64,000 bases of DNA from a virus. Under the pieces are notes generated by a model that searched no databases, was not told the DNA's origin, and saw only the letters and a program-made list of their open reading frames with translations. The stretch spans positions 47,057 through 111,056 of IMG/VR virus record IMGVR_UViG_3300036820_000005. One strand, given 5' to 3'. This document shows, in pieces, positions 1 to 64,000 of the stretch (positions within the stretch are counted from its first letter, which is position 1; every line of letters begins with the position of its first letter). A program made the position numbers and the translations under genes.

Positions 1-96
1 CGGCGGCGGCGGCTGCTGGTGCGGTGAGCCCAACGACCACGACTGGCCCGGAAAGGCCGACGGTGCCGCGCACCCGCAGCCGGACAGGAGAGCAGG

Positions 97-294
97 TTGA
101 CACCCGTCGATGTGCTGCCCGCCCCGTCCGTGACCGAATGCTGCGGGGCCCCGCTGTGCGGGATCCGCTGCACCGGATGCGGGCACCGGATGCCCGTGGG
201 CGGCGCCCCGGTCCCGCCGACGCGGGCACTGCCGCCGTGGCGGTGGCCGGGGGAACTGCTCGGCCGGTGGGTCGCCCGGAGGCTGGGCCGGTGA
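97..294 (+). CDS. Small Cys-rich hypothetical protein
   Basis: GGAGAG before TTG start; CC and CxxC; stop overlaps next GTG. Confidence 0.5.
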   Translation: MTPVDVLPAPSVTECCGAPLCGIRCTGCGHRMPVGGAPVPPTRALPPWRWPGELLGRWVARRLGR

Positions 295-569
295 ACTGGG
301 CTGGAGGGTTCCTGGCCGGGTGGCTCGCGTCTTACCTGCCGACCTTGGCCGCCGTCGTGGCCCTGGCCCTGGCAGGGGTGCTGAAGGTTGAGCTGAAACG
401 GCCTACCCAGTCCGGATCGCGTAACCGGGCCACGCGGCCGCCGGCGTCCGGCCCGCCGATGACGTCGCTGCCCCCAGCTGGCGGCCTGCCTGCCGGCTCT
501 GGCAAGCCCGCCGTGACGGTAACTGCCGCGTCGAAGCCGTCACAGGCCGGGGATGCGGGTGCGCCGTGA
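291..569 (+). CDS. Hypothetical membrane protein
   Basis: GTGA overlap start; N-terminal hydrophobic stretch, Pro-rich tail. Confidence 0.5.
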   Translation: MNWAGGFLAGWLASYLPTLAAVVALALAGVLKVELKRPTQSGSRNRATRPPASGPPMTSLPPAGGLPAGSGKPAVTVTAASKPSQAGDAGAP

Positions 570-738
570 ACGCTGCCCCCACTGCGGCGCGGCCCTGCCG
601 CCGCCCAAGACCTGCCCAGAGTGCGGGCGGACCTTCTACCGCTCCGAAGGCGGCCGGAAAGACGCCCTGTACTGCACGCGGCGCTGCGGGACCAGAGCCC
701 GGATGCGCCGCTGGCGGAAACGCCGCACCCGCAAGTAA
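553..738 (+). CDS. Zinc-finger protein (CGNR-like)
   Basis: CPHC, CPEC...YCTRRC followed by basic tail RARMRRWRKRR. Confidence 0.65.
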   Translation: MRVRRERCPHCGAALPPPKTCPECGRTFYRSEGGRKDALYCTRRCGTRARMRRWRKRRTRK

Positions 739-783
739 CGGCAACCGGCGGCCCGAAGCCGTCACGGAAGGAAGGACCAGCGA

Positions 784-1137
784 GTGAGCGAAAGCGAGAT
801 GGAGCCCGACGACACCGGGCGAGCACCCGCCGTGGTGGTGTACCGGGCCACGATCCTGGACGGCCCGGTCCTGTCGTGGTTCGTGAACCTCGGCGCCGCC
901 CAGAACGGCCGCGAGGTGATCTCCGCGTCCCGGAACGGCGTCATGATCCACGGCGACGTGTACCTGCACACGATCCGCCGCGACTGGCTCACCACAGCGG
1001 AGGAAGCCCACGCGGCCCTCTGCCTCGGCCAGGACGTCGGCCACCTGGCCACCCACGTGCACCGCAAGGTCATCATCGGCGGCCGCCCGTACCTGACCGT
1101 CGAACCGGTCGACGACGGCCGGACGGTGGCCCTGTGA
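784..1137 (+). CDS. Hypothetical phage protein
   Basis: GAAGGA RBS; coupled to next gene. Confidence 0.65.
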   Translation: MSESEMEPDDTGRAPAVVVYRATILDGPVLSWFVNLGAAQNGREVISASRNGVMIHGDVYLHTIRRDWLTTAEEAHAALCLGQDVGHLATHVHRKVIIGGRPYLTVEPVDDGRTVAL

Positions 1138-1355
1138 GCCGCTGGCTGGACTGGAAGCACTGGCTGCTCTGCGCCTCCTCCAGGACCTACCGGGAGTTCG
1201 CCACCTGGGACAAAGCCGAGGTGACGCTCCAGCAGACCGCCCAGCTGCACGACATCACCCGGGCGCAGGCGTTCGCGCTGATCTGGGCGAACGCCTGGCC
1301 GCCGATGCGGATCTGGCTCGCGAAGTACCGGGACCCGAGGAAGGCAGCCGTATGA
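1134..1355 (+). CDS. Hypothetical phage protein
   Basis: GTGA/ATGA overlaps on both sides. Confidence 0.6.
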   Translation: MSRWLDWKHWLLCASSRTYREFATWDKAEVTLQQTAQLHDITRAQAFALIWANAWPPMRIWLAKYRDPRKAAV

Positions 1356-1558
1356 GCGAGCAGCCCGCGGCCATGGTGGTGCACCGTAAAGGCCGCTGCC
1401 CCTGCGGCGACTGCGCGGAGGCCCGCACGGTCACGATCAGCCCGCTCGGCACCGTCAGCCTCGGCCAGGCCGTCACCGGCCACGACCGGCTGATCAAGAA
1501 GCTGCAGCGCCGCAACTCCCGCGGCAAGGCCAGGCGCAGGGGAGGCCGGCGTGGCTGA
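1352..1558 (+). CDS. Small CxCxxC protein
   Basis: CPCGDC; overlaps both neighbours. Confidence 0.55.
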   Translation: MSEQPAAMVVHRKGRCPCGDCAEARTVTISPLGTVSLGQAVTGHDRLIKKLQRRNSRGKARRRGGRRG

Positions 1559-2000
1559 CGTGACCTACAGGACCGACTGCTGCGGCGCCCCAGTCGGAGC
1601 CTTGCACCGTCTCAGGTGCAAGTGGAGGTCGGGGGAGTGGCGGGACACCAAGCCGGGCGCGGCCGCCTGCGAGCACTGCGGCGCACGGTTCCGGTTCACG
1701 TCCCTGGGCCTGCTCCGGCACCCGCTGCCGTGGTGCCCCGCAGCACAGGCAGACGCCCAGAAGCCCGCCGCCAAGGCCAGGCCCCGGCCTGGCTGGACCC
1801 GTCCCGGGAACCTGATCGCCGCAGCCGCCCTGCTGGTCAGCGCCGCCGGAATGCTCGCAACTGGATGGCAGCTGGCCACCGGGTCGACCACCGAACCGGC
1901 CTGGCTGGCCCGGACCGTCAGCGGCGCAGCGGTCCTCGCGGGCCTGATCCTCGCCGCAGCGATCGTCACGTTGCACCAGGAGCGCCGCAATGACTGCTGA
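1551..2000 (+). CDS. Zn-ribbon + two-TM membrane protein
   Basis: GGAGG RBS; CEHC; two hydrophobic helices. Confidence 0.6.
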   Translation: MADVTYRTDCCGAPVGALHRLRCKWRSGEWRDTKPGAAACEHCGARFRFTSLGLLRHPLPWCPAAQADAQKPAAKARPRPGWTRPGNLIAAAALLVSAAGMLATGWQLATGSTTEPAWLARTVSGAAVLAGLILAAAIVTLHQERRNDC

Positions 2001-2334
2001 GCATGTCCCCGACCCCGTGATCGCCGACGCGGCCCGACTAGTCCAGCAGACCGCGGTCGGCCTTTCCCTGATCACGGCCGAACGGCTGCGACAGATCGCC
2101 GTCGAGGGCTACACGCCCGAGCACGACGCGGAGCACGGCGGCGGCGAACTGGCGCTTGCCGCCGCCGCGTACGCACTGGCAGCCTCGTGCAGGCAGAATC
2201 AGGGCGCGGTGTGGTGGCCGTGGGACAGCGGCTACAAGCCGGGCCCGCAACCGCTCGACAGCCTCGTCAAGGCTGGCGCCCTCATCGCTGCCGAGATAGA
2301 CCGGATCGTCGCGGAGGAGGCCCGCCGTGGCTGA
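1990..2334 (+). CDS. Conserved phage protein (EGYTPEHD...WPW...LVKAGALIAAEIDR family)
   Basis: Motif pattern recalled from a widespread phage hypothetical family; AGGAG RBS. Confidence 0.75.
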   Translation: MTAEHVPDPVIADAARLVQQTAVGLSLITAERLRQIAVEGYTPEHDAEHGGGELALAAAAYALAASCRQNQGAVWWPWDSGYKPGPQPLDSLVKAGALIAAEIDRIVAEEARRG

Positions 2335-2629
2335 CCCAGCCCCCGAGGCCTGCCTGACCCGCGACAAGCTGCTGGCCCGGTACGGCGAACTCGAACGGGC
2401 CGACGCGGCCACCGTCCTGCGCCTGGTCGGCCAGCCCGCCGAAGCGGCACCGCACGCCATGGCCTGGCGGTACCCGTCCGTCGAAGCGTTCGAGGCCTAC
2501 GCGACCGCCAACCGGATCCACTACCGCATCCAGGACCACGGCATCACGCAGCACGGCCCCGCCGTCACCGAAGACGGCGTGTTCGGCGTGCTCCTCATCC
2601 TGCCGCCCGCGGGGGCCAGCCGTGCCTGA
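2327..2629 (+). CDS. Hypothetical phage protein
   Basis: GAGGAGG RBS; GTGGCTGA overlap. Confidence 0.65.
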   Translation: MADPAPEACLTRDKLLARYGELERADAATVLRLVGQPAEAAPHAMAWRYPSVEAFEAYATANRIHYRIQDHGITQHGPAVTEDGVFGVLLILPPAGASRA

Positions 2630-2987
2630 GAATGCAAGCACCCGGGACGCGCCCGACTGGAACGTCCAGGGCTACTGCCCGATGGGCTGCGGCAAGACGC
2701 TGGTCCTGGCTGGCGGCGGCTGCGTCACCTGCATGTCGCTGCGCTGCCCCCGCCCGGACGCGGTAACCAGCCTGCTAGACGACCCGGAGACCGCCCATAT
2801 CGTCGTCCTCGGCGACCGGGACTTCACGATCCGCCACCCGCTCCGCGAACGCCTCGACGACGCCCTCATGGACTGCGCGCTGCACGAGTACATCGCGGGG
2901 CTCGACGGTCCGCCGGCCGCGCCTGGCCGGTACCGGGTCACCGGCCAGCCTGGAAACCTGACATGGACGGAGGCCAGCGATGGCTGA
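2622..2987 (+). CDS. Actinophage Zn-binding protein (possibly DUF6085-like)
   Basis: GYCPMGCG...CVTC...CPRPD; family name from memory. Confidence 0.6.
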   Translation: MPENASTRDAPDWNVQGYCPMGCGKTLVLAGGGCVTCMSLRCPRPDAVTSLLDDPETAHIVVLGDRDFTIRHPLRERLDDALMDCALHEYIAGLDGPPAAPGRYRVTGQPGNLTWTEASDG

Positions 2988-3480
2988 CATGACGATAGAC
3001 CCGCGCGAAGGCGTCACCCGGGAACAAGCCGGCCATCTCGCCGAGCAGACGCTCGCGACTTTCGCGCCTGGCGAACTCAGCCTCGGACAGGTGGCCTGGG
3101 AGGCGTGGCAGGACTGGCGCGACGCCTACTACAGCGACAACCCCCGAGGCCGCGAGGCTTGGCAGGACGTCCCGGAGAAGTTCCGCGCGGCATACGACCA
3201 GATCGGCGCCGCCGTAGAGGCAGCCGCCCGCGAGCGGGCACTTGCTGCGCTAGACGCATGCCTGCCCGAAGGCGCCGACCGGCCCCTGACGCCCGAGCTG
3301 GTCACCGCCCTGCTGGCCCTTCACGACGTAGCCCGCGAGCTGGGGACCGCCGAAAGCGGCGTCCTGGGCTACCAGCTGATAGCCCACGAGGACGTGGGCG
3401 GGCTCGACGAGGCATCCGGCACCGTCGAGGACCTGCTGCACCCGCCGACCACCGACGAGGAAGAGGCCCGCCGTGGCTGA
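2980..3480 (+). CDS. Hypothetical phage protein
   Basis: GGAGG RBS, ATGGCTGA overlap; shares a segment with 5979..6272. Confidence 0.7.
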   Translation: MADMTIDPREGVTREQAGHLAEQTLATFAPGELSLGQVAWEAWQDWRDAYYSDNPRGREAWQDVPEKFRAAYDQIGAAVEAAARERALAALDACLPEGADRPLTPELVTALLALHDVARELGTAESGVLGYQLIAHEDVGGLDEASGTVEDLLHPPTTDEEEARRG

Positions 3481-3700
3481 GCGGACGATCACCGAGACCG
3501 AGCTCGCCGAGGCGCTTGACAGGCTCGGCGGTGAGCCTCCCGTCGTGCTCTTCGCCGCACCCGAGAAAGTAGCCGCGCTGATCGTCGCCGACGTGGAAGC
3601 CCACCGCACCGAGCCCGGCAGTCAGCCGACCGTCTACGACCAGGCCCGCGCGGAGGTCCGCCAGATGTGGAACACCGCGTTCGGCCACGACCCATACTGA
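3473..3700 (+). CDS. Hypothetical phage protein
   Basis: GTGGCTGA overlap junction. Confidence 0.65.
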   Translation: MAERTITETELAEALDRLGGEPPVVLFAAPEKVAALIVADVEAHRTEPGSQPTVYDQARAEVRQMWNTAFGHDPY

Positions 3701-3727
3701 ACCCCGACCCCGTTGAAGGAGACCCTG

Positions 3728-4045
3728 ATGACCGCCCAGTTCGTGAAGATCGAGACCGTGCCCGCCGTCGTGGAGGCGGCCCGCTACCGGTACGGCCAGC
3801 CGCTCGACGAGATACGCGCGATCGCCCTGCGCGGCAGCCACGCCGCCCAGATCGTCGAAGTGCCCGAATGGCGGCTGCTGCTCGTCCGCACCGGCCCCCC
3901 CGAGGACCACCCGTTCTACGAGGTGGTCGCTGACGGGACGTGGCTGGTGTACGACCCGGCCGACGGGAAGCTGGCCGCGTGGGACGACGACGAGTTCGCC
4001 GAGGAGTACCGGGCGCTCCGGCAGGCAGGCGCTGATGTGGGCTAG
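3728..4045 (+). CDS. Phage protein, paralog of 11650..11988
   Basis: GAAGGAG RBS; P-x-VVEA...G-x-WLV...F-x3-Y pattern. Confidence 0.7.
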   Translation: MTAQFVKIETVPAVVEAARYRYGQPLDEIRAIALRGSHAAQIVEVPEWRLLLVRTGPPEDHPFYEVVADGTWLVYDPADGKLAAWDDDEFAEEYRALRQAGADVG

Positions 4046-4148
4046 GCCGAAGCGCCGCGCATGGTTCAGCGACCTGCGAGCTGACCTGTCCAGGCTGCAC
4101 GCATGCCGCGGCACCGGACCGGACCCTCTGCTGGCGGCGGCGCGGTGA
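4035..4148 (+). CDS. Possible 37-aa peptide
   Basis: Fills the gap and overlaps both neighbours. Confidence 0.3.
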   Translation: MWARPKRRAWFSDLRADLSRLHACRGTGPDPLLAAAR

Positions 4149-4492
4149 AGGAGACCATCTACCTGGCCGTATCGCGGACCAAGATCGAGCGGATGACGAA
4201 GCGGCTGCCGGACCTCCAGCGCGGCGAGATCCCCGTCAAGCTCCTGATCGAGGTCGACCCGGCCGCGTTCGGCGAACCCGTCCTCGAGCAGCATGTGCGG
4301 GTGACGGACTGGCGGGAAGGGATCGACATCCGGCCGGTCGATGTCCAGGACGGGATCATCACCGAGAGGGAAGCGGCGATGATCCGGGAAACCCGCCTAG
4401 CGGAGCTGACCGCGATCCTGGAGGCACGCGGCTACATGATCACCCCGCCGGTTGCCGCGGCAGCCGGGCAAGAGGAAGGCTTGACGGCATGA
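4145..4492 (+). CDS. Hypothetical phage protein
   Basis: GC3-biased ORF ending in a junction repeat. Confidence 0.65.
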   Translation: MKETIYLAVSRTKIERMTKRLPDLQRGEIPVKLLIEVDPAAFGEPVLEQHVRVTDWREGIDIRPVDVQDGIITEREAAMIRETRLAELTAILEARGYMITPPVAAAAGQEEGLTA

Positions 4493-4938
4493 CACCCGAA
4501 CACGTCGAGGGCATGTGGCGCCGGATCAACGAACTCGCCGGGACCAACCCGGCTGAGGCCGCCCGCACCAAGCAAGACCACTACCTGTCGGTCCTGGTCG
4601 CGATCGCTAACGGGAACGCGCAACCCGACCCGGCGAGTCTCGCGCGGGCGGTGCTGCGGCAGGTAGCCGAGAGCGGGCCGACGGCTGACCAGGCCGAACC
4701 TGCCGCCAAGGCGTCGAGTGGCCCCGGCTGGCCACGGGACACGCAGCCGGCAGGGCAGTCTTCCACCGACGGTGCTGGCCGCCAGTGGGTGACGGACTTG
4801 ACCGGCCGGGCGTGGATCGAAGCTGACGGCCTGTGGTATCCGTCGCATCCCGAGACGATGAGCGCTGAAGAGGCCGAGCTGGCCGAGACCCGCCGGCAAG
4901 CCTCGCAGCGGCTCCAAAGGTACCGACAGGAAGGCTAG
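4489..4938 (+). CDS. Hypothetical phage protein
   Basis: Bounded by junction repeats; ends EG*. Confidence 0.65.
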   Translation: MTPEHVEGMWRRINELAGTNPAEAARTKQDHYLSVLVAIANGNAQPDPASLARAVLRQVAESGPTADQAEPAAKASSGPGWPRDTQPAGQSSTDGAGRQWVTDLTGRAWIEADGLWYPSHPETMSAEEAELAETRRQASQRLQRYRQEG

Positions 4939-4943
4939 ACGCC

Positions 4944-5102
4944 ATGGCTGACGAGCTGGAGCCGGTGGTGCTGCCGGACACGCTGAAGCACATTCAGGTG
5001 GCGGCCAGCCTGGCTGCCGAGGCGACACGCCCGCTGGTGCATGCCCTCCGCGACCTGGGCCGCGCCATCGTGACCCAGAAGGAGGCTAGACGGCATGGCT
5101 GA
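4944..5102 (+). CDS. 52-aa hypothetical protein (not in ORF track)
   Basis: MADELEPVV...KEARRHG*, between two junction repeats. Confidence 0.65.
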   Translation: MADELEPVVLPDTLKHIQVAASLAAEATRPLVHALRDLGRAIVTQKEARRHG

Positions 5103-5367
5103 GGACCGGCCGACCTTCAACGAGGCGGCGGCCGAGTTCCAGTCCGCTCTCGTCGAGCTCATCATCCTTAGGACGTTCCCGTGGATGACCAGGCTGCTGC
5201 GGTGGGCGACCAGGCTGCTCGTGAAGTGCCGAGACGGCATGGAGCTTCGCCTAGAACGCGACCCGGCCCTGACGACCGGGCACTGCCTGATGCTGCGTAT
5301 GGGCCGCCGCGAATGGTTCGCCTGGTGGGATCGGCGGCCCCGCTTCGCAACGTGGAAGGAAGGCTAG
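5095..5367 (+). CDS. Hypothetical phage protein
   Basis: Bounded by junction repeats. Confidence 0.65.
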   Translation: MAEDRPTFNEAAAEFQSALVELIILRTFPWMTRLLRWATRLLVKCRDGMELRLERDPALTTGHCLMLRMGRREWFAWWDRRPRFATWKEG

Positions 5368-5372
5368 ACGCC

Positions 5373-5723
5373 ATGGCTGAAGACGTGGACGACCAGTTGC
5401 GGGCGACGCTCGCGAAGGCCGCAGCGGCGAAGGTGCTGCTGATCGACGGGCCGATGCGCGGCCAGATGTTCGACGGCCCAGGCAGCGCCGCGATCTACTA
5501 CCAGCAGCCGCCGCAGAGCCTCGGCGAGGAACCCAGCGAGGGCGCGTACCGGATCGGGTCCTACCGGCTGTGTGGCCGGAAGGTGCTGCTCGGCACGATC
5601 GACCCGGACTCGCTGACCGAGCAGACGCTCAACGACGTGTTCTGGACGTGGCTGGCCAGCGAGGATGCCCTGCTCGTGTCCGAACTGCCCGTCCCGCAGC
5701 CCGCCGGGCAGAAGGAAGGCTAG
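5373..5723 (+). CDS. Hypothetical phage protein
   Basis: ATG in junction repeat; LIDGPMRG motif; ends KEG*. Confidence 0.7.
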   Translation: MAEDVDDQLRATLAKAAAAKVLLIDGPMRGQMFDGPGSAAIYYQQPPQSLGEEPSEGAYRIGSYRLCGRKVLLGTIDPDSLTEQTLNDVFWTWLASEDALLVSELPVPQPAGQKEG

Positions 5724-5728
5724 ACGGC

Positions 5729-5986
5729 ATGGGTAAGTGGCTGTCCCGCTACCAGTACAGGCGGACGCAGGGGTTCGGCCCGGTGGCCGCGTTCCGTTTC
5801 GCCAGCCGTGGCCTGCGCGCGCTGGACGCGGCCACCCGGCTTAGGCATGGGCCGCCTGAGACGGGGGCGTGGAAGACAGGAGACACCTTCAAGGATGGCG
5901 TCCGCTCAGGGACCTACACGGAACTCCCGCCACCGGGGAGCTGGCTGCCCGCCGAGGGACCGGGGGAGGGCAGACGGCATGGCTGA
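5729..5986 (+). CDS. Hypothetical phage protein
   Basis: Bounded by junction repeats. Confidence 0.6.
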   Translation: MGKWLSRYQYRRTQGFGPVAAFRFASRGLRALDAATRLRHGPPETGAWKTGDTFKDGVRSGTYTELPPPGSWLPAEGPGEGRRHG

Positions 5987-6272
5987 CGAGCAGGGCGTCA
6001 CGCCCGACGAGGCACTAGCTCAGATCGCTTTCGAGGCGTGGCGCGACTACAGCGACGGCAACAGGTTGTGGAGCGACGTCACCGGGAGCGAACGCGAGGC
6101 GTGGGAAGCAGCAGCAGGAGAAGTCGCAGACGCAGTGCGGCAGCGGCACGGCCTGCCTGAGGACGTCCGCGAGCTGCTGACCCTGATCAGCGAAGGCCAC
6201 GTCCGGAAACGGGAGCACGCCATGCACCGGGCCACTGGCCTGCTGGAGAAGTACCGAGGGGAGACGCCATGA
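5979..6272 (+). CDS. Hypothetical phage protein
   Basis: Junction start; segments shared with 2980.. and 7409.. Confidence 0.7.
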   Translation: MADEQGVTPDEALAQIAFEAWRDYSDGNRLWSDVTGSEREAWEAAAGEVADAVRQRHGLPEDVRELLTLISEGHVRKREHAMHRATGLLEKYRGETP

Positions 6273-6769
6273 CTGAGGTCCGATACGAGCGAGGTCGCGC
6301 CGACCCCGTCGGCATATTCAACGTCCACACGCGCGGCCGGATCTACCACGGCGACGACGACACCCAGTGCGAGCATGGCGTCGACCTGACCCGCGAACTG
6401 CCCCGGTACAACCCGCCCGGCCGGCTCGGCGACGTGATCCTGCCGCTCCCGCTGCTCTGCACCGCGGGCCGGGCCTTGACCCGCCTGGAGTTCGACGACC
6501 AGGCCGGATTCATCGCGGCACCGGCGGCCACGCTGTCGGCTGCCCTGGTGCTCTCCGACAAAGCGGCCCTGGCCGGAGCCGGCACGATCACCGCCATGCC
6601 GCCCGATCCCAGGTACGGGGCCGGTTACAGGGACGGCGGGAACAGCGTCATCGCCGACATCCGCATCCAGTTCGACGACGCCGCCGACACGATGGACGAC
6701 CTGCTCGGGTTCTTCCGCCGCCTGACCGGCGACCCTGACCTTGCATGGCCCGGACACGAGGAAGGCTAG
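6269..6769 (+). CDS. Hypothetical phage protein
   Basis: Bounded by junction repeats. Confidence 0.65.
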   Translation: MTEVRYERGRADPVGIFNVHTRGRIYHGDDDTQCEHGVDLTRELPRYNPPGRLGDVILPLPLLCTAGRALTRLEFDDQAGFIAAPAATLSAALVLSDKAALAGAGTITAMPPDPRYGAGYRDGGNSVIADIRIQFDDAADTMDDLLGFFRRLTGDPDLAWPGHEEG

Positions 6770-6772
6770 ACG

Positions 6773-7408
6773 ATGGCTGACGAGACCGAGGTCACCTGGC
6801 CTGAGCCGAGGCCGGTCCTCCCGGTCACAGGCGAGGTTGACGAGTTCACGCTGACCGGCGACGGCCGCCTGGTGCCTAAGCCAGGACCAGGCGAGACAGC
6901 CGAGCTGGTCGCTGGCCAACTGAAGCGCGCGATCGACCAGGACCCCCGGGCCAAGCTGATCGGCGAGCTTGAGCACCAGCTCGCCGAGCACAGGTCGATC
7001 GTCTACCTGCTCGTGGAACGGCTCGGCGGGCACGTCCTGATGCCCGACATCGACCTGATCCAGCTCCCGCAGGAGGCCGGGCTGACGTGGTGGGAGTCCC
7101 GGGCCGACGGCGGCTGGCACCTGTCCACCAGAAGGGGGCCAGGCGCTGCTAAGCCCGCGCAGGACGACCGGACTCCATGGCAGGCCGATCGTGCCCGTGT
7201 AGAGGCTTCCGGCAAGTGGCCTCCGTCATGGGGTCCGTTCCACCGGCACTTTGCTAACGACGCGGTCCACCGAGACGGCGGCCAGGAATGCGATCAGCCC
7301 GGTACTCCCCGGCGGGTCTACGTGTTCGACGACGACTATCTGCACGCGCACGAGCTGGCGGTAGCCCGGTGGGCCATCCAGCACCCGGACTTGTTTGAGG
7401 AGGCTTAG
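6773..7408 (+). CDS. Hypothetical phage protein
   Basis: Bounded by junction repeats. Confidence 0.65.
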   Translation: MADETEVTWPEPRPVLPVTGEVDEFTLTGDGRLVPKPGPGETAELVAGQLKRAIDQDPRAKLIGELEHQLAEHRSIVYLLVERLGGHVLMPDIDLIQLPQEAGLTWWESRADGGWHLSTRRGPGAAKPAQDDRTPWQADRARVEASGKWPPSWGPFHRHFANDAVHRDGGQECDQPGTPRRVYVFDDDYLHAHELAVARWAIQHPDLFEEA

Positions 7409-7822
7409 ATGGCTGAACGTGAACCGATCCAGCCGATCGTTCCCGAACCGATCCGGATCGACGACGACAACTACGCCGAGGGTCACTGGGATTACCCCCG
7501 CCGCTGCGTCGACATAGAGATGGCCCTCGACGTCGCGCGTGAGCGTGTCGAGGAGTGGGATCAGAGGACCGACCCGAGCGGCTGGTGGCACGAACGCCCG
7601 TACTGGATAGCGCTGCACAACGAAGTGGTGCGGCTGCGCCGGGAACTACCCGCCGACGTGCGCGAGTTCCTGGTCGGCATGGCGACCACGTGGACGCTCC
7701 AGGCCGCTCAAGACCTGCTGGTAGCTGTCAGCCGTGGGGGAGAGGGCGCTGCCGCGATCGACGCAGCTGAGGCCCGGGTCGGCGCGATCCTGCTGCTTGA
7801 GAAGTACGGATGGGAAGGGTAG
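7409..7822 (+). CDS. Hypothetical phage protein
   Basis: GAGGAGG-C-T-TAG-ATG junction. Confidence 0.65.
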   Translation: MAEREPIQPIVPEPIRIDDDNYAEGHWDYPRRCVDIEMALDVARERVEEWDQRTDPSGWWHERPYWIALHNEVVRLRRELPADVREFLVGMATTWTLQAAQDLLVAVSRGGEGAAAIDAAEARVGAILLLEKYGWEG

Positions 7823-7827
7823 ACGGC

Positions 7828-8655
7828 ATGCATATCCGCACCCCTGCCTGCAAGGGCGCCTGGTACGACACCGACGAGTCGGCGGCCGCGCATGGCCCGC
7901 ACGAGTTCTTCCCCGACCCGCTGCTCGGCGCGAGCCGTTGCCCCGGCTGGAGCGATGGCGATGCCCGCGCCACCGACCTGGAGGCCCGACTCCGCAGCCA
8001 CGTGGAGGGCCGGGCGATGGTAGCCGGCGTCCGACTCGAAGTGTCTCCGGCGGTCCTGGCCGAGTTGACCTGGCTGACAGAGCCGTCTCTCTCCGAGTGT
8101 CCTGTCATGCCAGCTGCCCCTGTGGACAGGCTGTATGGCGTGCCGATCGTCGCGACCCGCATGGAAGCCGGGACGTGGCGGCTGCTGGCCGCTGACGGCA
8201 CGCTGATCGACACGTCGGCCGTACCGAGAGGCATCACACCGGACCCCAGCGGCTTGCGTCACCCGCTGTCCGTCGAGTACCGCAAGACCGGCCTGCCCGC
8301 CTACGGGGACGCCACCGGTCGGCTCCTCACCGACGACGAGATCGCCGCACGCCTCGCCGCTGCGGCTGATGGCGCCCCGCCGAGCCTGGCGTCCACCCGG
8401 GACTGGCTCGACACGACCACCGCTAAGCTGGCCCGCCTCGCCGTCCTCCAGCAGGAACACGACCTGCAACAGCAGGTGATCTGGCTGCTGGTCCACCGGC
8501 TCGGCGGGACGGTACGGATCACCGACGACGAACTGGCCGGGCTCCCCGCCCACCTGCCGCTGGCCTTCCAACGCGACGACGACGGCATCGGCATCACCGC
8601 AGAGCCGTGGATCGCGCCGCCCGGTATCGGACCGCTACCGACAGATGAGGGCTAG
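7828..8655 (+). CDS. Multi-segment hypothetical phage protein
   Basis: ATG in junction repeat; ends EG*. Confidence 0.65.
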   Translation: MHIRTPACKGAWYDTDESAAAHGPHEFFPDPLLGASRCPGWSDGDARATDLEARLRSHVEGRAMVAGVRLEVSPAVLAELTWLTEPSLSECPVMPAAPVDRLYGVPIVATRMEAGTWRLLAADGTLIDTSAVPRGITPDPSGLRHPLSVEYRKTGLPAYGDATGRLLTDDEIAARLAAAADGAPPSLASTRDWLDTTTAKLARLAVLQQEHDLQQQVIWLLVHRLGGTVRITDDELAGLPAHLPLAFQRDDDGIGITAEPWIAPPGIGPLPTDEG

Positions 8656-8660
8656 ACGGC

Positions 8661-9212
8661 ATGGCCACTGACCCGCCAGCTAGCGGACCGCCGATGAACG
8701 CGATGCCGCCAGCTGACTTCACCGCCGAACTCCGGGCCGCAGCCCAGGACGAACAGCTCAACAAGGCCCTGGCCGCCCTGCACTGTGCCGCTGGGGCAGC
8801 CGGGATACCAGACGCGCAGCCGGGCAGCATCGCCGAGGTCGGCGCCCTTATCGCCGCCAGCTACGCCAATCTCCGCAGGGAGCTGGATGAGCGCACCCGC
8901 CAGGGCAACCGTGCCGATCGGGCGATTGTGGCGCTCCGCGAGAAGGCGATCGCCGCCTTGTCGACCAGCCAGCACAGCATGACGATAAGCGGCGGGCTGC
9001 CGTTCTGCACCTGCGGCCTGTCCCTGGCTGGCGGCCGCGCGTCAGAGACGTTCGTCGACCACGTCCTGCCGTTGCACGCCTGGGTGGCGGGCGCGGCCGA
9101 CCGGATCCGCGCGCTGTGCCGCGACGAAACCATCGTCTGGGGCGGCCCGAATGGCAACGAATCCGCGTACGTGGCGGACGTCCTAGCAGCCCTGGACGGC
9201 CAGCATGGCTGA
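8661..9212 (+). CDS. Hypothetical protein (coiled coil + H/CxC/H)
   Basis: Junction start; FCTCG. Confidence 0.65.
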   Translation: MATDPPASGPPMNAMPPADFTAELRAAAQDEQLNKALAALHCAAGAAGIPDAQPGSIAEVGALIAASYANLRRELDERTRQGNRADRAIVALREKAIAALSTSQHSMTISGGLPFCTCGLSLAGGRASETFVDHVLPLHAWVAGAADRIRALCRDETIVWGGPNGNESAYVADVLAALDGQHG

Positions 9213-9540
9213 GCAGCAACGGGCTGGCTACCTGGCCGGGGATGCTGAACCGCTCCCGGACCTGCCGCACGACCCCGGCGGCGTCTACTGCGGGGTCGGC
9301 ACTGGCCCTCCGAAGCCCGGCCACCCCGAGTACCGCCGCTGCCATTGCGGGCAGTGGTACGGCTGGTCCGGCAGCTGGCAGTCCATACAGCATCCGCCGC
9401 GACGCTGGCTCAAGCGGCACGGCCTGGACGCCGGGGAACTGCTGGATTACGGCGGCAAGGTAGACGGCGGCTTCCTCCGCTCGCGGCCGCCGCTGCGCCT
9501 TCGCATCCGCTGGCTGCTGGAGAGGATCAGGAATGGCTAG
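9205..9540 (+). CDS. Hypothetical protein (CxC motif)
   Basis: ATGGCTGA overlap; YRRCHCGQWY. Confidence 0.6.
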   Translation: MAEQQRAGYLAGDAEPLPDLPHDPGGVYCGVGTGPPKPGHPEYRRCHCGQWYGWSGSWQSIQHPPRRWLKRHGLDAGELLDYGGKVDGGFLRSRPPLRLRIRWLLERIRNG

Positions 9541-9754
9541 GCTTCCGCTGCCCGGCTGGCTGGCCCGGCAGCTGCTCGGCTCGATCCCGACCGGGCCCTG
9601 CCAGGTCAAGCTGATCACCAGCTCGCCGGTCACGCCCCTGGAACAGGAACTCCCGTCGCCCTGGCCTGGCGACGGGCTCGATTCGGTGAGATACGCGGCG
9701 CACGCCGCCACCGAATGGAACTGGCTGGGCAGACCGGAGGTCACCGATGGGTAA
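9533..9754 (+). CDS. Hypothetical phage protein
   Basis: 8-bp overlaps on both sides. Confidence 0.55.
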   Translation: MARLPLPGWLARQLLGSIPTGPCQVKLITSSPVTPLEQELPSPWPGDGLDSVRYAAHAATEWNWLGRPEVTDG

Positions 9755-9944
9755 GCGGCAGGCCACCGTCTGGGCAGACGGCGACTCCTGGTACTTCGCC
9801 CTGGCCCGCCCTGGCCGTGTCGCTCGAGCATGGGACTGGCTGATGCGCCGCCCGCTGATAGCCCGCTGGCAGCTGCGGAACTGGCAGCAGATCGGCTTCA
9901 CAGAGGACTCGGACGAATCGGAGCCGGAGGGCACCAATGGGTAA
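9747..9944 (+). CDS. Hypothetical phage protein
   Basis: GGAGG RBS, ATGGGTAA overlap. Confidence 0.6.
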   Translation: MGKRQATVWADGDSWYFALARPGRVARAWDWLMRRPLIARWQLRNWQQIGFTEDSDESEPEGTNG

Positions 9945-10791
9945 GCCGCTGCCGCCACCACTAGCCCCGTGGCCTGTCCGTGCCTGGTCGCGGGTCTGGT
10001 GCTACCTGTCGTGGCCGTGGCAGGTCCGCCAGATGAAGGCCCTCGGGTTCCGCCGGGTCGGGTGGATGACCTGGGAAACCGGGCCGGAGCTGCGCGCGGA
10101 GATAACCGAGCAGATCCTCACGCTGCCTGGCGTCACCGGCGTCCCGGCCGACCTTGACCAGCCGTCCTCGTTCCAGTACCCGCACGGGGTCACCGCCGCG
10201 CAGGCTGCTGAGCAGTTCGACTGGCTCACTGCCCACGCGAGGGAAGGCGGCTGGACGGCTATCGGCAGCGGCTATGCTGTCGCGCCGCCAGGCACGCCGG
10301 AGCCGACGCTGTCGGAGTTCCTGAAGGCGACCCACCGCCCCTCCCGATGGGACGACCCGGACGAGGTAGAGCGCTTCTGCGATGCGATCCTGACGCCATC
10401 CGGCCAGGCCGGGCCGGTCGTTAACACGCCGTGGGCTGACCTGGGGTATGACGTCCTAGCCGACATCCACGAGGTTGGGCAGGAGCGACCGTTCGCCAAC
10501 CTGGCCGGCTCGTCGGCAACCATTCAGTTCTCGTGGGGGCTGGAACGCATGGCCGCTCTAGGCCGCGATCTGGTGATAGCCGCAGCCGAACGCCACGCAC
10601 AGATCCACTGCGCGCCGGATGTGGTCGGCACGCTCCGCTGCTCGGCTGGCCAGGACGGTCGGGAAGCGCCGATGACGCTGGCGATCCTGCTCGGCGTCGA
10701 CATCATCGCTGAGGGCGACATGGAGGCCGGCCGGTGGGAGCTGCGGAAAGGCGACACTGTGATCGACTCAGGCCGACTGGAGGAGCTGTAG
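9937..10791 (+). CDS. Multi-segment hypothetical phage protein
   Basis: GGAGG RBS; C-terminus resembles a segment of 7828..8655. Confidence 0.65.
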   Translation: MGKPLPPPLAPWPVRAWSRVWCYLSWPWQVRQMKALGFRRVGWMTWETGPELRAEITEQILTLPGVTGVPADLDQPSSFQYPHGVTAAQAAEQFDWLTAHAREGGWTAIGSGYAVAPPGTPEPTLSEFLKATHRPSRWDDPDEVERFCDAILTPSGQAGPVVNTPWADLGYDVLADIHEVGQERPFANLAGSSATIQFSWGLERMAALGRDLVIAAAERHAQIHCAPDVVGTLRCSAGQDGREAPMTLAILLGVDIIAEGDMEAGRWELRKGDTVIDSGRLEEL

Positions 10792-10793
10792 CC

Positions 10794-11162
10794 GTGCAGT
10801 GGATGGAGGTGCCCACCCCGGCTGGCTTGCTGAGGGTCACGTTCCCGCAGATGGAAGTCGTGGACGGTCTGGACCTGGTGTCCAGTGTCACCGTTGCTGA
10901 GCCCTGGGCGACGCTGAACGGCAAGCCGGTCAGCATGGACGGGGCACGTGAAATCCTGGCCGCTATGCGATCCGCCGCCGGTCACCCGATGAACGCCCCG
11001 TCGAACTACCAGGGCAAGGCGACGATCACGGTCACGCTGGACACCGGCTACGAGTACACGCTCGCACCGGTCCCGTACCACGGCGACACGCCAGAGGAAG
11101 CCGCCAAGCGGGCCATCGCGTTCGCTGGGCGGATCATGCTGAAAGACGAGGTGACGCATTGA
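10794..11162 (+). CDS. Hypothetical phage protein
   Basis: Junction B start. Confidence 0.65.
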   Translation: MQWMEVPTPAGLLRVTFPQMEVVDGLDLVSSVTVAEPWATLNGKPVSMDGAREILAAMRSAAGHPMNAPSNYQGKATITVTLDTGYEYTLAPVPYHGDTPEEAAKRAIAFAGRIMLKDEVTH

Positions 11163-11647
11163 GCCGGTGGAAGCGGATCTCGGTGGAGCTGTCCCATTCG
11201 TGGCCTGGCGAGCCGTACCTGCGGTTCGAACCGGCAGACGGGGGGCCGCCGGTGATGGTGGCCGTCGATGATGACGACCTCGCCCGGATCGGCCAGCTGC
11301 AGGGCGCGCTCGGCGTTCCTCCCGTCGGCTGGCTGGGCAGGTTGCGACCCCAGCCAGCCACGCTGACCGCAGAGCTGACCCTCGCGGACGGGAACGTCGT
11401 TCACGTGCCGCAGGACGTCCGCGCGCTGGCCGCCGCGCACAAGAGCAGGATCACGGTCAGGGTGCCGTGCGCCGCGGTGCCGTTCGGGGCGCGGATCGGC
11501 CGGGTGACGGTCCGCAACGAGCAGGATGTCGAAGCGGCGTACGTGTTCAATCCGCCTGTGCAGATCCCGACGACCGGTCATCTGGACGTGACGTTCAGCC
11601 CGCAGGATCTGCGGATCCCGGCGGGCTGGCTGCCCGAGGAGGTGTAG
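11159..11647 (+). CDS. Hypothetical phage protein
   Basis: GAGGTG RBS, TTGA overlap. Confidence 0.65.
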   Translation: MSRWKRISVELSHSWPGEPYLRFEPADGGPPVMVAVDDDDLARIGQLQGALGVPPVGWLGRLRPQPATLTAELTLADGNVVHVPQDVRALAAAHKSRITVRVPCAAVPFGARIGRVTVRNEQDVEAAYVFNPPVQIPTTGHLDVTFSPQDLRIPAGWLPEEV

Positions 11648-11649
11648 CT

Positions 11650-11988
11650 GTGGCAATCCAGCGTTACCGACGCAGGCCCCAGACGGTCAAGCCCCGTGAC
11701 ACCGGACTGACCACAGCCCGGTACGACCCCGGCGAGCCGCTCGACGACTTGCAGGCCGTCGCCCGGATGGCCAACCAGCTCGCTGAGCTGGCCGAAGCTG
11801 AGCTGCCGTCCGGCCGGGTCCTGGTCGTCAAGTACATCCACCTGTTCGGTAACGGTGACGGCGAGCCCGAGTTCGTCGTGGTGCTCCCGCGCGGGCTGCT
11901 GGGGTTCAGCCACGCGGCCGGTGACCTGACCGCTTACGACGGACCCGGCGACCTGCGGCGCTGGTATGAGCCGGTGGAGGTGCTGTAG
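11650..11988 (+). CDS. Phage protein, paralog of 3728..4045
   Basis: ARYDPGEPLDDL vs ARYRYGQPLDEI. Confidence 0.7.
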   Translation: MAIQRYRRRPQTVKPRDTGLTTARYDPGEPLDDLQAVARMANQLAELAEAELPSGRVLVVKYIHLFGNGDGEPEFVVVLPRGLLGFSHAAGDLTAYDGPGDLRRWYEPVEVL

Positions 11989-11990
11989 CC

Positions 11991-12368
11991 GTGGACCCTG
12001 TAGCGTTCGCGGTGGCCCGGCTCGCCGAGGAAGAGGCGGGAGCCCAAGCTGCATCGCCTTGTGACTGGTATCCCACCGGGGAGGACGTCCTTGCCAGGTC
12101 GGCCGATCCGCATTGGGACGGTGTGGTGGTCGCCAACGCGGAAGGCGCTTACGCCGAGCACATCGCCCGCCACGACCCGGCCCGCACGCTCCGCGAGGCT
12201 GACGCCGACCGGAGGCTCTTGGCCCGGTACGAGCAGCTTCGGAAGCCGCGGACCCTCCGGGAGCGGGTGATCTTCCCGATGCTCGCCGAAGTGGTCCTTG
12301 CCTGCATCCGCGACCGTGTTGCTGTCTGGAGCGACCACCCGGATTACGCGACGCTGGAGGACGTGTGA
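11991..12368 (+). CDS. DUF6221-like protein
   Basis: F-x-x-ARL-x-EE...HIARHDPAR-x-LRE...W-x-DHPDY. Confidence 0.75.
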   Translation: MDPVAFAVARLAEEEAGAQAASPCDWYPTGEDVLARSADPHWDGVVVANAEGAYAEHIARHDPARTLREADADRRLLARYEQLRKPRTLRERVIFPMLAEVVLACIRDRVAVWSDHPDYATLEDV

Positions 12369-12730
12369 TGGGGGACCCGGTAGTGTTCGGCCAGGCCCGC
12401 CTCGACGAAGACGAGCAGCAGACGCGCCATCTGCTGTGCCGCGCTCAGAACGTCTCCCTGGAGTTGAAGGAGCCGAAGCTGCTTGGCCGGCATATTCCCG
12501 GCTGGGACTCGTGGGGTGACGTCGAGAAGCTGTGCGAACGCGCGCTCCGTGAGGTCGAGTCGGGGCGGCGCATCCTGGCCCGCCACACCGAGTGCGCCCG
12601 GCGTGGCACCGGTCCTTGCTGGGAATTCCCGTACGGCGACCATGACGTCTGCCGCGAGTTGGCCGACCTGCTGTACCGGTGGGCCGACCACGCCGAGTAC
12701 GAGCCTGCTTGGCTGCCGGAGGAGGAGTAG
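12368..12730 (+). CDS. DUF6221-like protein
   Basis: FGQARLDEDE...LREVE...WADHAEY. Confidence 0.75.
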   Translation: MGDPVVFGQARLDEDEQQTRHLLCRAQNVSLELKEPKLLGRHIPGWDSWGDVEKLCERALREVESGRRILARHTECARRGTGPCWEFPYGDHDVCRELADLLYRWADHAEYEPAWLPEEE

Positions 12731-12732
12731 CT

Positions 12733-13098
12733 GTGGACCCGATAACGTTTGCCCACGCCCGGCTCAACGAGGAAGCCGCCCGCATCGAAGCCTCGATCGA
12801 AGGCGAGATCGAACGCTTGGCCGCTGACGGCGTCGAGGTTAACCGTAACGAGCTGCTGACGGATGATCCTCCGCACTACGAGTCGCCGTTCCTCCGCCCG
12901 CTCCGCGAGGTCGACGTACACCGGAAGCTCGCCCACCTGCACAGGCCCGTAGGGGACGGCGACGTATGCGCATCCCTGTGTCATGCGCGGGCTCCCGGAG
13001 TCATAGCGCAGTACCCGTGTCCATCGGCGCGCGTTCTTGCCACCCTGTGGCCTGATCATGCCGACTACGACCAGACCTGGAAGCCGGAGGAAGCGTAG
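12733..13098 (+). CDS. DUF6221-like protein
   Basis: FAHARLNEE...LREVD...YPC...WPDHADYD. Confidence 0.75.
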   Translation: MDPITFAHARLNEEAARIEASIEGEIERLAADGVEVNRNELLTDDPPHYESPFLRPLREVDVHRKLAHLHRPVGDGDVCASLCHARAPGVIAQYPCPSARVLATLWPDHADYDQTWKPEEA

Positions 13099-13773
13099 CC
13101 GTGGGTGATCCTCGCGTGACCGAAGACATGGTGACCCGCGCCTCGGAAGTGCTCTGGAGCGAGGTAAGTCCAGCCCACCTGGCGAATGTCCACGACTTCA
13201 CCGACGCCGATATCGCGGCCGGGAAGCTCCACGAGGCCGACAGCGAAGCAACCGCCGAGAACCGGGCTATCGTCCGCCGTGTACTCGAGGCAGCCGTGCT
13301 GGGTCTCGGCAGCAGCGTGGTCGTGACCGAGTACGCCAACGACCTGAGCGGCGGCTGGCACCTCTGGGACACCGCGCCGTACATGGAGCGGGTCGCGCCG
13401 CTCGTACAGCGGATCGAGGCCGCCCGGACCAGCGGTTTCCGGATCCGCCGTCGCACTGTGATCGTGGTCGACGACTGGACGGAGGTCACCGAGCCATGAC
13501 GTCCGCGGACCAGCTGGCATTCGCAGAGGCCCGGCTCGCCGAGGAAGAGGTCTTCTGGCGAACCCGCCTCGTGGTGATCGGCGCGGATCGCGCTCTCCGG
13601 GACATTGAGTTCAAGCAGGCGATCCTGCGCGGCTGCCGGGAGGCGTTCGCCTACAAGGATGGCAGCCAGGAGGAAGCAGAGATCTGGCGCGAGTACGCGA
13701 CGGTGATCATGCCGCCGCTGCTTGCCGTCTGGGACGACCATCCGGACTACGACCAGACCTGGAAGCCGGAGGA
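13063..13773 (+). repeat. Perfect 29-nt direct repeat GACTACGACCAGACCTGGAAGCCGGAGGA
   Basis: Copies at 13063-13091 and 13745-13773, the 3' ends of two DUF6221-like paralogs. Confidence 0.9.
13101..13499 (+). CDS. Hypothetical phage protein
   Basis: Junction B start. Confidence 0.65.
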   Translation: MGDPRVTEDMVTRASEVLWSEVSPAHLANVHDFTDADIAAGKLHEADSEATAENRAIVRRVLEAAVLGLGSSVVVTEYANDLSGGWHLWDTAPYMERVAPLVQRIEAARTSGFRIRRRTVIVVDDWTEVTEP

Positions 13774-13780
13774 GCCGTAA
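13496..13780 (+). CDS. DUF6221-like protein (short)
   Basis: FAEARLAEEE...LRDIE...WDDHPDYD. Confidence 0.75.
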   Translation: MTSADQLAFAEARLAEEEVFWRTRLVVIGADRALRDIEFKQAILRGCREAFAYKDGSQEEAEIWREYATVIMPPLLAVWDDHPDYDQTWKPEEP

Positions 13781-13782
13781 TC

Positions 13783-13905
13783 GTGCATAACTACAGGTCC
13801 GAGTACCGCCTGTGCGGTGTGAAGGTGCCGAGCCGCTGGTACCGGCGCCTCGGCCGGTTCATCCCTGAACGGCTCCGCGACGTCCGGTCGGTGGCCACGC
13901 CGTGA
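13783..13905 (+). CDS. 40-aa hypothetical protein
   Basis: GGAGGAG RBS; stop overlaps next start. Confidence 0.45.
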   Translation: MHNYRSEYRLCGVKVPSRWYRRLGRFIPERLRDVRSVATP

Positions 13906-14168
13906 CCGCCGTCATCCACATCGCCGGAGTGCAGGTCCAGGTCGGCACCCATCTCCGGCAGCGGTGTTCCTGGTGCGGCGCGGTCCTGTGCGACTACGAG
14001 CTGACCCTGATCGCCGTCCCTATCGGCCAGGACCCGACGCCGGGTATGTGGGAGACCGGCCGGCTGGTAGCGGTCGACGGGAACGTCTCCTACGTCGTAG
14101 ACCACGAGGACGGCGTCGAGTTGCCCGAGGAGGCGTGCGCGCAGCTCGACCACGAGATCACCGCATGA
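13902..14168 (+). CDS. Zn-ribbon hypothetical protein
   Basis: H...RQRCSWCG...C. Confidence 0.65.
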   Translation: MTAVIHIAGVQVQVGTHLRQRCSWCGAVLCDYELTLIAVPIGQDPTPGMWETGRLVAVDGNVSYVVDHEDGVELPEEACAQLDHEITA

Positions 14169-14494
14169 CCCGGCTGAGGATCACGCCCGGCGTGCCGGGC
14201 CGTCTCCGATGGGCAATCCGCGCTCCCCGCCGCCCGGTCAACCTGGCTGCGCGCCTGCGGATGTGGTGGTACGACTTCGCTGTGCACGTCCCGTTCGGCG
14301 ACCGGGAACGCTGCCAGGACTGCGGCCGCGGCTACGTCCACTGGCACGCCCCCGACGACCTGTACGCCGAAGTCCACGGGTCACCGTATGGGCTGTTGTG
14401 CCCGGCATGCTTTACCCGGCAGGCCCGGGCGAAGGGCATCGTCGTCTGTTTCGAGGCGGCTGTCTTCCGCCGTGACGACGAGGTCCCCGCGTGA
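14165..14494 (+). CDS. Zn-finger hypothetical protein
   Basis: CQDC...W-x-APDDL...LCPAC. Confidence 0.65.
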   Translation: MTRLRITPGVPGRLRWAIRAPRRPVNLAARLRMWWYDFAVHVPFGDRERCQDCGRGYVHWHAPDDLYAEVHGSPYGLLCPACFTRQARAKGIVVCFEAAVFRRDDEVPA

Positions 14495-14898
14495 CCGGCG
14501 GCCAGCCTGAAGAACTCGCCGTCGTCATCTACGACCGGCTAGGAAAGCGCGGCGGACTGGCCCCGGTCCTCGTCCACGCCGACGGCACCAACTGCTCCCA
14601 CGCGGGCAGGCCGCAGCCGATCGCCAGCATGAGCGACGTCCCGGCCTGCCCGGCCGGGCAGCCAGTGACCGGCGTCCGCTTCGACGGGCGGACGCTCACC
14701 CTGGAGCAGGTGTACCGGTCGCTGAAGTCGATCGCCGAAGCGTGGACCAAGCTGCTCACGCCGAGCATGTCAGCGCTCCTCGCCGCAGCTGGGCCGCTGC
14801 TGGACGCTGACCCGCAGATCCGCGCGCTGGCCGCCGCAACCGCGGTGATCGACGAGGCACGCCAGCGGAACAGTAGCGCCGGAGCTGCCGAGGCATGA
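14491..14898 (+). CDS. Hypothetical phage protein
   Basis: GAGG RBS; GTGA overlap. Confidence 0.6.
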   Translation: MTGGQPEELAVVIYDRLGKRGGLAPVLVHADGTNCSHAGRPQPIASMSDVPACPAGQPVTGVRFDGRTLTLEQVYRSLKSIAEAWTKLLTPSMSALLAAAGPLLDADPQIRALAAATAVIDEARQRNSSAGAAEA

Positions 14899-15041
14899 CC
14901 GCTGAACCCCGCTGGGCCTGTGCCGAGCACGATAGGGAACTGGTGTACAACGAGGCCCTGTGCTGGCTGGAATGCCCCACTACGGGTTGCCAGGCCCGGA
15001 TCACCGACGAGATGCGCGCCGAACTCGGCTGGGCCTCCTGA
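14895..15041 (+). CDS. 48-aa Cys/His protein
   Basis: ATGA overlap; CAEH...CPTTGC. Confidence 0.5.
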   Translation: MTAEPRWACAEHDRELVYNEALCWLECPTTGCQARITDEMRAELGWAS

Positions 15042-15238
15042 TGGCCGCTGAGCGCCGCCCGTGGTGCTGTGCCCGGTGCGAGTCCCGGACGGTCGTCGCG
15101 CACTGCACCGGGGCTGGCTGCCCGTGGACCCGCTGCCTGAAATGCACGGCGATCTCGTACCTCTGGCGGGGTCGGCGCTGGTACCGCGGCGGGTACGACC
15201 GTCCTGGCCGACGCTCGACTGACTGGCAAGCCGGGTAG
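15041..15238 (+). CDS. Small Cys-rich protein, last gene of the early array
   Basis: TGATG overlap; CARC, C-x3-C, CLKC. Confidence 0.55.
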   Translation: MAAERRPWCCARCESRTVVAHCTGAGCPWTRCLKCTAISYLWRGRRWYRGGYDRPGRRSTDWQAG

Positions 15239-15422
15239 CCTGACTGCTGGCGGTGACAAGCGGCGGGCGGTAGCCCGTCCTTCCGCTGCGGGATAGCCTT
15301 TGCGCACCCGTGGCGGATAGCCGCCCCTGCTTTTATGGTGGTCTCGCATCGTTGCAGCGCACGCCATTCCAGCGGTGTATGAGGGCGGCAGCCATCCGGA
15401 CGGTTGGTGGGCCGCCCTTCGG

Positions 15423-15451
15423 CTGCCACTGGCCGCTTGACGCTGCGTGGC
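15423..15451 (+). promoter_or_regulatory. Putative late promoter CTGCCAC-N9-GACGCT, leaderless
   Basis: One of 9 copies; ATG 7 nt after the hexamer. Confidence 0.7.
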
Positions 15452-15775
15452 ATGTCATTCTCCTTCAGCGCAGGCGGGACCAAGGAGCAGACGCTCCACT
15501 CGCTCGGCGAGCTGCACCACGACCACGACTCCCACTCCAAGACCACCGCTGACCTGGTGACCAGCATGGTCACGGCAGGCCCGTCCGAGAGCGACGGCGC
15601 CGACGGCCAGGTCTACGACGCCATCTACCAGGTGTCCGCCTACGGCCACTCGAGCGCGGGCCACGACACCCCCAGCCTCAGCGTCTCCGTCTCGTCCAGC
15701 CTCAGGCTCCGCGAGACCCCCGCAGAGGTCGAGGTCGACGTCGTGGTTGAGGAAGACGACCCGGCCGGTGAGTGA
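15452..15775 (+). CDS. Hypothetical protein
   Basis: Leaderless ATG after the motif; MSFSFSAGG. Confidence 0.65.
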   Translation: MSFSFSAGGTKEQTLHSLGELHHDHDSHSKTTADLVTSMVTAGPSESDGADGQVYDAIYQVSAYGHSSAGHDTPSLSVSVSSSLRLRETPAEVEVDVVVEEDDPAGE

Positions 15776-16067
15776 CCCCCGCGGCGGGATCGAGAGCCCC
15801 GCGGACCCGGCCGACGTCGGCCTCCAGGCAGGCAGCCGGAGCATGCCCGCCCCCGCCGACATCGGCCCGCCCGCCCCCGCAGTGCTGAAGCACTTCGAGT
15901 TCGCCCACCTCCCCGGCGACCTCGCCGAGGTCAGCCGCATGTTCCACGCCCTCGCCCACGAGCTCGCAGGCCGGTTCCGCGGCGACGAGCTCGACGTCGC
16001 GCTGAACAAGCTCGTCGAGGCGAAGGACTGGGCGGTCCGCGCTGCCCTGGCGGCCCGGCACCGCTGA
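15768..16067 (+). CDS. Conserved phage helical protein, possible Acb2/Tad1-like nucleotide sponge
   Basis: HFEFAHLP...VS-x-x-F...ALNKLVEAKDWAVRAAL; function inferred. Confidence 0.6.
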   Translation: MSDPRGGIESPADPADVGLQAGSRSMPAPADIGPPAPAVLKHFEFAHLPGDLAEVSRMFHALAHELAGRFRGDELDVALNKLVEAKDWAVRAALAARHR

Positions 16068-16071
16068 CACC

Positions 16072-16266
16072 GTGAGTCTCCCCAAGGTCCAGCTCCGGGT
16101 CGACGTCGACGGGCGGGAGTACAAGATCGCCGAGGCGACGTTCGTCCCGGTAGTCCGGCTGGCCCCAGACATGGCCAGAGGCGTAGCAGCGGCCCGCGTG
16201 GACGTGGTTACGCCTCTGGCCCAGCTGCTCCGCGACATGGCCGACCAGCTGACCCGTGGCTGCTGA
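16072..16266 (+). CDS. Hypothetical protein
   Basis: Packed ORF with GC3 bias. Confidence 0.55.
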   Translation: MSLPKVQLRVDVDGREYKIAEATFVPVVRLAPDMARGVAAARVDVVTPLAQLLRDMADQLTRGC

Positions 16267-16540
16267 CGAGCCCGGCCAGCCGCTGGTCCAGCTGGAATGG
16301 CATGTCATGTGGTGCGCGCGGCACCTGGAGCCGTACCGGCATCAATGGCCCGCCGGTGCTGGCGTGGCAATGGTGGCACTGTTCAAGGCCGCCGCCGCGA
16401 TGCCCGCTGTAGCCGACGCAGCCCACGGCGACGCCGGCCAGCTGCCCGCCGCCCTCGCCCGGTTCGCCCCTGTCTGCTGCTTCGTCGGCAAGCAGGTCCT
16501 CGACCAGATCTACGCCGCCACGCGGCCGCCCTCGCCCTGA
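16256..16540 (+). CDS. Hypothetical protein
   Basis: Packed ORF; WCARH...CC. Confidence 0.6.
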   Translation: MAADEPGQPLVQLEWHVMWCARHLEPYRHQWPAGAGVAMVALFKAAAAMPAVADAAHGDAGQLPAALARFAPVCCFVGKQVLDQIYAATRPPSP

Positions 16541-16570
16541 CCGCGAGCCTTCTGCCGGAGCCCGCCGGCG

Positions 16571-16598
16571 CTGCCACCGCCCGCCCGACGATCAGCTC
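16571..16598 (+). promoter_or_regulatory. Putative late promoter CTGCCAC-N9-GACGAT, leaderless
   Basis: ATG 6 nt after the hexamer. Confidence 0.7.
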
Positions 16599-17012
16599 AT
16601 GTTCACCCTGACCTGCGACGGCGTCTGCGGTACGACCGCGTACGCGGACTGCCAGTGCCCCGACGGGTACGACCCGCGGACGGCCGGGCACCTGCCCGGC
16701 TGCCAGATGGTAAACCTGGGCGCCCTGGTGGTCTGCCCGGCAGACTCCGACTGCTGCCAGGAGGACCACGACCACGACGCGGCCGGCAACGCCTGCACCG
16801 CCGACCACCCGGCCGGGTCCTGCCCGGCCCCGGCGGCGTGCAAGCTCTGGGCGAACGTCCGGTCCCACCACGAGGACCCCGACGCCGCAGGGCTCCCGGT
16901 GTCCTGCCCCGGCGGGCACTGCGGCAAGGGCGTACCGGACTGCACGGTCTGCAGGCCGATCACGGTAACCGTCCCGCCGGGTCACACCACGATCAAGAGG
17001 GCGGGGGCCTGA
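16599..17012 (+). CDS. Cys/His-rich metal-binding protein
   Basis: 15 Cys and 8 His in 137 aa. Confidence 0.7.
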   Translation: MFTLTCDGVCGTTAYADCQCPDGYDPRTAGHLPGCQMVNLGALVVCPADSDCCQEDHDHDAAGNACTADHPAGSCPAPAACKLWANVRSHHEDPDAAGLPVSCPGGHCGKGVPDCTVCRPITVTVPPGHTTIKRAGA

Positions 17013-17013
17013 C

Positions 17014-17439
17014 ATGGGAGCCAAGGACAACGCGCTCATCAGCAACATCCTGAACGCGACCCTGCCGACCGCCACAGGCGGCAAGCCGACCGCGTGGTCC
17101 GCGTACTCCACCACCAGCGCGATGCTGATGCGGCTCGACTCCACCGTCGCGACCGCCTCCGCGGCGGGCACCCAGCTGACCGGCACCGGGTACACCACTG
17201 GCGGGACCGCGCTCGGCGCGTCGTCCGCGTCCAGCTCCGGCTCCAACGTGACCCTGCCCGCCTCGACCACCTCCTGGACGAACGGGTCCGGTTCCGCGTG
17301 GACGATCGACAGCCTCGACATCACCGACGCGACCCCGACCCGCACCTGGTACGGCGCGTGGAACGGCGAGCCGATTTCGGTGGCGAATGGGAACACGTTC
17401 CAGGTCGCCGCGAACGCGGTGACAGCGTCCGACAGCTGA
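17014..17439 (+). CDS. Small virion/fibre-associated structural protein
   Basis: Thr/Ser-rich; GTQLTGTGY...WYG...ISVANGNTFQV pattern typical of small tail-fibre-associated proteins. Confidence 0.7.
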   Translation: MGAKDNALISNILNATLPTATGGKPTAWSAYSTTSAMLMRLDSTVATASAAGTQLTGTGYTTGGTALGASSASSSGSNVTLPASTTSWTNGSGSAWTIDSLDITDATPTRTWYGAWNGEPISVANGNTFQVAANAVTASDS

Positions 17440-17443
17440 CCTC

Positions 17444-20059
17444 ATGCTGCGGGCAGCCGTCCCGCGGCACACCGGCCAGGTAGCACGGCGCCGCCACTCC
17501 CCGCCTCCCCGGGCCCGGCAGATCATCGGGTACCGCCGCAACGGCATCCCGGTCCGCCGGATAGCCGGCGGATCCGGCCCCACAGTCGTCCAGCACGCTT
17601 CCGGCACCGCCCAGTACACCAGCGGCACCACGGGCACGGTCTCCGCGTCGTTCGGCAGCAGCATGACCGACGGCAACACCATCGTCGCCCTCGCCACGAT
17701 GAACGGGCCGTGCCTCCCCGCCATCAGCTCGGTCACGACCGCCGGGGCGCCGGAGAACTGGGCGCAGGCCGCCATAGACGACTCCGGCCTGTGGTGCGCC
17801 TGGGTGAACAACCCCACCGCAGGCGGCGCCACGACCGTCGACGTGAACCTGACGTTCGACAGTGCGGCGACGACCACCGACGGCGGCTGCGTCCTCCTCG
17901 ACATCTACGAAGTCAGCGGCCTGGCCTCCGGCGAGATCGTCGACCAGACCGCCGACAACGAGTTCGGCACCGAAAACGAAGCCTGGACGAGCGGCGCCAC
18001 CGACACGACCACCTCCCCGTCCGAGATCGCGTTCGGGGTCGTGTTCGCCCAGCCGACCAGCGACAACGAGACCGCCAGCCTGACCGGGCCATCGTCGCCG
18101 TGGACCAACGAGACGCTGCTGTCGTCCAGCTTCCAGGAGGGCGGCACTGGCGCCACCCACCAGGTCAACGTCTACCAGCTGACCGGTTACCAGGTCCTGG
18201 CGTCCGAGCAGGCAGTCACCTACTCCGGTACGGCATCGGTCAATGTCGCCTGGGTGGTCGGCGTCATCACCCTGGTCGGGGCGAGCGGATCCGCCGACTC
18301 CGCGGCCCTGGCCGGCGCCGGAACCCTCGCCACAGGGGCTCGCCTGGAAGCCGACGCAACCCTGGCCGGCGCCGGGACAGTCGGCCCGGCTGACGTGCAC
18401 GAGCAGGCGACAGCGGCCCTGACGGGGGCCGGGACGCTGACCCCGCCTGCCGCGACCCGGGCGACCGCCACGCTGACCGGCGCCGGGACGCTCACGGGCA
18501 GCGGGGTGTCGGGCCTCCCCGGAACCGCCGCCCTGACCGGCGCAGGGACGATCACCGGCAACGCCCAGCAGCGCGCCCCCGCCACCCTGACCGGCGCCGG
18601 AGCGCTGGCCGCGCCGCAGGAATACCAGGACGCTGCCGCCACGCTCGCCGGCGCCGGCACGGTCACCCCCGCCTCCGGTTCCCAGGCCGCCGCGACCCTG
18701 CCCGGCGCCGGCGCGCTGACCCCGCTGTCGCAGGCGCAGTCCGCCGCCACCCTGACCGGCGGTAGCACGCTCACCACAGCGGCCCGCCAGTCGGCCCCCG
18801 CGGCACTCACCGGCTCAGGCGCAGTCGCCACGGCCACCGCCCAGGAGCCCCCCGCCACACTCGCCGGCGCCGGGACGCTGGCCGGTGCAGCCGAGCTCAG
18901 CGCTCCCGCGCCCCTGGCCGGCGGCGGGACGCTCACCCCGGCCGCCAGCGGGCAAACCTCGAGTGTCCTGGCCGGGGCCGGAACGCTGGCCTCGCCCGCC
19001 GCCGGCCAGGCCGCCGCCGCGACCCTGACCGGCCAGGGCCACCTTGCAGTGCCCGCCGGTGCCGGCGCCGGAGCCACCCTGACCGGGGCCAGCCAGCTCA
19101 CCGCGCTGCCATCCGCCGACGCCGCCGGGACGCTGGCCGGGGCCGGGACACTTACCGCCCCGGCCGCCGGCCAGGGTGCAGCCGCGACACTGGCCGGCGG
19201 CGGGACGCTGACCGCACCAGGCACCGCCGGGCAGGCAGCCGCGACAGTGGCCGGCGGCGGGACGCTGACCGCCCCGCAAGCGGCCCAGCTGGCCGGGACG
19301 CAGCTCACCGGCCAGTCGGCGCTCACCGCCGAGGCCGCCGGGCAAGCAGGCGCCGCGCTGACCGGCTCGGGCGCTCTGGCCGCGCCCGGCACCGCAGACC
19401 AGGCCGGGGCCGCCCTCACCGGATCCGCCACGATCGGCACGCCCCTAGCCGGGGAAGACGCCGGGACGACCCTCGCCGGGGCGTCCGGACTGGCCGGGGC
19501 ATCATCCGGAACCTCAGCCGGCCAGCTGGCCGGCGCGGGCACGCTGACCAGCCCCGCGCAGCAGCAAGCCGGAACCGGACTGCAGGGCCGCGGCGCCCTG
19601 ACCGGCGCGGAGATCCTGGCCGGCGCCCCGGCGGCCCTCACCGGCGCAGGGATGCTCGGGGCTGACGCGGGCGCCCGGGCTGGCGCGCAGCTGGCCGGCC
19701 AGGGGCAGCTCACCCAGTACGGCACGATCGCCGCCGGCATGAGCCTGGCCGGCGCCGCCCAGCTCACCGCTGCGGTCACGGAGGCCGCCGCCGCCCAGCT
19801 CGCCGGGCTCGCCCAGATCCAGGGCGGCGGGATCGTCGCCTGGCTGGGAGCCGCCCAGCTCGCCGGCAGCAGCGCCCTGACCGGCGCCGGGACGCAGGGC
19901 GCCGGGGCGGTCCTCGCTGGTGCCGGGGCGCTGGCTGCCTCACCGTCGCCTACCGTGCCGCTGCCACCACTCGGCACGCTCCGGGCCGGGCCGCCCCGCG
20001 GCCAGTGGTCAGCTGACCAGCCCCGCGGCCAGTGGTCGGCCGGGCCGCCGCACGGATAG
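17444..20059 (+). CDS. Fibre-like protein: globular N-domain + ~30 AxLxGxGxL repeats
   Basis: ~19-20 aa periodicity AATLAGAGTLT; N-terminal IIGYRRNG...AGGS segment. Confidence 0.75.
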   Translation: MLRAAVPRHTGQVARRRHSPPPRARQIIGYRRNGIPVRRIAGGSGPTVVQHASGTAQYTSGTTGTVSASFGSSMTDGNTIVALATMNGPCLPAISSVTTAGAPENWAQAAIDDSGLWCAWVNNPTAGGATTVDVNLTFDSAATTTDGGCVLLDIYEVSGLASGEIVDQTADNEFGTENEAWTSGATDTTTSPSEIAFGVVFAQPTSDNETASLTGPSSPWTNETLLSSSFQEGGTGATHQVNVYQLTGYQVLASEQAVTYSGTASVNVAWVVGVITLVGASGSADSAALAGAGTLATGARLEADATLAGAGTVGPADVHEQATAALTGAGTLTPPAATRATATLTGAGTLTGSGVSGLPGTAALTGAGTITGNAQQRAPATLTGAGALAAPQEYQDAAATLAGAGTVTPASGSQAAATLPGAGALTPLSQAQSAATLTGGSTLTTAARQSAPAALTGSGAVATATAQEPPATLAGAGTLAGAAELSAPAPLAGGGTLTPAASGQTSSVLAGAGTLASPAAGQAAAATLTGQGHLAVPAGAGAGATLTGASQLTALPSADAAGTLAGAGTLTAPAAGQGAAATLAGGGTLTAPGTAGQAAATVAGGGTLTAPQAAQLAGTQLTGQSALTAEAAGQAGAALTGSGALAAPGTADQAGAALTGSATIGTPLAGEDAGTTLAGASGLAGASSGTSAGQLAGAGTLTSPAQQQAGTGLQGRGALTGAEILAGAPAALTGAGMLGADAGARAGAQLAGQGQLTQYGTIAAGMSLAGAAQLTAAVTEAAAAQLAGLAQIQGGGIVAWLGAAQLAGSSALTGAGTQGAGAVLAGAGALAASPSPTVPLPPLGTLRAGPPRGQWSADQPRGQWSAGPPHG

Positions 20060-20071
20060 GAGGGACCGCCG

Positions 20072-20779
20072 GTGCAGATACCAGCCACCAGCAGCGCGTG
20101 GGTGTTCATCCCGCTGTACGGGCCGCCGAACACTGACCTGACCCAGTACCCCGTCGTGATCGCGATCGTCGACGAGGACGCGGGCGAACCCGCCACGGGT
20201 GCCTACACGGCGGGCGTGTGGACGTGGAAAGACATCCGGGCGGGCCGGGCAACCGCCGCCCTCCTGGTGTCCTCGGGGACCTACCCGAACGGCGACTACA
20301 TGGCCTACGCGAAGCTGACCGCGTCGGACGGCGAGGCGCCCGTCGTCCAGTCCGGCCGGATCCGCATCGGCGACGGGGTAAGCCCCGCAGGCACGCCCGG
20401 AGCGCCCTCGGCCACCTGGGTCACCTCCGTGAACGGGCAGGCCGGGACCGTCGTCCTGCCAGCCGGGGCAGCGCTCGCGTTCGGCGCCAGCATCCTGGTC
20501 GACGCAGCCGACGTCACAGACCTGGAGGTCACCCTGACCGGCGCGGCGACCCTGCAGAACCCGTCCGGCCTGACCGACTGGCAGATCATCCGGTTCCACG
20601 TCACCCAGGGCACGGGTGCGCCGTGGACGCTGGCGTACGGCTCCATGTACGACTTCGGCGCCGACGGCCCGCCGCAGCTCAGCGTCACGCCCGGCGCCGT
20701 CGACATCGTGGCGTTCCAGTTCGACCCGACCCTGAACGCGCTGTGCTGCTCCGGGTGGAAACTCAGGTTCGGAGGCTGA
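20072..20779 (+). CDS. Two-domain structural protein with fibre-tip-like C-domain
   Basis: C-domain (VTLTG...TQG...P-x-LS-x-x-x-G-x-VD) paralogous to 35448..36071. Confidence 0.7.
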   Translation: MQIPATSSAWVFIPLYGPPNTDLTQYPVVIAIVDEDAGEPATGAYTAGVWTWKDIRAGRATAALLVSSGTYPNGDYMAYAKLTASDGEAPVVQSGRIRIGDGVSPAGTPGAPSATWVTSVNGQAGTVVLPAGAALAFGASILVDAADVTDLEVTLTGAATLQNPSGLTDWQIIRFHVTQGTGAPWTLAYGSMYDFGADGPPQLSVTPGAVDIVAFQFDPTLNALCCSGWKLRFGG

Positions 20780-20806
20780 ATGGACAGCCTCCAGCTGACT
20801 GCCCGG

Positions 20807-21175
20807 TCACCCGTCCTGCGGGTGCCTGCCCTCGGTGTCCAGGAACGCCGACAGCGGCCCGTTGACGATCCCGCGGCCAGGTGCAGGCCATCCGCTGAAG
20901 GGCGGAAACAGGGACGTGACGGCAACCGCGGACCCGGCTGTGAACGGCTGGGCGGGCGCGGAGCTCCAGCCGAACGCCGCATACGGCACGTCGACCTCGA
21001 CCTGCTCGCCTGCCTCGATGCTGACCGGCTCGGCCAGCACGACCCGGCCGTAGCCGCCCCACGGCGGCGGCTCCCCAGGCGCGATGACGCGGATGCACAC
21101 CGTCCCGTCGCAGCGGGTCACCTCAGCCTCAGCGGTGGTCTCGGGCTGCACGCCCATGACCTGGTAGCTCGTCAT
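20807..21175 (-). CDS. Reverse-oriented hypothetical gene (moron)
   Basis: Fills the gap between + genes; TACACT -10 six nt before the ATG. Confidence 0.55.
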   Translation of the reverse strand: MTSYQVMGVQPETTAEAEVTRCDGTVCIRVIAPGEPPPWGGYGRVVLAEPVSIEAGEQVEVDVPYAAFGWSSAPAQPFTAGSAVAVTSLFPPFSGWPAPGRGIVNGPLSAFLDTEGRHPQDG

Positions 21176-21213
21176 GGCGACAGTGTAGGCCCGCAGCCGC
21201 GAAATGGCGGTGG

Positions 21214-24147
21214 GTGCCCGTGACCACCTACCGGCTGATGGACGGCGCCTCTGGCCGTCCCGGCGTGGGCTCGTCGGGCACCCAGCCGCCCTCAGCGGCC
21301 ACGTCGTACAGCGGGGACTACCTCGCAGGGCTCGTCTTCAACGTCTCCCAGGGCGGCCTATGGTTCGAGGGGTACTGGTGGTGGGTGCCCGCGACCGGCG
21401 GCCAGACCGGGGCGCAGGAGTTCGCCCTGTGGCAGGTGGTGTCCGGCGGGGGCGGCGGGTCGGGGACGCTCGTGCCGGGCAGCGTGGTCACGTCCGGGAC
21501 CCTGACCGCGGGGGTATGGAACTTTGTGGCGCTGGCCACTCCGCTGCTGCTGAGCGCGAATATCCCATACGTCGCGGCTACCGGGTTCGTGTGCACGACA
21601 GGTTTCCCGCTCACCCAGAACCAGTTCGGCGCCAGCGACCCCTACGCATCGGGTATCACCAACGGGCCGCTGGTGGCCTACCCGTCGGGCAGCACGCTGA
21701 CAGGCGTGGCCCAGATGCCGTTCTCCGTCGGCGCCTCCGACCCGACGGTTGGCATGCCGAACGAAAATGACCAGGACGACAACCTGTGGATCGACGTCCA
21801 GGTCACCGACATCGCGCCGTCTGGGGCGACATACCGGGCGTGGCCGAACATGCCCGGCGTATGGCCCGAGGTAGTCACCTCCAGCGACACGACCGGCTAC
21901 ACGCTCGGCCTGGCGTTCTCCCTGACGGAACTCTGCCTGCTGAGCAAGATCTGGCACTACTCGCCGCCAGGCGTCGGCATCGCGGCACTGCCGACCCGCT
22001 GCCTGATCTGGGACGTCGCCAGCCAGGCTGCCGTGGCCAGCACTGACAACACGTCTCCGTCGTGGCTGGACCCGGACGGCTCTCCCGCGACGGCCGGCGA
22101 TGGCTGGGTGTACTGCGACTACGCCAGCTCGAACGTAATCCTGAACAACAGCCAGAATTACAAGGTCAGCACGTACCATGCGCCTGGATCCACATGGTTC
22201 GGCGCCACGCCCGGTGTGTACGGCACAGGCGACCTGCAGGCGGCCGGGTTCACCCAGGGTCCGATTAACGTGCCCGGCAACGCCGCGGCGCCGTCACCAG
22301 GCCAGCAGTCCTGGAACGCCGCGTCGTTCGGCTACCCGGCCACGTCGACAGACCCGGAAGCCGACTGGATCGATGTCGAGGTTATCCCGCTCGGTCTCTC
22401 GGTGCTCCAGGCAGCGACCGCCAGCGGGTTCAGCAATGAGGCCACGTTCGGGAACCCGGTCACCGAGGGCAGCTACCTGCTCATCGCATCCAGCGCCTAC
22501 GCATTCGGCAGCACGCCGCCGGATAACACCGACAGCCCGACCCTGGGCGGCACTCCCCCGGCTGGCGCTGCGCAGCTGCAGTACATCCAGAGCCCGACTG
22601 CCGGCGGCGACACCGTAGCCGAAGCCCTCTGGCTGCTGCCGGTCACGGCCGCTATCGCCGGCGCCACTGCCATCGAGTGCCCTTGGAGCGGCGAAGACGG
22701 CTACGCCGGCGTTGTCGCCATCGAGACGTCAGGGTGGGCAGCCGCGCCCGCAGTCGACCAGTCCAGCACCGGCCAGGGGGCCAGCGACACCGTGACCTCC
22801 GGTGACACCGGCGCCACCCTGCAGCAGCCTGAGTTGATCTTTGGCATGTCAATCGGATTCGCGCAAGTGCAGGCGTTCCCGTCCGGCTACGTCAATTACA
22901 ACGGCCAGGGCAGTGGTGCCGACCAGTATTTCGTCGCCGGCTGGACGGCAGCGCTGACTTCCGGCGGCACGTACGCTTACGGCGGTACGGCGGAGTCGTC
23001 AGCGAACTGGGCAGCCGGGATCGTCACCCTTGCCGTCCAGGCCGGATCGTCCGGCGCCGCAACGCTGGCCGGCGCCGGTACGCTCGCGACGGCCGCCGGG
23101 CAGGGCGCGGGAGCATCCCCTCAGGGCGCGGGAACCGTCGCCACGGCCGCAGCCGACCGCGCCGGGGCCGCCCTGGCCGGGGCGGGCACCCTCACGACGC
23201 CTGACTCGGCGCTCCAGGGCGTCGCGTCTCTGACAGGCGCCGGATCGGTCGGTACCGCCGCCACGCTAGAAGCCGGGGCGGCACTCACCGGGAACGGGTC
23301 GGTCGCTGCCCCGGCTGGACAAGACACGGACGGGGCACTCGCCGGATCGGGGCAGCTCGCCGCGCCAGACTCGATCCTGGAACCGGGCGCCTCCCTGACC
23401 GGCGCAGGCTCGCTGGCGGATACCACGGAGCAGGGCGTCGGCGGCCCGCTGACCGGCTCAGGAACGCTCGGCCAGCCGGCCGCTGCCGGGCAGGCTGGGA
23501 GCACCCTCACTGGTTCGGCGACGCTTGCGGCGCCAGCCTCCGCGCAGGCTGCAGCCGCCACCCTGACCGGCGTCGGCACGCTCACCGGTCTGCCTGCCGG
23601 GCAAGGCGGCGCCGACCTGACCGGCGCCGGTCAGGTCGGCGCGCCCGGCTCGGCGCAAGACGCCCCAGCATCCCTGGCAGGATCCGCCACGCTCGCCACG
23701 GCCTCAGCAGAAGCGGCTGGGACCGCACTGGCCGGAGCCGGGAACATGACCGCCCCGCCGGCCGTCCAGGAAGCCGGCGGCACGCTGACCGGTCAGGGCA
23801 CGCTCACAGGCAGCGGCAGCCAGCCATCAGGCGCCTCGGCCGCCTTCGACGGTGCCGGGACGCTGACCGCTGGCCTCGCTGAACAAGCCCCCGCCGCGCT
23901 CACCGGCGCCGGTACCCTCACGGCACCGGTCGCACCGCCTGGTGCTGCCGGCCTGCAAGGCGCCGGGGCTCTCACCGCCCCGTCCGCCGGGCTGCCCGCC
24001 CTCAGCCTGGCCGGCGCCGGGACACTCGCCCAGGCAGCTACGCAATCCGCGGCCGCCGTTCTGGCCGGCGCTGGCCAGCTTGCCGGGACACCAGCCGGAC
24101 AGGGTCAGACCGGGACGTCCGGCCTGCTGATGGCCGGGTTCCCGTGA
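21214..24147 (+). CDS. Fibre-like protein: two DUF4082-like domains + beta domain + AGAGTL repeats
   Basis: GLVF...WWW...GVWNFVALATP...WIDV unit present twice; C-terminal repeat tract. Confidence 0.75.
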   Translation: MPVTTYRLMDGASGRPGVGSSGTQPPSAATSYSGDYLAGLVFNVSQGGLWFEGYWWWVPATGGQTGAQEFALWQVVSGGGGGSGTLVPGSVVTSGTLTAGVWNFVALATPLLLSANIPYVAATGFVCTTGFPLTQNQFGASDPYASGITNGPLVAYPSGSTLTGVAQMPFSVGASDPTVGMPNENDQDDNLWIDVQVTDIAPSGATYRAWPNMPGVWPEVVTSSDTTGYTLGLAFSLTELCLLSKIWHYSPPGVGIAALPTRCLIWDVASQAAVASTDNTSPSWLDPDGSPATAGDGWVYCDYASSNVILNNSQNYKVSTYHAPGSTWFGATPGVYGTGDLQAAGFTQGPINVPGNAAAPSPGQQSWNAASFGYPATSTDPEADWIDVEVIPLGLSVLQAATASGFSNEATFGNPVTEGSYLLIASSAYAFGSTPPDNTDSPTLGGTPPAGAAQLQYIQSPTAGGDTVAEALWLLPVTAAIAGATAIECPWSGEDGYAGVVAIETSGWAAAPAVDQSSTGQGASDTVTSGDTGATLQQPELIFGMSIGFAQVQAFPSGYVNYNGQGSGADQYFVAGWTAALTSGGTYAYGGTAESSANWAAGIVTLAVQAGSSGAATLAGAGTLATAAGQGAGASPQGAGTVATAAADRAGAALAGAGTLTTPDSALQGVASLTGAGSVGTAATLEAGAALTGNGSVAAPAGQDTDGALAGSGQLAAPDSILEPGASLTGAGSLADTTEQGVGGPLTGSGTLGQPAAAGQAGSTLTGSATLAAPASAQAAAATLTGVGTLTGLPAGQGGADLTGAGQVGAPGSAQDAPASLAGSATLATASAEAAGTALAGAGNMTAPPAVQEAGGTLTGQGTLTGSGSQPSGASAAFDGAGTLTAGLAEQAPAALTGAGTLTAPVAPPGAAGLQGAGALTAPSAGLPALSLAGAGTLAQAATQSAAAVLAGAGQLAGTPAGQGQTGTSGLLMAGFP

Positions 24148-24247
24148 CCACGCCGGACGTTTCTACGTTTCCGGTCCGCTGGTAGCCGGGCCGCGTTATC
24201 CTGCTCGCCCATACGCGCGCAAAAGCGGAAAAGGGGAGGGGCAGGAC

Positions 24248-24772
24248 ATGAGAATGACGATCATCGAGGGCAGCCCGGAAGAACTCGCCGAATACCAGGC
24301 CCGATCCGGCGGCGACATCGAGAAGCTCACCGCCGAAGCGTACGAGGAGGCGATGACGATCAGGTCGCACATCTTCCGCAAGGCCAGGACTCCCGTCACC
24401 GGCGGCCTGGTCGACAGCTACGTCACCCGGATGCGGATCCTCGGCGGGATCGTCCCAGTGCGCGGCACATCCCACCAGCACGAAGACGGCTACGGCCCGA
24501 ACGTGCTCCTCTACGCCGAGGGGCCGCGCAGCCTGGGTGCTGCCGCGGACGCACACCCGGAGAAAGGCACGGTCGACTTCCGGCTATCACCGGATGACGT
24601 CGGGGACATCGACGACCCTGCGATGAAGGTCTACCCGAACCGGAAGCTGAGCCTGCTGCCTGTGTCCTGCCGCCTGGCTAGCCCGGAGGATGTAGAACTC
24701 GCGGTCAGCTTGACCCAGCGCGCCCTGGATAAGGTCCGCCGGGAACGCGGCGAGCGGGCCGCCGCCCATTAG
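24248..24772 (+). CDS. Hypothetical protein (moron-like, occupying the usual TerS position)
   Basis: GGAGG/AGGA RBS; upstream TATCCT; no TerS features recognised. Confidence 0.7.
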   Translation: MRMTIIEGSPEELAEYQARSGGDIEKLTAEAYEEAMTIRSHIFRKARTPVTGGLVDSYVTRMRILGGIVPVRGTSHQHEDGYGPNVLLYAEGPRSLGAAADAHPEKGTVDFRLSPDDVGDIDDPAMKVYPNRKLSLLPVSCRLASPEDVELAVSLTQRALDKVRRERGERAAAH

Positions 24773-24797
24773 CCTGCCCGCCTTGGCCTAGCTCCCG

Positions 24798-24826
24798 CTG
24801 CCACTGCCCGTCTCAGCATCGCGCCC
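24798..24826 (+). promoter_or_regulatory. Putative late promoter CTGCCAC-N9-CAGCAT
   Basis: Motif copy upstream of terL. Confidence 0.7.
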
Positions 24827-24834
24827 ATGACGGG

Positions 24835-26367
24835 GTGGCAGTGGTAGCGGTCAGCGCGTGGGAGTATGCGGCCCGCCAGTTCGAGCCGAAACCCCGCACG
24901 TACGTTTCCCCGCTCGCGCTCGCAAAGCACCTCGACCCGCGGACCGGGACCAGCGCGGCGCTGAGGCTCATCGACCAGGCCCTCGTCGCCCTAGCCGACG
25001 GCGACACCCCCGAGAACGCCCTCCTGGTCACGATCCCGCCGCAGGAGGCCAAGAGCACGACCATCGTGCGCCGGTTCCCCGAATGGCTGCTCGACAACGA
25101 CCCAGCCTGCCGGATCGCCATCGCCAGCTACGAGCTCGACACTGCCGTCCGGTGGGGCCGCGACATCCGCCAGGACATCCAGCAGTCCGACGGGAAGCTC
25201 GACATCCCGTTCCGCCCCGACGCCACCGCGATGGCCAGGTGGGAGACACCCCAGGGCGGCGGCGTCTACTGTGTCGGCGTCGGCGGCCCGCTGACCGGCC
25301 GCGCCGTCGACGTGCTCCTGGTCGACGACCCCGTCAAGGACCGCGCCGAGGCCGAATCGGCGAAGATCCGGCAGAACATCTGGGACTGGTGGGAGTCCGT
25401 CGCCCTGACCCGCCTCGCACCCGGCGCCCGCACGGTGCTCGTCATGACCCGCTGGCACGAGGACGACCTGGCCGGCCGGATCCTGTCCCGGCCAAGCCCG
25501 CTGAAATGGCGGGTCCTGAAGATCCCCGCCATCGCCGAAGCCGCCGACCCGCTCGGCCGCCGGCCAGGCGAGGAACTGGTCTCGGTCCGCGGCCGGGAAG
25601 CCGGCTACTTCCTGAACCTCCGCGCGACGATGAGCCCGTACACGTTCTCCTCGATCTACCAGCAGTCCCCCACCGCGGCGGAAGGGAACTTCTTCCGCAG
25701 GGCCACGTTCAGGTACTGGCGGCCGGCCGTGTCGTGGTCGGACGGCCGGGTCCGCCTCGACCTCGAAGGCCGCATCGTCACCCTGCCGGACTGCTGGCGG
25801 TTCGGCACCGTCGACGTCGCCGCCAGCGTCAAGACCAGCGCCGACTACACGGTCATCAGCATGTGGGCGGTGTCGCCGGACGGAGACCTGATCCTCCTCG
25901 ACCGGGCCCGCCAGCAGGTCGCGGAACACGACCACTTCGCCCTCGCCCAGGGCCTGTTCGACTCGTGGGGGGAATGCCAGCTGTACGTCGAGCGGCATTT
26001 CTTCGCCACCACCCTGGTAACTGACGCGCAGGCCGCCAACATCCCCGTTGCCGAGGTCGTCGCCGACACCGACAAGGTCACGCGCGCCATCCCCGCCGCC
26101 GGCCGGGTCCACGCGGGCCGGGTGTGGTTCCCCGCAGAGGCGTCCTGGCTGGACGAGTGGACCGACGAGCTGGCCTCCTTCCCGAACGGCACGCACGACG
26201 ACCAGGTCGACACGCTCTCCTACGCGGCCAGGGTCCAGTCGGCCGAATGGACGCCGCCGCGGCCGCCGCCCCGGCCAGGCGTCGACCCGCACGAACGGGC
26301 CATCAACATCGCCGCACGCTCGGCGACAGGCGAAGACGGGTTCGACCCGATGACCGCCCAATGGTAA
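24835..26367 (+). CDS. terL: Terminase large subunit
   Basis: Walker A-like PPQEAKST, Walker B LLVDDP, MTRWH, nuclease D...HDDQVD. Confidence 0.95.
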   Translation: MAVVAVSAWEYAARQFEPKPRTYVSPLALAKHLDPRTGTSAALRLIDQALVALADGDTPENALLVTIPPQEAKSTTIVRRFPEWLLDNDPACRIAIASYELDTAVRWGRDIRQDIQQSDGKLDIPFRPDATAMARWETPQGGGVYCVGVGGPLTGRAVDVLLVDDPVKDRAEAESAKIRQNIWDWWESVALTRLAPGARTVLVMTRWHEDDLAGRILSRPSPLKWRVLKIPAIAEAADPLGRRPGEELVSVRGREAGYFLNLRATMSPYTFSSIYQQSPTAAEGNFFRRATFRYWRPAVSWSDGRVRLDLEGRIVTLPDCWRFGTVDVAASVKTSADYTVISMWAVSPDGDLILLDRARQQVAEHDHFALAQGLFDSWGECQLYVERHFFATTLVTDAQAANIPVAEVVADTDKVTRAIPAAGRVHAGRVWFPAEASWLDEWTDELASFPNGTHDDQVDTLSYAARVQSAEWTPPRPPPRPGVDPHERAINIAARSATGEDGFDPMTAQW

Positions 26368-26374
26368 ACCGCGC

Positions 26375-26468
26375 CTGACCTGCGAAAATGCCGCGTCTTT
26401 GTGCTGCCCGATCTTGTCACGCTCTACACTCCATCGATATTATTTATACATAAGCAAAAAACATCCAG
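26375..26468 (+). promoter_or_regulatory. AT-rich promoter module P1
   Basis: CTGACCTGCGAAAA; TTGTCA(26414)-N18-TATTAT(26438). Confidence 0.85.
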
Positions 26469-26483
26469 GCGAGGGAGCGCGAA

Positions 26484-26897
26484 ATGGCCAGCAAGCCCGT
26501 ATGGGAGATGACCCCCCGGCAGGCGATCAAGTACTGGGCAGGCCAGTGGACGAAGCTGACCGGGCGGGCAGCCAGCGACAACCCGGCGATCGCCGAAGAC
26601 GCCAAGCTGGCCCTCATCGAGGTCGAGGCGTCCCTGACCGACCTGAACGCTGTCCGCGACGGTGACAGCTGGAAGCTCGGCCCCATCGACCGGGCTACGT
26701 TCCTCCCCGCCATCCGCAGCCACGCGCTCGCCCACTACGAGGAGGGCTGGGACATGGTGATCGAGACCATGACCGACGTCGAGATCCTCGTGGAGATCAA
26801 GTGGTGCGAGAGCCCGGCCGGTGCCATCCGCAAGCTCGGCGAGGGCGTCCGGATCCGCCACTCCGTCTACCTCGACATCTGCGCGACCGCGTTCTGA
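26484..26897 (+). CDS. Phage protein, paralog of 41034..41369
   Basis: HALAHYEEGWD...EI...AI-x-K; GGGAG RBS. Confidence 0.75.
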   Translation: MASKPVWEMTPRQAIKYWAGQWTKLTGRAASDNPAIAEDAKLALIEVEASLTDLNAVRDGDSWKLGPIDRATFLPAIRSHALAHYEEGWDMVIETMTDVEILVEIKWCESPAGAIRKLGEGVRIRHSVYLDICATAF

Positions 26898-26906
26898 CCG
26901 ACCACA

Positions 26907-26952
26907 GCCCGGCAGGCAGGCAGCCCCCGTTCAAGCCGGGGCCGGGCACGCA
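26907..26952 (+). ncRNA. Mini-tRNA-like element R1
   Basis: GCCCGG...CCCCG-TTCAAGC-CGGGG-CCGGGC-ACGCA. Confidence 0.7.
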
Positions 26953-26981
26953 GGAACCAACCCCGAACCGAGGAGGACAGC

Positions 26982-27302
26982 ATGACCGCCGCCATCGACT
27001 TCCACCAGTGGCATTCGGCAGGTACCGACGAGCCCCGCGACCAAGAGCGCGACCTGCACGGTCCGTACTTCGCGGGGATCGGCCCGGACCACCCGGAGGG
27101 CTGGAGCTGGACGATCTCCGAGTCCGCCACGTCGGAGGACATGGCACAGGGCAACGCGCCCGACGAGACCGCCGCCAAGCAGGCCGTCGACGAGTGGGAG
27201 CGCGGCCTGGTGACCTTCGGCAACGGACAGGTGGTCCATGTGCCCGACCCGATCTGCCGCGCCCAGGGCTACTGCCCGACCGTCCGCCGTTGCAGCTGCT
27301 AG
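26982..27302 (+). CDS. Hypothetical protein
   Basis: GAGGAGGA RBS. Confidence 0.7.
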   Translation: MTAAIDFHQWHSAGTDEPRDQERDLHGPYFAGIGPDHPEGWSWTISESATSEDMAQGNAPDETAAKQAVDEWERGLVTFGNGQVVHVPDPICRAQGYCPTVRRCSC

Positions 27303-27316
27303 CCCCGCTCCACTGA

Positions 27317-27361
27317 GCCCGGCTGGAAGCCAGAGCGGTTCGAGGCCGCTCCGGGCACGCA
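27317..27361 (+). ncRNA. Mini-tRNA-like element R2
   Basis: GCCCGG-CTGGAAGCCAG-AGCGG-TTCGAGG-CCGCT-CCGGGC-ACGCA. Confidence 0.75.
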
Positions 27362-27388
27362 GAACCCGATCCCGAACAGGAGGAAGCC

Positions 27389-27595
27389 GTGATGAACGCG
27401 AACCGGGGGCCACGTCACCCGAACCGCCGCCGCCGTAGCCCCGGAGTCATGCTCGCGGGCCGTCCCGCCGCTGGCCGGTGCGACATTGTGGTGACCGGCG
27501 ACGGCGGGAAAGCGAAGTTGCACCGTACCGCCCGCCGTGTCGAGGACCGGCGGTGGCGGGCAGAGGCCGCCGCTGAACTGGCCGATCCGACATGA
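27389..27595 (+). CDS. Small basic protein
   Basis: AGGAGGAA RBS; ATGA overlap. Confidence 0.6.
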   Translation: MMNANRGPRHPNRRRRSPGVMLAGRPAAGRCDIVVTGDGGKAKLHRTARRVEDRRWRAEAAAELADPT

Positions 27596-27861
27596 GCGGC
27601 ACCGCGCATCTGATGGAGGGAACTGAGCAGCGCGGCTACCGCACCGTCCGCGTCAACCACGCCGCCCTCGACCAAGCCGTCACGCTCACCGGCCGCGGCC
27701 CGCAACGCGGGATCACCCGGCACGCAGGCGAGTCCATCTGCGGCGAACCGGCCGGGAGGCTGTCGGACACCCCGGTCGGCCTGTTCGACGCCGAGCTGAC
27801 CTGCGGCCTGTGCTACCTGCTGTGCCGCACCGAAGCCGTCCAGATCCAGGAGGCGCTGTGA
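27592..27861 (+). CDS. Hypothetical Zn-binding protein
   Basis: H...ICG...TCGLC. Confidence 0.65.
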   Translation: MSGTAHLMEGTEQRGYRTVRVNHAALDQAVTLTGRGPQRGITRHAGESICGEPAGRLSDTPVGLFDAELTCGLCYLLCRTEAVQIQEAL

Positions 27862-28217
27862 TCGCCGTCGACCGCATCTGGCAGCCGGAAGAGAGCCAGT
27901 GGCGGTTTGACCTCCTGGTCGGTGGGGCCCACGCGGGGCTGGCCGAGGTGATCGTCCTGGACCACGATGTGCGGCTCGCCGACCTGTGGATCCGGCCGGC
28001 CTACCGCGGCCGCGGCTTTGCCCGGCACCTCCTGGCCGACGTGCTCGCTGCGATGGGCGACCGGGACATGACCCTGTCCGCCGAGCCGTTCGAGTACCCA
28101 GACCAGCCGCCAGGCCCGGCGCTGACCGGAGGCCAGCTCGCCGCCTGGTACGCCCGGCACGGCTTCCAGCCGACCGGCACCGGCCACATGATGCACCGAC
28201 CCAAGGAGACCGCGTGA
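27858..28217 (+). CDS. GNAT family acetyltransferase
   Basis: LWIRPAYRGRGFARHLL (motif A); WYARHGF. Confidence 0.85.
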   Translation: MIAVDRIWQPEESQWRFDLLVGGAHAGLAEVIVLDHDVRLADLWIRPAYRGRGFARHLLADVLAAMGDRDMTLSAEPFEYPDQPPGPALTGGQLAAWYARHGFQPTGTGHMMHRPKETA

Positions 28218-28615
28218 TCGCCATCATCGGCTGCGGTGCCCGTAAGCTCGACCGGCCCGCCCCTGCCCGGGAGCTGTACGTCGGCTCGTACTTCCAGGCC
28301 TGCAGCCGGGCGGCCGAGGCGATCGCGCCGGGCCGGTGGTTCATCCTGTCCGCCAAGCACGGCCTGCTGCGCCCCGGCGACGAGATCGAGCCGTACGACC
28401 TGACGCTCGGCCAGCCCGGATCGGTCACGGCCCAGCAAGCCACCTGGCAGGCCCTTACCTGCGGGATCTGGTTTGAGCCCGTGACCGCCCTGTGCGGTTC
28501 CCGCTACGCCGACCTGGCCCGCCAGGTCTGGCCGCAGGTCGAGGTCCCGCTCGCCGGACTCGGGATCGGCCGGCAGCTGCAAGCCCTGGCCCGCATAGCC
28601 GCTGGCCGCGCCTAG
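28214..28615 (+). CDS. DUF6884-like protein
   Basis: GCGARK...PARELY-x-G...ILSAKHGL...EPYD. Confidence 0.75.
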   Translation: MIAIIGCGARKLDRPAPARELYVGSYFQACSRAAEAIAPGRWFILSAKHGLLRPGDEIEPYDLTLGQPGSVTAQQATWQALTCGIWFEPVTALCGSRYADLARQVWPQVEVPLAGLGIGRQLQALARIAAGRA

Positions 28616-28836
28616 CTGTCGGGGCCAGCCGTCCCGTTCCCCACCGCGGGGGCGGGCTGCCGGGGCTTCCACGCCCGTGCGAGGCACGCCAGTCCCCAGA
28701 GCGTGGGGAGCGTCATCCAGTAGCCGTGATGGGCGGCATACAGCCACCCGGCCACGCCGAGCAGGATCACCCCGAAGACGGCCAGGCCGCCTCTGCTGGT
28801 CTTGCCTGCCACTGCCTGCTGCCCGCTGCCTGCCAC
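28612..28836 (-). CDS. Small two-TM membrane protein (reverse moron)
   Basis: Hydrophobic segments; TACACT -10 and AAAGGGG RBS upstream on the - strand. Confidence 0.6.
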   Translation of the reverse strand: MAGSGQQAVAGKTSRGGLAVFGVILLGVAGWLYAAHHGYWMTLPTLWGLACLARAWKPRQPAPAVGNGTAGPDS

Positions 28837-28877
28837 GGCCGCCCCTTTCTACACGCGGGAGTGTAGCGCGGGCCTTG

Positions 28878-28899
28878 CTGCCACGGCAGGCGGAACCCT
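28878..28899 (+). promoter_or_regulatory. Putative late promoter CTGCCAC-N9-AACCCT
   Basis: Motif copy upstream of portal. Confidence 0.65.
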
Positions 28900-28937
28900 G
28901 ACCGTGGCAGCGACAGGTCGGCGGCGGTGGAGGTGGG

Positions 28938-31148
28938 ATGGCGCAGCAGCAGTTCAGCGGCGCCCCCACCTCCGACATGGGCACCCCGGACCTGTACTGG
29001 GGCACCTGGGGCCAGGGACTCCTGTCCGAATGGTGGGAGACCGCCCCGCAGCTGATCTGGCCCGAAGCCGTCATCACCTACGGGCGGATGCGTCACGACC
29101 CCCAGTGCAAAGGGGTCCTGTCCGCGTACAAGCTGCCGCTGATGCGCGCCACCTGGGCGATCGACCCGGCAGGCTGCCGCGACGAGGTAGTCCAGCTCTG
29201 CTCAGAAGACCTGGACCTGCCGATCCTCGGCAACGCCGACGACGACTCGTGGAACGCCGACAACGACGGCCAGCCTGCCCGGACCAGCGGCGTGACGTGG
29301 AAACGGCACCTGTCCCAGGTGCTGCAGTACCTCGAGTTCGGCCACATGATCTTCGAGCGCAAATACCAGATCGTCGGCGACCAGCTGCGGCTGCTCGCGC
29401 TCGGCGAGCGGATGCCGTGGACCGTGGCCAGGATCATGCTCAACCAGGACGCCACGATCAACCACCTCGTGCAGTACATGCAGGAAAAGCCGATCCCGGC
29501 GAACCGGCTGGTCTGGTACGCGCACGAGCACGAGGGCGCGAACTGGGCCGGGTTCTCCCTGCTGCGGTCGGCGTTCGCCCCGTGGCTGCTGAAGCACGAA
29601 TGCTGGCGGGTGCTGGCCACGTCGATCCGCCGGTTCGGGATGGGCGTCCCTACCGTCGAAGCGCCGCCCGGCGCGACGCAGAACCAGGTGCAGCAGGCCA
29701 GCAGCCTCGCCTCCAGCATGCGGGTCGGCGACATGTCCGGTGTCGGCCTGCCCAGCGGGTTCAAGTTCAGCCTGGCCGGGCTGACAGGGAACGTGCCGGA
29801 CTCGCTGGCGTTCATCCAGTACCTCGACGGGCAGATCGCCAAGCAGGCCCTGGCCGGGCTGATGGAGCTCGGCGACACCCAGAACGGCAGCAGGGCGCTC
29901 GGCGAGACGTTCCTTGACCTGTTCCTCCTGTCCCTGCAGGGCGTCGCCGACGAGATCGCGACCGCGGCGACGGTCGGCTGGCCGCAGATGCCCGGCATCC
30001 TCGCCGACCTCGTGGCCTGGAACTGGGGCGCCGACGAGCCAGTCCCGAAAATCGTCTGCACCGACGTAGGCGAAAACTACGAGGTCTCCGCCCAGGCGAT
30101 CGACCAGCTGGTGCAGCACGGCGCACTCGACCCCGACCCGACCCTGGACGCCTGGATCCGCAAGGCATGGCGGCTGCCCGCCCGCGACCCCGACGCGCCG
30201 TCCAGCCTCCCGCCGAAGCCGGGCCCGCCCCTCGGGCCGGAGCCGGGGCCCGGCGGCGGGCCCGCCGGAGACCAGGCCCCCGCCAGCCAGGGACAGGCAG
30301 GAACGGCAGCGAGCCGCCGCTCAGGCAGGCACCGGGCCGCCGCGCCGGGCGGGTTCCGCCGCCAGCCGACACAGATCGAGGCGGCCTCCGGGTTCGACCC
30401 CGCCATGGTCCGGCAGGAATGGCTCGACGCCCGGACCGCCCTGATCGCCTCATACAAGCTGCAGGTCCTCGGCGGCCTGCAAGACGACCTCGCCGGGCAG
30501 GTTGAGGCCAGCGTCCAGGCCGGGCAGCTCGGCAAGCTCGCCTCGCTGACCGTCGACACGGACGCGGCCGCGACGCTGATCGGCGGGGCGATGCTCGGCC
30601 TGGCCCGCACCGCGGCGAACCGGGCGCGGGCCGAAGCCGCGTCGCAAGGCGTCAAGATCCCCGCCGCCGGGGTGGCACTGCCCGAGGCGAAGATCGGCCA
30701 GGTCGCCGCGGCCAGGGCCGGGCTGCTCGGCTCCTGGTGGGCGCAGCAGGCCAGCGGCAAGGCCCTCCAGGTGTCCGCGGCGGCCGCCCACCCGCCCCTT
30801 CCGGTTCGGCTGCCCGCCGACATCGCCGACCTGATCCGCGAGTTCCTCGAGGGGCTGTCCGACGCCAGCCTTACCGACCAGCTCGGCGCCGCGCTCACCG
30901 CAGGCCAGAACGTCGGCCGGATCTCCGTCATGGAAGCCGCGGCCGCGTCGGGCGGGACCGCCCAGTACGTGGCCACGGAGATCGAGGACGACAACACCTG
31001 CAAGCCCTGCCAGGACGAGGACCAGCGCGTGTTCGCCAGCCTCGCCGGCGCGCAGGCCGCCTACCCGTCCGGCGGCTATATCGGCTGCCTCGGCGGGATG
31101 CGGTGCCGCGGCACGGTCATCGCCTACTGGGGAGGGCTGACGCCATGA
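28938..31148 (+). CDS. Portal protein (Mu gp29/DUF935-like) fused to MuF-like minor head domain
   Basis: G-x-SLLR...RRFGMGVP, GSRALGE; Pro-rich linker; C-terminal DDNTCKPC...C-x4-RCRG. Confidence 0.85.
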   Translation: MAQQQFSGAPTSDMGTPDLYWGTWGQGLLSEWWETAPQLIWPEAVITYGRMRHDPQCKGVLSAYKLPLMRATWAIDPAGCRDEVVQLCSEDLDLPILGNADDDSWNADNDGQPARTSGVTWKRHLSQVLQYLEFGHMIFERKYQIVGDQLRLLALGERMPWTVARIMLNQDATINHLVQYMQEKPIPANRLVWYAHEHEGANWAGFSLLRSAFAPWLLKHECWRVLATSIRRFGMGVPTVEAPPGATQNQVQQASSLASSMRVGDMSGVGLPSGFKFSLAGLTGNVPDSLAFIQYLDGQIAKQALAGLMELGDTQNGSRALGETFLDLFLLSLQGVADEIATAATVGWPQMPGILADLVAWNWGADEPVPKIVCTDVGENYEVSAQAIDQLVQHGALDPDPTLDAWIRKAWRLPARDPDAPSSLPPKPGPPLGPEPGPGGGPAGDQAPASQGQAGTAASRRSGRHRAAAPGGFRRQPTQIEAASGFDPAMVRQEWLDARTALIASYKLQVLGGLQDDLAGQVEASVQAGQLGKLASLTVDTDAAATLIGGAMLGLARTAANRARAEAASQGVKIPAAGVALPEAKIGQVAAARAGLLGSWWAQQASGKALQVSAAAAHPPLPVRLPADIADLIREFLEGLSDASLTDQLGAALTAGQNVGRISVMEAAAASGGTAQYVATEIEDDNTCKPCQDEDQRVFASLAGAQAAYPSGGYIGCLGGMRCRGTVIAYWGGLTP

Positions 31149-33175
31149 CGGAACCGCAGGTTGTCGCGCTGCCGCAGCTGGTCACCGTCCCGGACGTCGA
31201 GATCGTCGCCGCGGGGACGTGGAAGCTGGCCTCGGGTGAGGCGACGTTCACCGCCGAAGACCTGGCCGCCGCGGTGCAGGCCAGCGCCTGCCCGGCGATC
31301 GGCTCGCCGGTCCTCAAGCTGGGCCACGTCGATCCGAGGTTCGACGGGGAACCGGCGGTCGGCCGGGTCACCAACCTGCGGCTGACCAGCAGCGGGGCGA
31401 AGATCAGCGGCGACCTGGCCGGGGTGCCTGCCTGGCTGGCCGCCGCGCTGCCGTCCGCGTACCCGCAGCGGTCGATCGAAGGCATGTACGGCTACACGTG
31501 CCAGATCGGCCACACGCACCCGTTCGTGATCACCCACCTTGCTCTGCTCGGCGTCACCGCGCCGGGCGTTGGAGTGCTGTCCAGCCTGAAGGACGTCGCC
31601 GCCCTGTACGGCGTCGCGGCCGCCGCAGGCGACCAGGGCAGCGCATGGACGTTCCGTTTTGGAGGAGTCATGGCAGACGCCGCCCCCAGCCCGGCTACGA
31701 CGGTCGAGGACATCCGCCGCGCGTACTACGACGACCCGGCGACGCCGCCGACGATGTGGATCACTGAGATCCAGCTGTCCCCGCTGCAGCTGATCGTCGC
31801 TGACGAGTCGCAGGGCACCCTGAGCCGCTTGCCCGTGAAGATCGGGTCCGACGGGACGGTGACGTTCGGTGCCCCGGTCCAGGTGCAGGTCTCCTACGTC
31901 GACGCGGCCGACCAAACGACTGCCGCATCAGCGGGCACGCCGTCCGGCCGGGCACTCGCGGTCGCTGCGAAGCTCCGCGGCCAGGCCGACGATCACATGG
32001 CGCAGCTCGCCGCCATGCGGGTCACCGCGTCCTGGGACGCGGACGCGCAGATCGGCAACCTCGGCGACGACCCGACACAGACCCAGCTCGACGAGCTGTT
32101 CGCGCTGCCGGGCGACACCAGGTCCGACAGCAAGCTCCCGCACCACCAGGTGTCCAGCGGCGGCGACGTCGGCGAGGCGAACCTGGACGGCTGCGACGCG
32201 GGGATCGCCGCGCTGAACGGCGCCCGCGGCGGCGTATCAGGCGTGTCAGACACTGCCCGCAAGGCCGCGTACGACCACCTGGCCGCCCACATGACGGCAG
32301 GCGGGAAGACCCCGCCCGACTTGAAGACCTCCGCGTCAGGTGGCCTGCCGGATCCCGCCACTCCAGCGGCTGACCAGCAGAACCCCGCCGGGGAAGGCCC
32401 CGCGAACTCCGGGCCGGTGCACGGCCAGTTCGTCGGCACCCACACGCACCCGCACTCCGCGTACGGCGCCGCCAGCCAGGCGGACGACCACGCGGACGAA
32501 GGCCACCCGCACACGCACGCGGATGACAACAACCACGACCACCACAACGCTGCCACCGCCGGTGCGACTGTGAGCGCGTCAGCCGGTGACGGCAGTACGG
32601 AGGATGCAGACATGCAGTTCAGCGACGCTCAGCTGGCCACGATGCGGACGAAGCTCGGCCTTGCCGGCGACGCGGAGCTGACCCCGGACCTGATCCTGGC
32701 CGCGCTCCAGCCGGCAGCCGGTGTCCAGGCCAGCGGCCAGCCCGCGCCCGCCGCTGCGGCACCAGCCGCTGACCCGGCGCCCGCCGCCCAGCCTGCGACC
32801 GCAAGCCCGGTCCCCGTGCAGGCCGCGGCGCTGCCGCCCGGCATGGCCCTGGTCGACCAGGCCGCGCTCGACGAGCTGAAGCGGAACGCCAACCTCGGCG
32901 CCGAGGCCCGCGCTGAGCAGCGCCGCGCATACCGCGACCAGGTGATCACGGCGGCGATCGGTGACGGCAAGACGCCGCCGGTCCGCCGGGAGCACTGGGA
33001 GAAGGCGTGGGAGGTCGACGCGGAAGGGACCGAGCAGGTCCTCGCCAGCCTCGCGCCCGGCCTGATCCCGCTGGCCGATATCGGCACCCCGGGCGGCGAG
33101 CAGGTGACCGGCGGCGGGACGACGGAGATGCGGGAGTACAGCGCGCTGTTCGGCCCGCCGAAGAAGGACCAGTAA
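31145..33175 (+). CDS. Mu-like prohead protease-scaffold
   Basis: KLGH...AYPQRSIE...LALLGVTAP; C-terminal scaffold AIGDGK-x-PP-x-RREHW; start set by ATGA overlap. Confidence 0.8.
   Translation: MTEPQVVALPQLVTVPDVEIVAAGTWKLASGEATFTAEDLAAAVQASACPAIGSPVLKLGHVDPRFDGEPAVGRVTNLRLTSSGAKISGDLAGVPAWLAAALPSAYPQRSIEGMYGYTCQIGHTHPFVITHLALLGVTAPGVGVLSSLKDVAALYGVAAAAGDQGSAWTFRFGGVMADAAPSPATTVEDIRRAYYDDPATPPTMWITEIQLSPLQLIVADESQGTLSRLPVKIGSDGTVTFGAPVQVQVSYVDAADQTTAASAGTPSGRALAVAAKLRGQADDHMAQLAAMRVTASWDADAQIGNLGDDPTQTQLDELFALPGDTRSDSKLPHHQVSSGGDVGEANLDGCDAGIAALNGARGGVSGVSDTARKAAYDHLAAHMTAGGKTPPDLKTSASGGLPDPATPAADQQNPAGEGPANSGPVHGQFVGTHTHPHSAYGAASQADDHADEGHPHTHADDNNHDHHNAATAGATVSASAGDGSTEDADMQFSDAQLATMRTKLGLAGDAELTPDLILAALQPAAGVQASGQPAPAAAAPAADPAPAAQPATASPVPVQAAALPPGMALVDQAALDELKRNANLGAEARAEQRRAYRDQVITAAIGDGKTPPVRREHWEKAWEVDAEGTEQVLASLAPGLIPLADIGTPGGEQVTGGGTTEMREYSALFGPPKKDQ
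32550..32571 (+). promoter_or_regulatory. Internal late promoter CTGCCAC-N9-GACTGT
   Basis: 40 nt upstream of an internal ATG that has a GGAGGA RBS. Confidence 0.6.
32612..33175 (+). CDS. Nested in-frame scaffolding protein
   Basis: GGAGGA (32599) and ATG (32612), plus internal promoter motif. Confidence 0.65.
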   Translation: MQFSDAQLATMRTKLGLAGDAELTPDLILAALQPAAGVQASGQPAPAAAAPAADPAPAAQPATASPVPVQAAALPPGMALVDQAALDELKRNANLGAEARAEQRRAYRDQVITAAIGDGKTPPVRREHWEKAWEVDAEGTEQVLASLAPGLIPLADIGTPGGEQVTGGGTTEMREYSALFGPPKKDQ

Positions 33176-33212
33176 CAGCCGCCCAGCAGGAGACGGCAGA
33201 CAGGAGACGGCA

Positions 33213-33587
33213 GTGCCGGACTACAACCCGCTATCCGACGAGTGCGCGGCCTCGTGGACCGCTTCGGCGTCCATCACGGGCGGCAACCTCGTCGAGGTGA
33301 CCGGAAACGGCACCGTCGGGCCGGCCGGGGAGACCTCGCAGAAGGTCCTCGGCGTCGCAGGGTTCGACTCGATCGACGGCACCAACGTGACCGTCCTGGA
33401 CCTGGACGACTACCACGTCACGGCCATCAGCGCGGTCGGCTCGATAGCCGCCGGGAACCCGATCAAGGCCGGGGCGTCCGGGACGGTCGAAGAGTACGTC
33501 GTCGGCACGGACCCGATCACCGCCTACCTCGGGACCTGCATCATCGGCGGTGCCGCGAGCGGCACTTGCACCTGGAAGGGCCGCTAG
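33213..33587 (+). CDS. Capsid decoration/cement protein (DUF2190-like)
   Basis: Lies before the MCP; ITGGNLV...LGVA...IAAG-x-P pattern. Confidence 0.75.
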   Translation: MPDYNPLSDECAASWTASASITGGNLVEVTGNGTVGPAGETSQKVLGVAGFDSIDGTNVTVLDLDDYHVTAISAVGSIAAGNPIKAGASGTVEEYVVGTDPITAYLGTCIIGGAASGTCTWKGR

Positions 33588-33643
33588 GCCGCAACCGCAT
33601 AAGGGCCATGCCGCCCCCGCGGGCGGCCTGACGGAGGAACGAG

Positions 33644-34609
33644 ATGTCTGGTTACACCTACCCGCCGCTCCCGCCGACGTTGTCGGGTGATCTGGAGACC
33701 ATCTCCCGGTTCCTCCAGTCGCCGACCCAGATCCGCAGGCGCCTCCGCGACTACGTGGACCTGAGGTTCATCAGCGACCAGATCCTGACGAACCGGTGGA
33801 ACTCGACCGGCGGCGCGGCCCTGTACGAGCAGACCGAACCTTTCGTCACGGATAGGCCCGTTCAGTCGGTTGCCCCCGGGTCCGAGTACCCGCAGGCAGA
33901 CGCCCCGACCGGCACCGGCGGCATCGCGGCCGTCCAGAAGTGGGGCCAGATGGTCCCGCTCACCGACGAGCAGATCGACAGGAACGTTTACGCAGGTCAG
34001 ATAGTTGACCGGACCTTGCAGAAGGTGGTCAACTCGGTGATCGCCCAGGTCGACAACATCACGATGTCGGCCGTCATGAGCACCGTCTCCCTCGAGGTCT
34101 CCCCGACCGCGGCATGGGACGGGTCCGGCGATGCGGCGCCGACGATCCTGCGGGACGTCCTGCTCGGCGTCCGGCAGATCACCGGCCAGCTGCAGGGCTA
34201 CAACCCGGACACGCTGCTGGTCACCGACGTCATGTACGCCTACATGATGTCCGACCTCACCGTGTCGAACCTGCTCAAGCGCGAGGACAGCACCAACCCG
34301 ATCTACACCGGTGAGATCGAGATCCTGTCCGGGCTGACGCTGGTCCACTCGCCGCACGCCCCGAACGACCCGCTGATCCTGGACTCGGCCGAGTTCGGCG
34401 GAATGGCCGACGAGATCTCCGGCTCCCCGGGCTGGGCGATCTCCGACCTGGCCGTGCAGATCAAGTCGATCCGCAACGACCGCCGCGACCGCTGGGAACT
34501 CCAGGGCAGAAGGATCACGGTCCCGATCATCCAGAACCCGAACTCGGCCTGCGCGATCCTTGGCGCGTCCGGGTCCGAGGGCGGCGGCGAAGGGAGCTTC
34601 TCCGTATGA
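33644..34609 (+). CDS. Major capsid protein
   Basis: 321 aa; YP...L-x-SPT, VAPGSEYP, KWG-x6-DE, Y-x-PDTL; position. Confidence 0.85.
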   Translation: MSGYTYPPLPPTLSGDLETISRFLQSPTQIRRRLRDYVDLRFISDQILTNRWNSTGGAALYEQTEPFVTDRPVQSVAPGSEYPQADAPTGTGGIAAVQKWGQMVPLTDEQIDRNVYAGQIVDRTLQKVVNSVIAQVDNITMSAVMSTVSLEVSPTAAWDGSGDAAPTILRDVLLGVRQITGQLQGYNPDTLLVTDVMYAYMMSDLTVSNLLKREDSTNPIYTGEIEILSGLTLVHSPHAPNDPLILDSAEFGGMADEISGSPGWAISDLAVQIKSIRNDRRDRWELQGRRITVPIIQNPNSACAILGASGSEGGGEGSFSV

Positions 34610-34887
34610 GCGACGTGAAGCCCCGCCGCTACCAGGTGACCGCGCCGATGGTGGTCGCGCACGCCCAAACCGCGGACGGCATCAGGCTGCTGAACTTCTA
34701 CCGGAACGCGTTCCTCCCGCCGGAAGTGCCGCAGAAGAAGATCGACCTGCTCCTGCGCCGCCGGATGATCGTCGAGGTCGACGAGCACAACCGTCCCGTC
34801 CAGGCCGAGGCGCCAGCGCCGGCCACCCCGCCCGCTGCTGCGGGTGCGGCGGCCAAGCCTGTCCGGACGGGCGCGAAGACCGGATAA
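34606..34887 (+). CDS. Small head-associated protein
   Basis: Follows the MCP; Ala/Pro tail. Confidence 0.65.
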   Translation: MSDVKPRRYQVTAPMVVAHAQTADGIRLLNFYRNAFLPPEVPQKKIDLLLRRRMIVEVDEHNRPVQAEAPAPATPPAAAGAAAKPVRTGAKTG

Positions 34888-34890
34888 CTG

Positions 34891-35433
34891 GTGGCGGCGC
34901 TGACGTGGGCGCCGACGCTCGCCGACGTCGCCCGCCACATCCCGACCCGCACGAGGGACACCCGCACGCCCGGGTCGGACCAGCTGCTCAACACGTTCAC
35001 CGAGTCCACCACGCCGTCATCTGACGCGGCGCAAGGGTTTATTGACGACGCTGTCCAGTGGGTCCTGGCCAGCGCGGGTGCGCTGCCGACGAACCTGCCG
35101 CCGACCGACGAGATCATGGTCGCCGCCCGCACCGCCGCCGAATGGCGGGCCAGCGCGGACATTGAGGTGGCGTATCCGAACCGCGACATGGATGTCCAGC
35201 TGTTCCGGACGCTGGACCAGCGGGCCAAGGACGCCCTCTCCACCCTGATCTCGGGGCTGCAGAAGGAAAACGAAGGCGTCATCGAGCTCGTCCCTGTGTG
35301 GAGCATGCCGCCGCCCTGGGCCGGGTCGATGGGCTCTGCGTATGGTCGCGCCGCCGAGATCGTGGCGCACGGCTTCTCCGACATGACCTGGCCGTTCCCC
35401 GGCCAGGGCTCATACCCCGACATCGGTTTCTAG
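34891..35433 (+). CDS. Head-to-tail adaptor
   Basis: WAPTLADVA...RT...F-x-x-x-T-x-P; position. Confidence 0.7.
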   Translation: MAALTWAPTLADVARHIPTRTRDTRTPGSDQLLNTFTESTTPSSDAAQGFIDDAVQWVLASAGALPTNLPPTDEIMVAARTAAEWRASADIEVAYPNRDMDVQLFRTLDQRAKDALSTLISGLQKENEGVIELVPVWSMPPPWAGSMGSAYGRAAEIVAHGFSDMTWPFPGQGSYPDIGF

Positions 35434-35447
35434 CCAGGAGGCAGACG

Positions 35448-36071
35448 ATGACAGCCACCTACACCCAGCCGTCCCCGGTCGCTACCGCGGAGGACGGCGA
35501 GGAGACCGGCGACCTCGCCTTCCCGTTCCACCAGCACGGCATGCCGCCCATGCTCGCGCCGACCGGCCTCACCGGCGCTGTCGCGGCCAGCCGGTACGTC
35601 GGCGCGACCGCCAGCGGCCACCCGACCGCCGGGACGTTCGCTGTCGGGGATGTCGTAGTGGACCAGACCGGCGCGTGGTGGTTCTGCACCGTCGCCGGGA
35701 CGCCCGGCACATGGGTGTCGCCGGCCGGGCCCGCGCTGTTCTCCGCGATGACCGCAGTCGCGCTGACCGACGCGGCAACCGTCGCCGTGAACGCCGCGCT
35801 CGGCAACCTGTTCCGCGTCACCCTGGCCGGTAACCGGACCCTCGGCGCCCCGACGAACCCGACCGACGGGCAGACGATCGACTTCGAGATCACGCAGGAC
35901 GGCACGGGTTCGCGGACGCTCGCCTACGCCTCCGCGTACGAGTTCTCGACCACGCTGGCGTCGCCGACGCTATCCACCGCGGCGGGGAAGGTGGACCTGC
36001 TGTCGTTCCGGTACAGCTCCGTCGCGTCGAAGTGGCGTTGCAAGCTGATCGACCTCGGGTTCGCGAGCTGA
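35448..36071 (+). CDS. Virion fibre/whisker-like protein
   Basis: PTAGTF-x-x-GD...C-x-x-AGTPGTW module plus C-domain shared with 20072..20779. Confidence 0.7.
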   Translation: MTATYTQPSPVATAEDGEETGDLAFPFHQHGMPPMLAPTGLTGAVAASRYVGATASGHPTAGTFAVGDVVVDQTGAWWFCTVAGTPGTWVSPAGPALFSAMTAVALTDAATVAVNAALGNLFRVTLAGNRTLGAPTNPTDGQTIDFEITQDGTGSRTLAYASAYEFSTTLASPTLSTAAGKVDLLSFRYSSVASKWRCKLIDLGFAS

Positions 36072-36091
36072 CCGGCGTTACCGGCAACGCG

Positions 36092-36445
36092 ATGAACCCC
36101 ACCCAGTCGAACCACAACGTCACGACCGGCCCGGCAGCAGGCGCCACGCTGGCGTCGCTGACCGGGCTGGCCGCGGGCCGGTACGACATCACCGTGTACG
36201 CCTACCTCGCGGGCACGGTCACCGCGGCCGACGCCGACAACGTGGAGCTGCTGGTCGACGGGTCGGTGACCGATGTCCTCGCCGTCCCGCCTGTCGCCGC
36301 AGCCAGCGGGGTGCCCGGCCAGAAGTTCGAGCACATCACGACGACCGGGGCGATCAAGCTCCAGGCCGTCGGCGCCGGCGGCGGGTCCGCCGTCTACCAC
36401 ACGCTCCTCGTCGCCGCCACGCCCGGAGACTACGTGCCGGAGTGA
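36092..36445 (+). CDS. Small beta-rich structural protein
   Basis: GC3-biased ORF; start uncertain. Confidence 0.55.
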   Translation: MNPTQSNHNVTTGPAAGATLASLTGLAAGRYDITVYAYLAGTVTAADADNVELLVDGSVTDVLAVPPVAAASGVPGQKFEHITTTGAIKLQAVGAGGGSAVYHTLLVAATPGDYVPE

Positions 36446-36447
36446 GA

Positions 36448-36469
36448 CTGCCACGCCCGCGTAGAAACT
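36448..36469 (+). promoter_or_regulatory. Putative late promoter CTGCCAC-N9-GAAACT
   Basis: Upstream of the lectin and ParB-GNAT-PanD genes. Confidence 0.65.
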
Positions 36470-36511
36470 CAGGGCTCGTCTAGACACGATCCCCTACACG
36501 GGAGGGCAGAA

Positions 36512-37675
36512 ATGCTCAGAAGGCTCACCGGCACGATGGCGCTCACGCTGCTCGCAGGGCTTGGCCTGGCGGTCAGCGGGAACGTCGCCGCCGCAACGGC
36601 GGCGTCAGCCGGCACTCCGCTGGTCAGCGCGACGACCAGCATCGCGAACGACCCCGATACCGGCGGCAACGGCACCTGGGCCGACGACGACTTCACCAGG
36701 ACGCTGACGGTCAGCACCGACCCGACGAGCAGCGACTGCGCGGCACTCGCCGGCTGGACCGCCTCGGCCGACGTCTGCTACTCGGCGGCCATCACGGACG
36801 CCGGGACCGCGAACACGGTCGTCAACGCCTTCCAGCCCAACCAGGGCAGCAGCACCCTGGCGGACCAGACCGGCGACAAGATCACCGGCCCGTCCGAAGG
36901 GGTGCCGTTCACCGGCACCGCCAGCTACCAGTTCTACGCGCCAGCCGGCGGCATCCCCTCCGCCGCGGACGTCCCCGCCACGCTGAACGACAACTTCGCG
37001 AAGCCTTCCGGAGCTGCGAGCACGTCGGAGTGGTACCTGGAGGCGTTCGCCGCCACCGGCCGCACAGGTGTCTACACGGGCGGCATCGGGAACTGGTCGT
37101 GGACCTACGCCGATTCCTGCGAGTCGTGGACCGACGCGAACACGAACAGCCAGGGGCAGTCGACGCCGCTGTCGGACGACGGGAACATCACCGGCAAGGC
37201 CTGCGCGACCCCCGCCGGGTTCAGCGGCGGCCAGGGCGACGTGATCAACCGGTTCGGCAACGGCCTCGACGTCCGCGACCAGCGGCCCGCGGTGAACAAC
37301 CTGATCATCGCCTACCCGGTGACGGGCACCGATCCGGCCGTCCAGTTCGACGTGATCCCGGTCGGGGACGGCTGGGCGTTCGAGTACGCGCCGCTCAAGG
37401 TCGACTCGGGGCTGTGCGTGTCCGAGGCAGTCGGCAGTGAGCCTGCCGGATCCAACCCGACCGGCCTGGTACTGCGGGACTGCCTGTGGAACAAGTTCCA
37501 GCGGTTCACCCTCAGTGTCGGCGCGAACGGCAGCTTCCAGCTCGTCAACGCGGCCACCGGCCAGACGATCCAGCCGAACGGCACCCGCGCCCAGATCACC
37601 GGGGAAAACACGCTGAGCAACGTGGCCGGGTCGTGGTGGGCGTGGAACACGCCCGGGTCGGCACCCGCCGCGTAA
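36512..37675 (+). CDS. Secreted protein with C-terminal ricin-B-like lectin domain
   Basis: Signal peptide (RR, hydrophobic core, ASA); SGLCV...LRDC...QRF...LVNAATG. Confidence 0.7.
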   Translation: MLRRLTGTMALTLLAGLGLAVSGNVAAATAASAGTPLVSATTSIANDPDTGGNGTWADDDFTRTLTVSTDPTSSDCAALAGWTASADVCYSAAITDAGTANTVVNAFQPNQGSSTLADQTGDKITGPSEGVPFTGTASYQFYAPAGGIPSAADVPATLNDNFAKPSGAASTSEWYLEAFAATGRTGVYTGGIGNWSWTYADSCESWTDANTNSQGQSTPLSDDGNITGKACATPAGFSGGQGDVINRFGNGLDVRDQRPAVNNLIIAYPVTGTDPAVQFDVIPVGDGWAFEYAPLKVDSGLCVSEAVGSEPAGSNPTGLVLRDCLWNKFQRFTLSVGANGSFQLVNAATGQTIQPNGTRAQITGENTLSNVAGSWWAWNTPGSAPAA

Positions 37676-37689
37676 GACAAGAAGACCTG

Positions 37690-38235
37690 ATGCCTGCCCG
37701 CTGGGTTGAGACGCGGATGATCCCGCTCGACGAGCTGACCCCGTTCCCGGGTAACGCCCGCCGAGGCCTCATCCCGAAGATCCAGGATTCGCTCCGGCGG
37801 AACGGGCAGTACAGGTCGCTGGTGGTCCGCCAGGACGGCGTAGCACTCGTCGTCCTGGCGGGCAACCACACCATGCAAGCCCTCGCAGCCGAGGGGCACG
37901 CTGAGGCCCGCTGCGACGTGATCGAATGCACGGACCAGGAAGCCCGCCGGATCAACCTGGCCGACAACCGGCTATCCGACCTCGCCACCGACGACAAGCA
38001 GGCCCTCGCCGACCTGCTCGCCGAGATCGACGACCTCGAAGGCGCCGGGTACACCGCCAAAGACGTCGAGAAGCTCACCGGCACCCCGCCGGGTCCTGAA
38101 CCCGGCGAAGCGCCCGTAGACGACCTGGAGACGGTGTGGGGCGTGATCATCGAATGCGACACCGAAGCGCAGCAGGACGCCCTGATCGCCCGGTTCACCG
38201 GCCAGGGCCTCGACGTCCAGCCGCTGACGGGATGA
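37690..38235 (+). CDS. ParB/Srx N-terminal-domain protein (copy 1)
   Basis: L-x-PFPGNARRG...SL-x-x-NGQY...VLAGNH...ADNRL. Confidence 0.9.
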   Translation: MPARWVETRMIPLDELTPFPGNARRGLIPKIQDSLRRNGQYRSLVVRQDGVALVVLAGNHTMQALAAEGHAEARCDVIECTDQEARRINLADNRLSDLATDDKQALADLLAEIDDLEGAGYTAKDVEKLTGTPPGPEPGEAPVDDLETVWGVIIECDTEAQQDALIARFTGQGLDVQPLTG

Positions 38236-38239
38236 CCTG

Positions 38240-38764
38240 ATGCCCGCCCGGTGGATCGACACCCGGGAACTGCCGATCGACGAGCTGACCCCGTTCCCCG
38301 GCAACGCCCGCCGCGGGAACGTCGACCTGATCCGCCAGTCGGTCCGCCGCAACGGCCAGTACCGGTCCCTCGTCGTCCGCGCCGACCGGGGCGCCTTCGT
38401 AGTCCTGGCCGGGAACCACACGATGCGTGCGCTCGCCGCCGAGGGCCACACGACTGCCCGGTGCGAGCTGATCGAATGCACCGACCAGGAAGCGAGGCGG
38501 ATCAACCTGGTCGACAACCGCCTGTCCGACCTCGCCACGGACGACAAGACAGCGCTCGCCGCCCTGCTCGCCCTGCTCGACGGGGACCTGGAAGGCACCG
38601 GTTACACCGCGAAGGACGCCGAGCTGATGAAACCGCAGAAAGGCGACACAGAGCTGTTCAGGCTCTACGGCGTGATCATCCGCGTCCCCGCCGAGGAGCA
38701 GCAGCTCCAGCTGCTCGAGCAGCTGTCCGGCGAGGGCCTGAACGTCCGCGCGCTGATCGCATGA
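38240..38764 (+). CDS. ParB/Srx N-terminal-domain protein (copy 2)
   Basis: Tandem paralog with clearly similar DNA and protein. Confidence 0.9.
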   Translation: MPARWIDTRELPIDELTPFPGNARRGNVDLIRQSVRRNGQYRSLVVRADRGAFVVLAGNHTMRALAAEGHTTARCELIECTDQEARRINLVDNRLSDLATDDKTALAALLALLDGDLEGTGYTAKDAELMKPQKGDTELFRLYGVIIRVPAEEQQLQLLEQLSGEGLNVRALIA

Positions 38765-38779
38765 CCCGAGGAGAGCCCT

Positions 38780-39862
38780 GTGAAAGCTGACTTCACCCTG
38801 ACCTGCCCGATCGAGAAGTCAGGGCGGGTGATGCAGCTCGCCTCACTGTTCGACCTGCCCGTCGAGGCGAAGGCCAGCGTCCACGTGCAGGCGTCCCTGC
38901 CGGTCGAGGAACGCGACTGGAACGTCGGCCTGATCGTCGGCCCGTCCGGCGCCGGCAAGTCGTCGCTGGCCCGGCACCTGTGGCCCGGCCAGGTCGTGAC
39001 CGGGTTCGACTGGCCCGACGGCCGGTCCCTGGTCGACGCGTTCCCCGCCAGCATCGGGATCCGCGACGTGACCGGCCTGCTGACCGCTGTCGGCCTCGGC
39101 TCCACGCCGACGTGGCTGCGGCCGTACTCGACCCTGTCGACCGGCGAAGCGTTCCGCGCGACCATCGCCCGCGCGCTGGCCGAAACCGGCGACCTGATCG
39201 TCGTCGACGAGTACACCAGCGTGGTAGACCGGCAGGTCGCCAAGGTCGCCTCCCACACGGTCCAGAAAGCGGTCAGGCGGGCCGGGCGGCAGCTCGTCGC
39301 GGTCACGTGCCACTACGACGTGGAGGAGTGGCTGCAGCCCGACTGGGTGTACGACGTGGCCGCCGCCGAGTTCCGCTGGAGGTCCGTTCAACCCCACCCA
39401 GAGCTCCACCTTGAGATCTACGAGAGCGGGAAAGCCCTCTGGCCCGTGTTTGCGCGCCATCACTATCTGAGCGGCGCCCTGTCCGGCGACGCGGAATGCT
39501 ACGCCGGGTGGATCGACGGACGGCCGGTCGCGTTCACCTCGGCGATCCCCTGGTCAGGCAAGACCAGCCCCGTGATGAAAGGGCACCGGCTGGTCGTCCT
39601 GCCCGACTACCAGGGCCTCGGGATCGGCGGCAGGCTCGACGACTGGCTCGGCCAGCTGCTCTACCGGCGGGGCCTGCGGTACCGGAACACGGTCGCCCAC
39701 CCGCTGATGGTCCGGTTCTACTCCCGGTCCCCCAGGTGGCGGGCCACGGCGAAGCCGATGAGGCAGCTCGGCGCCAGCCACGACGGGCAACGCCACCAGT
39801 GGCAGAACCCGCGGCTGCTCGGCACCTGGACATTCGAGTACGTGCCCACGAGGGAGGGGTAA
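38780..39862 (+). CDS. ABC-type ATPase fused to GNAT (Mom-like) acyltransferase
   Basis: GPSGAGKS, LSTGE, IVVDE, VTCH; FARHHYL; RLVVLPDYQGLGIG. Confidence 0.9.
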   Translation: MKADFTLTCPIEKSGRVMQLASLFDLPVEAKASVHVQASLPVEERDWNVGLIVGPSGAGKSSLARHLWPGQVVTGFDWPDGRSLVDAFPASIGIRDVTGLLTAVGLGSTPTWLRPYSTLSTGEAFRATIARALAETGDLIVVDEYTSVVDRQVAKVASHTVQKAVRRAGRQLVAVTCHYDVEEWLQPDWVYDVAAAEFRWRSVQPHPELHLEIYESGKALWPVFARHHYLSGALSGDAECYAGWIDGRPVAFTSAIPWSGKTSPVMKGHRLVVLPDYQGLGIGGRLDDWLGQLLYRRGLRYRNTVAHPLMVRFYSRSPRWRATAKPMRQLGASHDGQRHQWQNPRLLGTWTFEYVPTREG

Positions 39863-40224
39863 TGCTGAGGACCTGGGTGACCGCGAAGCTGCACGGGATC
39901 ACCGTCACCGCCGCCAGCGTCGACTACCACGGGTCGGTGACCATCGGCGCCGACCTGATGGACGCCGCCGGCATCGAGCACGGCGAGCAGGTCCACGTGG
40001 TGAACCTGTCGACCGGCGGCCGGTGGGTGACCTACGCCCTGCCCGGCCCCGAAGGCGTGTTCACGCTGAACGGCGGCGGCGCCCGCCTCGGCGTGCCCGG
40101 AGACAAATGCGTGGTCATGACGTTCGGCCTTGCCGAGCACGCGCCCGGCGCGGCTGTCGTGTTCTGCGGCGTCGGCAACGAGGCGATCGACCAGGCGTTC
40201 TACCCGGCCGGGCTGCCGCGGTGA
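39862..40224 (+). CDS. panD: Aspartate 1-decarboxylase
   Basis: K9, H11, G24-S25 self-cleavage site, R54, T57, Y58, NGGGAR; TAATG overlap. Confidence 0.92.
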   Translation: MLRTWVTAKLHGITVTAASVDYHGSVTIGADLMDAAGIEHGEQVHVVNLSTGGRWVTYALPGPEGVFTLNGGGARLGVPGDKCVVMTFGLAEHAPGAAVVFCGVGNEAIDQAFYPAGLPR

Positions 40225-40925
40225 GAATCCTCGAACTCGGGTCATACGTGGTCGTCGGGTACGCCGGCCTCCTGCTGGCCGAGCAAGGCCACCAGGTCAC
40301 GAAATGGACCGCCAGCCACCCCGACCCGATCGAGGGCCTGCACCGCGGCCCGGAACTGTGGGCGTGGATCAACCACGGCAAGACGCTGACCGAACGGCAC
40401 GCCGCCACCGTCGGAGACGCGCTCCTCGCAGACGAGTTTGACGCGGTGATCGATAACATCCGCGCCGACACGTGGGCGAAGTGGGGAGTCCGGCCGGGAT
40501 GCCTGGCCGCCGCGCTCGACCTGACCTGGGTGTCGATGCGCGACGACTTCGACGGCCGGTCCTTCGACGCGATCGCCCAGGCCCGCGCCTGGGGTGACCA
40601 CCTCGGCTACCTCCCCGCATACCTCGGCGACACCACAGGCGGCCTGTGGCTCGCCTACAAGCTCCTGGCGGCCCCTCCAGGCCACCACATCCTCCGGCAG
40701 GCCGCATGCCTCGCCAAGCTCGTCGAGGGCGAGCTGGTCGTCCCGCCGCCGACCCCGCGGCAGGGGCCCGGCGGCGAACCGCCATGGGACCAGGCCGGCA
40801 CCTACGGGCAGGACGGCGACGGCACACGGGTCTGGTACCGCGGCGCAGAGGTCCGGGAGCCGTTCCGTGACACGGAATGGCGGCGGACCAATTTGCGCCA
40901 TTCCGGCGGCCGTTACGTCATCTGA
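40221..40925 (+). CDS. Family III CoA-transferase (CaiB/BaiF-like), short form
   Basis: RILELG...LLAEQG-x-x-V-x-K, NHGK, D-x-VIDN-x-R, FD-x-x-AQA, LGD-x-x-GG; GTGA overlap. Confidence 0.85.
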   Translation: MRILELGSYVVVGYAGLLLAEQGHQVTKWTASHPDPIEGLHRGPELWAWINHGKTLTERHAATVGDALLADEFDAVIDNIRADTWAKWGVRPGCLAAALDLTWVSMRDDFDGRSFDAIAQARAWGDHLGYLPAYLGDTTGGLWLAYKLLAAPPGHHILRQAACLAKLVEGELVVPPPTPRQGPGGEPPWDQAGTYGQDGDGTRVWYRGAEVREPFRDTEWRRTNLRHSGGRYVI

Positions 40926-41018
40926 CGCCCGGGTAATACCCGCGTCAATTATTGCGCTCTCTCTATTCGCCGAATAGCCGGTCAATTAGAATTTGATTGT
41001 AAGCAAAAATAAACCGGC
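40922..41018 (+). promoter_or_regulatory. AT-rich promoter module P2
   Basis: TAGAAT at 40987; aligns with P5; TAAGCAAAAA as in P1/P3. Confidence 0.7.
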
Positions 41019-41033
41019 GAAATGGAGTGCGAC

Positions 41034-41369
41034 ATGAATACCGCGCAGAAGCTACAGCGCCAGCCAGTCCTGCTAGCAGCAGTGAAGGCCCACGCGCAGG
41101 CGAATAGCGCGAAGGGCTGGGACATCCTCGGCGTCTGCGACGACGCGGAAATCGTCGAGCTGATCGGCTGGTCGGAAACGCCGGAGAGCGCGATCGCGAA
41201 AGTGGCGAAGGCCCTCGGCCTCCACGTCCAGGCGGCGACGGCCCCGGCCAGGGGCCGTTGCACCGAGCGCGTCGTGTTCATCGACGACCGGGCGGTGTCC
41301 ATGCACTACGACTGCCCCCTGCACGTCCAGTACACGGAGCGTGAGCGGTACGACCTCCTCCCCGTCTGA
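41034..41369 (+). CDS. Phage protein, paralog of 26484..26897
   Basis: HAQANSAKGWD...EIVELI...AIAKV. Confidence 0.75.
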   Translation: MNTAQKLQRQPVLLAAVKAHAQANSAKGWDILGVCDDAEIVELIGWSETPESAIAKVAKALGLHVQAATAPARGRCTERVVFIDDRAVSMHYDCPLHVQYTERERYDLLPV

Positions 41370-41378
41370 CCGTGACCA

Positions 41379-41425
41379 GCCCGGCAGGCAGGCAGCCCCG
41401 GTTCGAGCCCGGGGCCGGGCACGCA
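41379..41425 (+). ncRNA. Mini-tRNA-like element R3
   Basis: GCCCGG-CAGGCAGGCAG-CCCCGG-TTCGAGC-CCGGGG-CCGGGC-ACGCA. Confidence 0.75.
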
Positions 41426-41447
41426 GTACCAACCAAGAGGAGAGCCT

Positions 41448-41912
41448 GTGAAGGTCCTGTCCGTACGCCAGCCGTGGGCTGGCGCCATCATGCTCGGCCT
41501 GAAGCCGGTCGAGAACCGCAGCTGGGAGCCATGGGAGAAGGTCGACGGCGGAAGGGTGAAGTTCCGCGGCCGGCTGCTGATCCACGCGAGCGCCCGGCCC
41601 GACAGCGACGGCCCGCGGTTCATCGCCAGCCTCGGCATCCGAATGCCGCATGACCTGCCGATGGGCGTCATCCTCGGCAGCGTCGAGCTGTACGACGTCG
41701 TGACCGATAGCCGGTCGCCGTGGGCCGAGCCCGGCCAGAAGCACTGGCTGATGCGCGACCCGAAGCCGTGGCTGCGGCCGATCAAGGCGAACGGCGAGCT
41801 GGGCCTGTGGGAGTGGGACGCGGTCCCAGGCGGCGGGCCGGTCCAGGCCCGCCGTGACCCGCCTGCACCGCCGCCGGATCAGGGCGGCGTAGTGCCGGTC
41901 TGGACCGTCTGA
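41448..41912 (+). CDS. ASCH domain protein
   Basis: LSVRQPWA...G-x-K-x-VENRSW...RGRLLIHA...G-x-LGLW. Confidence 0.9.
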   Translation: MKVLSVRQPWAGAIMLGLKPVENRSWEPWEKVDGGRVKFRGRLLIHASARPDSDGPRFIASLGIRMPHDLPMGVILGSVELYDVVTDSRSPWAEPGQKHWLMRDPKPWLRPIKANGELGLWEWDAVPGGGPVQARRDPPAPPPDQGGVVPVWTV

Positions 41913-41965
41913 CCGAACAGGATGTGAGCGCCCGGCGGGCTGCCTGCCGGGCGCTCACGCATGCT

Positions 41966-42059
41966 CTGACCTGCGAAAATACGGCGTCTTTGTGCTGCCC
42001 GATCTTGTCGCGTTCTACACTCTTCATATATTATTTTTACATAAGCAAAAAACATCCAG
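41966..42059 (+). promoter_or_regulatory. AT-rich promoter module P3
   Basis: Near copy of P1; TTGTCG(42005)-N18-TATTAT(42029). Confidence 0.85.
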
Positions 42060-42077
42060 AACGCGAAGGAGCAAGCC

Positions 42078-42269
42078 ATGGGCGAGCGCGAAGTCCGCGA
42101 AATCCTCACCGAGATGCTGCTGAACGACGAGGAAGGCTACTTCCCCGGCGGCGGTGTCCGCGACGTCCGCTCCTTCAGCGAGGGCGGCCTGATGACTAGC
42201 AACGAGGGCCTGGTCCTCAAGCTGGCCGACGGCAGCGAGTTCCAGATCCAGATCCTCCAGAGCCGCTAG
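42078..42269 (+). CDS. Conserved small phage protein
   Basis: VRSF-x-E-x-G-x-MT-x-N-x-GLV...DGSEFQI pattern; GAAGGAG RBS. Confidence 0.75.
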   Translation: MGEREVREILTEMLLNDEEGYFPGGGVRDVRSFSEGGLMTSNEGLVLKLADGSEFQIQILQSR

Positions 42270-42276
42270 ACGGCCA

Positions 42277-42321
42277 GCCCGGCTGGAAGCCAGCACCGTT
42301 CGAGGCGGTGCCGGGCACGCA
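42277..42321 (+). ncRNA. Mini-tRNA-like element R4
   Basis: GCCCGG-CTGGAAGCCAG-CACCG-TTCGAGG-CGGTG-CCGGGC-ACGCA. Confidence 0.75.
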
Positions 42322-42347
42322 GAACCCCCGACCGGCAGGAGATAGCC

Positions 42348-42641
42348 ATGATCGTGTCCACGCGTACGACCTACACCTTCAGCTTCACGCCCAACGAGCT
42401 GGGCGCCGTCACCGGAGCGCTCGAAACGACCGCAGAGCACTCCGTGCTCACCGAGACCGCGACCGAGGTGGCCACCGTCCTTGGCCTGCTGAACACGGGC
42501 GAGCCGCTGACCTGGCAGCAGGCCGACGACCTGCGCGTGTGGGTCGTCCGGTACTGCAAGGCGACCAGCGGCACCGACGAGATGCCGGCGTGGCCAGGCC
42601 TGATCGGCGAGATCGCCCGGCGTCTCCAGCAGGGCATCTGA
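42348..42641 (+). CDS. Hypothetical protein
   Basis: AGGAG RBS. Confidence 0.7.
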   Translation: MIVSTRTTYTFSFTPNELGAVTGALETTAEHSVLTETATEVATVLGLLNTGEPLTWQQADDLRVWVVRYCKATSGTDEMPAWPGLIGEIARRLQQGI

Positions 42642-42647
42642 CCTGCA

Positions 42648-42691
42648 GCCCGACTTGGCAGCCAGCCCTGTTCGAGGCAGGGCCGGGCACG
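42648..42691 (+). ncRNA. Mini-tRNA-like element R5
   Basis: GCCCGA-CTTGGCAGCCAG-CCCTG-TTCGAGG-CAGGG-CCGGGC-ACG. Confidence 0.7.
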
Positions 42692-42731
42692 AACGGCGGC
42701 AACCCGGCCGCCCCACCGAGAGGAGAAGACG

Positions 42732-42899
42732 ATGACCGTCCGGATCGACCAGTTCGGCAACATGCGCCGCCCGGACCCCAGCGGCCACCGCGGCGTCAAG
42801 CGCGTCGAGAGCCACCTGTCGCGGATCAGAAGGGCCGAGGACGTCCGCCGAGACCGCCGCGCCCGCGTCCTGCTCACCCGCACCCGCACCGAGCTGTGA
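42732..42899 (+). CDS. 55-aa Arg-rich protein (not in ORF track)
   Basis: GAGGAG RBS; MTVRIDQFGN...RTEL*. Confidence 0.6.
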   Translation: MTVRIDQFGNMRRPDPSGHRGVKRVESHLSRIRRAEDVRRDRRARVLLTRTRTEL

Positions 42900-42916
42900 C
42901 CTGAGAGGAGACGGCA

Positions 42917-43273
42917 ATGGCTGCCAGCACCACCGGCCAGATCCCAATCGGAACCATCATCACCGCCCGCCCTTGGGCACAGGGAGTCGAGCAGGACCCG
43001 CGGAGCGCCATCGTGATCGGCGGCGCGTGGGACGGCGAGTTCATTACGGTGTGGTTCCACACGCTCGGTGAGCTGTCCCGGGAGGACGACGGCCGCGCTG
43101 TCCAGGCCATCATGACCAGCAAGATCCAGGTGACCGGCAGCCTGACTGACTGGGCGCCGTCGACGCTGAAGACGCTTGCCAGGCGGGTGAAGCGGGGTGG
43201 GCACTCCCGCGACGTGTACGTGCTCAGCGCGATCGGGACGGCCTACCGGGTAGCGACGGAGCGCGCGGCATGA
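42917..43273 (+). CDS. Hypothetical protein
   Basis: GAGGAG RBS. Confidence 0.7.
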   Translation: MAASTTGQIPIGTIITARPWAQGVEQDPRSAIVIGGAWDGEFITVWFHTLGELSREDDGRAVQAIMTSKIQVTGSLTDWAPSTLKTLARRVKRGGHSRDVYVLSAIGTAYRVATERAA

Positions 43274-43647
43274 CCGGTGTCCAGCCTGGCCATCGGGTCC
43301 GGCGGCCGACGCTCCGCACCATGACCCCGTTCGACCTGGCACGGGCGCTCGATGCAGCCGACCACCAGACAGATGACCGCCTACGGCAGGCGGTCCTCAA
43401 CGCGATGCGTGCCCGTTTCCCTCGGGCTGCAGATCAGTTCACGGCATGGCTGGCCGGGCGGGAACGAGCCGTTCAGGCCGCCACCGCGTACCGGGCTCAG
43501 GCGGCCAAGAAGTGGACGCAGATGCGGCAGGACGTCTACTGGCCGGAGGTGGAGGAGCTCGGCCGGTTCCGGTCGGCATGGGCCGATGCGAGCCGCGAGT
43601 ACGGACTGCTCCGCATGGAGTGGGTGATCGCCGCGACGGTTCGCTGA
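43270..43647 (+). CDS. Hypothetical protein
   Basis: ATGA overlap; stop lies inside module P4. Confidence 0.6.
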   Translation: MTGVQPGHRVRRPTLRTMTPFDLARALDAADHQTDDRLRQAVLNAMRARFPRAADQFTAWLAGRERAVQAATAYRAQAAKKWTQMRQDVYWPEVEELGRFRSAWADASREYGLLRMEWVIAATVR

Positions 43648-43735
43648 CCTGCGAAAACCAGGTCTTTTCGGACTGCCCCTTATTGTCGTGTTCTACACTT
43701 ATGCGATATAATTTCTACATAGTTGAAAATTTCCC
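43644..43735 (+). promoter_or_regulatory. AT-rich promoter module P4
   Basis: CTGACCTGCGAAAA; TTGTCG(43683)-N18-TATAAT(43707). Confidence 0.85.
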
Positions 43736-43827
43736 GAGCCTGCGAGGAGACCAGAGATGCCCAGCAGCCAGGCCGGCACAATCCAACCCCCATCCGAGGG
43801 CGCCACGACCGAAAGGAGCACGCAGCA

Positions 43828-44442
43828 GTGACTGCTGGAACCGCTACCCGCCGTAAGCCGAGGCGCAAGGTCTCGGACGAGCGCGTCCAGGAGATCGAAG
43901 CCCGCCGGGCCGAGATCGAGGCCGCAGCCGAAGCCATAGATGACACCGAGCCGGATTTCGTGGCGTTCCTGGCCCGGTGGGGTGACCGGTACAACGAGAA
44001 CAACCTGCGCCGCCTTTGGGTGCAGGCACCCCGCGCGACGTGCTTGCACAAGTTCCCGACGTGGCGGGGGATGGGCCGCCAGGTCCGCCGTGGCGAGACC
44101 GCGATCATGCTGATGCACCCGCGGACAGGAACCGACCCGGACAAGGTAAGCCCCGCGAACCCGACCGGCGAGGTGTTCTACGGCGCGTCATGGATGGCGC
44201 TGTTCGACTACGCCCAGACCGACCCGATCGGCGACTTCACCGACCAGGCCGACCCGGACGCCGACCCGGCCTTGGTGGCTGAGGTAGCACGCCTGCGGAA
44301 AGCGGCACTCGCCGAGCATCCCGACGTCTCCGCCCCGAACACCGGTCCCACCGATAAGGCGTTCCTGGCCGCGTGTGAGAAGTTCACGGCTGCATGGAAG
44401 CGCTACGAGGACGCCAAGGCGCAGTTGAAGGGCGACCGCTAG
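43828..44442 (+). CDS. ArdC-like N-terminal (ssDNA-binding) domain + C-terminal J-domain-like segment
   Basis: Y-x-x-NN...Q...W-x-x-x-GRQVRRGE...FD-x-x-QT; RKAALAEHPD...F-x-x-x-x-x-x-YE. Confidence 0.75.
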   Translation: MTAGTATRRKPRRKVSDERVQEIEARRAEIEAAAEAIDDTEPDFVAFLARWGDRYNENNLRRLWVQAPRATCLHKFPTWRGMGRQVRRGETAIMLMHPRTGTDPDKVSPANPTGEVFYGASWMALFDYAQTDPIGDFTDQADPDADPALVAEVARLRKAALAEHPDVSAPNTGPTDKAFLAACEKFTAAWKRYEDAKAQLKGDR

Positions 44443-44444
44443 CC

Positions 44445-45071
44445 GTGACCGGCGACGACGGGATGGCGCAATGGCAGCTCGCCGAACTGGCGGGCAAGGT
44501 CGGCGCGCTGCTCGGGATGCCTCTGGACCTTACTTGGAAAGGATGCGGGGTGCGGATCGGGATAGAGGGCAACGGGCTCTACGTGCAGGAGCCGTACAAC
44601 CGCCGCGGGCGCATCTCGATCACCGGCTGGTTTCCCGTCACGTCGCACGGCTTCGACAAGGGTGAGAGGGCGGCCATCACCGTCCGCGCCGACCGCGGGC
44701 CCCGTGCCATCGCGGCCGAGATCAACTCGCGGCTGATGCCCGGCTACCGGGCAGCGATGGTCAAGGTCCGCGAGTGCGACGCGGCCGAGCGGGCTGCGCG
44801 GCAGGCGCGGGCGACGCTGACCGCGTACATCACCGGCTTGTTCCCGGCCGGCCGCGCCGTGATGCCTGCCCACTGCCAGAGCGACAACCGCAACGAGATC
44901 ATCCTGTACCTGCCCGGCCACGCAGGCGGGTCGGTCAGGTTCCACGGAGACGGCCGGGAGGTCGAGTTCGACCGGTTCCGTGTCCCCGCAGCGGTGGCGC
45001 TGCGGATGCTCGAAATCTCAGCGCTCCTAGTGAGCGCCGACCAGCAAGAGGAGGCATCGTGCCGAAGCTAG
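44445..45071 (+). CDS. Hypothetical protein
   Basis: TAGCCGTG junction; ITV-x-x-DR-x-P-x-x-IA-x-EI-x-x-RL-x-P. Confidence 0.7.
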   Translation: MTGDDGMAQWQLAELAGKVGALLGMPLDLTWKGCGVRIGIEGNGLYVQEPYNRRGRISITGWFPVTSHGFDKGERAAITVRADRGPRAIAAEINSRLMPGYRAAMVKVRECDAAERAARQARATLTAYITGLFPAGRAVMPAHCQSDNRNEIILYLPGHAGGSVRFHGDGREVEFDRFRVPAAVALRMLEISALLVSADQQEEASCRS

Positions 45072-45403
45072 GGATCGCAGCAGCAACGTACGCCTGGGTG
45101 ATCGACAAGGACCACCTGGCCGAAGAGGGCGCGGAGCCCGGCAGCCTGGCCGGTAATGCGGCCACTGTCATCGGGCCGGGTGCTGCTCCCGACGAGCTGC
45201 TGGCCAAGCTGGCGGCCGGTGAGGGTCGTGGGTTCTGCCTGTTCGACGACGACGGCGAGTTGTACTACGAGGGCCGGATCGTCAGCAGCGAAGGCGAGGG
45301 GTCGGAGGACGATTTCGGGCCGCTCGACGACTTCGGCATGCCGAACGCCGGGTGCACGTCCATCGAGTATCAGAACGCCGAGGGGAAGTGGAAGACGCTC
45401 TGA
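45059..45403 (+). CDS. Conserved acidic phage protein
   Basis: DDDGELYYEG...F-x-PLDDFG-x-PNAGCT; GAGGAGG RBS. Confidence 0.75.
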   Translation: MPKLGIAAATYAWVIDKDHLAEEGAEPGSLAGNAATVIGPGAAPDELLAKLAAGEGRGFCLFDDDGELYYEGRIVSSEGEGSEDDFGPLDDFGMPNAGCTSIEYQNAEGKWKTL

Positions 45404-45421
45404 CCTGATCGAAGGCTGAGG

Positions 45422-45453
45422 GGCCCCGCGCGGCTATGAGCCTGCGCGGGGCC
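45422..45453. terminator. Hairpin between convergent genes
   Basis: GGCCCCGCGC...GCGCGGGGCC. Confidence 0.6.
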
Positions 45454-45796
45454 TTCCCGTGCGGAGACCTCCGCTGAAAGGCAGCTGCCGGGCCCGTGCG
45501 GCCCGCTCACGGCCGGTCTGCGCCCAGCCGGGGATAGCGGCCTCGGCCGCTCCTGCGAGACGGCAGAATACGGCCATGTTCGCGGCCTGGGGCGCGTCCG
45601 GCCGGCCTTCGGCGGCGCCGAGCGCGACACCCGCGACCTCGGCTAGCAGGTCGGCACGGCCACCCGCGATCTCCCGCAGTTCGGCCACCGCGGCGTCGAT
45701 AACGGCGTCGCCGGGCGGTTCCCATCCGGCGTGGCGGCACGCTGCCCCGGACAGCTCGGCGACGATGAGCCGGTCCGTCTTCGCGCGCTCGCCCAT
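45434..45796 (-). CDS. Reverse-oriented hypothetical protein
   Basis: MGERAKTDRLIVAEL...; CAGACT 7 nt upstream (leaderless). Confidence 0.6.
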   Translation of the reverse strand: MGERAKTDRLIVAELSGAACRHAGWEPPGDAVIDAAVAELREIAGGRADLLAEVAGVALGAAEGRPDAPQAANMAVFCRLAGAAEAAIPGWAQTGRERAARARQLPFSGGLRTGRPRAGS

Positions 45797-45957
45797 GCGT
45801 TCCAGTCTGCACCGGGACCTGCGAACGGGGGAAGAGGCAGAGGCCGCGCGGCTGTGAGCCCGTAGCTCTGGCCGCGCGGCCTCGCTAGCCGGCCGCCCGC
45901 CTGGCCTTACACGCGCATCGGCTGGCAGGCAGCAGCTTCGCGCCACCCAGGCTAGCA

Positions 45958-45985
45958 CTGCCACTGCCAGGGGGATTCTGTGCGC
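45958..45985 (+). promoter_or_regulatory. Putative late promoter CTGCCAC-N9-GATTCT, leaderless
   Basis: GTG 6 nt after the hexamer; heads the tail operon. Confidence 0.7.
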
Positions 45986-46456
45986 GTGGCAGAGGTGACG
46001 ATCACGTTCGACGAGGCCGTGATAGCGGGCCTCGCCAAGAACACTGACGTCGCCGCCGTGATGGACATGCTGGCCGGCCGGGTCCTGTCCGCGCAGAAAG
46101 CCCGCTGCCCGGTGTCGCCGGTCCAGCCGGTCTACGCCTCCGGCGGGGCGACCGTGGCAGGCGGCACCCGGTACGCAGGCGACTTCCCGCTCAGGCCGTC
46201 AGGGTACCTGCGGTCATCGTGCCGGGCGCTGCGGGAACCGGACGGGTCAGTCATCATCGGCCCGACCGCCCCCTACGGCATCTGGGTCAACAACGGCACG
46301 CCGCCCCACGTCATCGAGTCACACGGCCCCTGGCCGCTGCGGAACCGGGCCACAGGCCAGGTGTTCGGCCCGATCGTCCACCACCCCGGCACCCGCCCGC
46401 AGCCGTTCATCACCGACAGCCTGTCGGCCATCGCCGGCGCGATCGTGGAGGCGTGA
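45986..46456 (+). CDS. HK97 gp10-like neck/tail protein
   Basis: PV...SG-x-LR-x-S...Y-x-x-x-V-x-x-GT-x-PH-x-I...V-x-HPGT-x-PQPF. Confidence 0.85.
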   Translation: MAEVTITFDEAVIAGLAKNTDVAAVMDMLAGRVLSAQKARCPVSPVQPVYASGGATVAGGTRYAGDFPLRPSGYLRSSCRALREPDGSVIIGPTAPYGIWVNNGTPPHVIESHGPWPLRNRATGQVFGPIVHHPGTRPQPFITDSLSAIAGAIVEA

Positions 46457-46457
46457 C

Positions 46458-46904
46458 GTGGCCGTCTCCGCTGAGCTTGCCATCGCCGCCTGGGTGAACA
46501 GCCGCGCCGACCTGATCGGGACACCGCCCGACGAACCGGGCCCGCTCGGCATGGGCGCGTACCTGCGTCAGCAGCGCTCCCCGGCCTCCGGCGCGTACGC
46601 GGTGATCGACCGGCAAGGCGGACCCGTCGGCGCGCTGATCGCCGAAGACAACCCGTTCGACGTCGCCCACATCATCGCGGAGATCCGCGCGGGAACCATC
46701 GAAGCCGCCGAAGCCGCCGCCGCCGCCTACGCGACCGCTGTCCGCGGGATGAACGGCAACCCGCAGCCGTGCGGCGACACGAAGGTGATCGTCCGCTCCG
46801 CGGACAACGTGACCGGCCCGCAATACGTCCAGCAGGCCCAGGACTCCGGCGAGCAGTGGGAGTTCACCGTGGCTGCGGATTTCCTGCTCCAAGGAGGCAT
46901 CTGA
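46458..46904 (+). CDS. Tail terminator/completion protein
   Basis: Size and position before the tail tube. Confidence 0.6.
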   Translation: MAVSAELAIAAWVNSRADLIGTPPDEPGPLGMGAYLRQQRSPASGAYAVIDRQGGPVGALIAEDNPFDVAHIIAEIRAGTIEAAEAAAAAYATAVRGMNGNPQPCGDTKVIVRSADNVTGPQYVQQAQDSGEQWEFTVAADFLLQGGI

Positions 46905-47236
46905 TGGCCCAGCTCGACACCCAGTTCGTCAACCGGGAGACCCCCCTGTCGGGCAAGACGTTCGCCGAGTGCACGTCGACCGGCGACCAGTTCTCAGCCG
47001 GCGACGACGTGTACCTCGAAGTGAAGAACACAAGCGGGTCCGCGGCGACCTGCACCGTCGCGACGCCGGGCAGCGTCGACGGGATCGACCTGGACGACTA
47101 CGAGTTCACCGTCCCCGCGACCACCGGCGACGTCGAGGTCGGCCCGTTCGAGTCGGACCTGTTCGGCGCCCAGGCCGTGATCACCTACTCCGCGGTCAGC
47201 GACCTGACGATCGCGGTCAAGCAGTACGGGAGCTGA
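46904..47236 (+). CDS. Small virion structural protein
   Basis: GD-x-F...L-x-VKN...GPF-x-x-x-x-F; GGAGG RBS. Confidence 0.7.
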   Translation: MAQLDTQFVNRETPLSGKTFAECTSTGDQFSAGDDVYLEVKNTSGSAATCTVATPGSVDGIDLDDYEFTVPATTGDVEVGPFESDLFGAQAVITYSAVSDLTIAVKQYGS

Positions 47237-47240
47237 CCAA

Positions 47241-47801
47241 GTGACCGACCGTGGCAACCCTGAGGCGATATCGCTCGGGCCGGGCTACCTGTGGTGGAGC
47301 CTGCTCGGCACGACCGAGCCGGTCGACCTGGTGACCCCGTGGTTCGAGGTCGACAACAGCTGGGTGAAGATCGGCTACACCAAGCAGGGCAGCGAGTTTG
47401 ACTACCAGCTGTCAACCGGGGCGGTCGAGGTCGCCGAAGAACTGGACGCGATCAAGATGGCCCCCACCGGCCGGACGTCTAGCGTCACGTTCGAGATGGC
47501 CCAGCTCACCGCGACGAACCTGTCGATCGCGATGAACGGCGGGACGATCGCCGACGAGAACGGCCTGGTCGTCTTCGAGCCGCCCGACCTCGGCGAGGAG
47601 CAGCGGGCGATGCTCGGCTTCGAAGCCGAGGACCACACCGAGCGGTGGGTATGGCGGCAGGCGATCATGGACGGCGCGCTGAAGATCGCCCGCCAGAAGG
47701 GCAACACCAACGCCACGATGGCCTGCCAGTTCAGCCTGGAGCGGCCCCAGAGCGGCGCGAAGCTGTTCAAGGCGCTGTTCGCCTCGCCGCTGCGCGCTTG
47801 A
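47241..47801 (+). CDS. Major tail tube protein
   Basis: LGPG-x-L...EP...W-x-x-IGYT-x-x-G...V-x-EEL; precedes TAC and TMP. Confidence 0.8.
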   Translation: MTDRGNPEAISLGPGYLWWSLLGTTEPVDLVTPWFEVDNSWVKIGYTKQGSEFDYQLSTGAVEVAEELDAIKMAPTGRTSSVTFEMAQLTATNLSIAMNGGTIADENGLVVFEPPDLGEEQRAMLGFEAEDHTERWVWRQAIMDGALKIARQKGNTNATMACQFSLERPQSGAKLFKALFASPLRA

Positions 47802-47857
47802 CCGGCTAGTCTCTACGTACAGCAGAACAATGCTCTACGTAGCAGAGAGGTGCGGGC

Positions 47858-48376
47858 ATGCCCACAGTGGAGTTCAGCTCGGACGTGCCAGGGTCGGAGA
47901 ACCCGCTCAAGGATGTCGTGGTTCCGCTCGACGGGGTGGAGTTCCGGTGCGAGGGCCAGCTGTCGATCCTGGACCTGTCCGAGCTCGCGGCGAAGGCGAT
48001 CGACGACGCGACCGCCGACGCCGCGGAGGCCGCGTCGTACTACCAGACACTCCTGCAGTCGTTCGGCCCGGCCGAGTACGCCAGGTTCAAGCGGCATGTC
48101 CACGACCACAAGACGCCCGACGAGGTCGTCGTCAAGATCATCCAGTACCTCAACGAGCAGGTGCAGGCCAACATCGAGCGGATGACGGCCCGCCCTACCG
48201 AGCCGTCCTCAAGCTCCTCTGGTGGGCGGGAGGGCCCGGCCGAGCAGCCTGTGCGCTCTATTTCAGCCGACCGGCGCAGTGTCAAGGTGGTGGAAGAGGG
48301 CGGGGATGTTGCGGCGGCCAGGGCTGCCCGCCAGCCGAAGACGCGGGCGCGTGGCACCGGCCGCCGTACGGGCTGA
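47858..48376 (+). CDS. Tail assembly chaperone (G-like)
   Basis: Position; RPT-x-PSS tail. Confidence 0.75.
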   Translation: MPTVEFSSDVPGSENPLKDVVVPLDGVEFRCEGQLSILDLSELAAKAIDDATADAAEAASYYQTLLQSFGPAEYARFKRHVHDHKTPDEVVVKIIQYLNEQVQANIERMTARPTEPSSSSSGGREGPAEQPVRSISADRRSVKVVEEGGDVAAARAARQPKTRARGTGRRTG

Positions 48377-48612
48377 CATGGCCCCAGTTCTTCGACGTCG
48401 CCGAAAGCCTGTACGTCGCCCAGTGTGAGAGGGACCAGCACCTGCACCTGCTCGCGCTGATCGCCACGGGGCTCGGCGCGAAAGGGCTCTCCGGCCTGGA
48501 CACGCCCGCCCAGCAGGTCGCTGAATGGCTCGCCCCTCCCGCCAACCCGGTGGAGGACCGGCGGGCCCGGATCGCCCGGATCGCCCTGCTCGGAGGCGGG
48601 GAGGTGGGCTGA
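48190..48612 (+). CDS. Tail assembly chaperone T part (-1 frame; 5' limit uncertain)
   Basis: Open -1 frame with no usable start of its own, ending just before the TMP. Confidence 0.5.
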   Translation, partial: PPYRAVLKLLWWAGGPGRAACALYFSRPAQCQGGGRGRGCCGGQGCPPAEDAGAWHRPPYGLTWPQFFDVAESLYVAQCERDQHLHLLALIATGLGAKGLSGLDTPAQQVAEWLAPPANPVEDRRARIARIALLGGGEVG

Positions 48613-48615
48613 CCG

Positions 48616-51600
48616 ATGGCGACATTCGGCGCCGCCATGGCGCAGGCCTTCGTCAGGCTCCGCGTTGACAGCTCTGCCGTCGCAGCGGACACCTCGAAGG
48701 GCATAGAGGAAGGCGCCGGCTCGGCCGATGTCGAGCAGGCCGGGACGTCAGCCGGGACGAAAGCCGCGTCCGCGTTCAGCAAGGCGTTCAAAGTCGGGGT
48801 CCTCGGCGCGATCGCGATAGTCGCCGCGTCGGTCGCTACGGCGGTCGACTTCCAGACCCAGATGACGAAGATCCAGACGCAGGCCGGCGCGTCCGCGTCC
48901 CAGGTGAAGCAGCTATCCCAGCAGGTGCTCCAGCTGGCCCCCTCGACCCAGCAGGGGCCGCTGCAGCTCGCCGAGGCCCTGTACCACCTGAAGTCCGTCG
49001 GCATGGACGACGCGACCGCCATGAAGGACCTGAAGACCGCCTCGGACCTCGCCGCGACCGGCGGGTCGAACCTGGAGCAGACCACCAACGCGCTGGCCGC
49101 GGCGTGGCGGTCCGGGATCAAGGGCGCCCAGAACTTCGGCACGGCCGCCGCCACGGTGAACGCGATCGTCGGCGCCGGCAACATGACCATGTCGCAGCTC
49201 GTCGGCGCCCTGTCGACCGGGATCCTGTCCGCGGCGAACACGTTCGGCGTGTCCATGGTCCAGGTCGGCGGTGCCCTGGCGCTGATGACCGACGAAGGCG
49301 TGCCCGCCCAGCTCGCCGCGACCCGGCTGCGGATGTCCCTGTCGCTGCTCGGCGCGCCGTCCGTCACGGCGTCGAAGCAGCTCGCCTCGATCGGCCTGTC
49401 GTCCACGTCCCTCGCCCAGGCGCTGCGGTCCGGCGGGCTGATCGGCGCGATCGGCCTGCTGAAGCAGCACATCCAGGACGCAGGCCTGTCCGCCGTGCAG
49501 ACCTCCCAGCTGCTGTCCAGGGCGTTCGGCGGCGGCGAGTCGTCCAGCGCGATCCTGACGATGGTCAACAACTTCGCCACGCTGAAGCGGAAGCAGGACC
49601 AGATCAACGCCGGGATCTCCCGGTACGGCGCCGACGTCCAGGCGCAGCGGCAGACCGTGCAAGCCCAGCTCGACCTGCTCAAGTCGTCGTTCGAGACGCT
49701 GGGCATCCGGATCGGCGCGGCTCTGCTGCCGCCGGTGACCAGGTTCGTGACATTCCTGGCCGGCACGGTCGTGCCGAAGGTCGCCGGGTTCGTCCAGCAG
49801 GTCCTGCAGCTCCTCGGCCTCGCCCCGAAAGCCGCCCCGCCGGGGATCAACCGGTCGGCGGGTACGCCTGCCGTGACGCCGATGCTGTCGTCCGTCGCCG
49901 CGACCACCATCGCGATGAAAGGCGGCCTGACCGGGCAGACCGGCACCGCGGCGCAGCTCAACCCGGCGTCGTACACGCAGCCCGCAGCCGCCCAGGCGAA
50001 GCAGCAGGCAGCCCGGACCGGCACGCAGATCGTCAACTCCATCGTGGACGCCCTGGTCCGCGGGGCCGGGAAAATCGGCCAGGCGCTCATCACCATGCTC
50101 GGGAAGATCGACTGGGGCTCCCTCGGCAACATGGCGGTCCATGCGGCGATTCCGTTCATCGTCGAGTTCGTGAACAACTTCATCAACGCGGTCGTGGATG
50201 AAGCCATCCACCATCCTCTCGACCTGCTGATGTTCATCACGGCACTGATCCCCCTGGGCAAGGTGGCGGACATCACGGAGAAGCTGTTCGGCGAGATCCC
50301 GATCCTGGGTCCGCTGGTCAAGGCGATAACCAAGCCGCTGGTCAAGGTCGGCGAGCTGGTCGAGAAGCCGCTGTTCGGGCTGCTGAAGAAGATCTTCGGG
50401 CCACTCGGCGACATCATCGTCACCTCGGCTAAGGACGGCCTGGAGACCGCGTGGACCTGGCTGTTCGTCAAGGGCGACGACCTGATCGGCGGCCTGCTGG
50501 ACGGGGCGAGGGAAAAGCTCGGCGGGGTGCTGTCGTGGTTCGGGCGGATCGGCTCCCGGGTCATCAGCGCGGTCGGGGATCTCGCCGAGAAGCTGCTGAA
50601 ACCCGGCATTGACCTGATCAAGGGCCTCCTGGACGGGGCGAAGGGCAAGTGGGGCGACGCGGCCGCGCTGTTCAAGGGGATCCCGGGGAAGATCCTCGAG
50701 TTCTTCACCGGGTCGTCGAAGCTGCTGGACAAAGCCGGAACCGACCTGATCAAGGGGCTCCTCGACGGAGCGGAGGCGCGCGAGCCGGGGGTGATGTCGT
50801 GGCTGCGGTCGATCCCGTCGAAGATCATCAGCATTTTCGCTGATGCCGGGTCGTGGCTGCTAGACGCAGGCAAGAAGCTCATCGGCGGGCTGATCAGCGG
50901 GATCACCTCGAAACTCGGCGGGATCGGCCACGCCATGGGCTCCATAGGGTCGCTGATCAAGAGCTTCCTGCCGTTCTCCCCGGCCAAGCAGGGCCCCCTG
51001 TCCGGCAAGGGCGACCCGTACTACTCGGGCCTGTCGATCGGCAAGAAACTCGCCGCCGGTATCACCGCGACGCTGCCCGTCCTGAAGAACGCAGTGTCCG
51101 GAACGCTCGCCCAGATCAACTCGGCGCTGTCCCAGGCCGCCACCGAGCAGAAGTCCGGCACGTCCCAGCTGGGCAAGCTCACCTCCCACTACAACAGCCT
51201 CGAAGCCGCCCGCAAGAAGGAAGAGGCCTCGATCGAGAAGCTCGTCCAGGAGCGGTCAGCCGAATACAAGAAGGAAGGCGCGGCATCCGATGCGCTGCGC
51301 GCGCAGCAGGAGCTGGAGATCAAGAGCCTGGAGAAGCTCCGCTCCACCCAGGAAACCCAGGTCAAGCAGACCGAGGCCGTGATCAAGACCCTCCGCGCGT
51401 CGCTGACCAAGCTGAAGGACGAGGTCGACAAGCTGAAGGAGGCAGCTAAAAAAGCCGCCGCCTCATCGGGCAGCTCGTCATCGGACGACGGCTCGTCGGA
51501 CGATCAGCCCCCGGACTGGGCGAACTTCAACCAGTGGCTCGCGGAAACCGGCCCCGCCGGCCCCGGCGGGCCAGCGGCCGGCGGGTCATGGCAGGGGAAC

Positions 51601-51846
51601 CCGGGCCCGCTCGGCGGGTTCGGTCTCGCGTTCGACCAGGACGGCAGGCCGCGCCCGTCCGGCAGGTTCGACGGCCCCCCGCCGGGCTTCGGCCGGCAGG
51701 GCGGCGACCCGCTGATGGCGATGCTGATCGACCGGATGGACCAGGTGGTCAGCACGCTGAGGACGCAGCCGGGGAAGAACGCCGCTGCCACGGCTAGCGC
51801 GATGAACGGTGTGGCCGGGACAGCGATCGTGAGGGGGAACTGGTGA
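48616..51846 (+). CDS. Tape measure protein (TP901-like)
   Basis: AFVRLR-x-D start; TP901 core; amphipathic repeats; LPFSPAK-x-GPLSG. Confidence 0.93.
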   Translation: MATFGAAMAQAFVRLRVDSSAVAADTSKGIEEGAGSADVEQAGTSAGTKAASAFSKAFKVGVLGAIAIVAASVATAVDFQTQMTKIQTQAGASASQVKQLSQQVLQLAPSTQQGPLQLAEALYHLKSVGMDDATAMKDLKTASDLAATGGSNLEQTTNALAAAWRSGIKGAQNFGTAAATVNAIVGAGNMTMSQLVGALSTGILSAANTFGVSMVQVGGALALMTDEGVPAQLAATRLRMSLSLLGAPSVTASKQLASIGLSSTSLAQALRSGGLIGAIGLLKQHIQDAGLSAVQTSQLLSRAFGGGESSSAILTMVNNFATLKRKQDQINAGISRYGADVQAQRQTVQAQLDLLKSSFETLGIRIGAALLPPVTRFVTFLAGTVVPKVAGFVQQVLQLLGLAPKAAPPGINRSAGTPAVTPMLSSVAATTIAMKGGLTGQTGTAAQLNPASYTQPAAAQAKQQAARTGTQIVNSIVDALVRGAGKIGQALITMLGKIDWGSLGNMAVHAAIPFIVEFVNNFINAVVDEAIHHPLDLLMFITALIPLGKVADITEKLFGEIPILGPLVKAITKPLVKVGELVEKPLFGLLKKIFGPLGDIIVTSAKDGLETAWTWLFVKGDDLIGGLLDGAREKLGGVLSWFGRIGSRVISAVGDLAEKLLKPGIDLIKGLLDGAKGKWGDAAALFKGIPGKILEFFTGSSKLLDKAGTDLIKGLLDGAEAREPGVMSWLRSIPSKIISIFADAGSWLLDAGKKLIGGLISGITSKLGGIGHAMGSIGSLIKSFLPFSPAKQGPLSGKGDPYYSGLSIGKKLAAGITATLPVLKNAVSGTLAQINSALSQAATEQKSGTSQLGKLTSHYNSLEAARKKEEASIEKLVQERSAEYKKEGAASDALRAQQELEIKSLEKLRSTQETQVKQTEAVIKTLRASLTKLKDEVDKLKEAAKKAAASSGSSSSDDGSSDDQPPDWANFNQWLAETGPAGPGGPAAGGSWQGNPGPLGGFGLAFDQDGRPRPSGRFDGPPPGFGRQGGDPLMAMLIDRMDQVVSTLRTQPGKNAAATASAMNGVAGTAIVRGNW

Positions 51847-52199
51847 CCCGTAACGGGACAGGCAGCCGCTGGCTGGCCCTCGCCGCGATCATCGCCGTCC
51901 TCTGCGTGGCGCATCAGTGGTGGCCGCAGATCCGCAACGAGTTTTTCGTGGTCCTCGGCTCCAGGGATGAGGCCGGCGGCTGGTACGGGTTCAACTCCGG
52001 CGCCGCCGGGGCGTTCTTCATGAACGCGATTCCTTTCGGGCTGGGGCTGTGGTGGCATCACACCTGCCACGTGGACGCCTGCTTCCTGCCCGGCCGTCAC
52101 GTGGTCGACGGCACCCGCTGGTGCAACCGGCACCACATCGACGCGCGCAGGCGGCTGGCCGCCACGGGCAGCGCACACGACCTCCTGCTGGCCGCGTGA
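51843..52199 (+). CDS. Membrane protein with C-terminal Cys/His cluster
   Basis: TM segments; WHHTCHV-x-x-C...H...WC-x-x-HH. Confidence 0.65.
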   Translation: MTRNGTGSRWLALAAIIAVLCVAHQWWPQIRNEFFVVLGSRDEAGGWYGFNSGAAGAFFMNAIPFGLGLWWHHTCHVDACFLPGRHVVDGTRWCNRHHIDARRRLAATGSAHDLLLAA

Positions 52200-52522
52200 A
52201 CCGCCGGGCCTGCACCCTGTTCGCGGCCACCGCGGCGGTCATCGGAGCGGGCGGGGAACTGCTCGCCGCGACCTGGCACCTCGGGTACTGGCATGGCCTG
52301 TACTGCTCGCTCGGCACCGCGGCCACGGCCGGCTGTGACACGGCGCCGCGGGCGCCTGCCGGGTGGGCCGCTGCGTGCGCCGTGATCCTGATCGCGATCC
52401 CGCTGCTCGCCACGGCGTTCGGCCAGCTCCACCTCGACAAGATCCGGGCCCACGTGGACACGCGGTTCGCCGAGAACCGCAAGGACACCAGCGACCAGGC
52501 CGGGGGCGGCGATGGCGGATAG
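52196..52522 (+). CDS. Two-TM K+-channel-like pore protein with degenerate filter
   Basis: TM1 - YWHGLYCSLGTAATAGCD - P-x-x-PAG - TM2 ILIAIPL; aligns by eye with KcsA/Ion_trans_2. Confidence 0.65.
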   Translation: MNRRACTLFAATAAVIGAGGELLAATWHLGYWHGLYCSLGTAATAGCDTAPRAPAGWAAACAVILIAIPLLATAFGQLHLDKIRAHVDTRFAENRKDTSDQAGGGDGG

Positions 52523-55500
52523 CCTGCTGATCTCCGGCCAGATCGAGCTGCTCGGCGGCGGCGCCCAGTCCAACCTGCCGCAGTGCACTGGGGCGAAGTT
52601 CCGGCTCACCCCCGGCTGGGACCTGTCCGCGCCGCAGCCGATCACAGACGCGGTCATCTCCCTTCTGCTCGATGGCAGTCGACCGGTGGGGGACCGGTCG
52701 GACAACCGCGTCATCAGCCTGCCTGTGGTGATCATGGCGGCGGACCGGGACATCCTGGCCGCCGCGGTGGAGGTGCTGCTCCAGACCATCGACCAGGGCC
52801 AGTGGTCGCTCACCTGGACCCGCGACGGCGGCCTCCCCGTGGTCTTCGACTGCTTCCGCGCGACGCCCACAGTCGTGCAGTACAACCTGCTGCAGCAGCA
52901 GTCCGACATGCCCGCCCAGGCGCTGAAGATCAGTTTCCCCGCGTTGCCGTACATCCACGCCGACACGCCTGTGCCGCTGACGTTCGACAGCCCGTTCAGC
53001 GGGACGCTCGCGCCGCCCAGTTCCGTCGAGCTCGACAACTACGCCACGGTCGACGTGGCGGGCTGGTCGCAGTCGACGCAGCATGTGCTCGACTCGTATT
53101 CCGCGTACTGGTCCAACGGTGAGGGCGGGTTCCCGACCTATACGAGGACGTTCCCGGCCGCTGATATCAGCCAGCTGTCCGCGATCACCTGGTGGCTCGG
53201 CCTGGGAACTGGGTGGCAGGACTACTGGGGGTGGAACCGCGGCCAGGTCACGTTCAGCGTCACCCTGACCGACGGCAACGGGTCGTCGGTGACGTTCGGA
53301 ACGACGATGTTCGCGGCCGCGTCGAACAACCCGGCAGCGCCGAACTGGACGCAGATCACGGTCCCGCTGCCCTACTCCGACACGTTCGACTTCTCAGCCG
53401 TGGTCGGCTACCAGTGGTCCTGCTGGACGGCGTCCTACTGGGACCAGGGCCAGCAGATGCAGGCGTCGGTCTACCTGAACGCGTTCACCGCCGCGCCGGC
53501 GTCGGCCAGCACGCCCGCCTCCACGCGGGGCTGGATGGCCAAGCTGTACGGCATTGAGGGCAGCGCGCACGCCCCGATCGCGGTCCAGTTCCAGTTGCTC
53601 GAGCAAGGCCAGACCGTCGAGACGTTCGACACGCCCGGCCCGTTCTCCATCACGCCCCCGGACGACGTGGTCCAGGCCCGCGTGCAGCTGCTGGCCGGCG
53701 GCGGGACCGGCGCGACCATGACCGCGGCGGGGGAAGGCGGCGCAGGGTCGGGTGCCGGGTACGGCGAGGAGCCCGCCTATCCGATCGTCGGCGGGGCCAC
53801 GTACAACGGCGTGATCGGCGGGCCGAACGAAAACACGACGTTCGACGCGGGCGGTGAGGCCGGGGGAGTGCTGGCCACCGCCGGCACCCCCGCGACGGAG
53901 AACAGCTCCGCGGGCGCGGTCGCGGCAGACACCAGCACGAACAGCATCCACTACCCGGGCGGCGACGGCGCGGCCGGCACCTCGACGAGCGCCGAGACAC
54001 CTGACCTGCTCCAGCAGAAGCCGGGCAGTTTCACCGGCGACTCGGGCACGATCACGCTCAGCGCGGAGACCACTGCAGGGTCCTGCCTCGTCGTCGTGGT
54101 CACGACCTGCGGGTCGGACGCCAACCCGTCCGTCGAATCGGTCCTCATCGGCGGTGACGTCGAGAACTTCGCCCAGGTCCTCGCGGCCGACGAGAACCCG
54201 ACCCCGCCGTACATCTTCGCGTGGCTCGACCCGGACCACGCCGGCGGGCAGACCGAGATCACCGTCACCCTGACCGGCGGTGAGGGGACGATCGGCGCGA
54301 CCGTCGAAGTGTTCGAGTGGGCCGACCTCGAACTCGCCGACCCGCTGGACCAGTCGGACAGCGGCAACGGCGAAGGCGGCACCTTCACGTCCGGCACGAC
54401 AGGCGAGACCGGCCAGCTGCATGAGGTGATCCTCGGCGCCGCCGCGACGCTGGGGGAGTTCTTCGAGCCGCCGAGCCTGACCGGGCCCAGTAGCGGGTGG
54501 ACCAACCAGTCGATGCAGACCCTCAGCCTCAGCGGCCTGGAAGCCGGGTCGATCACCGGGTACAAGGTGGTCAGCACCGAGCAGACCGCCGCCTACGCCG
54601 GCACGGTCGGCAGCGAAGGCAGGTGGAACGCCGCGGTCCTGACCCTGAAAGGCGGCGGTGGTACTGCGGCGGGCGGCGGCGGCAGCTCGGCTGGGGTGTC
54701 GTCGGTCGGTAACCCCGGCGACGGCCCAGCGGGCGGCGCGGCGCCGACAGGCGGGGCTGCGGGCGGCGAGGGCGCGGTCGAGGCCGGGCCCGGGTCTGCT
54801 GGCGCTTCGCCTGGCGGCGGTGGCGGCGGCGCCCTGTCCGGCGGGTCGACGGAGGACGGCGGGGAGGGCGGGAACGGGCAGGCGGTCATCACGTACCAGG
54901 GGACCACGCTGGCGCCGTTCAGCACGCTGATCGCCCACATCCCCGGCCCGGACGCCCCCGCCTCGCTGATCCCGTTCGTGTCGGTGGGGAACGGCGGCGA
55001 CGTCCCGAACGGCGGAACCGAGTACCTGATCGCCTCCGCAGCCCCCGGGGTGGCCGCCCGGTTCGGCGGCACCTACAGCGTCCTGCTCGTCGCCGAGACG
55101 ATCAACGACCCGTCGGCCAGCCGGACCCTCACCGTCACGATCCTCGAGCACGAGTACGAGGGCGGCACCGTTACCCAGACGCCGGTCGGCCGGACGCTGG
55201 TCCCGGACACGGCCGGCGCCAGCGACCTGACCTCGGGCCTGAACGGGATCCTGTGCCTCGGCCAGGTCACCCTCCCGACCCGCGACATCGCCCCGGACAA
55301 CACCCTGTCGTACTTCGGCGTGACCGTGACCAGCACCGACACCAGCGACCGGTTCCTGGACGTGCTGTTCATTGACACGGCCGGCCAGCTGGCCCTGATC
55401 AACATGACCGGCAGCCAGGAGTACGACACGTACTACCTGGACGTGCCGGACCAGACGACCCAGCTGGGCCGGGTCCTCGGCTCCCAGGGGGACCGCAACC

Positions 55501-55652
55501 AGGCCGCGTCCGTCATCGCCTGCGCGATCGTCAGCGGAGGCCCGTTGTACGTGAACCCTGGCGACAACACGATGCTGGTCTACTCGCTGCAGGGTGCCCC
55601 GTCCATGGTGGCGACGTACCGGCCCGCGTTCCGCATCGACCGGCCGAGCTGA
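52512..55652 (+). CDS. Large minor tail protein (Dit-like ends with inserted carbohydrate-binding/Gly-rich domains)
   Basis: After the TMP; NR-x-I-x-LP-x-x-I N-terminus; GGG/PGGGGGG segments; V-x-PGDN...YRP C-terminus. Confidence 0.75.
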   Translation: MADSLLISGQIELLGGGAQSNLPQCTGAKFRLTPGWDLSAPQPITDAVISLLLDGSRPVGDRSDNRVISLPVVIMAADRDILAAAVEVLLQTIDQGQWSLTWTRDGGLPVVFDCFRATPTVVQYNLLQQQSDMPAQALKISFPALPYIHADTPVPLTFDSPFSGTLAPPSSVELDNYATVDVAGWSQSTQHVLDSYSAYWSNGEGGFPTYTRTFPAADISQLSAITWWLGLGTGWQDYWGWNRGQVTFSVTLTDGNGSSVTFGTTMFAAASNNPAAPNWTQITVPLPYSDTFDFSAVVGYQWSCWTASYWDQGQQMQASVYLNAFTAAPASASTPASTRGWMAKLYGIEGSAHAPIAVQFQLLEQGQTVETFDTPGPFSITPPDDVVQARVQLLAGGGTGATMTAAGEGGAGSGAGYGEEPAYPIVGGATYNGVIGGPNENTTFDAGGEAGGVLATAGTPATENSSAGAVAADTSTNSIHYPGGDGAAGTSTSAETPDLLQQKPGSFTGDSGTITLSAETTAGSCLVVVVTTCGSDANPSVESVLIGGDVENFAQVLAADENPTPPYIFAWLDPDHAGGQTEITVTLTGGEGTIGATVEVFEWADLELADPLDQSDSGNGEGGTFTSGTTGETGQLHEVILGAAATLGEFFEPPSLTGPSSGWTNQSMQTLSLSGLEAGSITGYKVVSTEQTAAYAGTVGSEGRWNAAVLTLKGGGGTAAGGGGSSAGVSSVGNPGDGPAGGAAPTGGAAGGEGAVEAGPGSAGASPGGGGGGALSGGSTEDGGEGGNGQAVITYQGTTLAPFSTLIAHIPGPDAPASLIPFVSVGNGGDVPNGGTEYLIASAAPGVAARFGGTYSVLLVAETINDPSASRTLTVTILEHEYEGGTVTQTPVGRTLVPDTAGASDLTSGLNGILCLGQVTLPTRDIAPDNTLSYFGVTVTSTDTSDRFLDVLFIDTAGQLALINMTGSQEYDTYYLDVPDQTTQLGRVLGSQGDRNQAASVIACAIVSGGPLYVNPGDNTMLVYSLQGAPSMVATYRPAFRIDRPS

Positions 55653-55663
55653 GGGAGGGCGCC

Positions 55664-56131
55664 GTGAACAGGCTGCGGGACTGGGCGGGCACCATCGTCG
55701 CCCTCGCCACCGCCGGAGTCGAGCACTGGCTCGGGGAGACAGCCGCGCTGGCCGCACTGGCCGCCATCGTGGCGGTATTCGGCGGCATCCTCTGGCGGCG
55801 GGTCAGCATGCTGATGGCCACAGGCGGGTCACGCAGCTGCGCCAAGGCCTACGCCGTCGACCAGCGGCTGGCCGACTACATCGACATCATGGCGCCGGTC
55901 TCCCCGATCGTGGTAGCCAACCAGTCGTCCACCGTGAACGCCCAGTTCCTCGCAGGCCTCGGCCAGATGGGCGGGATCTCCGGCTACCCGATCGACACGC
56001 TCGACGAGACCACGCCCGGCGGCGCCAACGCGGCCTGGTACAGCAACGTCGCCTCCCAGCTCAACGCCATCATCACCTTCGTAGACACGATGTACGGCGA
56101 GGGGCAGAACAAAGGCCTGTACCCGGAATGA
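55664..56131 (+). CDS. Minor tail/hypothetical protein
   Basis: GGAGG RBS; in the tail cluster; true start may be later. Confidence 0.55.
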   Translation: MNRLRDWAGTIVALATAGVEHWLGETAALAALAAIVAVFGGILWRRVSMLMATGGSRSCAKAYAVDQRLADYIDIMAPVSPIVVANQSSTVNAQFLAGLGQMGGISGYPIDTLDETTPGGANAAWYSNVASQLNAIITFVDTMYGEGQNKGLYPE

Positions 56132-56134
56132 CCG

Positions 56135-57235
56135 ATGCAACGGCCTGACGCAACCCAGCTGGTCACGCTGAAACCTGACCTGTCCGACCCGCGGTGGCTC
56201 GGCGCGATCGGCGCCGTCGGCGGCCTCACCTACTCCGACATCATGCCCGGCGGGAACGACACCCTCTCCTGCACGCTGCAGATGGAGCCCGGCCGGGAAG
56301 ACGCCGCCATAGCCCCCGGCCGGGTACTCCGCGGGTACCGGGGCGCGACCTGGACGTGGGAAGGGATCCTGACCACCCCCGCGCCGGACGCGCAGGGCTG
56401 GAGGCTCACCGCCCAGGGCGCCGGCCACTACGGCGAAAACTACGTCGCAGTCGACCCCGGGGGATTCGCCAACGCCGACCCGGCCGTCTCCGGCGCGATC
56501 GGCCGCGGGATGCGGTGGCTCGACCCGGGCATCTCCAACACGGGCATGTTCTTGTCCCAGCCGCCCGAGAACGCCAGCCAGATGGTGTCCGACTGGCTCA
56601 ACCAGATCACCTCCGCAGGCGCCTACACCTGGCATGTGGGGCCGTGGAACGAGCTGGAAGTGCTCCCGATCCCGTCCGCCGTCACCCGCCTCCTCGTGAC
56701 CTCCAGCCCCGCCGCCAGGACCCTGCACGGGTACATCAACACGCTCTGGACGCTCTACCAGGTCACTGCCGACAGTTCATCAGGCGCCAGCCAGTACGGC
56801 ACCGCCGAATCCGTCAACCAGGCAAGCGTGAACGTGCATGGCCGGATGGAAGCCCCCTGGGACCTGTCGTCCGCCGGGGTGATCCTCGGCGCCCAGGCCA
56901 CCACCGCCGGCCTGGACGTCCTGTCCAGGTACATCGCCGCCAGCTTCGCGAGCCCGTTCGCGGTTTCGTACGGCGAGTACTTGACGACCGGCGGCACCCC
57001 TGTTGACCTGGGGTGTGAGCGGGCCGGGGAAGTGGTCCGGCTGCTGCTGGCCGACCGCGGCTACGGCGGCCAGGTCACCCCCGGCGTGTCCGTGACCTTC
57101 CCGGTCGGCCGGATCGAATACGACGACGACTCGATGACCGCCCAGGTCACGCCGTTCCAGAACATCCGCACCGACATGGCCTCCATGCTCAGCGCGCTGG
57201 CCAGCCTCATCCAGCCGCCCACCACGCCGTCGTAG
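56135..57235 (+). CDS. Minor tail (hub/Tal-like) protein
   Basis: PGG-x-x-x-LS...WEG-x-L; position. Confidence 0.7.
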   Translation: MQRPDATQLVTLKPDLSDPRWLGAIGAVGGLTYSDIMPGGNDTLSCTLQMEPGREDAAIAPGRVLRGYRGATWTWEGILTTPAPDAQGWRLTAQGAGHYGENYVAVDPGGFANADPAVSGAIGRGMRWLDPGISNTGMFLSQPPENASQMVSDWLNQITSAGAYTWHVGPWNELEVLPIPSAVTRLLVTSSPAARTLHGYINTLWTLYQVTADSSSGASQYGTAESVNQASVNVHGRMEAPWDLSSAGVILGAQATTAGLDVLSRYIAASFASPFAVSYGEYLTTGGTPVDLGCERAGEVVRLLLADRGYGGQVTPGVSVTFPVGRIEYDDDSMTAQVTPFQNIRTDMASMLSALASLIQPPTTPS

Positions 57236-57238
57236 CGG

Positions 57239-57260
57239 CTGCCAGGCCCGGGGCAAGCAT
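57239..57260 (+). promoter_or_regulatory. Late promoter variant CTGCCAG-N9-AAGCAT
   Basis: Heads the lysis region. Confidence 0.5.
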
Positions 57261-57304
57261 GGGCGGCGTGATCACGCTGCTGCCAGAGCCCGGGAGGGGG
57301 CCGA

Positions 57305-57556
57305 GTGCCCGGTGACAGCTACGCCACGAGACGGGAGATCGACCAGCTGCGCGCCGAGGTCCGCAGGCTCCAGGAGCAGCTCAGCCAGGTCGAGGGCAGC
57401 AGCAAGGTCACTGCCCAGCACCTCCAGGCGCACGAGGAAGCACAGCGGGAGCGGACCGAGGCCCGCCGCTGGGCGATCGGCATCGCCTTCGCCGCCCTCG
57501 GCGCCCTCAGCGGCGTGTACCTCATGCTGATCGACCTGCTGAGCCACGCCCACTAG
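57305..57556 (+). CDS. Coiled-coil + TM protein (lysis accessory/holin-like)
   Basis: GGAGG RBS; RRWAIG followed by a TM helix. Confidence 0.7.
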   Translation: MPGDSYATRREIDQLRAEVRRLQEQLSQVEGSSKVTAQHLQAHEEAQRERTEARRWAIGIAFAALGALSGVYLMLIDLLSHAH

Positions 57557-57571
57557 AAGGAGTGAGGACGT

Positions 57572-58069
57572 ATGGCCCCTCCGCGCGGCGACGTCAAAGT
57601 AGCGGTCATCTCGCTGGCCACCTCGGCGGCCGTCTCCCTCCTGGTCGCTCTGCTCGCGCTGCCCGCAGCCCAGAAACTGGTGCCCGCCAGCCCCCCGGCC
57701 GCGGCGGGCCCGTCGCCACCCGCTGCCCCATCGCCCACCGCGGCCGCGAGCCCGAGCCCGAGCGAGGCACGGCCGGGCCGGACGAGCCCGGCGACGGTGA
57801 TCCTCGCGTTCGCACCGCAGCCGGGGACCACGACGGCCACGCCTCCGGCGGCCCGGCCGGCACCGCCGTCCCCCGCCCCCAGCCAGCCGACCGCGACCCG
57901 GACAGCCGCCCGGCCTTCCCCCTCGACGCTGCCGCCGGTCGCGCCTTCACCGCAGCCGGACACGTCGCCGACCCGTCCGCCGTGCACGATCACGGTGGAC
58001 CTGAGGCTCGTCCGGGTCTGCGTGTCGTCGCCGGCGCTGCCACCGGCCAACTCAGCATGGCCCGGATGA
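57572..58069 (+). CDS. Membrane-anchored Pro/Ser/Thr-rich protein
   Basis: N-terminal TM; low-complexity stalk; C-terminal Cys pair. Confidence 0.6.
   Translation: MAPPRGDVKVAVISLATSAAVSLLVALLALPAAQKLVPASPPAAAGPSPPAAPSPTAAASPSPSEARPGRTSPATVILAFAPQPGTTTATPPAARPAPPSPAPSQPTATRTAARPSPSTLPPVAPSPQPDTSPTRPPCTITVDLRLVRVCVSSPALPPANSAWPG
58037..58065 (+). promoter_or_regulatory. Late promoter CTGCCAC-N9-CAGCAT, leaderless endolysin
   Basis: ATG 58066 is 7 nt after the hexamer. Confidence 0.7.
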
Positions 58070-59022
58070 GCGTTTTCTACCCTGACATGTCCAGCGCCCA
58101 GGCGGGCATGAGCCTGGCCGGCGCGGCTGCGGTCTGCGCGAAGGTCACCCAGGGCGCCGGGTACGTCAACCCGGCCTACCCGCAGTTCAAGGCGCAGGCG
58201 GCCGCGGAGCGGGCGCTGTTCTTCGCCTACCACTTCCTGACCGCCGGTGACCTGGAAGCCCAGGCCGCATGGTGTCACCGGTACGCGGCCGACGTGCCGG
58301 TGATGGTCGACTGCGAACCCGCCTACAACCCTGACGGGTCGGTGGCTTCGGCTCCGCAGCTCGCGGACCTGACCGGGTTCGTTGACGCCTACCGGCAGCT
58401 CGGCGGCACCTGCTGGCTGGCGTACCTGCCGCGCTGGTACTGGGCTGCCCCGCCCCGCGAGGGCGGCTTCGGCTCCCCGAGCCTCGCCCCGCTCGCCGAC
58501 CGCGGGTTGCGGCTGGTCAGCTCCGACTACCTCGGATATTCCGACAGCGGGGCCGGCTGGCAGCCGTACGGCGGAATCGCTCCCCCCGCGGTCTGGCAGT
58601 TCACCGAGAACGCCGTGCTCAACGGCCGCATCGTCGACAGGAATGCGTTCAAGGGCACCCTCGCGCAGCTGCGGCAGCTCATCACCACCGGGACCACCAC
58701 CGTGCCGGAACCGGCCGGGGAGGAGGACGACATGCAGCTCGTCAGCGGTGCAGCCGCCGAGACGATCATCTCGCTCCAGCGCGGCTCTAAGAGCTGGGTC
58801 GCGTTCGCCTGCGATGCCTCCAGGACGCACAGCCCCGCGCCGGTGCTGCGGGTCGCCGTGCACTCCTTCAGCCGCGGGATGAGCCAGGTCGACGACGTCA
58901 CCATGCCGGTCAGCGGCAAGTACACCGTCACGTTCACCGCCAAGGACGTCGATTTCCTCAGCGTGGTCCGCTCGGGCGGCAACGGGGGCGACGCCGTGGC
59001 TGTCGGCTACAACTACGGCTGA
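58066..59022 (+). CDS. Endolysin, GH25 muramidase
   Basis: D-x-S-x-x-Q, K-x-TQG-x-x-Y-x-NP, AYHF, D-x-E (DCE), WQFT. Confidence 0.9.
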   Translation: MSVFYPDMSSAQAGMSLAGAAAVCAKVTQGAGYVNPAYPQFKAQAAAERALFFAYHFLTAGDLEAQAAWCHRYAADVPVMVDCEPAYNPDGSVASAPQLADLTGFVDAYRQLGGTCWLAYLPRWYWAAPPREGGFGSPSLAPLADRGLRLVSSDYLGYSDSGAGWQPYGGIAPPAVWQFTENAVLNGRIVDRNAFKGTLAQLRQLITTGTTTVPEPAGEEDDMQLVSGAAAETIISLQRGSKSWVAFACDASRTHSPAPVLRVAVHSFSRGMSQVDDVTMPVSGKYTVTFTAKDVDFLSVVRSGGNGGDAVAVGYNYG

Positions 59023-59040
59023 GGCCGGGAAGGGACCACC

Positions 59041-59919
59041 GTGGTCACGATTTACGTCCGGGAGATCCCCGAGTTCCGCTTCGACGGCCTGCCGCTCGGC
59101 CGGCACGTCGAGCACGACGACCGGAGCCGCGAGTTCGCGTTCCAGGTGCCCGGGAAGCTCGCCGGCCAGCCGCTGCAGCCGGTCAGGCACCAGCGGTTCA
59201 TCCCGGTCCTGGACCAGGGCAACCGCGGGTCATGCACTGGCAACGCGGGTGAAGGGGCGGCCGGGACCGGCCCGGTGTTCCAGGCGATCCCGCCGACCGT
59301 CCCGGCCAGGCCCAGCACGACCGACGCGGCCGGTGACGAGAAGGAAGCGGTCGCCCTGTACTCGGCGGCGACGCAGCTGGACAGCATCCCCGGCTGCTAC
59401 CCGCCCGACGACACCGGGTCGACCGGCATCGCGGCGGCGAAGGCCATGGTGAAGGCCGGGCTGATCGCCGGATACCAGAACACGTTCACGCTGCAGGACG
59501 CCCTCGCGGCCCTGCAGTATGTCCCGCTGATGGTGGGAAGCAACTGGTACACGTCGTTCGACATGCCCGACGCGACTGGGCTGGTGACGATCGCTCCTGG
59601 CGCGACGGTCCGCGGCGGCCACGAGTACGTTGCAGACGAGCTGGACCCGGTCAACCGGATGGTCGGGTTCACGAACAGCTGGAGCCCGGCGTGGGGCCTG
59701 CAGGGCCGGTTCCGCATGAGCTGGGACGACTTCGGGACGCTGCTCGGCCAGCAAGGCGATGTCGTCGTGCCGGTGCCGCTCAGCCAGCCGAAGCCGCAGC
59801 CCGCCCACCCCATCATCCCGCAGCCCGTCCAGCAGGCCGTGCTGACGGTCGAGCAGCTGGAGCGGCAGATGTGGGAACTCGCCCAGAAGTGGGCGCACGT
59901 CCGCGGCCTGGATATCTGA
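59041..59919 (+). CDS. Papain-like (C1) cysteine peptidase
   Basis: DQG-x-x-GSCTG, GGH, NSW-x-x-x-WG-x-x-G. Confidence 0.88.
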   Translation: MVTIYVREIPEFRFDGLPLGRHVEHDDRSREFAFQVPGKLAGQPLQPVRHQRFIPVLDQGNRGSCTGNAGEGAAGTGPVFQAIPPTVPARPSTTDAAGDEKEAVALYSAATQLDSIPGCYPPDDTGSTGIAAAKAMVKAGLIAGYQNTFTLQDALAALQYVPLMVGSNWYTSFDMPDATGLVTIAPGATVRGGHEYVADELDPVNRMVGFTNSWSPAWGLQGRFRMSWDDFGTLLGQQGDVVVPVPLSQPKPQPAHPIIPQPVQQAVLTVEQLERQMWELAQKWAHVRGLDI

Positions 59920-59930
59920 GGAGACCTTGG

Positions 59931-60422
59931 ATGACTCCTGGCACGCTCGGCCCGAACCTGATCCGCACCTACGTCCCCGTCGTCGTCGGCTCGGGGATCT
60001 CCTGGCTGATCTCCCACGGCATCCAGGTCACGACCCCGACGAAAGCCGCGCTGATTGCTCTCCTGACCAGCACGCTGATCGCCGGGTACTACACGGTGCT
60101 CCGGGTCCTCGAGGAGCGGTGGCCGTCGATCGGCCTGCTTCTCGGCGCCCGGCAGCCGGGCCTGGTCCAGGCCGCCGTGGCCGAATGGCCGGAGGACGAC
60201 CGGGCGTGGCCGCCGCGCGGGACGCCCGCCGTGCCGCCGCACGACCCGCCCGCAGCTGCGGGGCCGGCCTCTGCGGCGTTCGTGCCGACCGTCCACGTGG
60301 CTCCGCCTGCCGCAACGGGGAGCCTGGCCGACCTGGTGAACCGGACGCCTGAGCAGCCGGTGAGGCGGCGCGGGCCCGCGACCGGTGCCATCCCGAGGTA
60401 CACGCCGCCGCCCGGCCGGTGA
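59931..60422 (+). CDS. Holin-like membrane protein
   Basis: IRTYVP-x-x-VG...YY-x-x-x-R-x-LE-x-RWP-x-x-G-x-LLG, typical of actinophage holins. Confidence 0.75.
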   Translation: MTPGTLGPNLIRTYVPVVVGSGISWLISHGIQVTTPTKAALIALLTSTLIAGYYTVLRVLEERWPSIGLLLGARQPGLVQAAVAEWPEDDRAWPPRGTPAVPPHDPPAAAGPASAAFVPTVHVAPPAATGSLADLVNRTPEQPVRRRGPATGAIPRYTPPPGR

Positions 60423-60465
60423 GGTAAGCTCCAAGCCGTAGCAGGCGGCTCTGTCCAGTGAGCTG

Positions 60466-60500
60466 CGATGCCCTCCCGCCTCGACCTCGGGAGGGCATCG
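60466..60500. terminator. 13-bp hairpin between convergent genes
   Basis: CGATGCCCTCCCG / CGGGAGGGCATCG. Confidence 0.75.
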
Positions 60501-60695
60501 TCATGTCTCGGGGTGGACGATCGCGGCCAGCTTCTCCTGCATCGCGCTGTAGCCCGCCATCAGCGCCCGCCACTCCATCACGAGCTCGGCGGGAACCTCA
60601 TGCCAGGCGCCGCCGGCTACGTGCGTGACGCCCGGCTGGGGCTCGTCGAGGGTGTAGCCCTCCCAGCTGTTGTGCTCGTTGATCCAGACTTGCAT
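60501..60695 (-). CDS. Small reverse-oriented protein
   Basis: GC3-biased; ends at the hairpin; divergent from P5. Confidence 0.6.
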   Translation of the reverse strand: MQVWINEHNSWEGYTLDEPQPGVTHVAGGAWHEVPAELVMEWRALMAGYSAMQEKLAAIVHPET

Positions 60696-60721
60696 GCCGC
60701 TGTTTCTACCACGCCGTCGTG

Positions 60722-60816
60722 CTGACCTGCAGAAATATTCCAGTCATTTTCGCCGCTCTCTCTTTTGGCCCGCCTGCTGGTCGAATATGATTTCTATATA
60801 GGAAAAAACACCGGCC
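60722..60816 (+). promoter_or_regulatory. AT-rich promoter module P5
   Basis: CTGACCTGCAGAAA; TATGAT at 60786. Confidence 0.75.
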
Positions 60817-60836
60817 AAACCAAGAGGGAGCCCCCC

Positions 60837-61052
60837 GTGACCGACCAGATCGCCCAGCAGGAAGCCAGCTTCACCAGGCAGCTGACCGAGATGGGTACCC
60901 GGCCCCGGATCTTCGGCCGGATGACGGTCGTCAGGGCTGCGGGCTTCAAGCTGACGGTCGGCGGCGAGACCCGGCTGTACGCGATCGCCAGTGAGACGGC
61001 TACCGCGATGGCCCTCGGCCGTCACACCGGCAACGGCACCCCGGCCCGCTAG
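60837..61052 (+). CDS. Hypothetical protein
   Basis: GAGGGAG RBS after P5. Confidence 0.6.
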   Translation: MTDQIAQQEASFTRQLTEMGTRPRIFGRMTVVRAAGFKLTVGGETRLYAIASETATAMALGRHTGNGTPAR

Positions 61053-61082
61053 CCACCCGACCAGGCGAAGGAGACGAGGAAG

Positions 61083-61334
61083 ATGGCGACGATGACCACG
61101 TTCGAGCAGGTGAACGTGAAGCTCGACAGCGACCCGTGGATGCCCCGCGAGAACCTGCACTCCCTGACCGGCCGGCGGGTCCGGTACATGGGCACCGAGT
61201 GGGCGTACCAGGGCACCGAGTGGATCGTGGTGAAGGTCGACGAATTCGCTCAGGCCCACTGCCTGAAGGAGGGCCAGCCGGTCGACGAGCTGTACCCGAC
61301 CCGGTTCCACGTGAGCATGCTCGACGTGATCTGA
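61083..61334 (+). CDS. Hypothetical protein
   Basis: GGAG/GAGGA RBS; followed by a terminator. Confidence 0.7.
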   Translation: MATMTTFEQVNVKLDSDPWMPRENLHSLTGRRVRYMGTEWAYQGTEWIVVKVDEFAQAHCLKEGQPVDELYPTRFHVSMLDVI

Positions 61335-61389
61335 CAGGTGGCCAGATTGCCGGCCCGGCAGTAAGCTCGACGCTGAGAAGATGCCCCTG

Positions 61390-61427
61390 GCGCCCCCGCT
61401 TCGCAGAGCGGGGGCGCTGCCGTTTTC
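61390..61427 (+). terminator. Intrinsic terminator
   Basis: 11-bp stem GCGCCCCCGCT/AGCGGGGGCGC followed by TTTT. Confidence 0.75.
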
Positions 61428-61428
61428 A

Positions 61429-61464
61429 GGGGCACATCGGGGGCACCGGGCACATTGGGGGCAC
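61429..61464. repeat. Tandem 18-nt repeat with four GGGCAC units (possible integrase arm sites)
   Basis: GGGGCACATCGGGGGCAC then CGGGCACATTGGGGGCAC. Confidence 0.6.
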
Positions 61465-61608
61465 TCGGGAAACTTCCCGTCAGCGCAGATCAGAGTTCTA
61501 CGTTATGTAGAAACGGGCTTGTAGAAATCTCGGCGTATGGGGCGACCAGCAAGGCAACCGACAGTTACGACTTGTACATGTATGAGCGAGCTTGTATCGT
61601 GACGCTAT

Positions 61609-61705
61609 GCGGCGGCGCCGCGCCGCGCGGTGCCCCCGTCCGCGCGATGCATGCTAAGCACGCGGTGCCCCCGTCCGCGTCCAGCTAAGCTGCGGCGCCG
61701 CCGCG
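61609..61705. repeat. Inverted repeat enclosing a 19-nt direct repeat
   Basis: GCGGCGGCGCCGC/GCGGCGCCGCCGC; CGCGGTGCCCCCGTCCGCG at 61626 and 61661. Confidence 0.7.
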
Positions 61706-61943
61706 GCCCATTTTCATGGGTTTCTGCCACTGTTCTTCCTTATGCTCTTCCTCACTTGTCTTCCTTGTGCTCTTCCTCGCTTGTCTAGCCCGCGTCCGCC
61801 CCCGGGCCGCAGCCCCGTGCCTGCCAACCGCTTCCACGTCCTCCGGGCGCTTCCCCCGTCAGCCCCATCTGCCCCTGCGGTCACTCAGGTTCCAGGCAGG
61901 TGCGCAACGATGTAAGGATGTAGCGGCTATAACCGCCACGTAT

Positions 61944-62540
61944 TTACATCGTTGCGGTCGGACGGGTGCGCGAAGGGCGCTCCGGTCCGGCATCCTCGCT
62001 GTGTTCCCAGTCCCAGTCCCCGTCCGCCGCGGTGCGTTCCCGGTACTGCTCGTCAAGTTCCGCCGCGAGCCGGAGCAGGGCGGGCACGGCGTTGGTCAGG
62101 ACCTGCAGGTCGCCGGCTGGCAGCCGGTCGAGCGCCCCGGCGGCCAGGTCCGCGCGCAGGTCGCGCCATTCCGCTATCCGCTGTGTGGCCTTGTCGGTCA
62201 CCGTGAGCCGGACCGAACGTCCGTCGGAAACCGCCCGGCCCCGATTGAGCAGGCCCTCGGCGGTCAGCCTGCCCACCAGCGTGCTGACGGTGTTGGGCGC
62301 GAGCCGCAGCTCATGCGCGGCGTCGGCGACGCTGATGCCTGGCCTGGCCGCGGCCAGCCTGAGCAGTTCGGACTGAGCCGGTGCCAGCGGCTGCTGCTGC
62401 CAGGCGCCGCGCGCCGCCCGGCGGGCAATCCGCCGGATGGCGCTGACCGCGGCCAGCAGATCCGCCGCGAGGGTCTGCGAGCCCCCAGATCGCGTCGCCC
62501 GCGGCGACGCGCCAAATATGTCGTTCACAGAGCTAATCAT
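61944..62540 (-). CDS. MarR family transcriptional regulator (host)
   Basis: wHTH LAPNTVSTLVGRL...GLL-x-R...DGRSVRL-x-x-T; start uncertain. Confidence 0.9.
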   Translation of the reverse strand: MISSVNDIFGASPRATRSGGSQTLAADLLAAVSAIRRIARRAARGAWQQQPLAPAQSELLRLAAARPGISVADAAHELRLAPNTVSTLVGRLTAEGLLNRGRAVSDGRSVRLTVTDKATQRIAEWRDLRADLAAGALDRLPAGDLQVLTNAVPALLRLAAELDEQYRERTAADGDWDWEHSEDAGPERPSRTRPTATM

Positions 62541-62641
62541 AAGCAGCTTCGTCGCAGCTAGTCCCGCATATTCGGGTCCGCCACGGGTAACCGGGTAGAC
62601 ACGGGCATCGCAGCATATAGCAGGTTAAAGAAGGAGGGGCC

Positions 62642-64000
62642 ATGTCCGCAGCCTCCGAGTCGGCGAGCAGCCAGAGCATCCGGAGCCTGATTCCCGCGAG
62701 AATAGACCGGCTTCCATGGTCCCGATTCCACACCAAGCTGGTGATGGCGCTAGGGGTCGCCTGGATCCTGGACGGGCTCGAGATCACGATCGCCGCCAAC
62801 GTCGGCCCGGACCTGACCCTCAAGAGCACGCTGAACATGTCCGCTGGCGGCGTCGCCGACATCGCGACCTGGTACCTGATCGGCGAGATCATCGGCGCCC
62901 TGTTCTTCGGCCAGCTGTCCGACAAGCTCGGGCGGCGGAACCTGTTCGTGATCACGCTCGGCGTCTACCTGATCGGCAGCGGCCTGACCGCGGCCACGCC
63001 CGCGGGCGGTAAATGGTTCATCTTCCTGTACCTCACCCGGGTCATCGCCGGATCGGGCATCGGGGGTGAGTACGCCGCGATCAATTCCGCGATCGACGAG
63101 ATGATCCCGGCGAAATACCGGGGCCGGATCGACCTGGCGGTGAACGGCACCTACTGGGCCGGCGCAATCATCGGCACCGTGGTCACGCTATGGGTGCTGA
63201 ACCACCTGGCCGCCGACTGGGGTTGGCGGATCGCCTACCTGGTCGGCCCCGTGCTTGCGCTTGTCATCATCTTCGTCCGCCGCAACCTGCCAGAAAGCCC
63301 TCGATGGCAGATCATGCACGGCCGCCAGGAGGCAGCCGAGGTGTCGATCGCCGAGATCGAAGCCGACGTGGAGAAGACCAAGGGCGCGATTCCGCCGGTG
63401 GACCCGAGCAGGGCAATCGACATCATACCGGCCGCGCAGATTGGCTACCTGGCTTTGCTGCGCGTGCTGTTCTCGCATTACCCGGGGCGCTCGGTGCTCG
63501 GCGCGGCGCTGATGATCACCCAGTCGTTCCTCTACAACGCGATCTTCTTTACCTCCGGCCTGGTGCTCGAGTTCTTTTTCCACGTCAAGGCCACCGATAC
63601 CGGCTACTACTTCTTCGCCTTCGCGGTCGGGAACCTGGCAGGCCCGCTGACGATCGGGCGGCTGTTCGACACCGTGGGCCGGAAGATCATGATCTCCAGC
63701 ACGTACATCGTCTCCGGCATCATGCTGGCGGTGACCGCCCAATTGTTCAAGGACAACGTGCTAAACGCGACCACCCAGACCGTGGCCTGGGGGGTGATCT
63801 TCTTCTTCGCCTCCGCGGGCGCGAGCGCCGCCTACCTGACCGTCAGCGAGGTCTTCCCGCTGGAGGTACGGGCGAAGGCAATCGCGGTCTTCTTCGCGAT
63901 CGCCCAGCTCTTCGGCACGCTCGGCTCGCACTGGTACGGCCACCTGATCGGTACCGGCCACGACAGGAACTCGCTCTACGCCGGCTACCTGGTCGGGGCG
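62642..64000 (+). CDS. MFS transporter (host; runs off the window)
   Basis: AAGGAGG RBS; RIDRLPWSRFH, G-x-LSDKLGRR, GGEYAA, PESPRW. Confidence 0.92.
   Translation, partial: MSAASESASSQSIRSLIPARIDRLPWSRFHTKLVMALGVAWILDGLEITIAANVGPDLTLKSTLNMSAGGVADIATWYLIGEIIGALFFGQLSDKLGRRNLFVITLGVYLIGSGLTAATPAGGKWFIFLYLTRVIAGSGIGGEYAAINSAIDEMIPAKYRGRIDLAVNGTYWAGAIIGTVVTLWVLNHLAADWGWRIAYLVGPVLALVIIFVRRNLPESPRWQIMHGRQEAAEVSIAEIEADVEKTKGAIPPVDPSRAIDIIPAAQIGYLALLRVLFSHYPGRSVLGAALMITQSFLYNAIFFTSGLVLEFFFHVKATDTGYYFFAFAVGNLAGPLTIGRLFDTVGRKIMISSTYIVSGIMLAVTAQLFKDNVLNATTQTVAWGVIFFFASAGASAAYLTVSEVFPLEVRAKAIAVFFAIAQLFGTLGSHWYGHLIGTGHDRNSLYAGYLVGA

Follow-up and report, generated by a model that had tools for sequence, protein, structure and literature searches.

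A phage five-gene cassette that may supply a beta-alanyl donor to a ParB and ABC-ATPase::GNAT acylation module

An actinobacterial phage genome of ~111 kb was found to carry a five-gene cassette, all on the plus strand, encoding two ParB-fold proteins (ParB1 and ParB2), an ABC-type ATPase fused to a GNAT acyltransferase (ABC-GNAT), PanD and a short family III CoA-transferase (mini-CoAT). With a probability of about 0.4, we read the cassette as a donor-supply variant of the phage ParB and ABC-ATPase::GNAT acylation module, which would convert aspartate to beta-alanine and then to beta-alanyl-CoA and would acylate phage DNA with the assistance of ATP and ParB, DNA being the acceptor suggested by gene context and homology. 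PanD and mini-CoAT most likely make beta-alanyl-CoA, and a positively charged beta-alanyl mark is probably put on phage DNA. The ParB and ABC-GNAT core is already known as a predicted module; the special part here is the addition of PanD and mini-CoAT.

Layout of the cassette and its ParB and ABC-GNAT core

The following features were located in the window, the whole stretch of 64,000 nucleotides that was analysed.

33644-34609: major capsid gene; the cassette lies downstream
37690-38235, plus strand: ParB1, 181 residues, pI 4.4; phrog_723, E 7e-37
38240-38764, plus strand: ParB2, 174 residues, 4-nt gap after ParB1; phrog_723, E 4e-39
38780-39862, plus strand: ABC-GNAT, 360 residues, 15-nt gap after ParB2; phrog_11143, E 1e-98
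39862-40224, plus strand: PanD, 120 residues, TAATG overlap with ABC-GNAT; PF02261, E 3e-28, 98.6 bits
40221-40925, plus strand: mini-CoAT (family III CoA-transferase), 234 residues, GTGA overlap with PanD; PF02515, E 3e-5
40926-41021, no strand: AT-rich intergenic region that closes the tightly packed five-gene block, read from the sequence
41448-41912, plus strand: ASCH-like (PUA-type) protein; phrog_3193, E 4e-42
48613-51846: tape measure gene, among the tail genes; the cassette lies upstream

The five genes, gaps and overlaps named in the original prediction were confirmed at these coordinates, as was its placement of the cassette between head and tail genes. The late promoter motif that it described could not be confirmed: a sigma-70-type consensus scan of 35400-41400, which includes 40926-41021, gave neither a promoter nor a terminator.

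The ParB and ABC-ATPase::GNAT core is a very widespread phage module, found on at least 567 IMG/VR contigs; its usual location is immediately 5′ of TerS and TerL. A ParB-fold partner is fused to ABC-GNAT or adjoins it in most loci. Acylation of a base in DNA by a GNAT linked to an ABC ATPase was predicted in 2013 (Iyer, Zhang, Burroughs & Aravind, NAR 2013, cited in PMC7824862), so the earlier statement that no pathway of this kind had been described was too strong for the core. The cassette shares with the phrog_11143 module the ABC nucleotide-binding domain, the C-terminal GNAT, the upstream ParB and all invariant family motifs. It differs by the PanD and truncated CoA-transferase genes downstream, by an Asn303/Tyr314 signature in GNAT motif B, and by its two ParB paralogues. 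Whereas the typical module stands beside terminase genes, TerL is here ~11 kb upstream, and this position counts against the DNA-acylation reading.

ABC-GNAT consists of an ABC-type ATPase (residues 1-204) and a GNAT acyltransferase (residues 209-357), as assigned with Pfam ABC_tran and Acetyltransf_1. Its AF2 model (pLDDT 93.4) matched ABC nucleotide-binding domains with Z ~15 and GNATs with Z 15.4. Walker A, the LSxGE signature, Walker B (DE) and the H-switch were invariant in an alignment of 53 ABC-GNATs, and so were the HHY and motif A (RxVVLPDYQGxGIG) of the GNAT; all the ABC and GNAT motifs originally recognised in this protein thus held across these diverse homologues.

ParB1 is a small acidic protein of the ParB/Srx fold whose N-terminal domain is of the nucleotide-binding type and whose C-terminal domain spans ~45 residues; it has no helix-turn-helix (HTH). 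It had no Pfam match; in addition to phrog_723 it matched phrog_498, the ParB domain of ParB-methyltransferase fusions, with E 4e-22. ParB2 is a tandem paralogue of ParB1 (64% identical) and scored 17.3 bits against PF02195, under the cut-off of 26.3.

The acceptor and the ASCH-like neighbour

Several observations hint at DNA as the acceptor. They are the ParB::ABC-GNAT fusions (in P0132 and P0140 a full-length ParB2 homologue is joined to the N-terminus of ABC-GNAT), the adjacency of the module to TerS and TerL in most phages, the basic GNAT domain (pI ~10), the recurrent ASCH-like neighbour, the homology of ParB to the ParB-DNA-methyltransferase fusion domain, the 2013 prediction and a precedent for ParB. 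In this precedent, a small HTH-less ParB encoded beside the phage thymine dioxygenase 5mYOX activates the modifying enzyme and is required for its activity on dsDNA (PMC13229309). In architecture the ParBs of the cassette are like those of 5mYOX, with a nucleotide-binding domain followed by a C-terminal domain and no HTH. The partner enzyme of 5mYOX ParB is an Fe/2OG dioxygenase, and here it is ABC-GNAT.

The ASCH-like gene product matched PF04266 weakly (E 0.085). In the ESM Atlas it had a feature score of 0.94 with 199 shared features, and it matched a cluster made up entirely (100%) of ASCH proteins with a structural TM of 0.58. At least 30 related loci have a homologue, which in most of them is convergent to the cassette and adjoins its end. 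The protein probably belongs to the cassette as an accessory and is a candidate for reading or erasing an N-acyl base. Among ASCH proteins, YqfB has N4-acylcytosine amidohydrolase activity (PMC6972931).

Mom of phage Mu, a late GNAT-fold enzyme, modifies adenine N6 in DNA for restriction evasion (PMC7824862; see also PMC7261163). It resembles the present proposal in being a phage GNAT-fold enzyme that acts on a DNA base amine against restriction, but it is without the ATPase, ParB partner and donor-supply genes that are all present here. With hhalign, no similarity between ABC-GNAT and Mom was detectable (E 0.18, covering 35 residues of no relevance). The nearest working analogy is TmcA/NAT10, an NTPase fused to a GNAT which acylates the exocyclic amine of a base from acyl-CoA using ATP hydrolysis. 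TmcA has a RecD-like helicase as its ATPase, whereas ABC-GNAT has an ABC domain; TmcA/NAT10 use tRNA/rRNA as substrate and acetyl-CoA as donor, and act on cytidine N4. A weak colinear alignment of ABC-GNAT with TmcA, beginning at Walker A and reaching GNAT motif A, was below significance (hhalign E 0.032, probability 1.6%). Both this result and the lack of similarity to Mom count against the DNA-acylation reading.

The same donor pathway could instead serve an RNA base (tRNA/rRNA), a protein amine or a small amine. Packaging, capsid-internal or host nucleoid proteins and a polyamine packaged with DNA are examples of such acceptors. To our knowledge TmcA and NAT10 are the only characterised base-acting ATPase and GNAT enzymes, and both modify RNA, which together with the weak colinear match speaks for this alternative. 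So do the closest structural neighbours of the GNAT domain, which are generic protein and small-molecule acetyltransferases (RimI, Naa10/50) and count against DNA acylation, and ASCH proteins reported as tRNA ac4C erasers (bioRxiv 10.64898/2026.02.27.708502). We nevertheless consider an acceptor other than DNA unlikely. The ParB-fold partners found in most ABC-GNAT loci, the homology of their domain to one fused to DNA methylases, and the near-constant site of the module beside DNA-packaging genes argue for DNA, and a phage-encoded PanD suggests a bulk, stoichiometric demand for beta-alanine, which would suit a mark along the whole polymer better than the modification of a few sites in tRNA.

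PanD and mini-CoAT as donor genes

PanD is of the pyruvoyl aspartate 1-decarboxylase type and matched M. tuberculosis PanD (2c45) with E 3.6e-22. The residues singled out in the original prediction (K9, H11, G24-S25, R54, T57 and Y58), as well as the Asn of NGGGA, aligned with the M. tuberculosis enzyme and were kept in 13 distinct phage homologues. The score against the NCBIfam equivalog was 73.4, under the cut-off of 106, and this counts against the beta-alanyl reading. PanC (PF02569) was absent from the whole 111-kb record, in agreement with the lack of other pan/coa genes claimed previously.

Mini-CoAT is the large domain of a family III CoA-transferase with a catalytic-type Asp137, without the small domain or the C-terminal return. 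Its PF02515 match (23.6 bits) covered the N-terminal residues 1-93 only. Foldseek matched the model to Rv3272, Mct, Frc and CaiB (E 3e-8), and the PDB entries of D169A CaiB and of Asp-CoA adducts were among the structural matches; the C-terminal 65 residues were modelled at low confidence. Mini-CoAT shares the N-terminal CoA-binding motifs and the large-domain fold of CaiB, Frc, YfdE, Rv3272 and Mct (TM ~0.6 over ~200 residues). Family III enzymes have 350-430 residues, whereas mini-CoAT ends at about CaiB residue 262, and at least 241 homologues have the same constant short length. The LGD Asp noted at the outset is Asp137 in YLGDTTGG; it was invariant across 26 homologues and aligned with the catalytic Asp169 of CaiB, an alignment that is weak taken alone, although the Foldseek result confirms the fold.

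In canonical family III enzymes the small domain closes the active site, and together with the C-terminal return it forms the interlocked dimer. Mini-CoAT may be inactive or have another role, and the missing small domain counts against the beta-alanyl-CoA step. CaiB illustrates that family III enzymes can handle amino- and ammonio-carboxylates.

Among the IMG/VR mini-CoAT loci with upstream DNA, mini-CoAT was directly 3′ of ABC-GNAT in 35 of 35 viral loci, with PanD between them in 29. The linkage of panD and CaiB to ABC-GNAT in other phages, set as a test by the original prediction, was thus favourable; the six cassettes without PanD count against the beta-alanyl reading. The cultured Rhodococcus/Gordonia phage Jace has the same cassette (gp85-88), which also occurs in four loci (L127, L137, L138 and L139) from genomes of Nonomuraea and Streptomyces and from MAGs of Acidobacteriota and Hyphomicrobium. 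PanD was present in L127 and L137 and absent from L139; in L138 mini-CoAT was ~2 kb 3′ of ABC-GNAT and PanD gave no match.

A single clade of 43 rows (SH-aLRT 92) contained all 33 ABC-GNATs linked to mini-CoAT. Asn was found at position 303 in 33 of 34 mini-CoAT-linked rows and in none of the nine clade members without mini-CoAT, and Tyr314 was distributed similarly. In tabtoxin resistance protein, a GNAT, the residues aligned with these positions are D130 and Y141. The covariation comprises only four phylogenetically independent, well-supported contrasts (4/4 for Asn303, 3/4 for Tyr314), for which a sign test gave p of 0.125 or higher. In actinobacterial chromosomes, eight of nine loci had mini-CoAT between the genes for a GAD-like PLP decarboxylase and for an aminobutyraldehyde dehydrogenase. 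We take both enzymes to make GABA, an omega-amino acid; mini-CoAT thus stands beside enzymes making omega-amino acids in phages (PanD) and in chromosomes. Synteny, the single clade, the GNAT signature and the chromosomal operon together support the donor half of the route first proposed, from aspartate through beta-alanine and beta-alanyl-CoA to the GNAT.

It is quite unlikely that the donor of ABC-GNAT is a host compound such as acetyl-CoA, as is presumably the case for its relatives that have no accessory genes, and that PanD and mini-CoAT do a separate metabolic job. Beta-alanine or CoA supply, CoA-pool buffering and acyl-CoA removal are options for such a job, and auxiliary metabolic genes are common in phages. 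ABC-GNAT can evidently work without mini-CoAT, since nine close relatives have none within 4 kb and also lack PanD, and chromosomal mini-CoAT works without any GNAT. Moreover, similarity to ABC-GNAT alone retrieved 79 loci, 76 of them with downstream DNA, and PanD and mini-CoAT were in only 2 of the 76. The same rarity makes it unlikely that the GNAT activates PanD as PanZ does, an option raised originally. Against the separate job, viral mini-CoAT was apart from ABC-GNAT in none of the 35 loci, the genes are translationally coupled through the TAATG and GTGA overlaps, PanC is absent from the genome, and the GNAT signature tracks the presence of mini-CoAT. In other ABC-GNAT clades a PurN-like formyltransferase, a one-carbon/acyl enzyme, occupies the same slot, which appears to be dedicated to donor or group chemistry.

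Another order of steps, in which an aspartyl or other group is attached first and a PanD-like decarboxylation follows on CoA or on the polymer, is improbable. Lee et al. in 2018 and 2022 reportedly found that phage thymidine hypermodification decarboxylates amino acids only after attachment to DNA, and the six cassettes without PanD are as expected for optional trimming. However, the PanD homologues keep all residues that bind free L-aspartate (K9, R54, T57, Y58 and the Asn of NGGGA), and the chromosomal mini-CoAT is paired with enzymes releasing free GABA. A mainly non-catalytic role in packaging or partition, with ParB and the ATPase as a DNA clamp or pac-site factor and the GNAT and its neighbours incidental, would suit the usual site 5′ of TerS and TerL and the classical DNA handling of ParB and ABC ATPases, but is highly improbable given the invariant GNAT motifs, the conserved catalytic residues of PanD and mini-CoAT, and the distance of this cassette from TerL, which it follows.

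Proposed pathway

In the beta-alanyl pathway, PanD, which has the catalytic residues, would decarboxylate L-aspartate to beta-alanine. Mini-CoAT would use Asp137 to transfer CoA from host acetyl- or succinyl-CoA to beta-alanine, a step suggested by its fold, by the gene context and by the invariance of the Asp. The strict synteny, the restriction to one clade and the motif-B signature point to beta-alanyl-CoA as the acyl donor of the GNAT domain. The acceptor would most likely be an exocyclic base amine of the phage DNA, cytosine N4 being the foremost candidate. A hydroxymethyl-pyrimidine route is unlikely, since no thymidylate-synthase-like gene, TGT or N6/N4 methylase was found in the 111-kb genome. 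The ABC ATPase might clamp or open DNA in an ATP-dependent manner, and the two HTH-less ParB paralogues may act as activators or adaptors on dsDNA, by analogy with the ParB-dependent thymine dioxygenases. The expected product would be an N-beta-alanyl base, +71.04 Da and positively charged, which the ASCH-like protein might read or remove.

The cultured relative Jace makes the beta-alanyl-DNA reading testable. If it is true, the beta-alanyl mark would block restriction or other DNA-sensing defences.

Genome setting and gene order of the cassette

The window is the final 64 kb of one 111,056-bp IMG/VR record that is ~91% complete according to CheckV. Its GC content is ~70%, and almost every gene is held on the + strand. 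As listed below, five closely packed genes are located between the head and tail blocks. Their coordinates, gaps and overlaps were as read in the original prediction, and the domain identities assigned there to all five were borne out by Pfam and PHROG matches, of which the Pfam match of mini-CoAT is borderline.

Cassette genes and landmark genes of the window
24733-26367, TerL
28902-31148, portal gene
33644-34609, major capsid gene
37690-38235, +, ParB1, first cassette gene
38240-38764, +, ParB2, 4-nt gap after ParB1
38780-39862, +, ABC-GNAT (ABC ATPase fused to a GNAT domain), 15-nt gap after ParB2
39862-40224, +, PanD, TAATG overlap with ABC-GNAT
40221-40925, +, mini-CoAT (truncated family III CoA-transferase), GTGA overlap with PanD
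41448-41912, +, ASCH-like ORF (phrog_3193, E 4e-42; weak Pfam ASCH match, E 0.085)
48613-51846, tape measure gene

A late promoter motif had been placed upstream of the cassette; it was not confirmed, the consensus scan of 35400-41400 giving no promoter or terminator. No match to the cassette was obtained by megablast against 50,697 phage records.

Other ORFs surround the cassette. An ORF at 36512-37675 (+) separates the capsid genes from the cassette, 14 nt 5′ of ParB1. Its 387-aa product has an N-terminus resembling a signal peptide, a weak ricin-type lectin match (E 0.03) and no PHROG match. A 115-aa ORF at 41022-41369 (+), preceded by an AT-rich spacer, is located between mini-CoAT and the ASCH-like gene; it had no Pfam or PHROG match and no homologue among the related loci. 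The gene at 43723-44442 (+), ~2 kb 3′ of the cassette, encodes a candidate anti-restriction protein resembling ArdC (phrog_7245, E 1e-4). Anti-defence functions may be grouped in this head-tail insert. Outside the window, a region of the same phage (G000:C1:19543-20889 and 20466-21788, equal to L140:92-1438 and L140:1015-2337) encodes a protein that matched two phage domain models, DAM-like domain 1 (PF22555, E 1e-76) and the GNAT-like domain (PF22559, E 6e-51); a 440-aa ParB_N-domain protein comes next. This pair is possibly a second ParB-linked DNA-modification unit of the phage.

Proteins encoded by the cassette

ParB1 and ParB2 are tandem paralogues (64% identity) of 174-181 aa, both acidic (pI 4.4 and 5.3, respectively), with a C-terminal domain of just ~45 aa. 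Both matched phrog_723 (E 7e-37 and 4e-39), which has the ParB/Srx N-terminal (CTPase) fold. In the Pfam search, ParB2 scored 17.3 against PF02195, below the cut-off of 26.3, no PF02195 match was obtained for ParB1, and neither protein had an HTH match. Box II (GxxRxxA) reads AGNHTMQA or AGNHTMRA in the pair, so that His replaces the nucleotide-binding Arg. The missing Box II Arg and the missing HTH rule out that these are partition ParBs. The N-domain of both shares homology with the ParB domain of phage DNA-methyltransferase fusions (phrog_498, E 4e-22).

In the AF2 model of ABC-GNAT (pLDDT 93.4), residues 1-204 form the ABC nucleotide-binding domain and residues 209-357 a classical GNAT domain, with a structural Z of ~15 for each half (15.4 for the GNAT half against 1y9k). 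Motif invariance was scored over 53 diverse homologues. The ATPase motifs Walker A (GPSGxGKS, 56-60), ABC signature (LSxGE, 119-122), Walker B (DE, 143-144), D-loop (D150) and H-switch (CH, 177-178) were invariant or nearly so. GNAT motif A (Q/R-x-x-G-x-G/A) and HHY were kept in 53/53, with R270, V272, P275, Q278, G279 and G281 of motif A invariant. The GNAT half is basic (pI ~10). Two known families were rejected for ABC-GNAT: hhalign against Mu Mom gave E 0.18 with 35 residues aligned in the ATPase part, and against E. coli TmcA it gave E 0.032 with a probability of 1.6%. The ATPase of TmcA/NAT10 is a RecD-like helicase, whereas that of ABC-GNAT is ABC-type.

PanD matched PF02261 at 98.6 bits (cut-off 25, E 2.8e-28), and its alignment with M. 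tuberculosis PanD (2c45) runs end to end. The residues highlighted in the original prediction (K9, H11, G24-S25, R54, T57 and Y58) and the Asn of NGGGA match this enzyme, and 13 distinct phage homologues retain all of them, including the Gly24-Ser25 self-cleavage site. The score against the NCBIfam equivalog TIGR00223 (73.4 bits) is below the trusted cut-off of 106, which places PanD in a divergent, shorter phage clade. It is predicted to convert Asp to beta-alanine as a self-processed pyruvoyl enzyme.

Mini-CoAT (234 aa) matched PF02515 at 23.6 bits, just above the cut-off of 23.3, and at profile positions 4-105 of 366 only; a precomputed Pfam label was carried by 85 of the 120 homologues listed. 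The family is tight, with at least 241 members of 208-251 aa. Searches against PDB sequences (phmmer and profile) gave weak N-terminal matches only. Foldseek with the AF2 model retrieved Rv3272, Mct, Frc, YfdE and CaiB (E 3e-8 to 1e-5; TM ~0.6, query-normalised), the part matched being the large domain of family III enzymes. The proposed catalytic-type Asp was found as Asp137, invariant in 26/26 sequences, which aligns with the catalytic Asp169 of E. coli CaiB in an alignment that alone has E 0.063. In the model Asp137 starts helix 136-150, taken as the active-site helix. The chain ends at about CaiB residue 262. Canonical family III CoA-transferases have a small domain and a C-terminal return and form an interlocked dimer, whereas mini-CoAT has neither of these two parts, and it is therefore classed as a truncated variant and not as a canonical member.

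Linkage of PanD, mini-CoAT and ABC-GNAT

The original prediction expected panD and the CoA-transferase gene to be linked to ABC-GNAT in other phages, and this was found. We retrieved 37 IMG/VR loci encoding mini-CoAT, 35 of which have upstream DNA. ABC-GNAT is immediately 5′ of mini-CoAT in 35/35, with PanD in between in 29, and typical intergenic gaps are -4 to +20 nt. Gp85-88 of Jace, a cultured Rhodococcus/Gordonia phage, form the same block. The linkage recurs in genomes of Nonomuraea and Streptomyces and in MAGs assigned to Acidobacteriota and Hyphomicrobium, although in the last of these ~2 kb separate mini-CoAT from the ABC-GNAT upstream of it.

When 113 ABC-GNATs were placed in a tree, the 33 rows linked to mini-CoAT all grouped in a single clade of 43 rows (SH-aLRT 92), and three phages with another accessory gene formed a separate clade. 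Within the 43-row clade Asn is present at position 303 in 33/34 linked rows but in 0/9 unlinked rows, and Tyr314 is distributed similarly. Both positions map to motif B of the GNAT domain, where their counterparts in tabtoxin resistance protein are D130 and Y141; Y141 has been proposed as the general acid of that enzyme. With correction for phylogeny, only four independent contrasts were available; Asn303 agreed in 4/4 (p 0.125) and Tyr314 in 3/4, short of significance. That this active-site signature tracks the presence of mini-CoAT is therefore no more than suggestive.

In loci L015-L020 and L025, two ABC-GNAT paralogues (e.g. L015:878-1978 and L015:3035-4138), ~52-54% identical to the window ABC-GNAT, flank PanD and mini-CoAT, and L004 has an additional GNAT-only ORF (6365-6895) ahead of ABC-GNAT. 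The paired ABC-GNATs and the extra ORF suggest more than one acceptor specificity.

Mini-CoAT is also encoded on chromosomes. In 8/9 chromosomal loci, from five actinobacterial families, its gene is flanked on one side by that of a glutamate-decarboxylase-like (GAD-like) PLP enzyme (TIGR01788, 353-363 bits) and on the other by that of an aminobutyraldehyde dehydrogenase (NF010000, above cut-off).

Chromosomal mini-CoAT operons
L128-L133, L135 and L136, around position 6001 of each, conserved gene order

Both flanking enzymes yield GABA. Phage and chromosomal mini-CoATs are thus both tied to producers of omega-amino acids, as expected for an omega-amino-acid CoA-transferase, and the chromosomal gene order suggests an undescribed GABA-CoA pathway. 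An IDO-like gene is 5′ of the operon in Lentzea, and a WYL regulator is there in one Streptomyces.

The donor-supply half of the original model, in which PanD and mini-CoAT would feed the GNAT, is well grounded in comparative evidence from synteny, the clade, the signature and the chromosomal context. Its other half, DNA as the acceptor, is what we infer. Two other roles for these genes were considered. Simple boosting of CoA or pantothenate, which had already been argued against, was rejected because the genome has no PanC and mini-CoAT is strictly tied to ABC-GNAT. A PanZ-like role, in which the GNAT would activate PanD, was rejected because nearly all loci retrieved by ABC-GNAT similarity are without PanD (present in just 2/76 with downstream DNA).

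Acceptor and proposed mark

The core of the cassette, an ABC-GNAT fusion (phrog_11143) with an adjacent ParB, is widespread. At E 1e-30 or better, at least 650 ABC-GNAT representatives were obtained from a library clustered at 50% identity. ABC-GNAT is also encoded on at least 567 IMG/VR contigs and in 75 cultured-phage records (Actinobacteria, Firmicutes, Bacteroidetes and Proteobacteria). With few queries, ParB was detected upstream in 52/73 related loci; some ABC-GNATs carry a full-length ParB fused N-terminally, and in most loci TerS, TerL and portal come next after the module. According to PMC7824862, Iyer and colleagues (2013) had predicted that a "GNAT coupled with an ABC ATPase" introduces an uncharacterised acyl modification into a DNA base. 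The literature search found no experimental test of the ParB and ABC-GNAT module, and full-text searches, whose scope did not take in Iyer 2013 and Krishnan 2020, returned nothing relevant on PanD/CoA-transferase/ParB/GNAT combinations or on phage beta-alanyl-CoA. The ParB and ABC-GNAT core is already known; the addition of PanD and mini-CoAT is what is new.

In three unrelated lineages, a PurN-like formyltransferase (PF00551) is encoded right after ABC-GNAT.

PurN-like formyltransferases after ABC-GNAT
L040:1805-2452, Gordonia phage Axumite gp3, annotated as tRNA-methyltransferase
L041:5119-5733, Burkholderia phage phiE255 gp30
L043:4649-5122, Porphyromonas phage

Clades therefore appear to fill one slot with different group-donor enzymes, formyltransferase or mini-CoAT, which supports the view that the accessory slot sets the chemistry of the mark.

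P0211, an ABC-GNAT homologue of 715 aa, carries an intein (Hint and LAGLIDADG) 5′ of the GNAT domain. Beside one cassette, the TerL at L011:8692-11742 has 1016 aa, ~2x the normal length, with terminase matches in two stretches, and judging from this sequence it probably contains an intein too.

DNA is a plausible acceptor of the acyl group. This is favoured by the ParB fusions to ABC-GNAT, by the module being next to genes for packaging, by the basic character of the GNAT half and by the ASCH-like gene that recurs beside the cassette. There is also a precedent in a phage thymine dioxygenase whose activity on dsDNA depends on an HTH-less ParB (PMC13229309). Against it, the structural neighbours of the GNAT domain are generic, and ABC-GNAT has no relationship to Mom and only a non-significant one to TmcA. 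ESM Atlas neighbours of the ASCH-like ORF were consistently ASCH, by features and by structure, and homologues were found in at least 30 related loci, including Jace gp89, usually convergent with and abutting the cassette. The ASCH protein YqfB hydrolyses N4-acylcytosines (PMC6972931), which makes cytosine N4 the leading acceptor candidate.

The genome was found to have no thymidylate-synthase-like gene, TGT, N6/N4 methylase or formyltransferase; TET/JBP is outside this set, as the control was silent in that search. Without these genes the acceptor would have to be a canonical base, and hydroxymethyl-pyrimidine hypermodification is unlikely in a genome with neither a thymidylate-synthase-like gene nor TGT.

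The full model, to which we give a probability of roughly 40%, is that phage-made beta-alanyl-CoA feeds a ParB- and ATP-assisted acylation of phage DNA. The donor would be made by PanD and the minimal CoA-transferase. Rather doubtful is the more specific claim that virion DNA of the clade, including Jace, bears an N-beta-alanylated base, most likely N4-beta-alanyl-deoxycytidine, which a ParB-activated ABC-GNAT would write post-replication and the ASCH protein would read or erase. On this reading, in sister clades with the PurN-like formyltransferase in the slot, a different, formyl-containing mark would be expected.

ParB and ABC-GNAT are one of the most widespread uncharacterised gene pairs of phages, with a prediction that dates to 2013. 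Because beta-alanyl-CoA is the probable donor in this clade, the mass shift would be exact, and the main value of the analysis is that the 2013 prediction is narrowed to one sharp question, whether the DNA of Jace contains a nucleoside shifted by +71.037 Da. This carrier is cultured on Rhodococcus erythropolis, and PanD, Asp137 of mini-CoAT and Asn303/Tyr314 of the GNAT are genetic handles. If the mark is real, no earlier case of an aminoacyl-type amide on a canonical base of DNA would precede it. A positive result would also add amino-acid acylation to the DNA-modification repertoire, establish what the family as a whole does and provide a minimal omega-amino-acid CoA-transferase of 234 aa.
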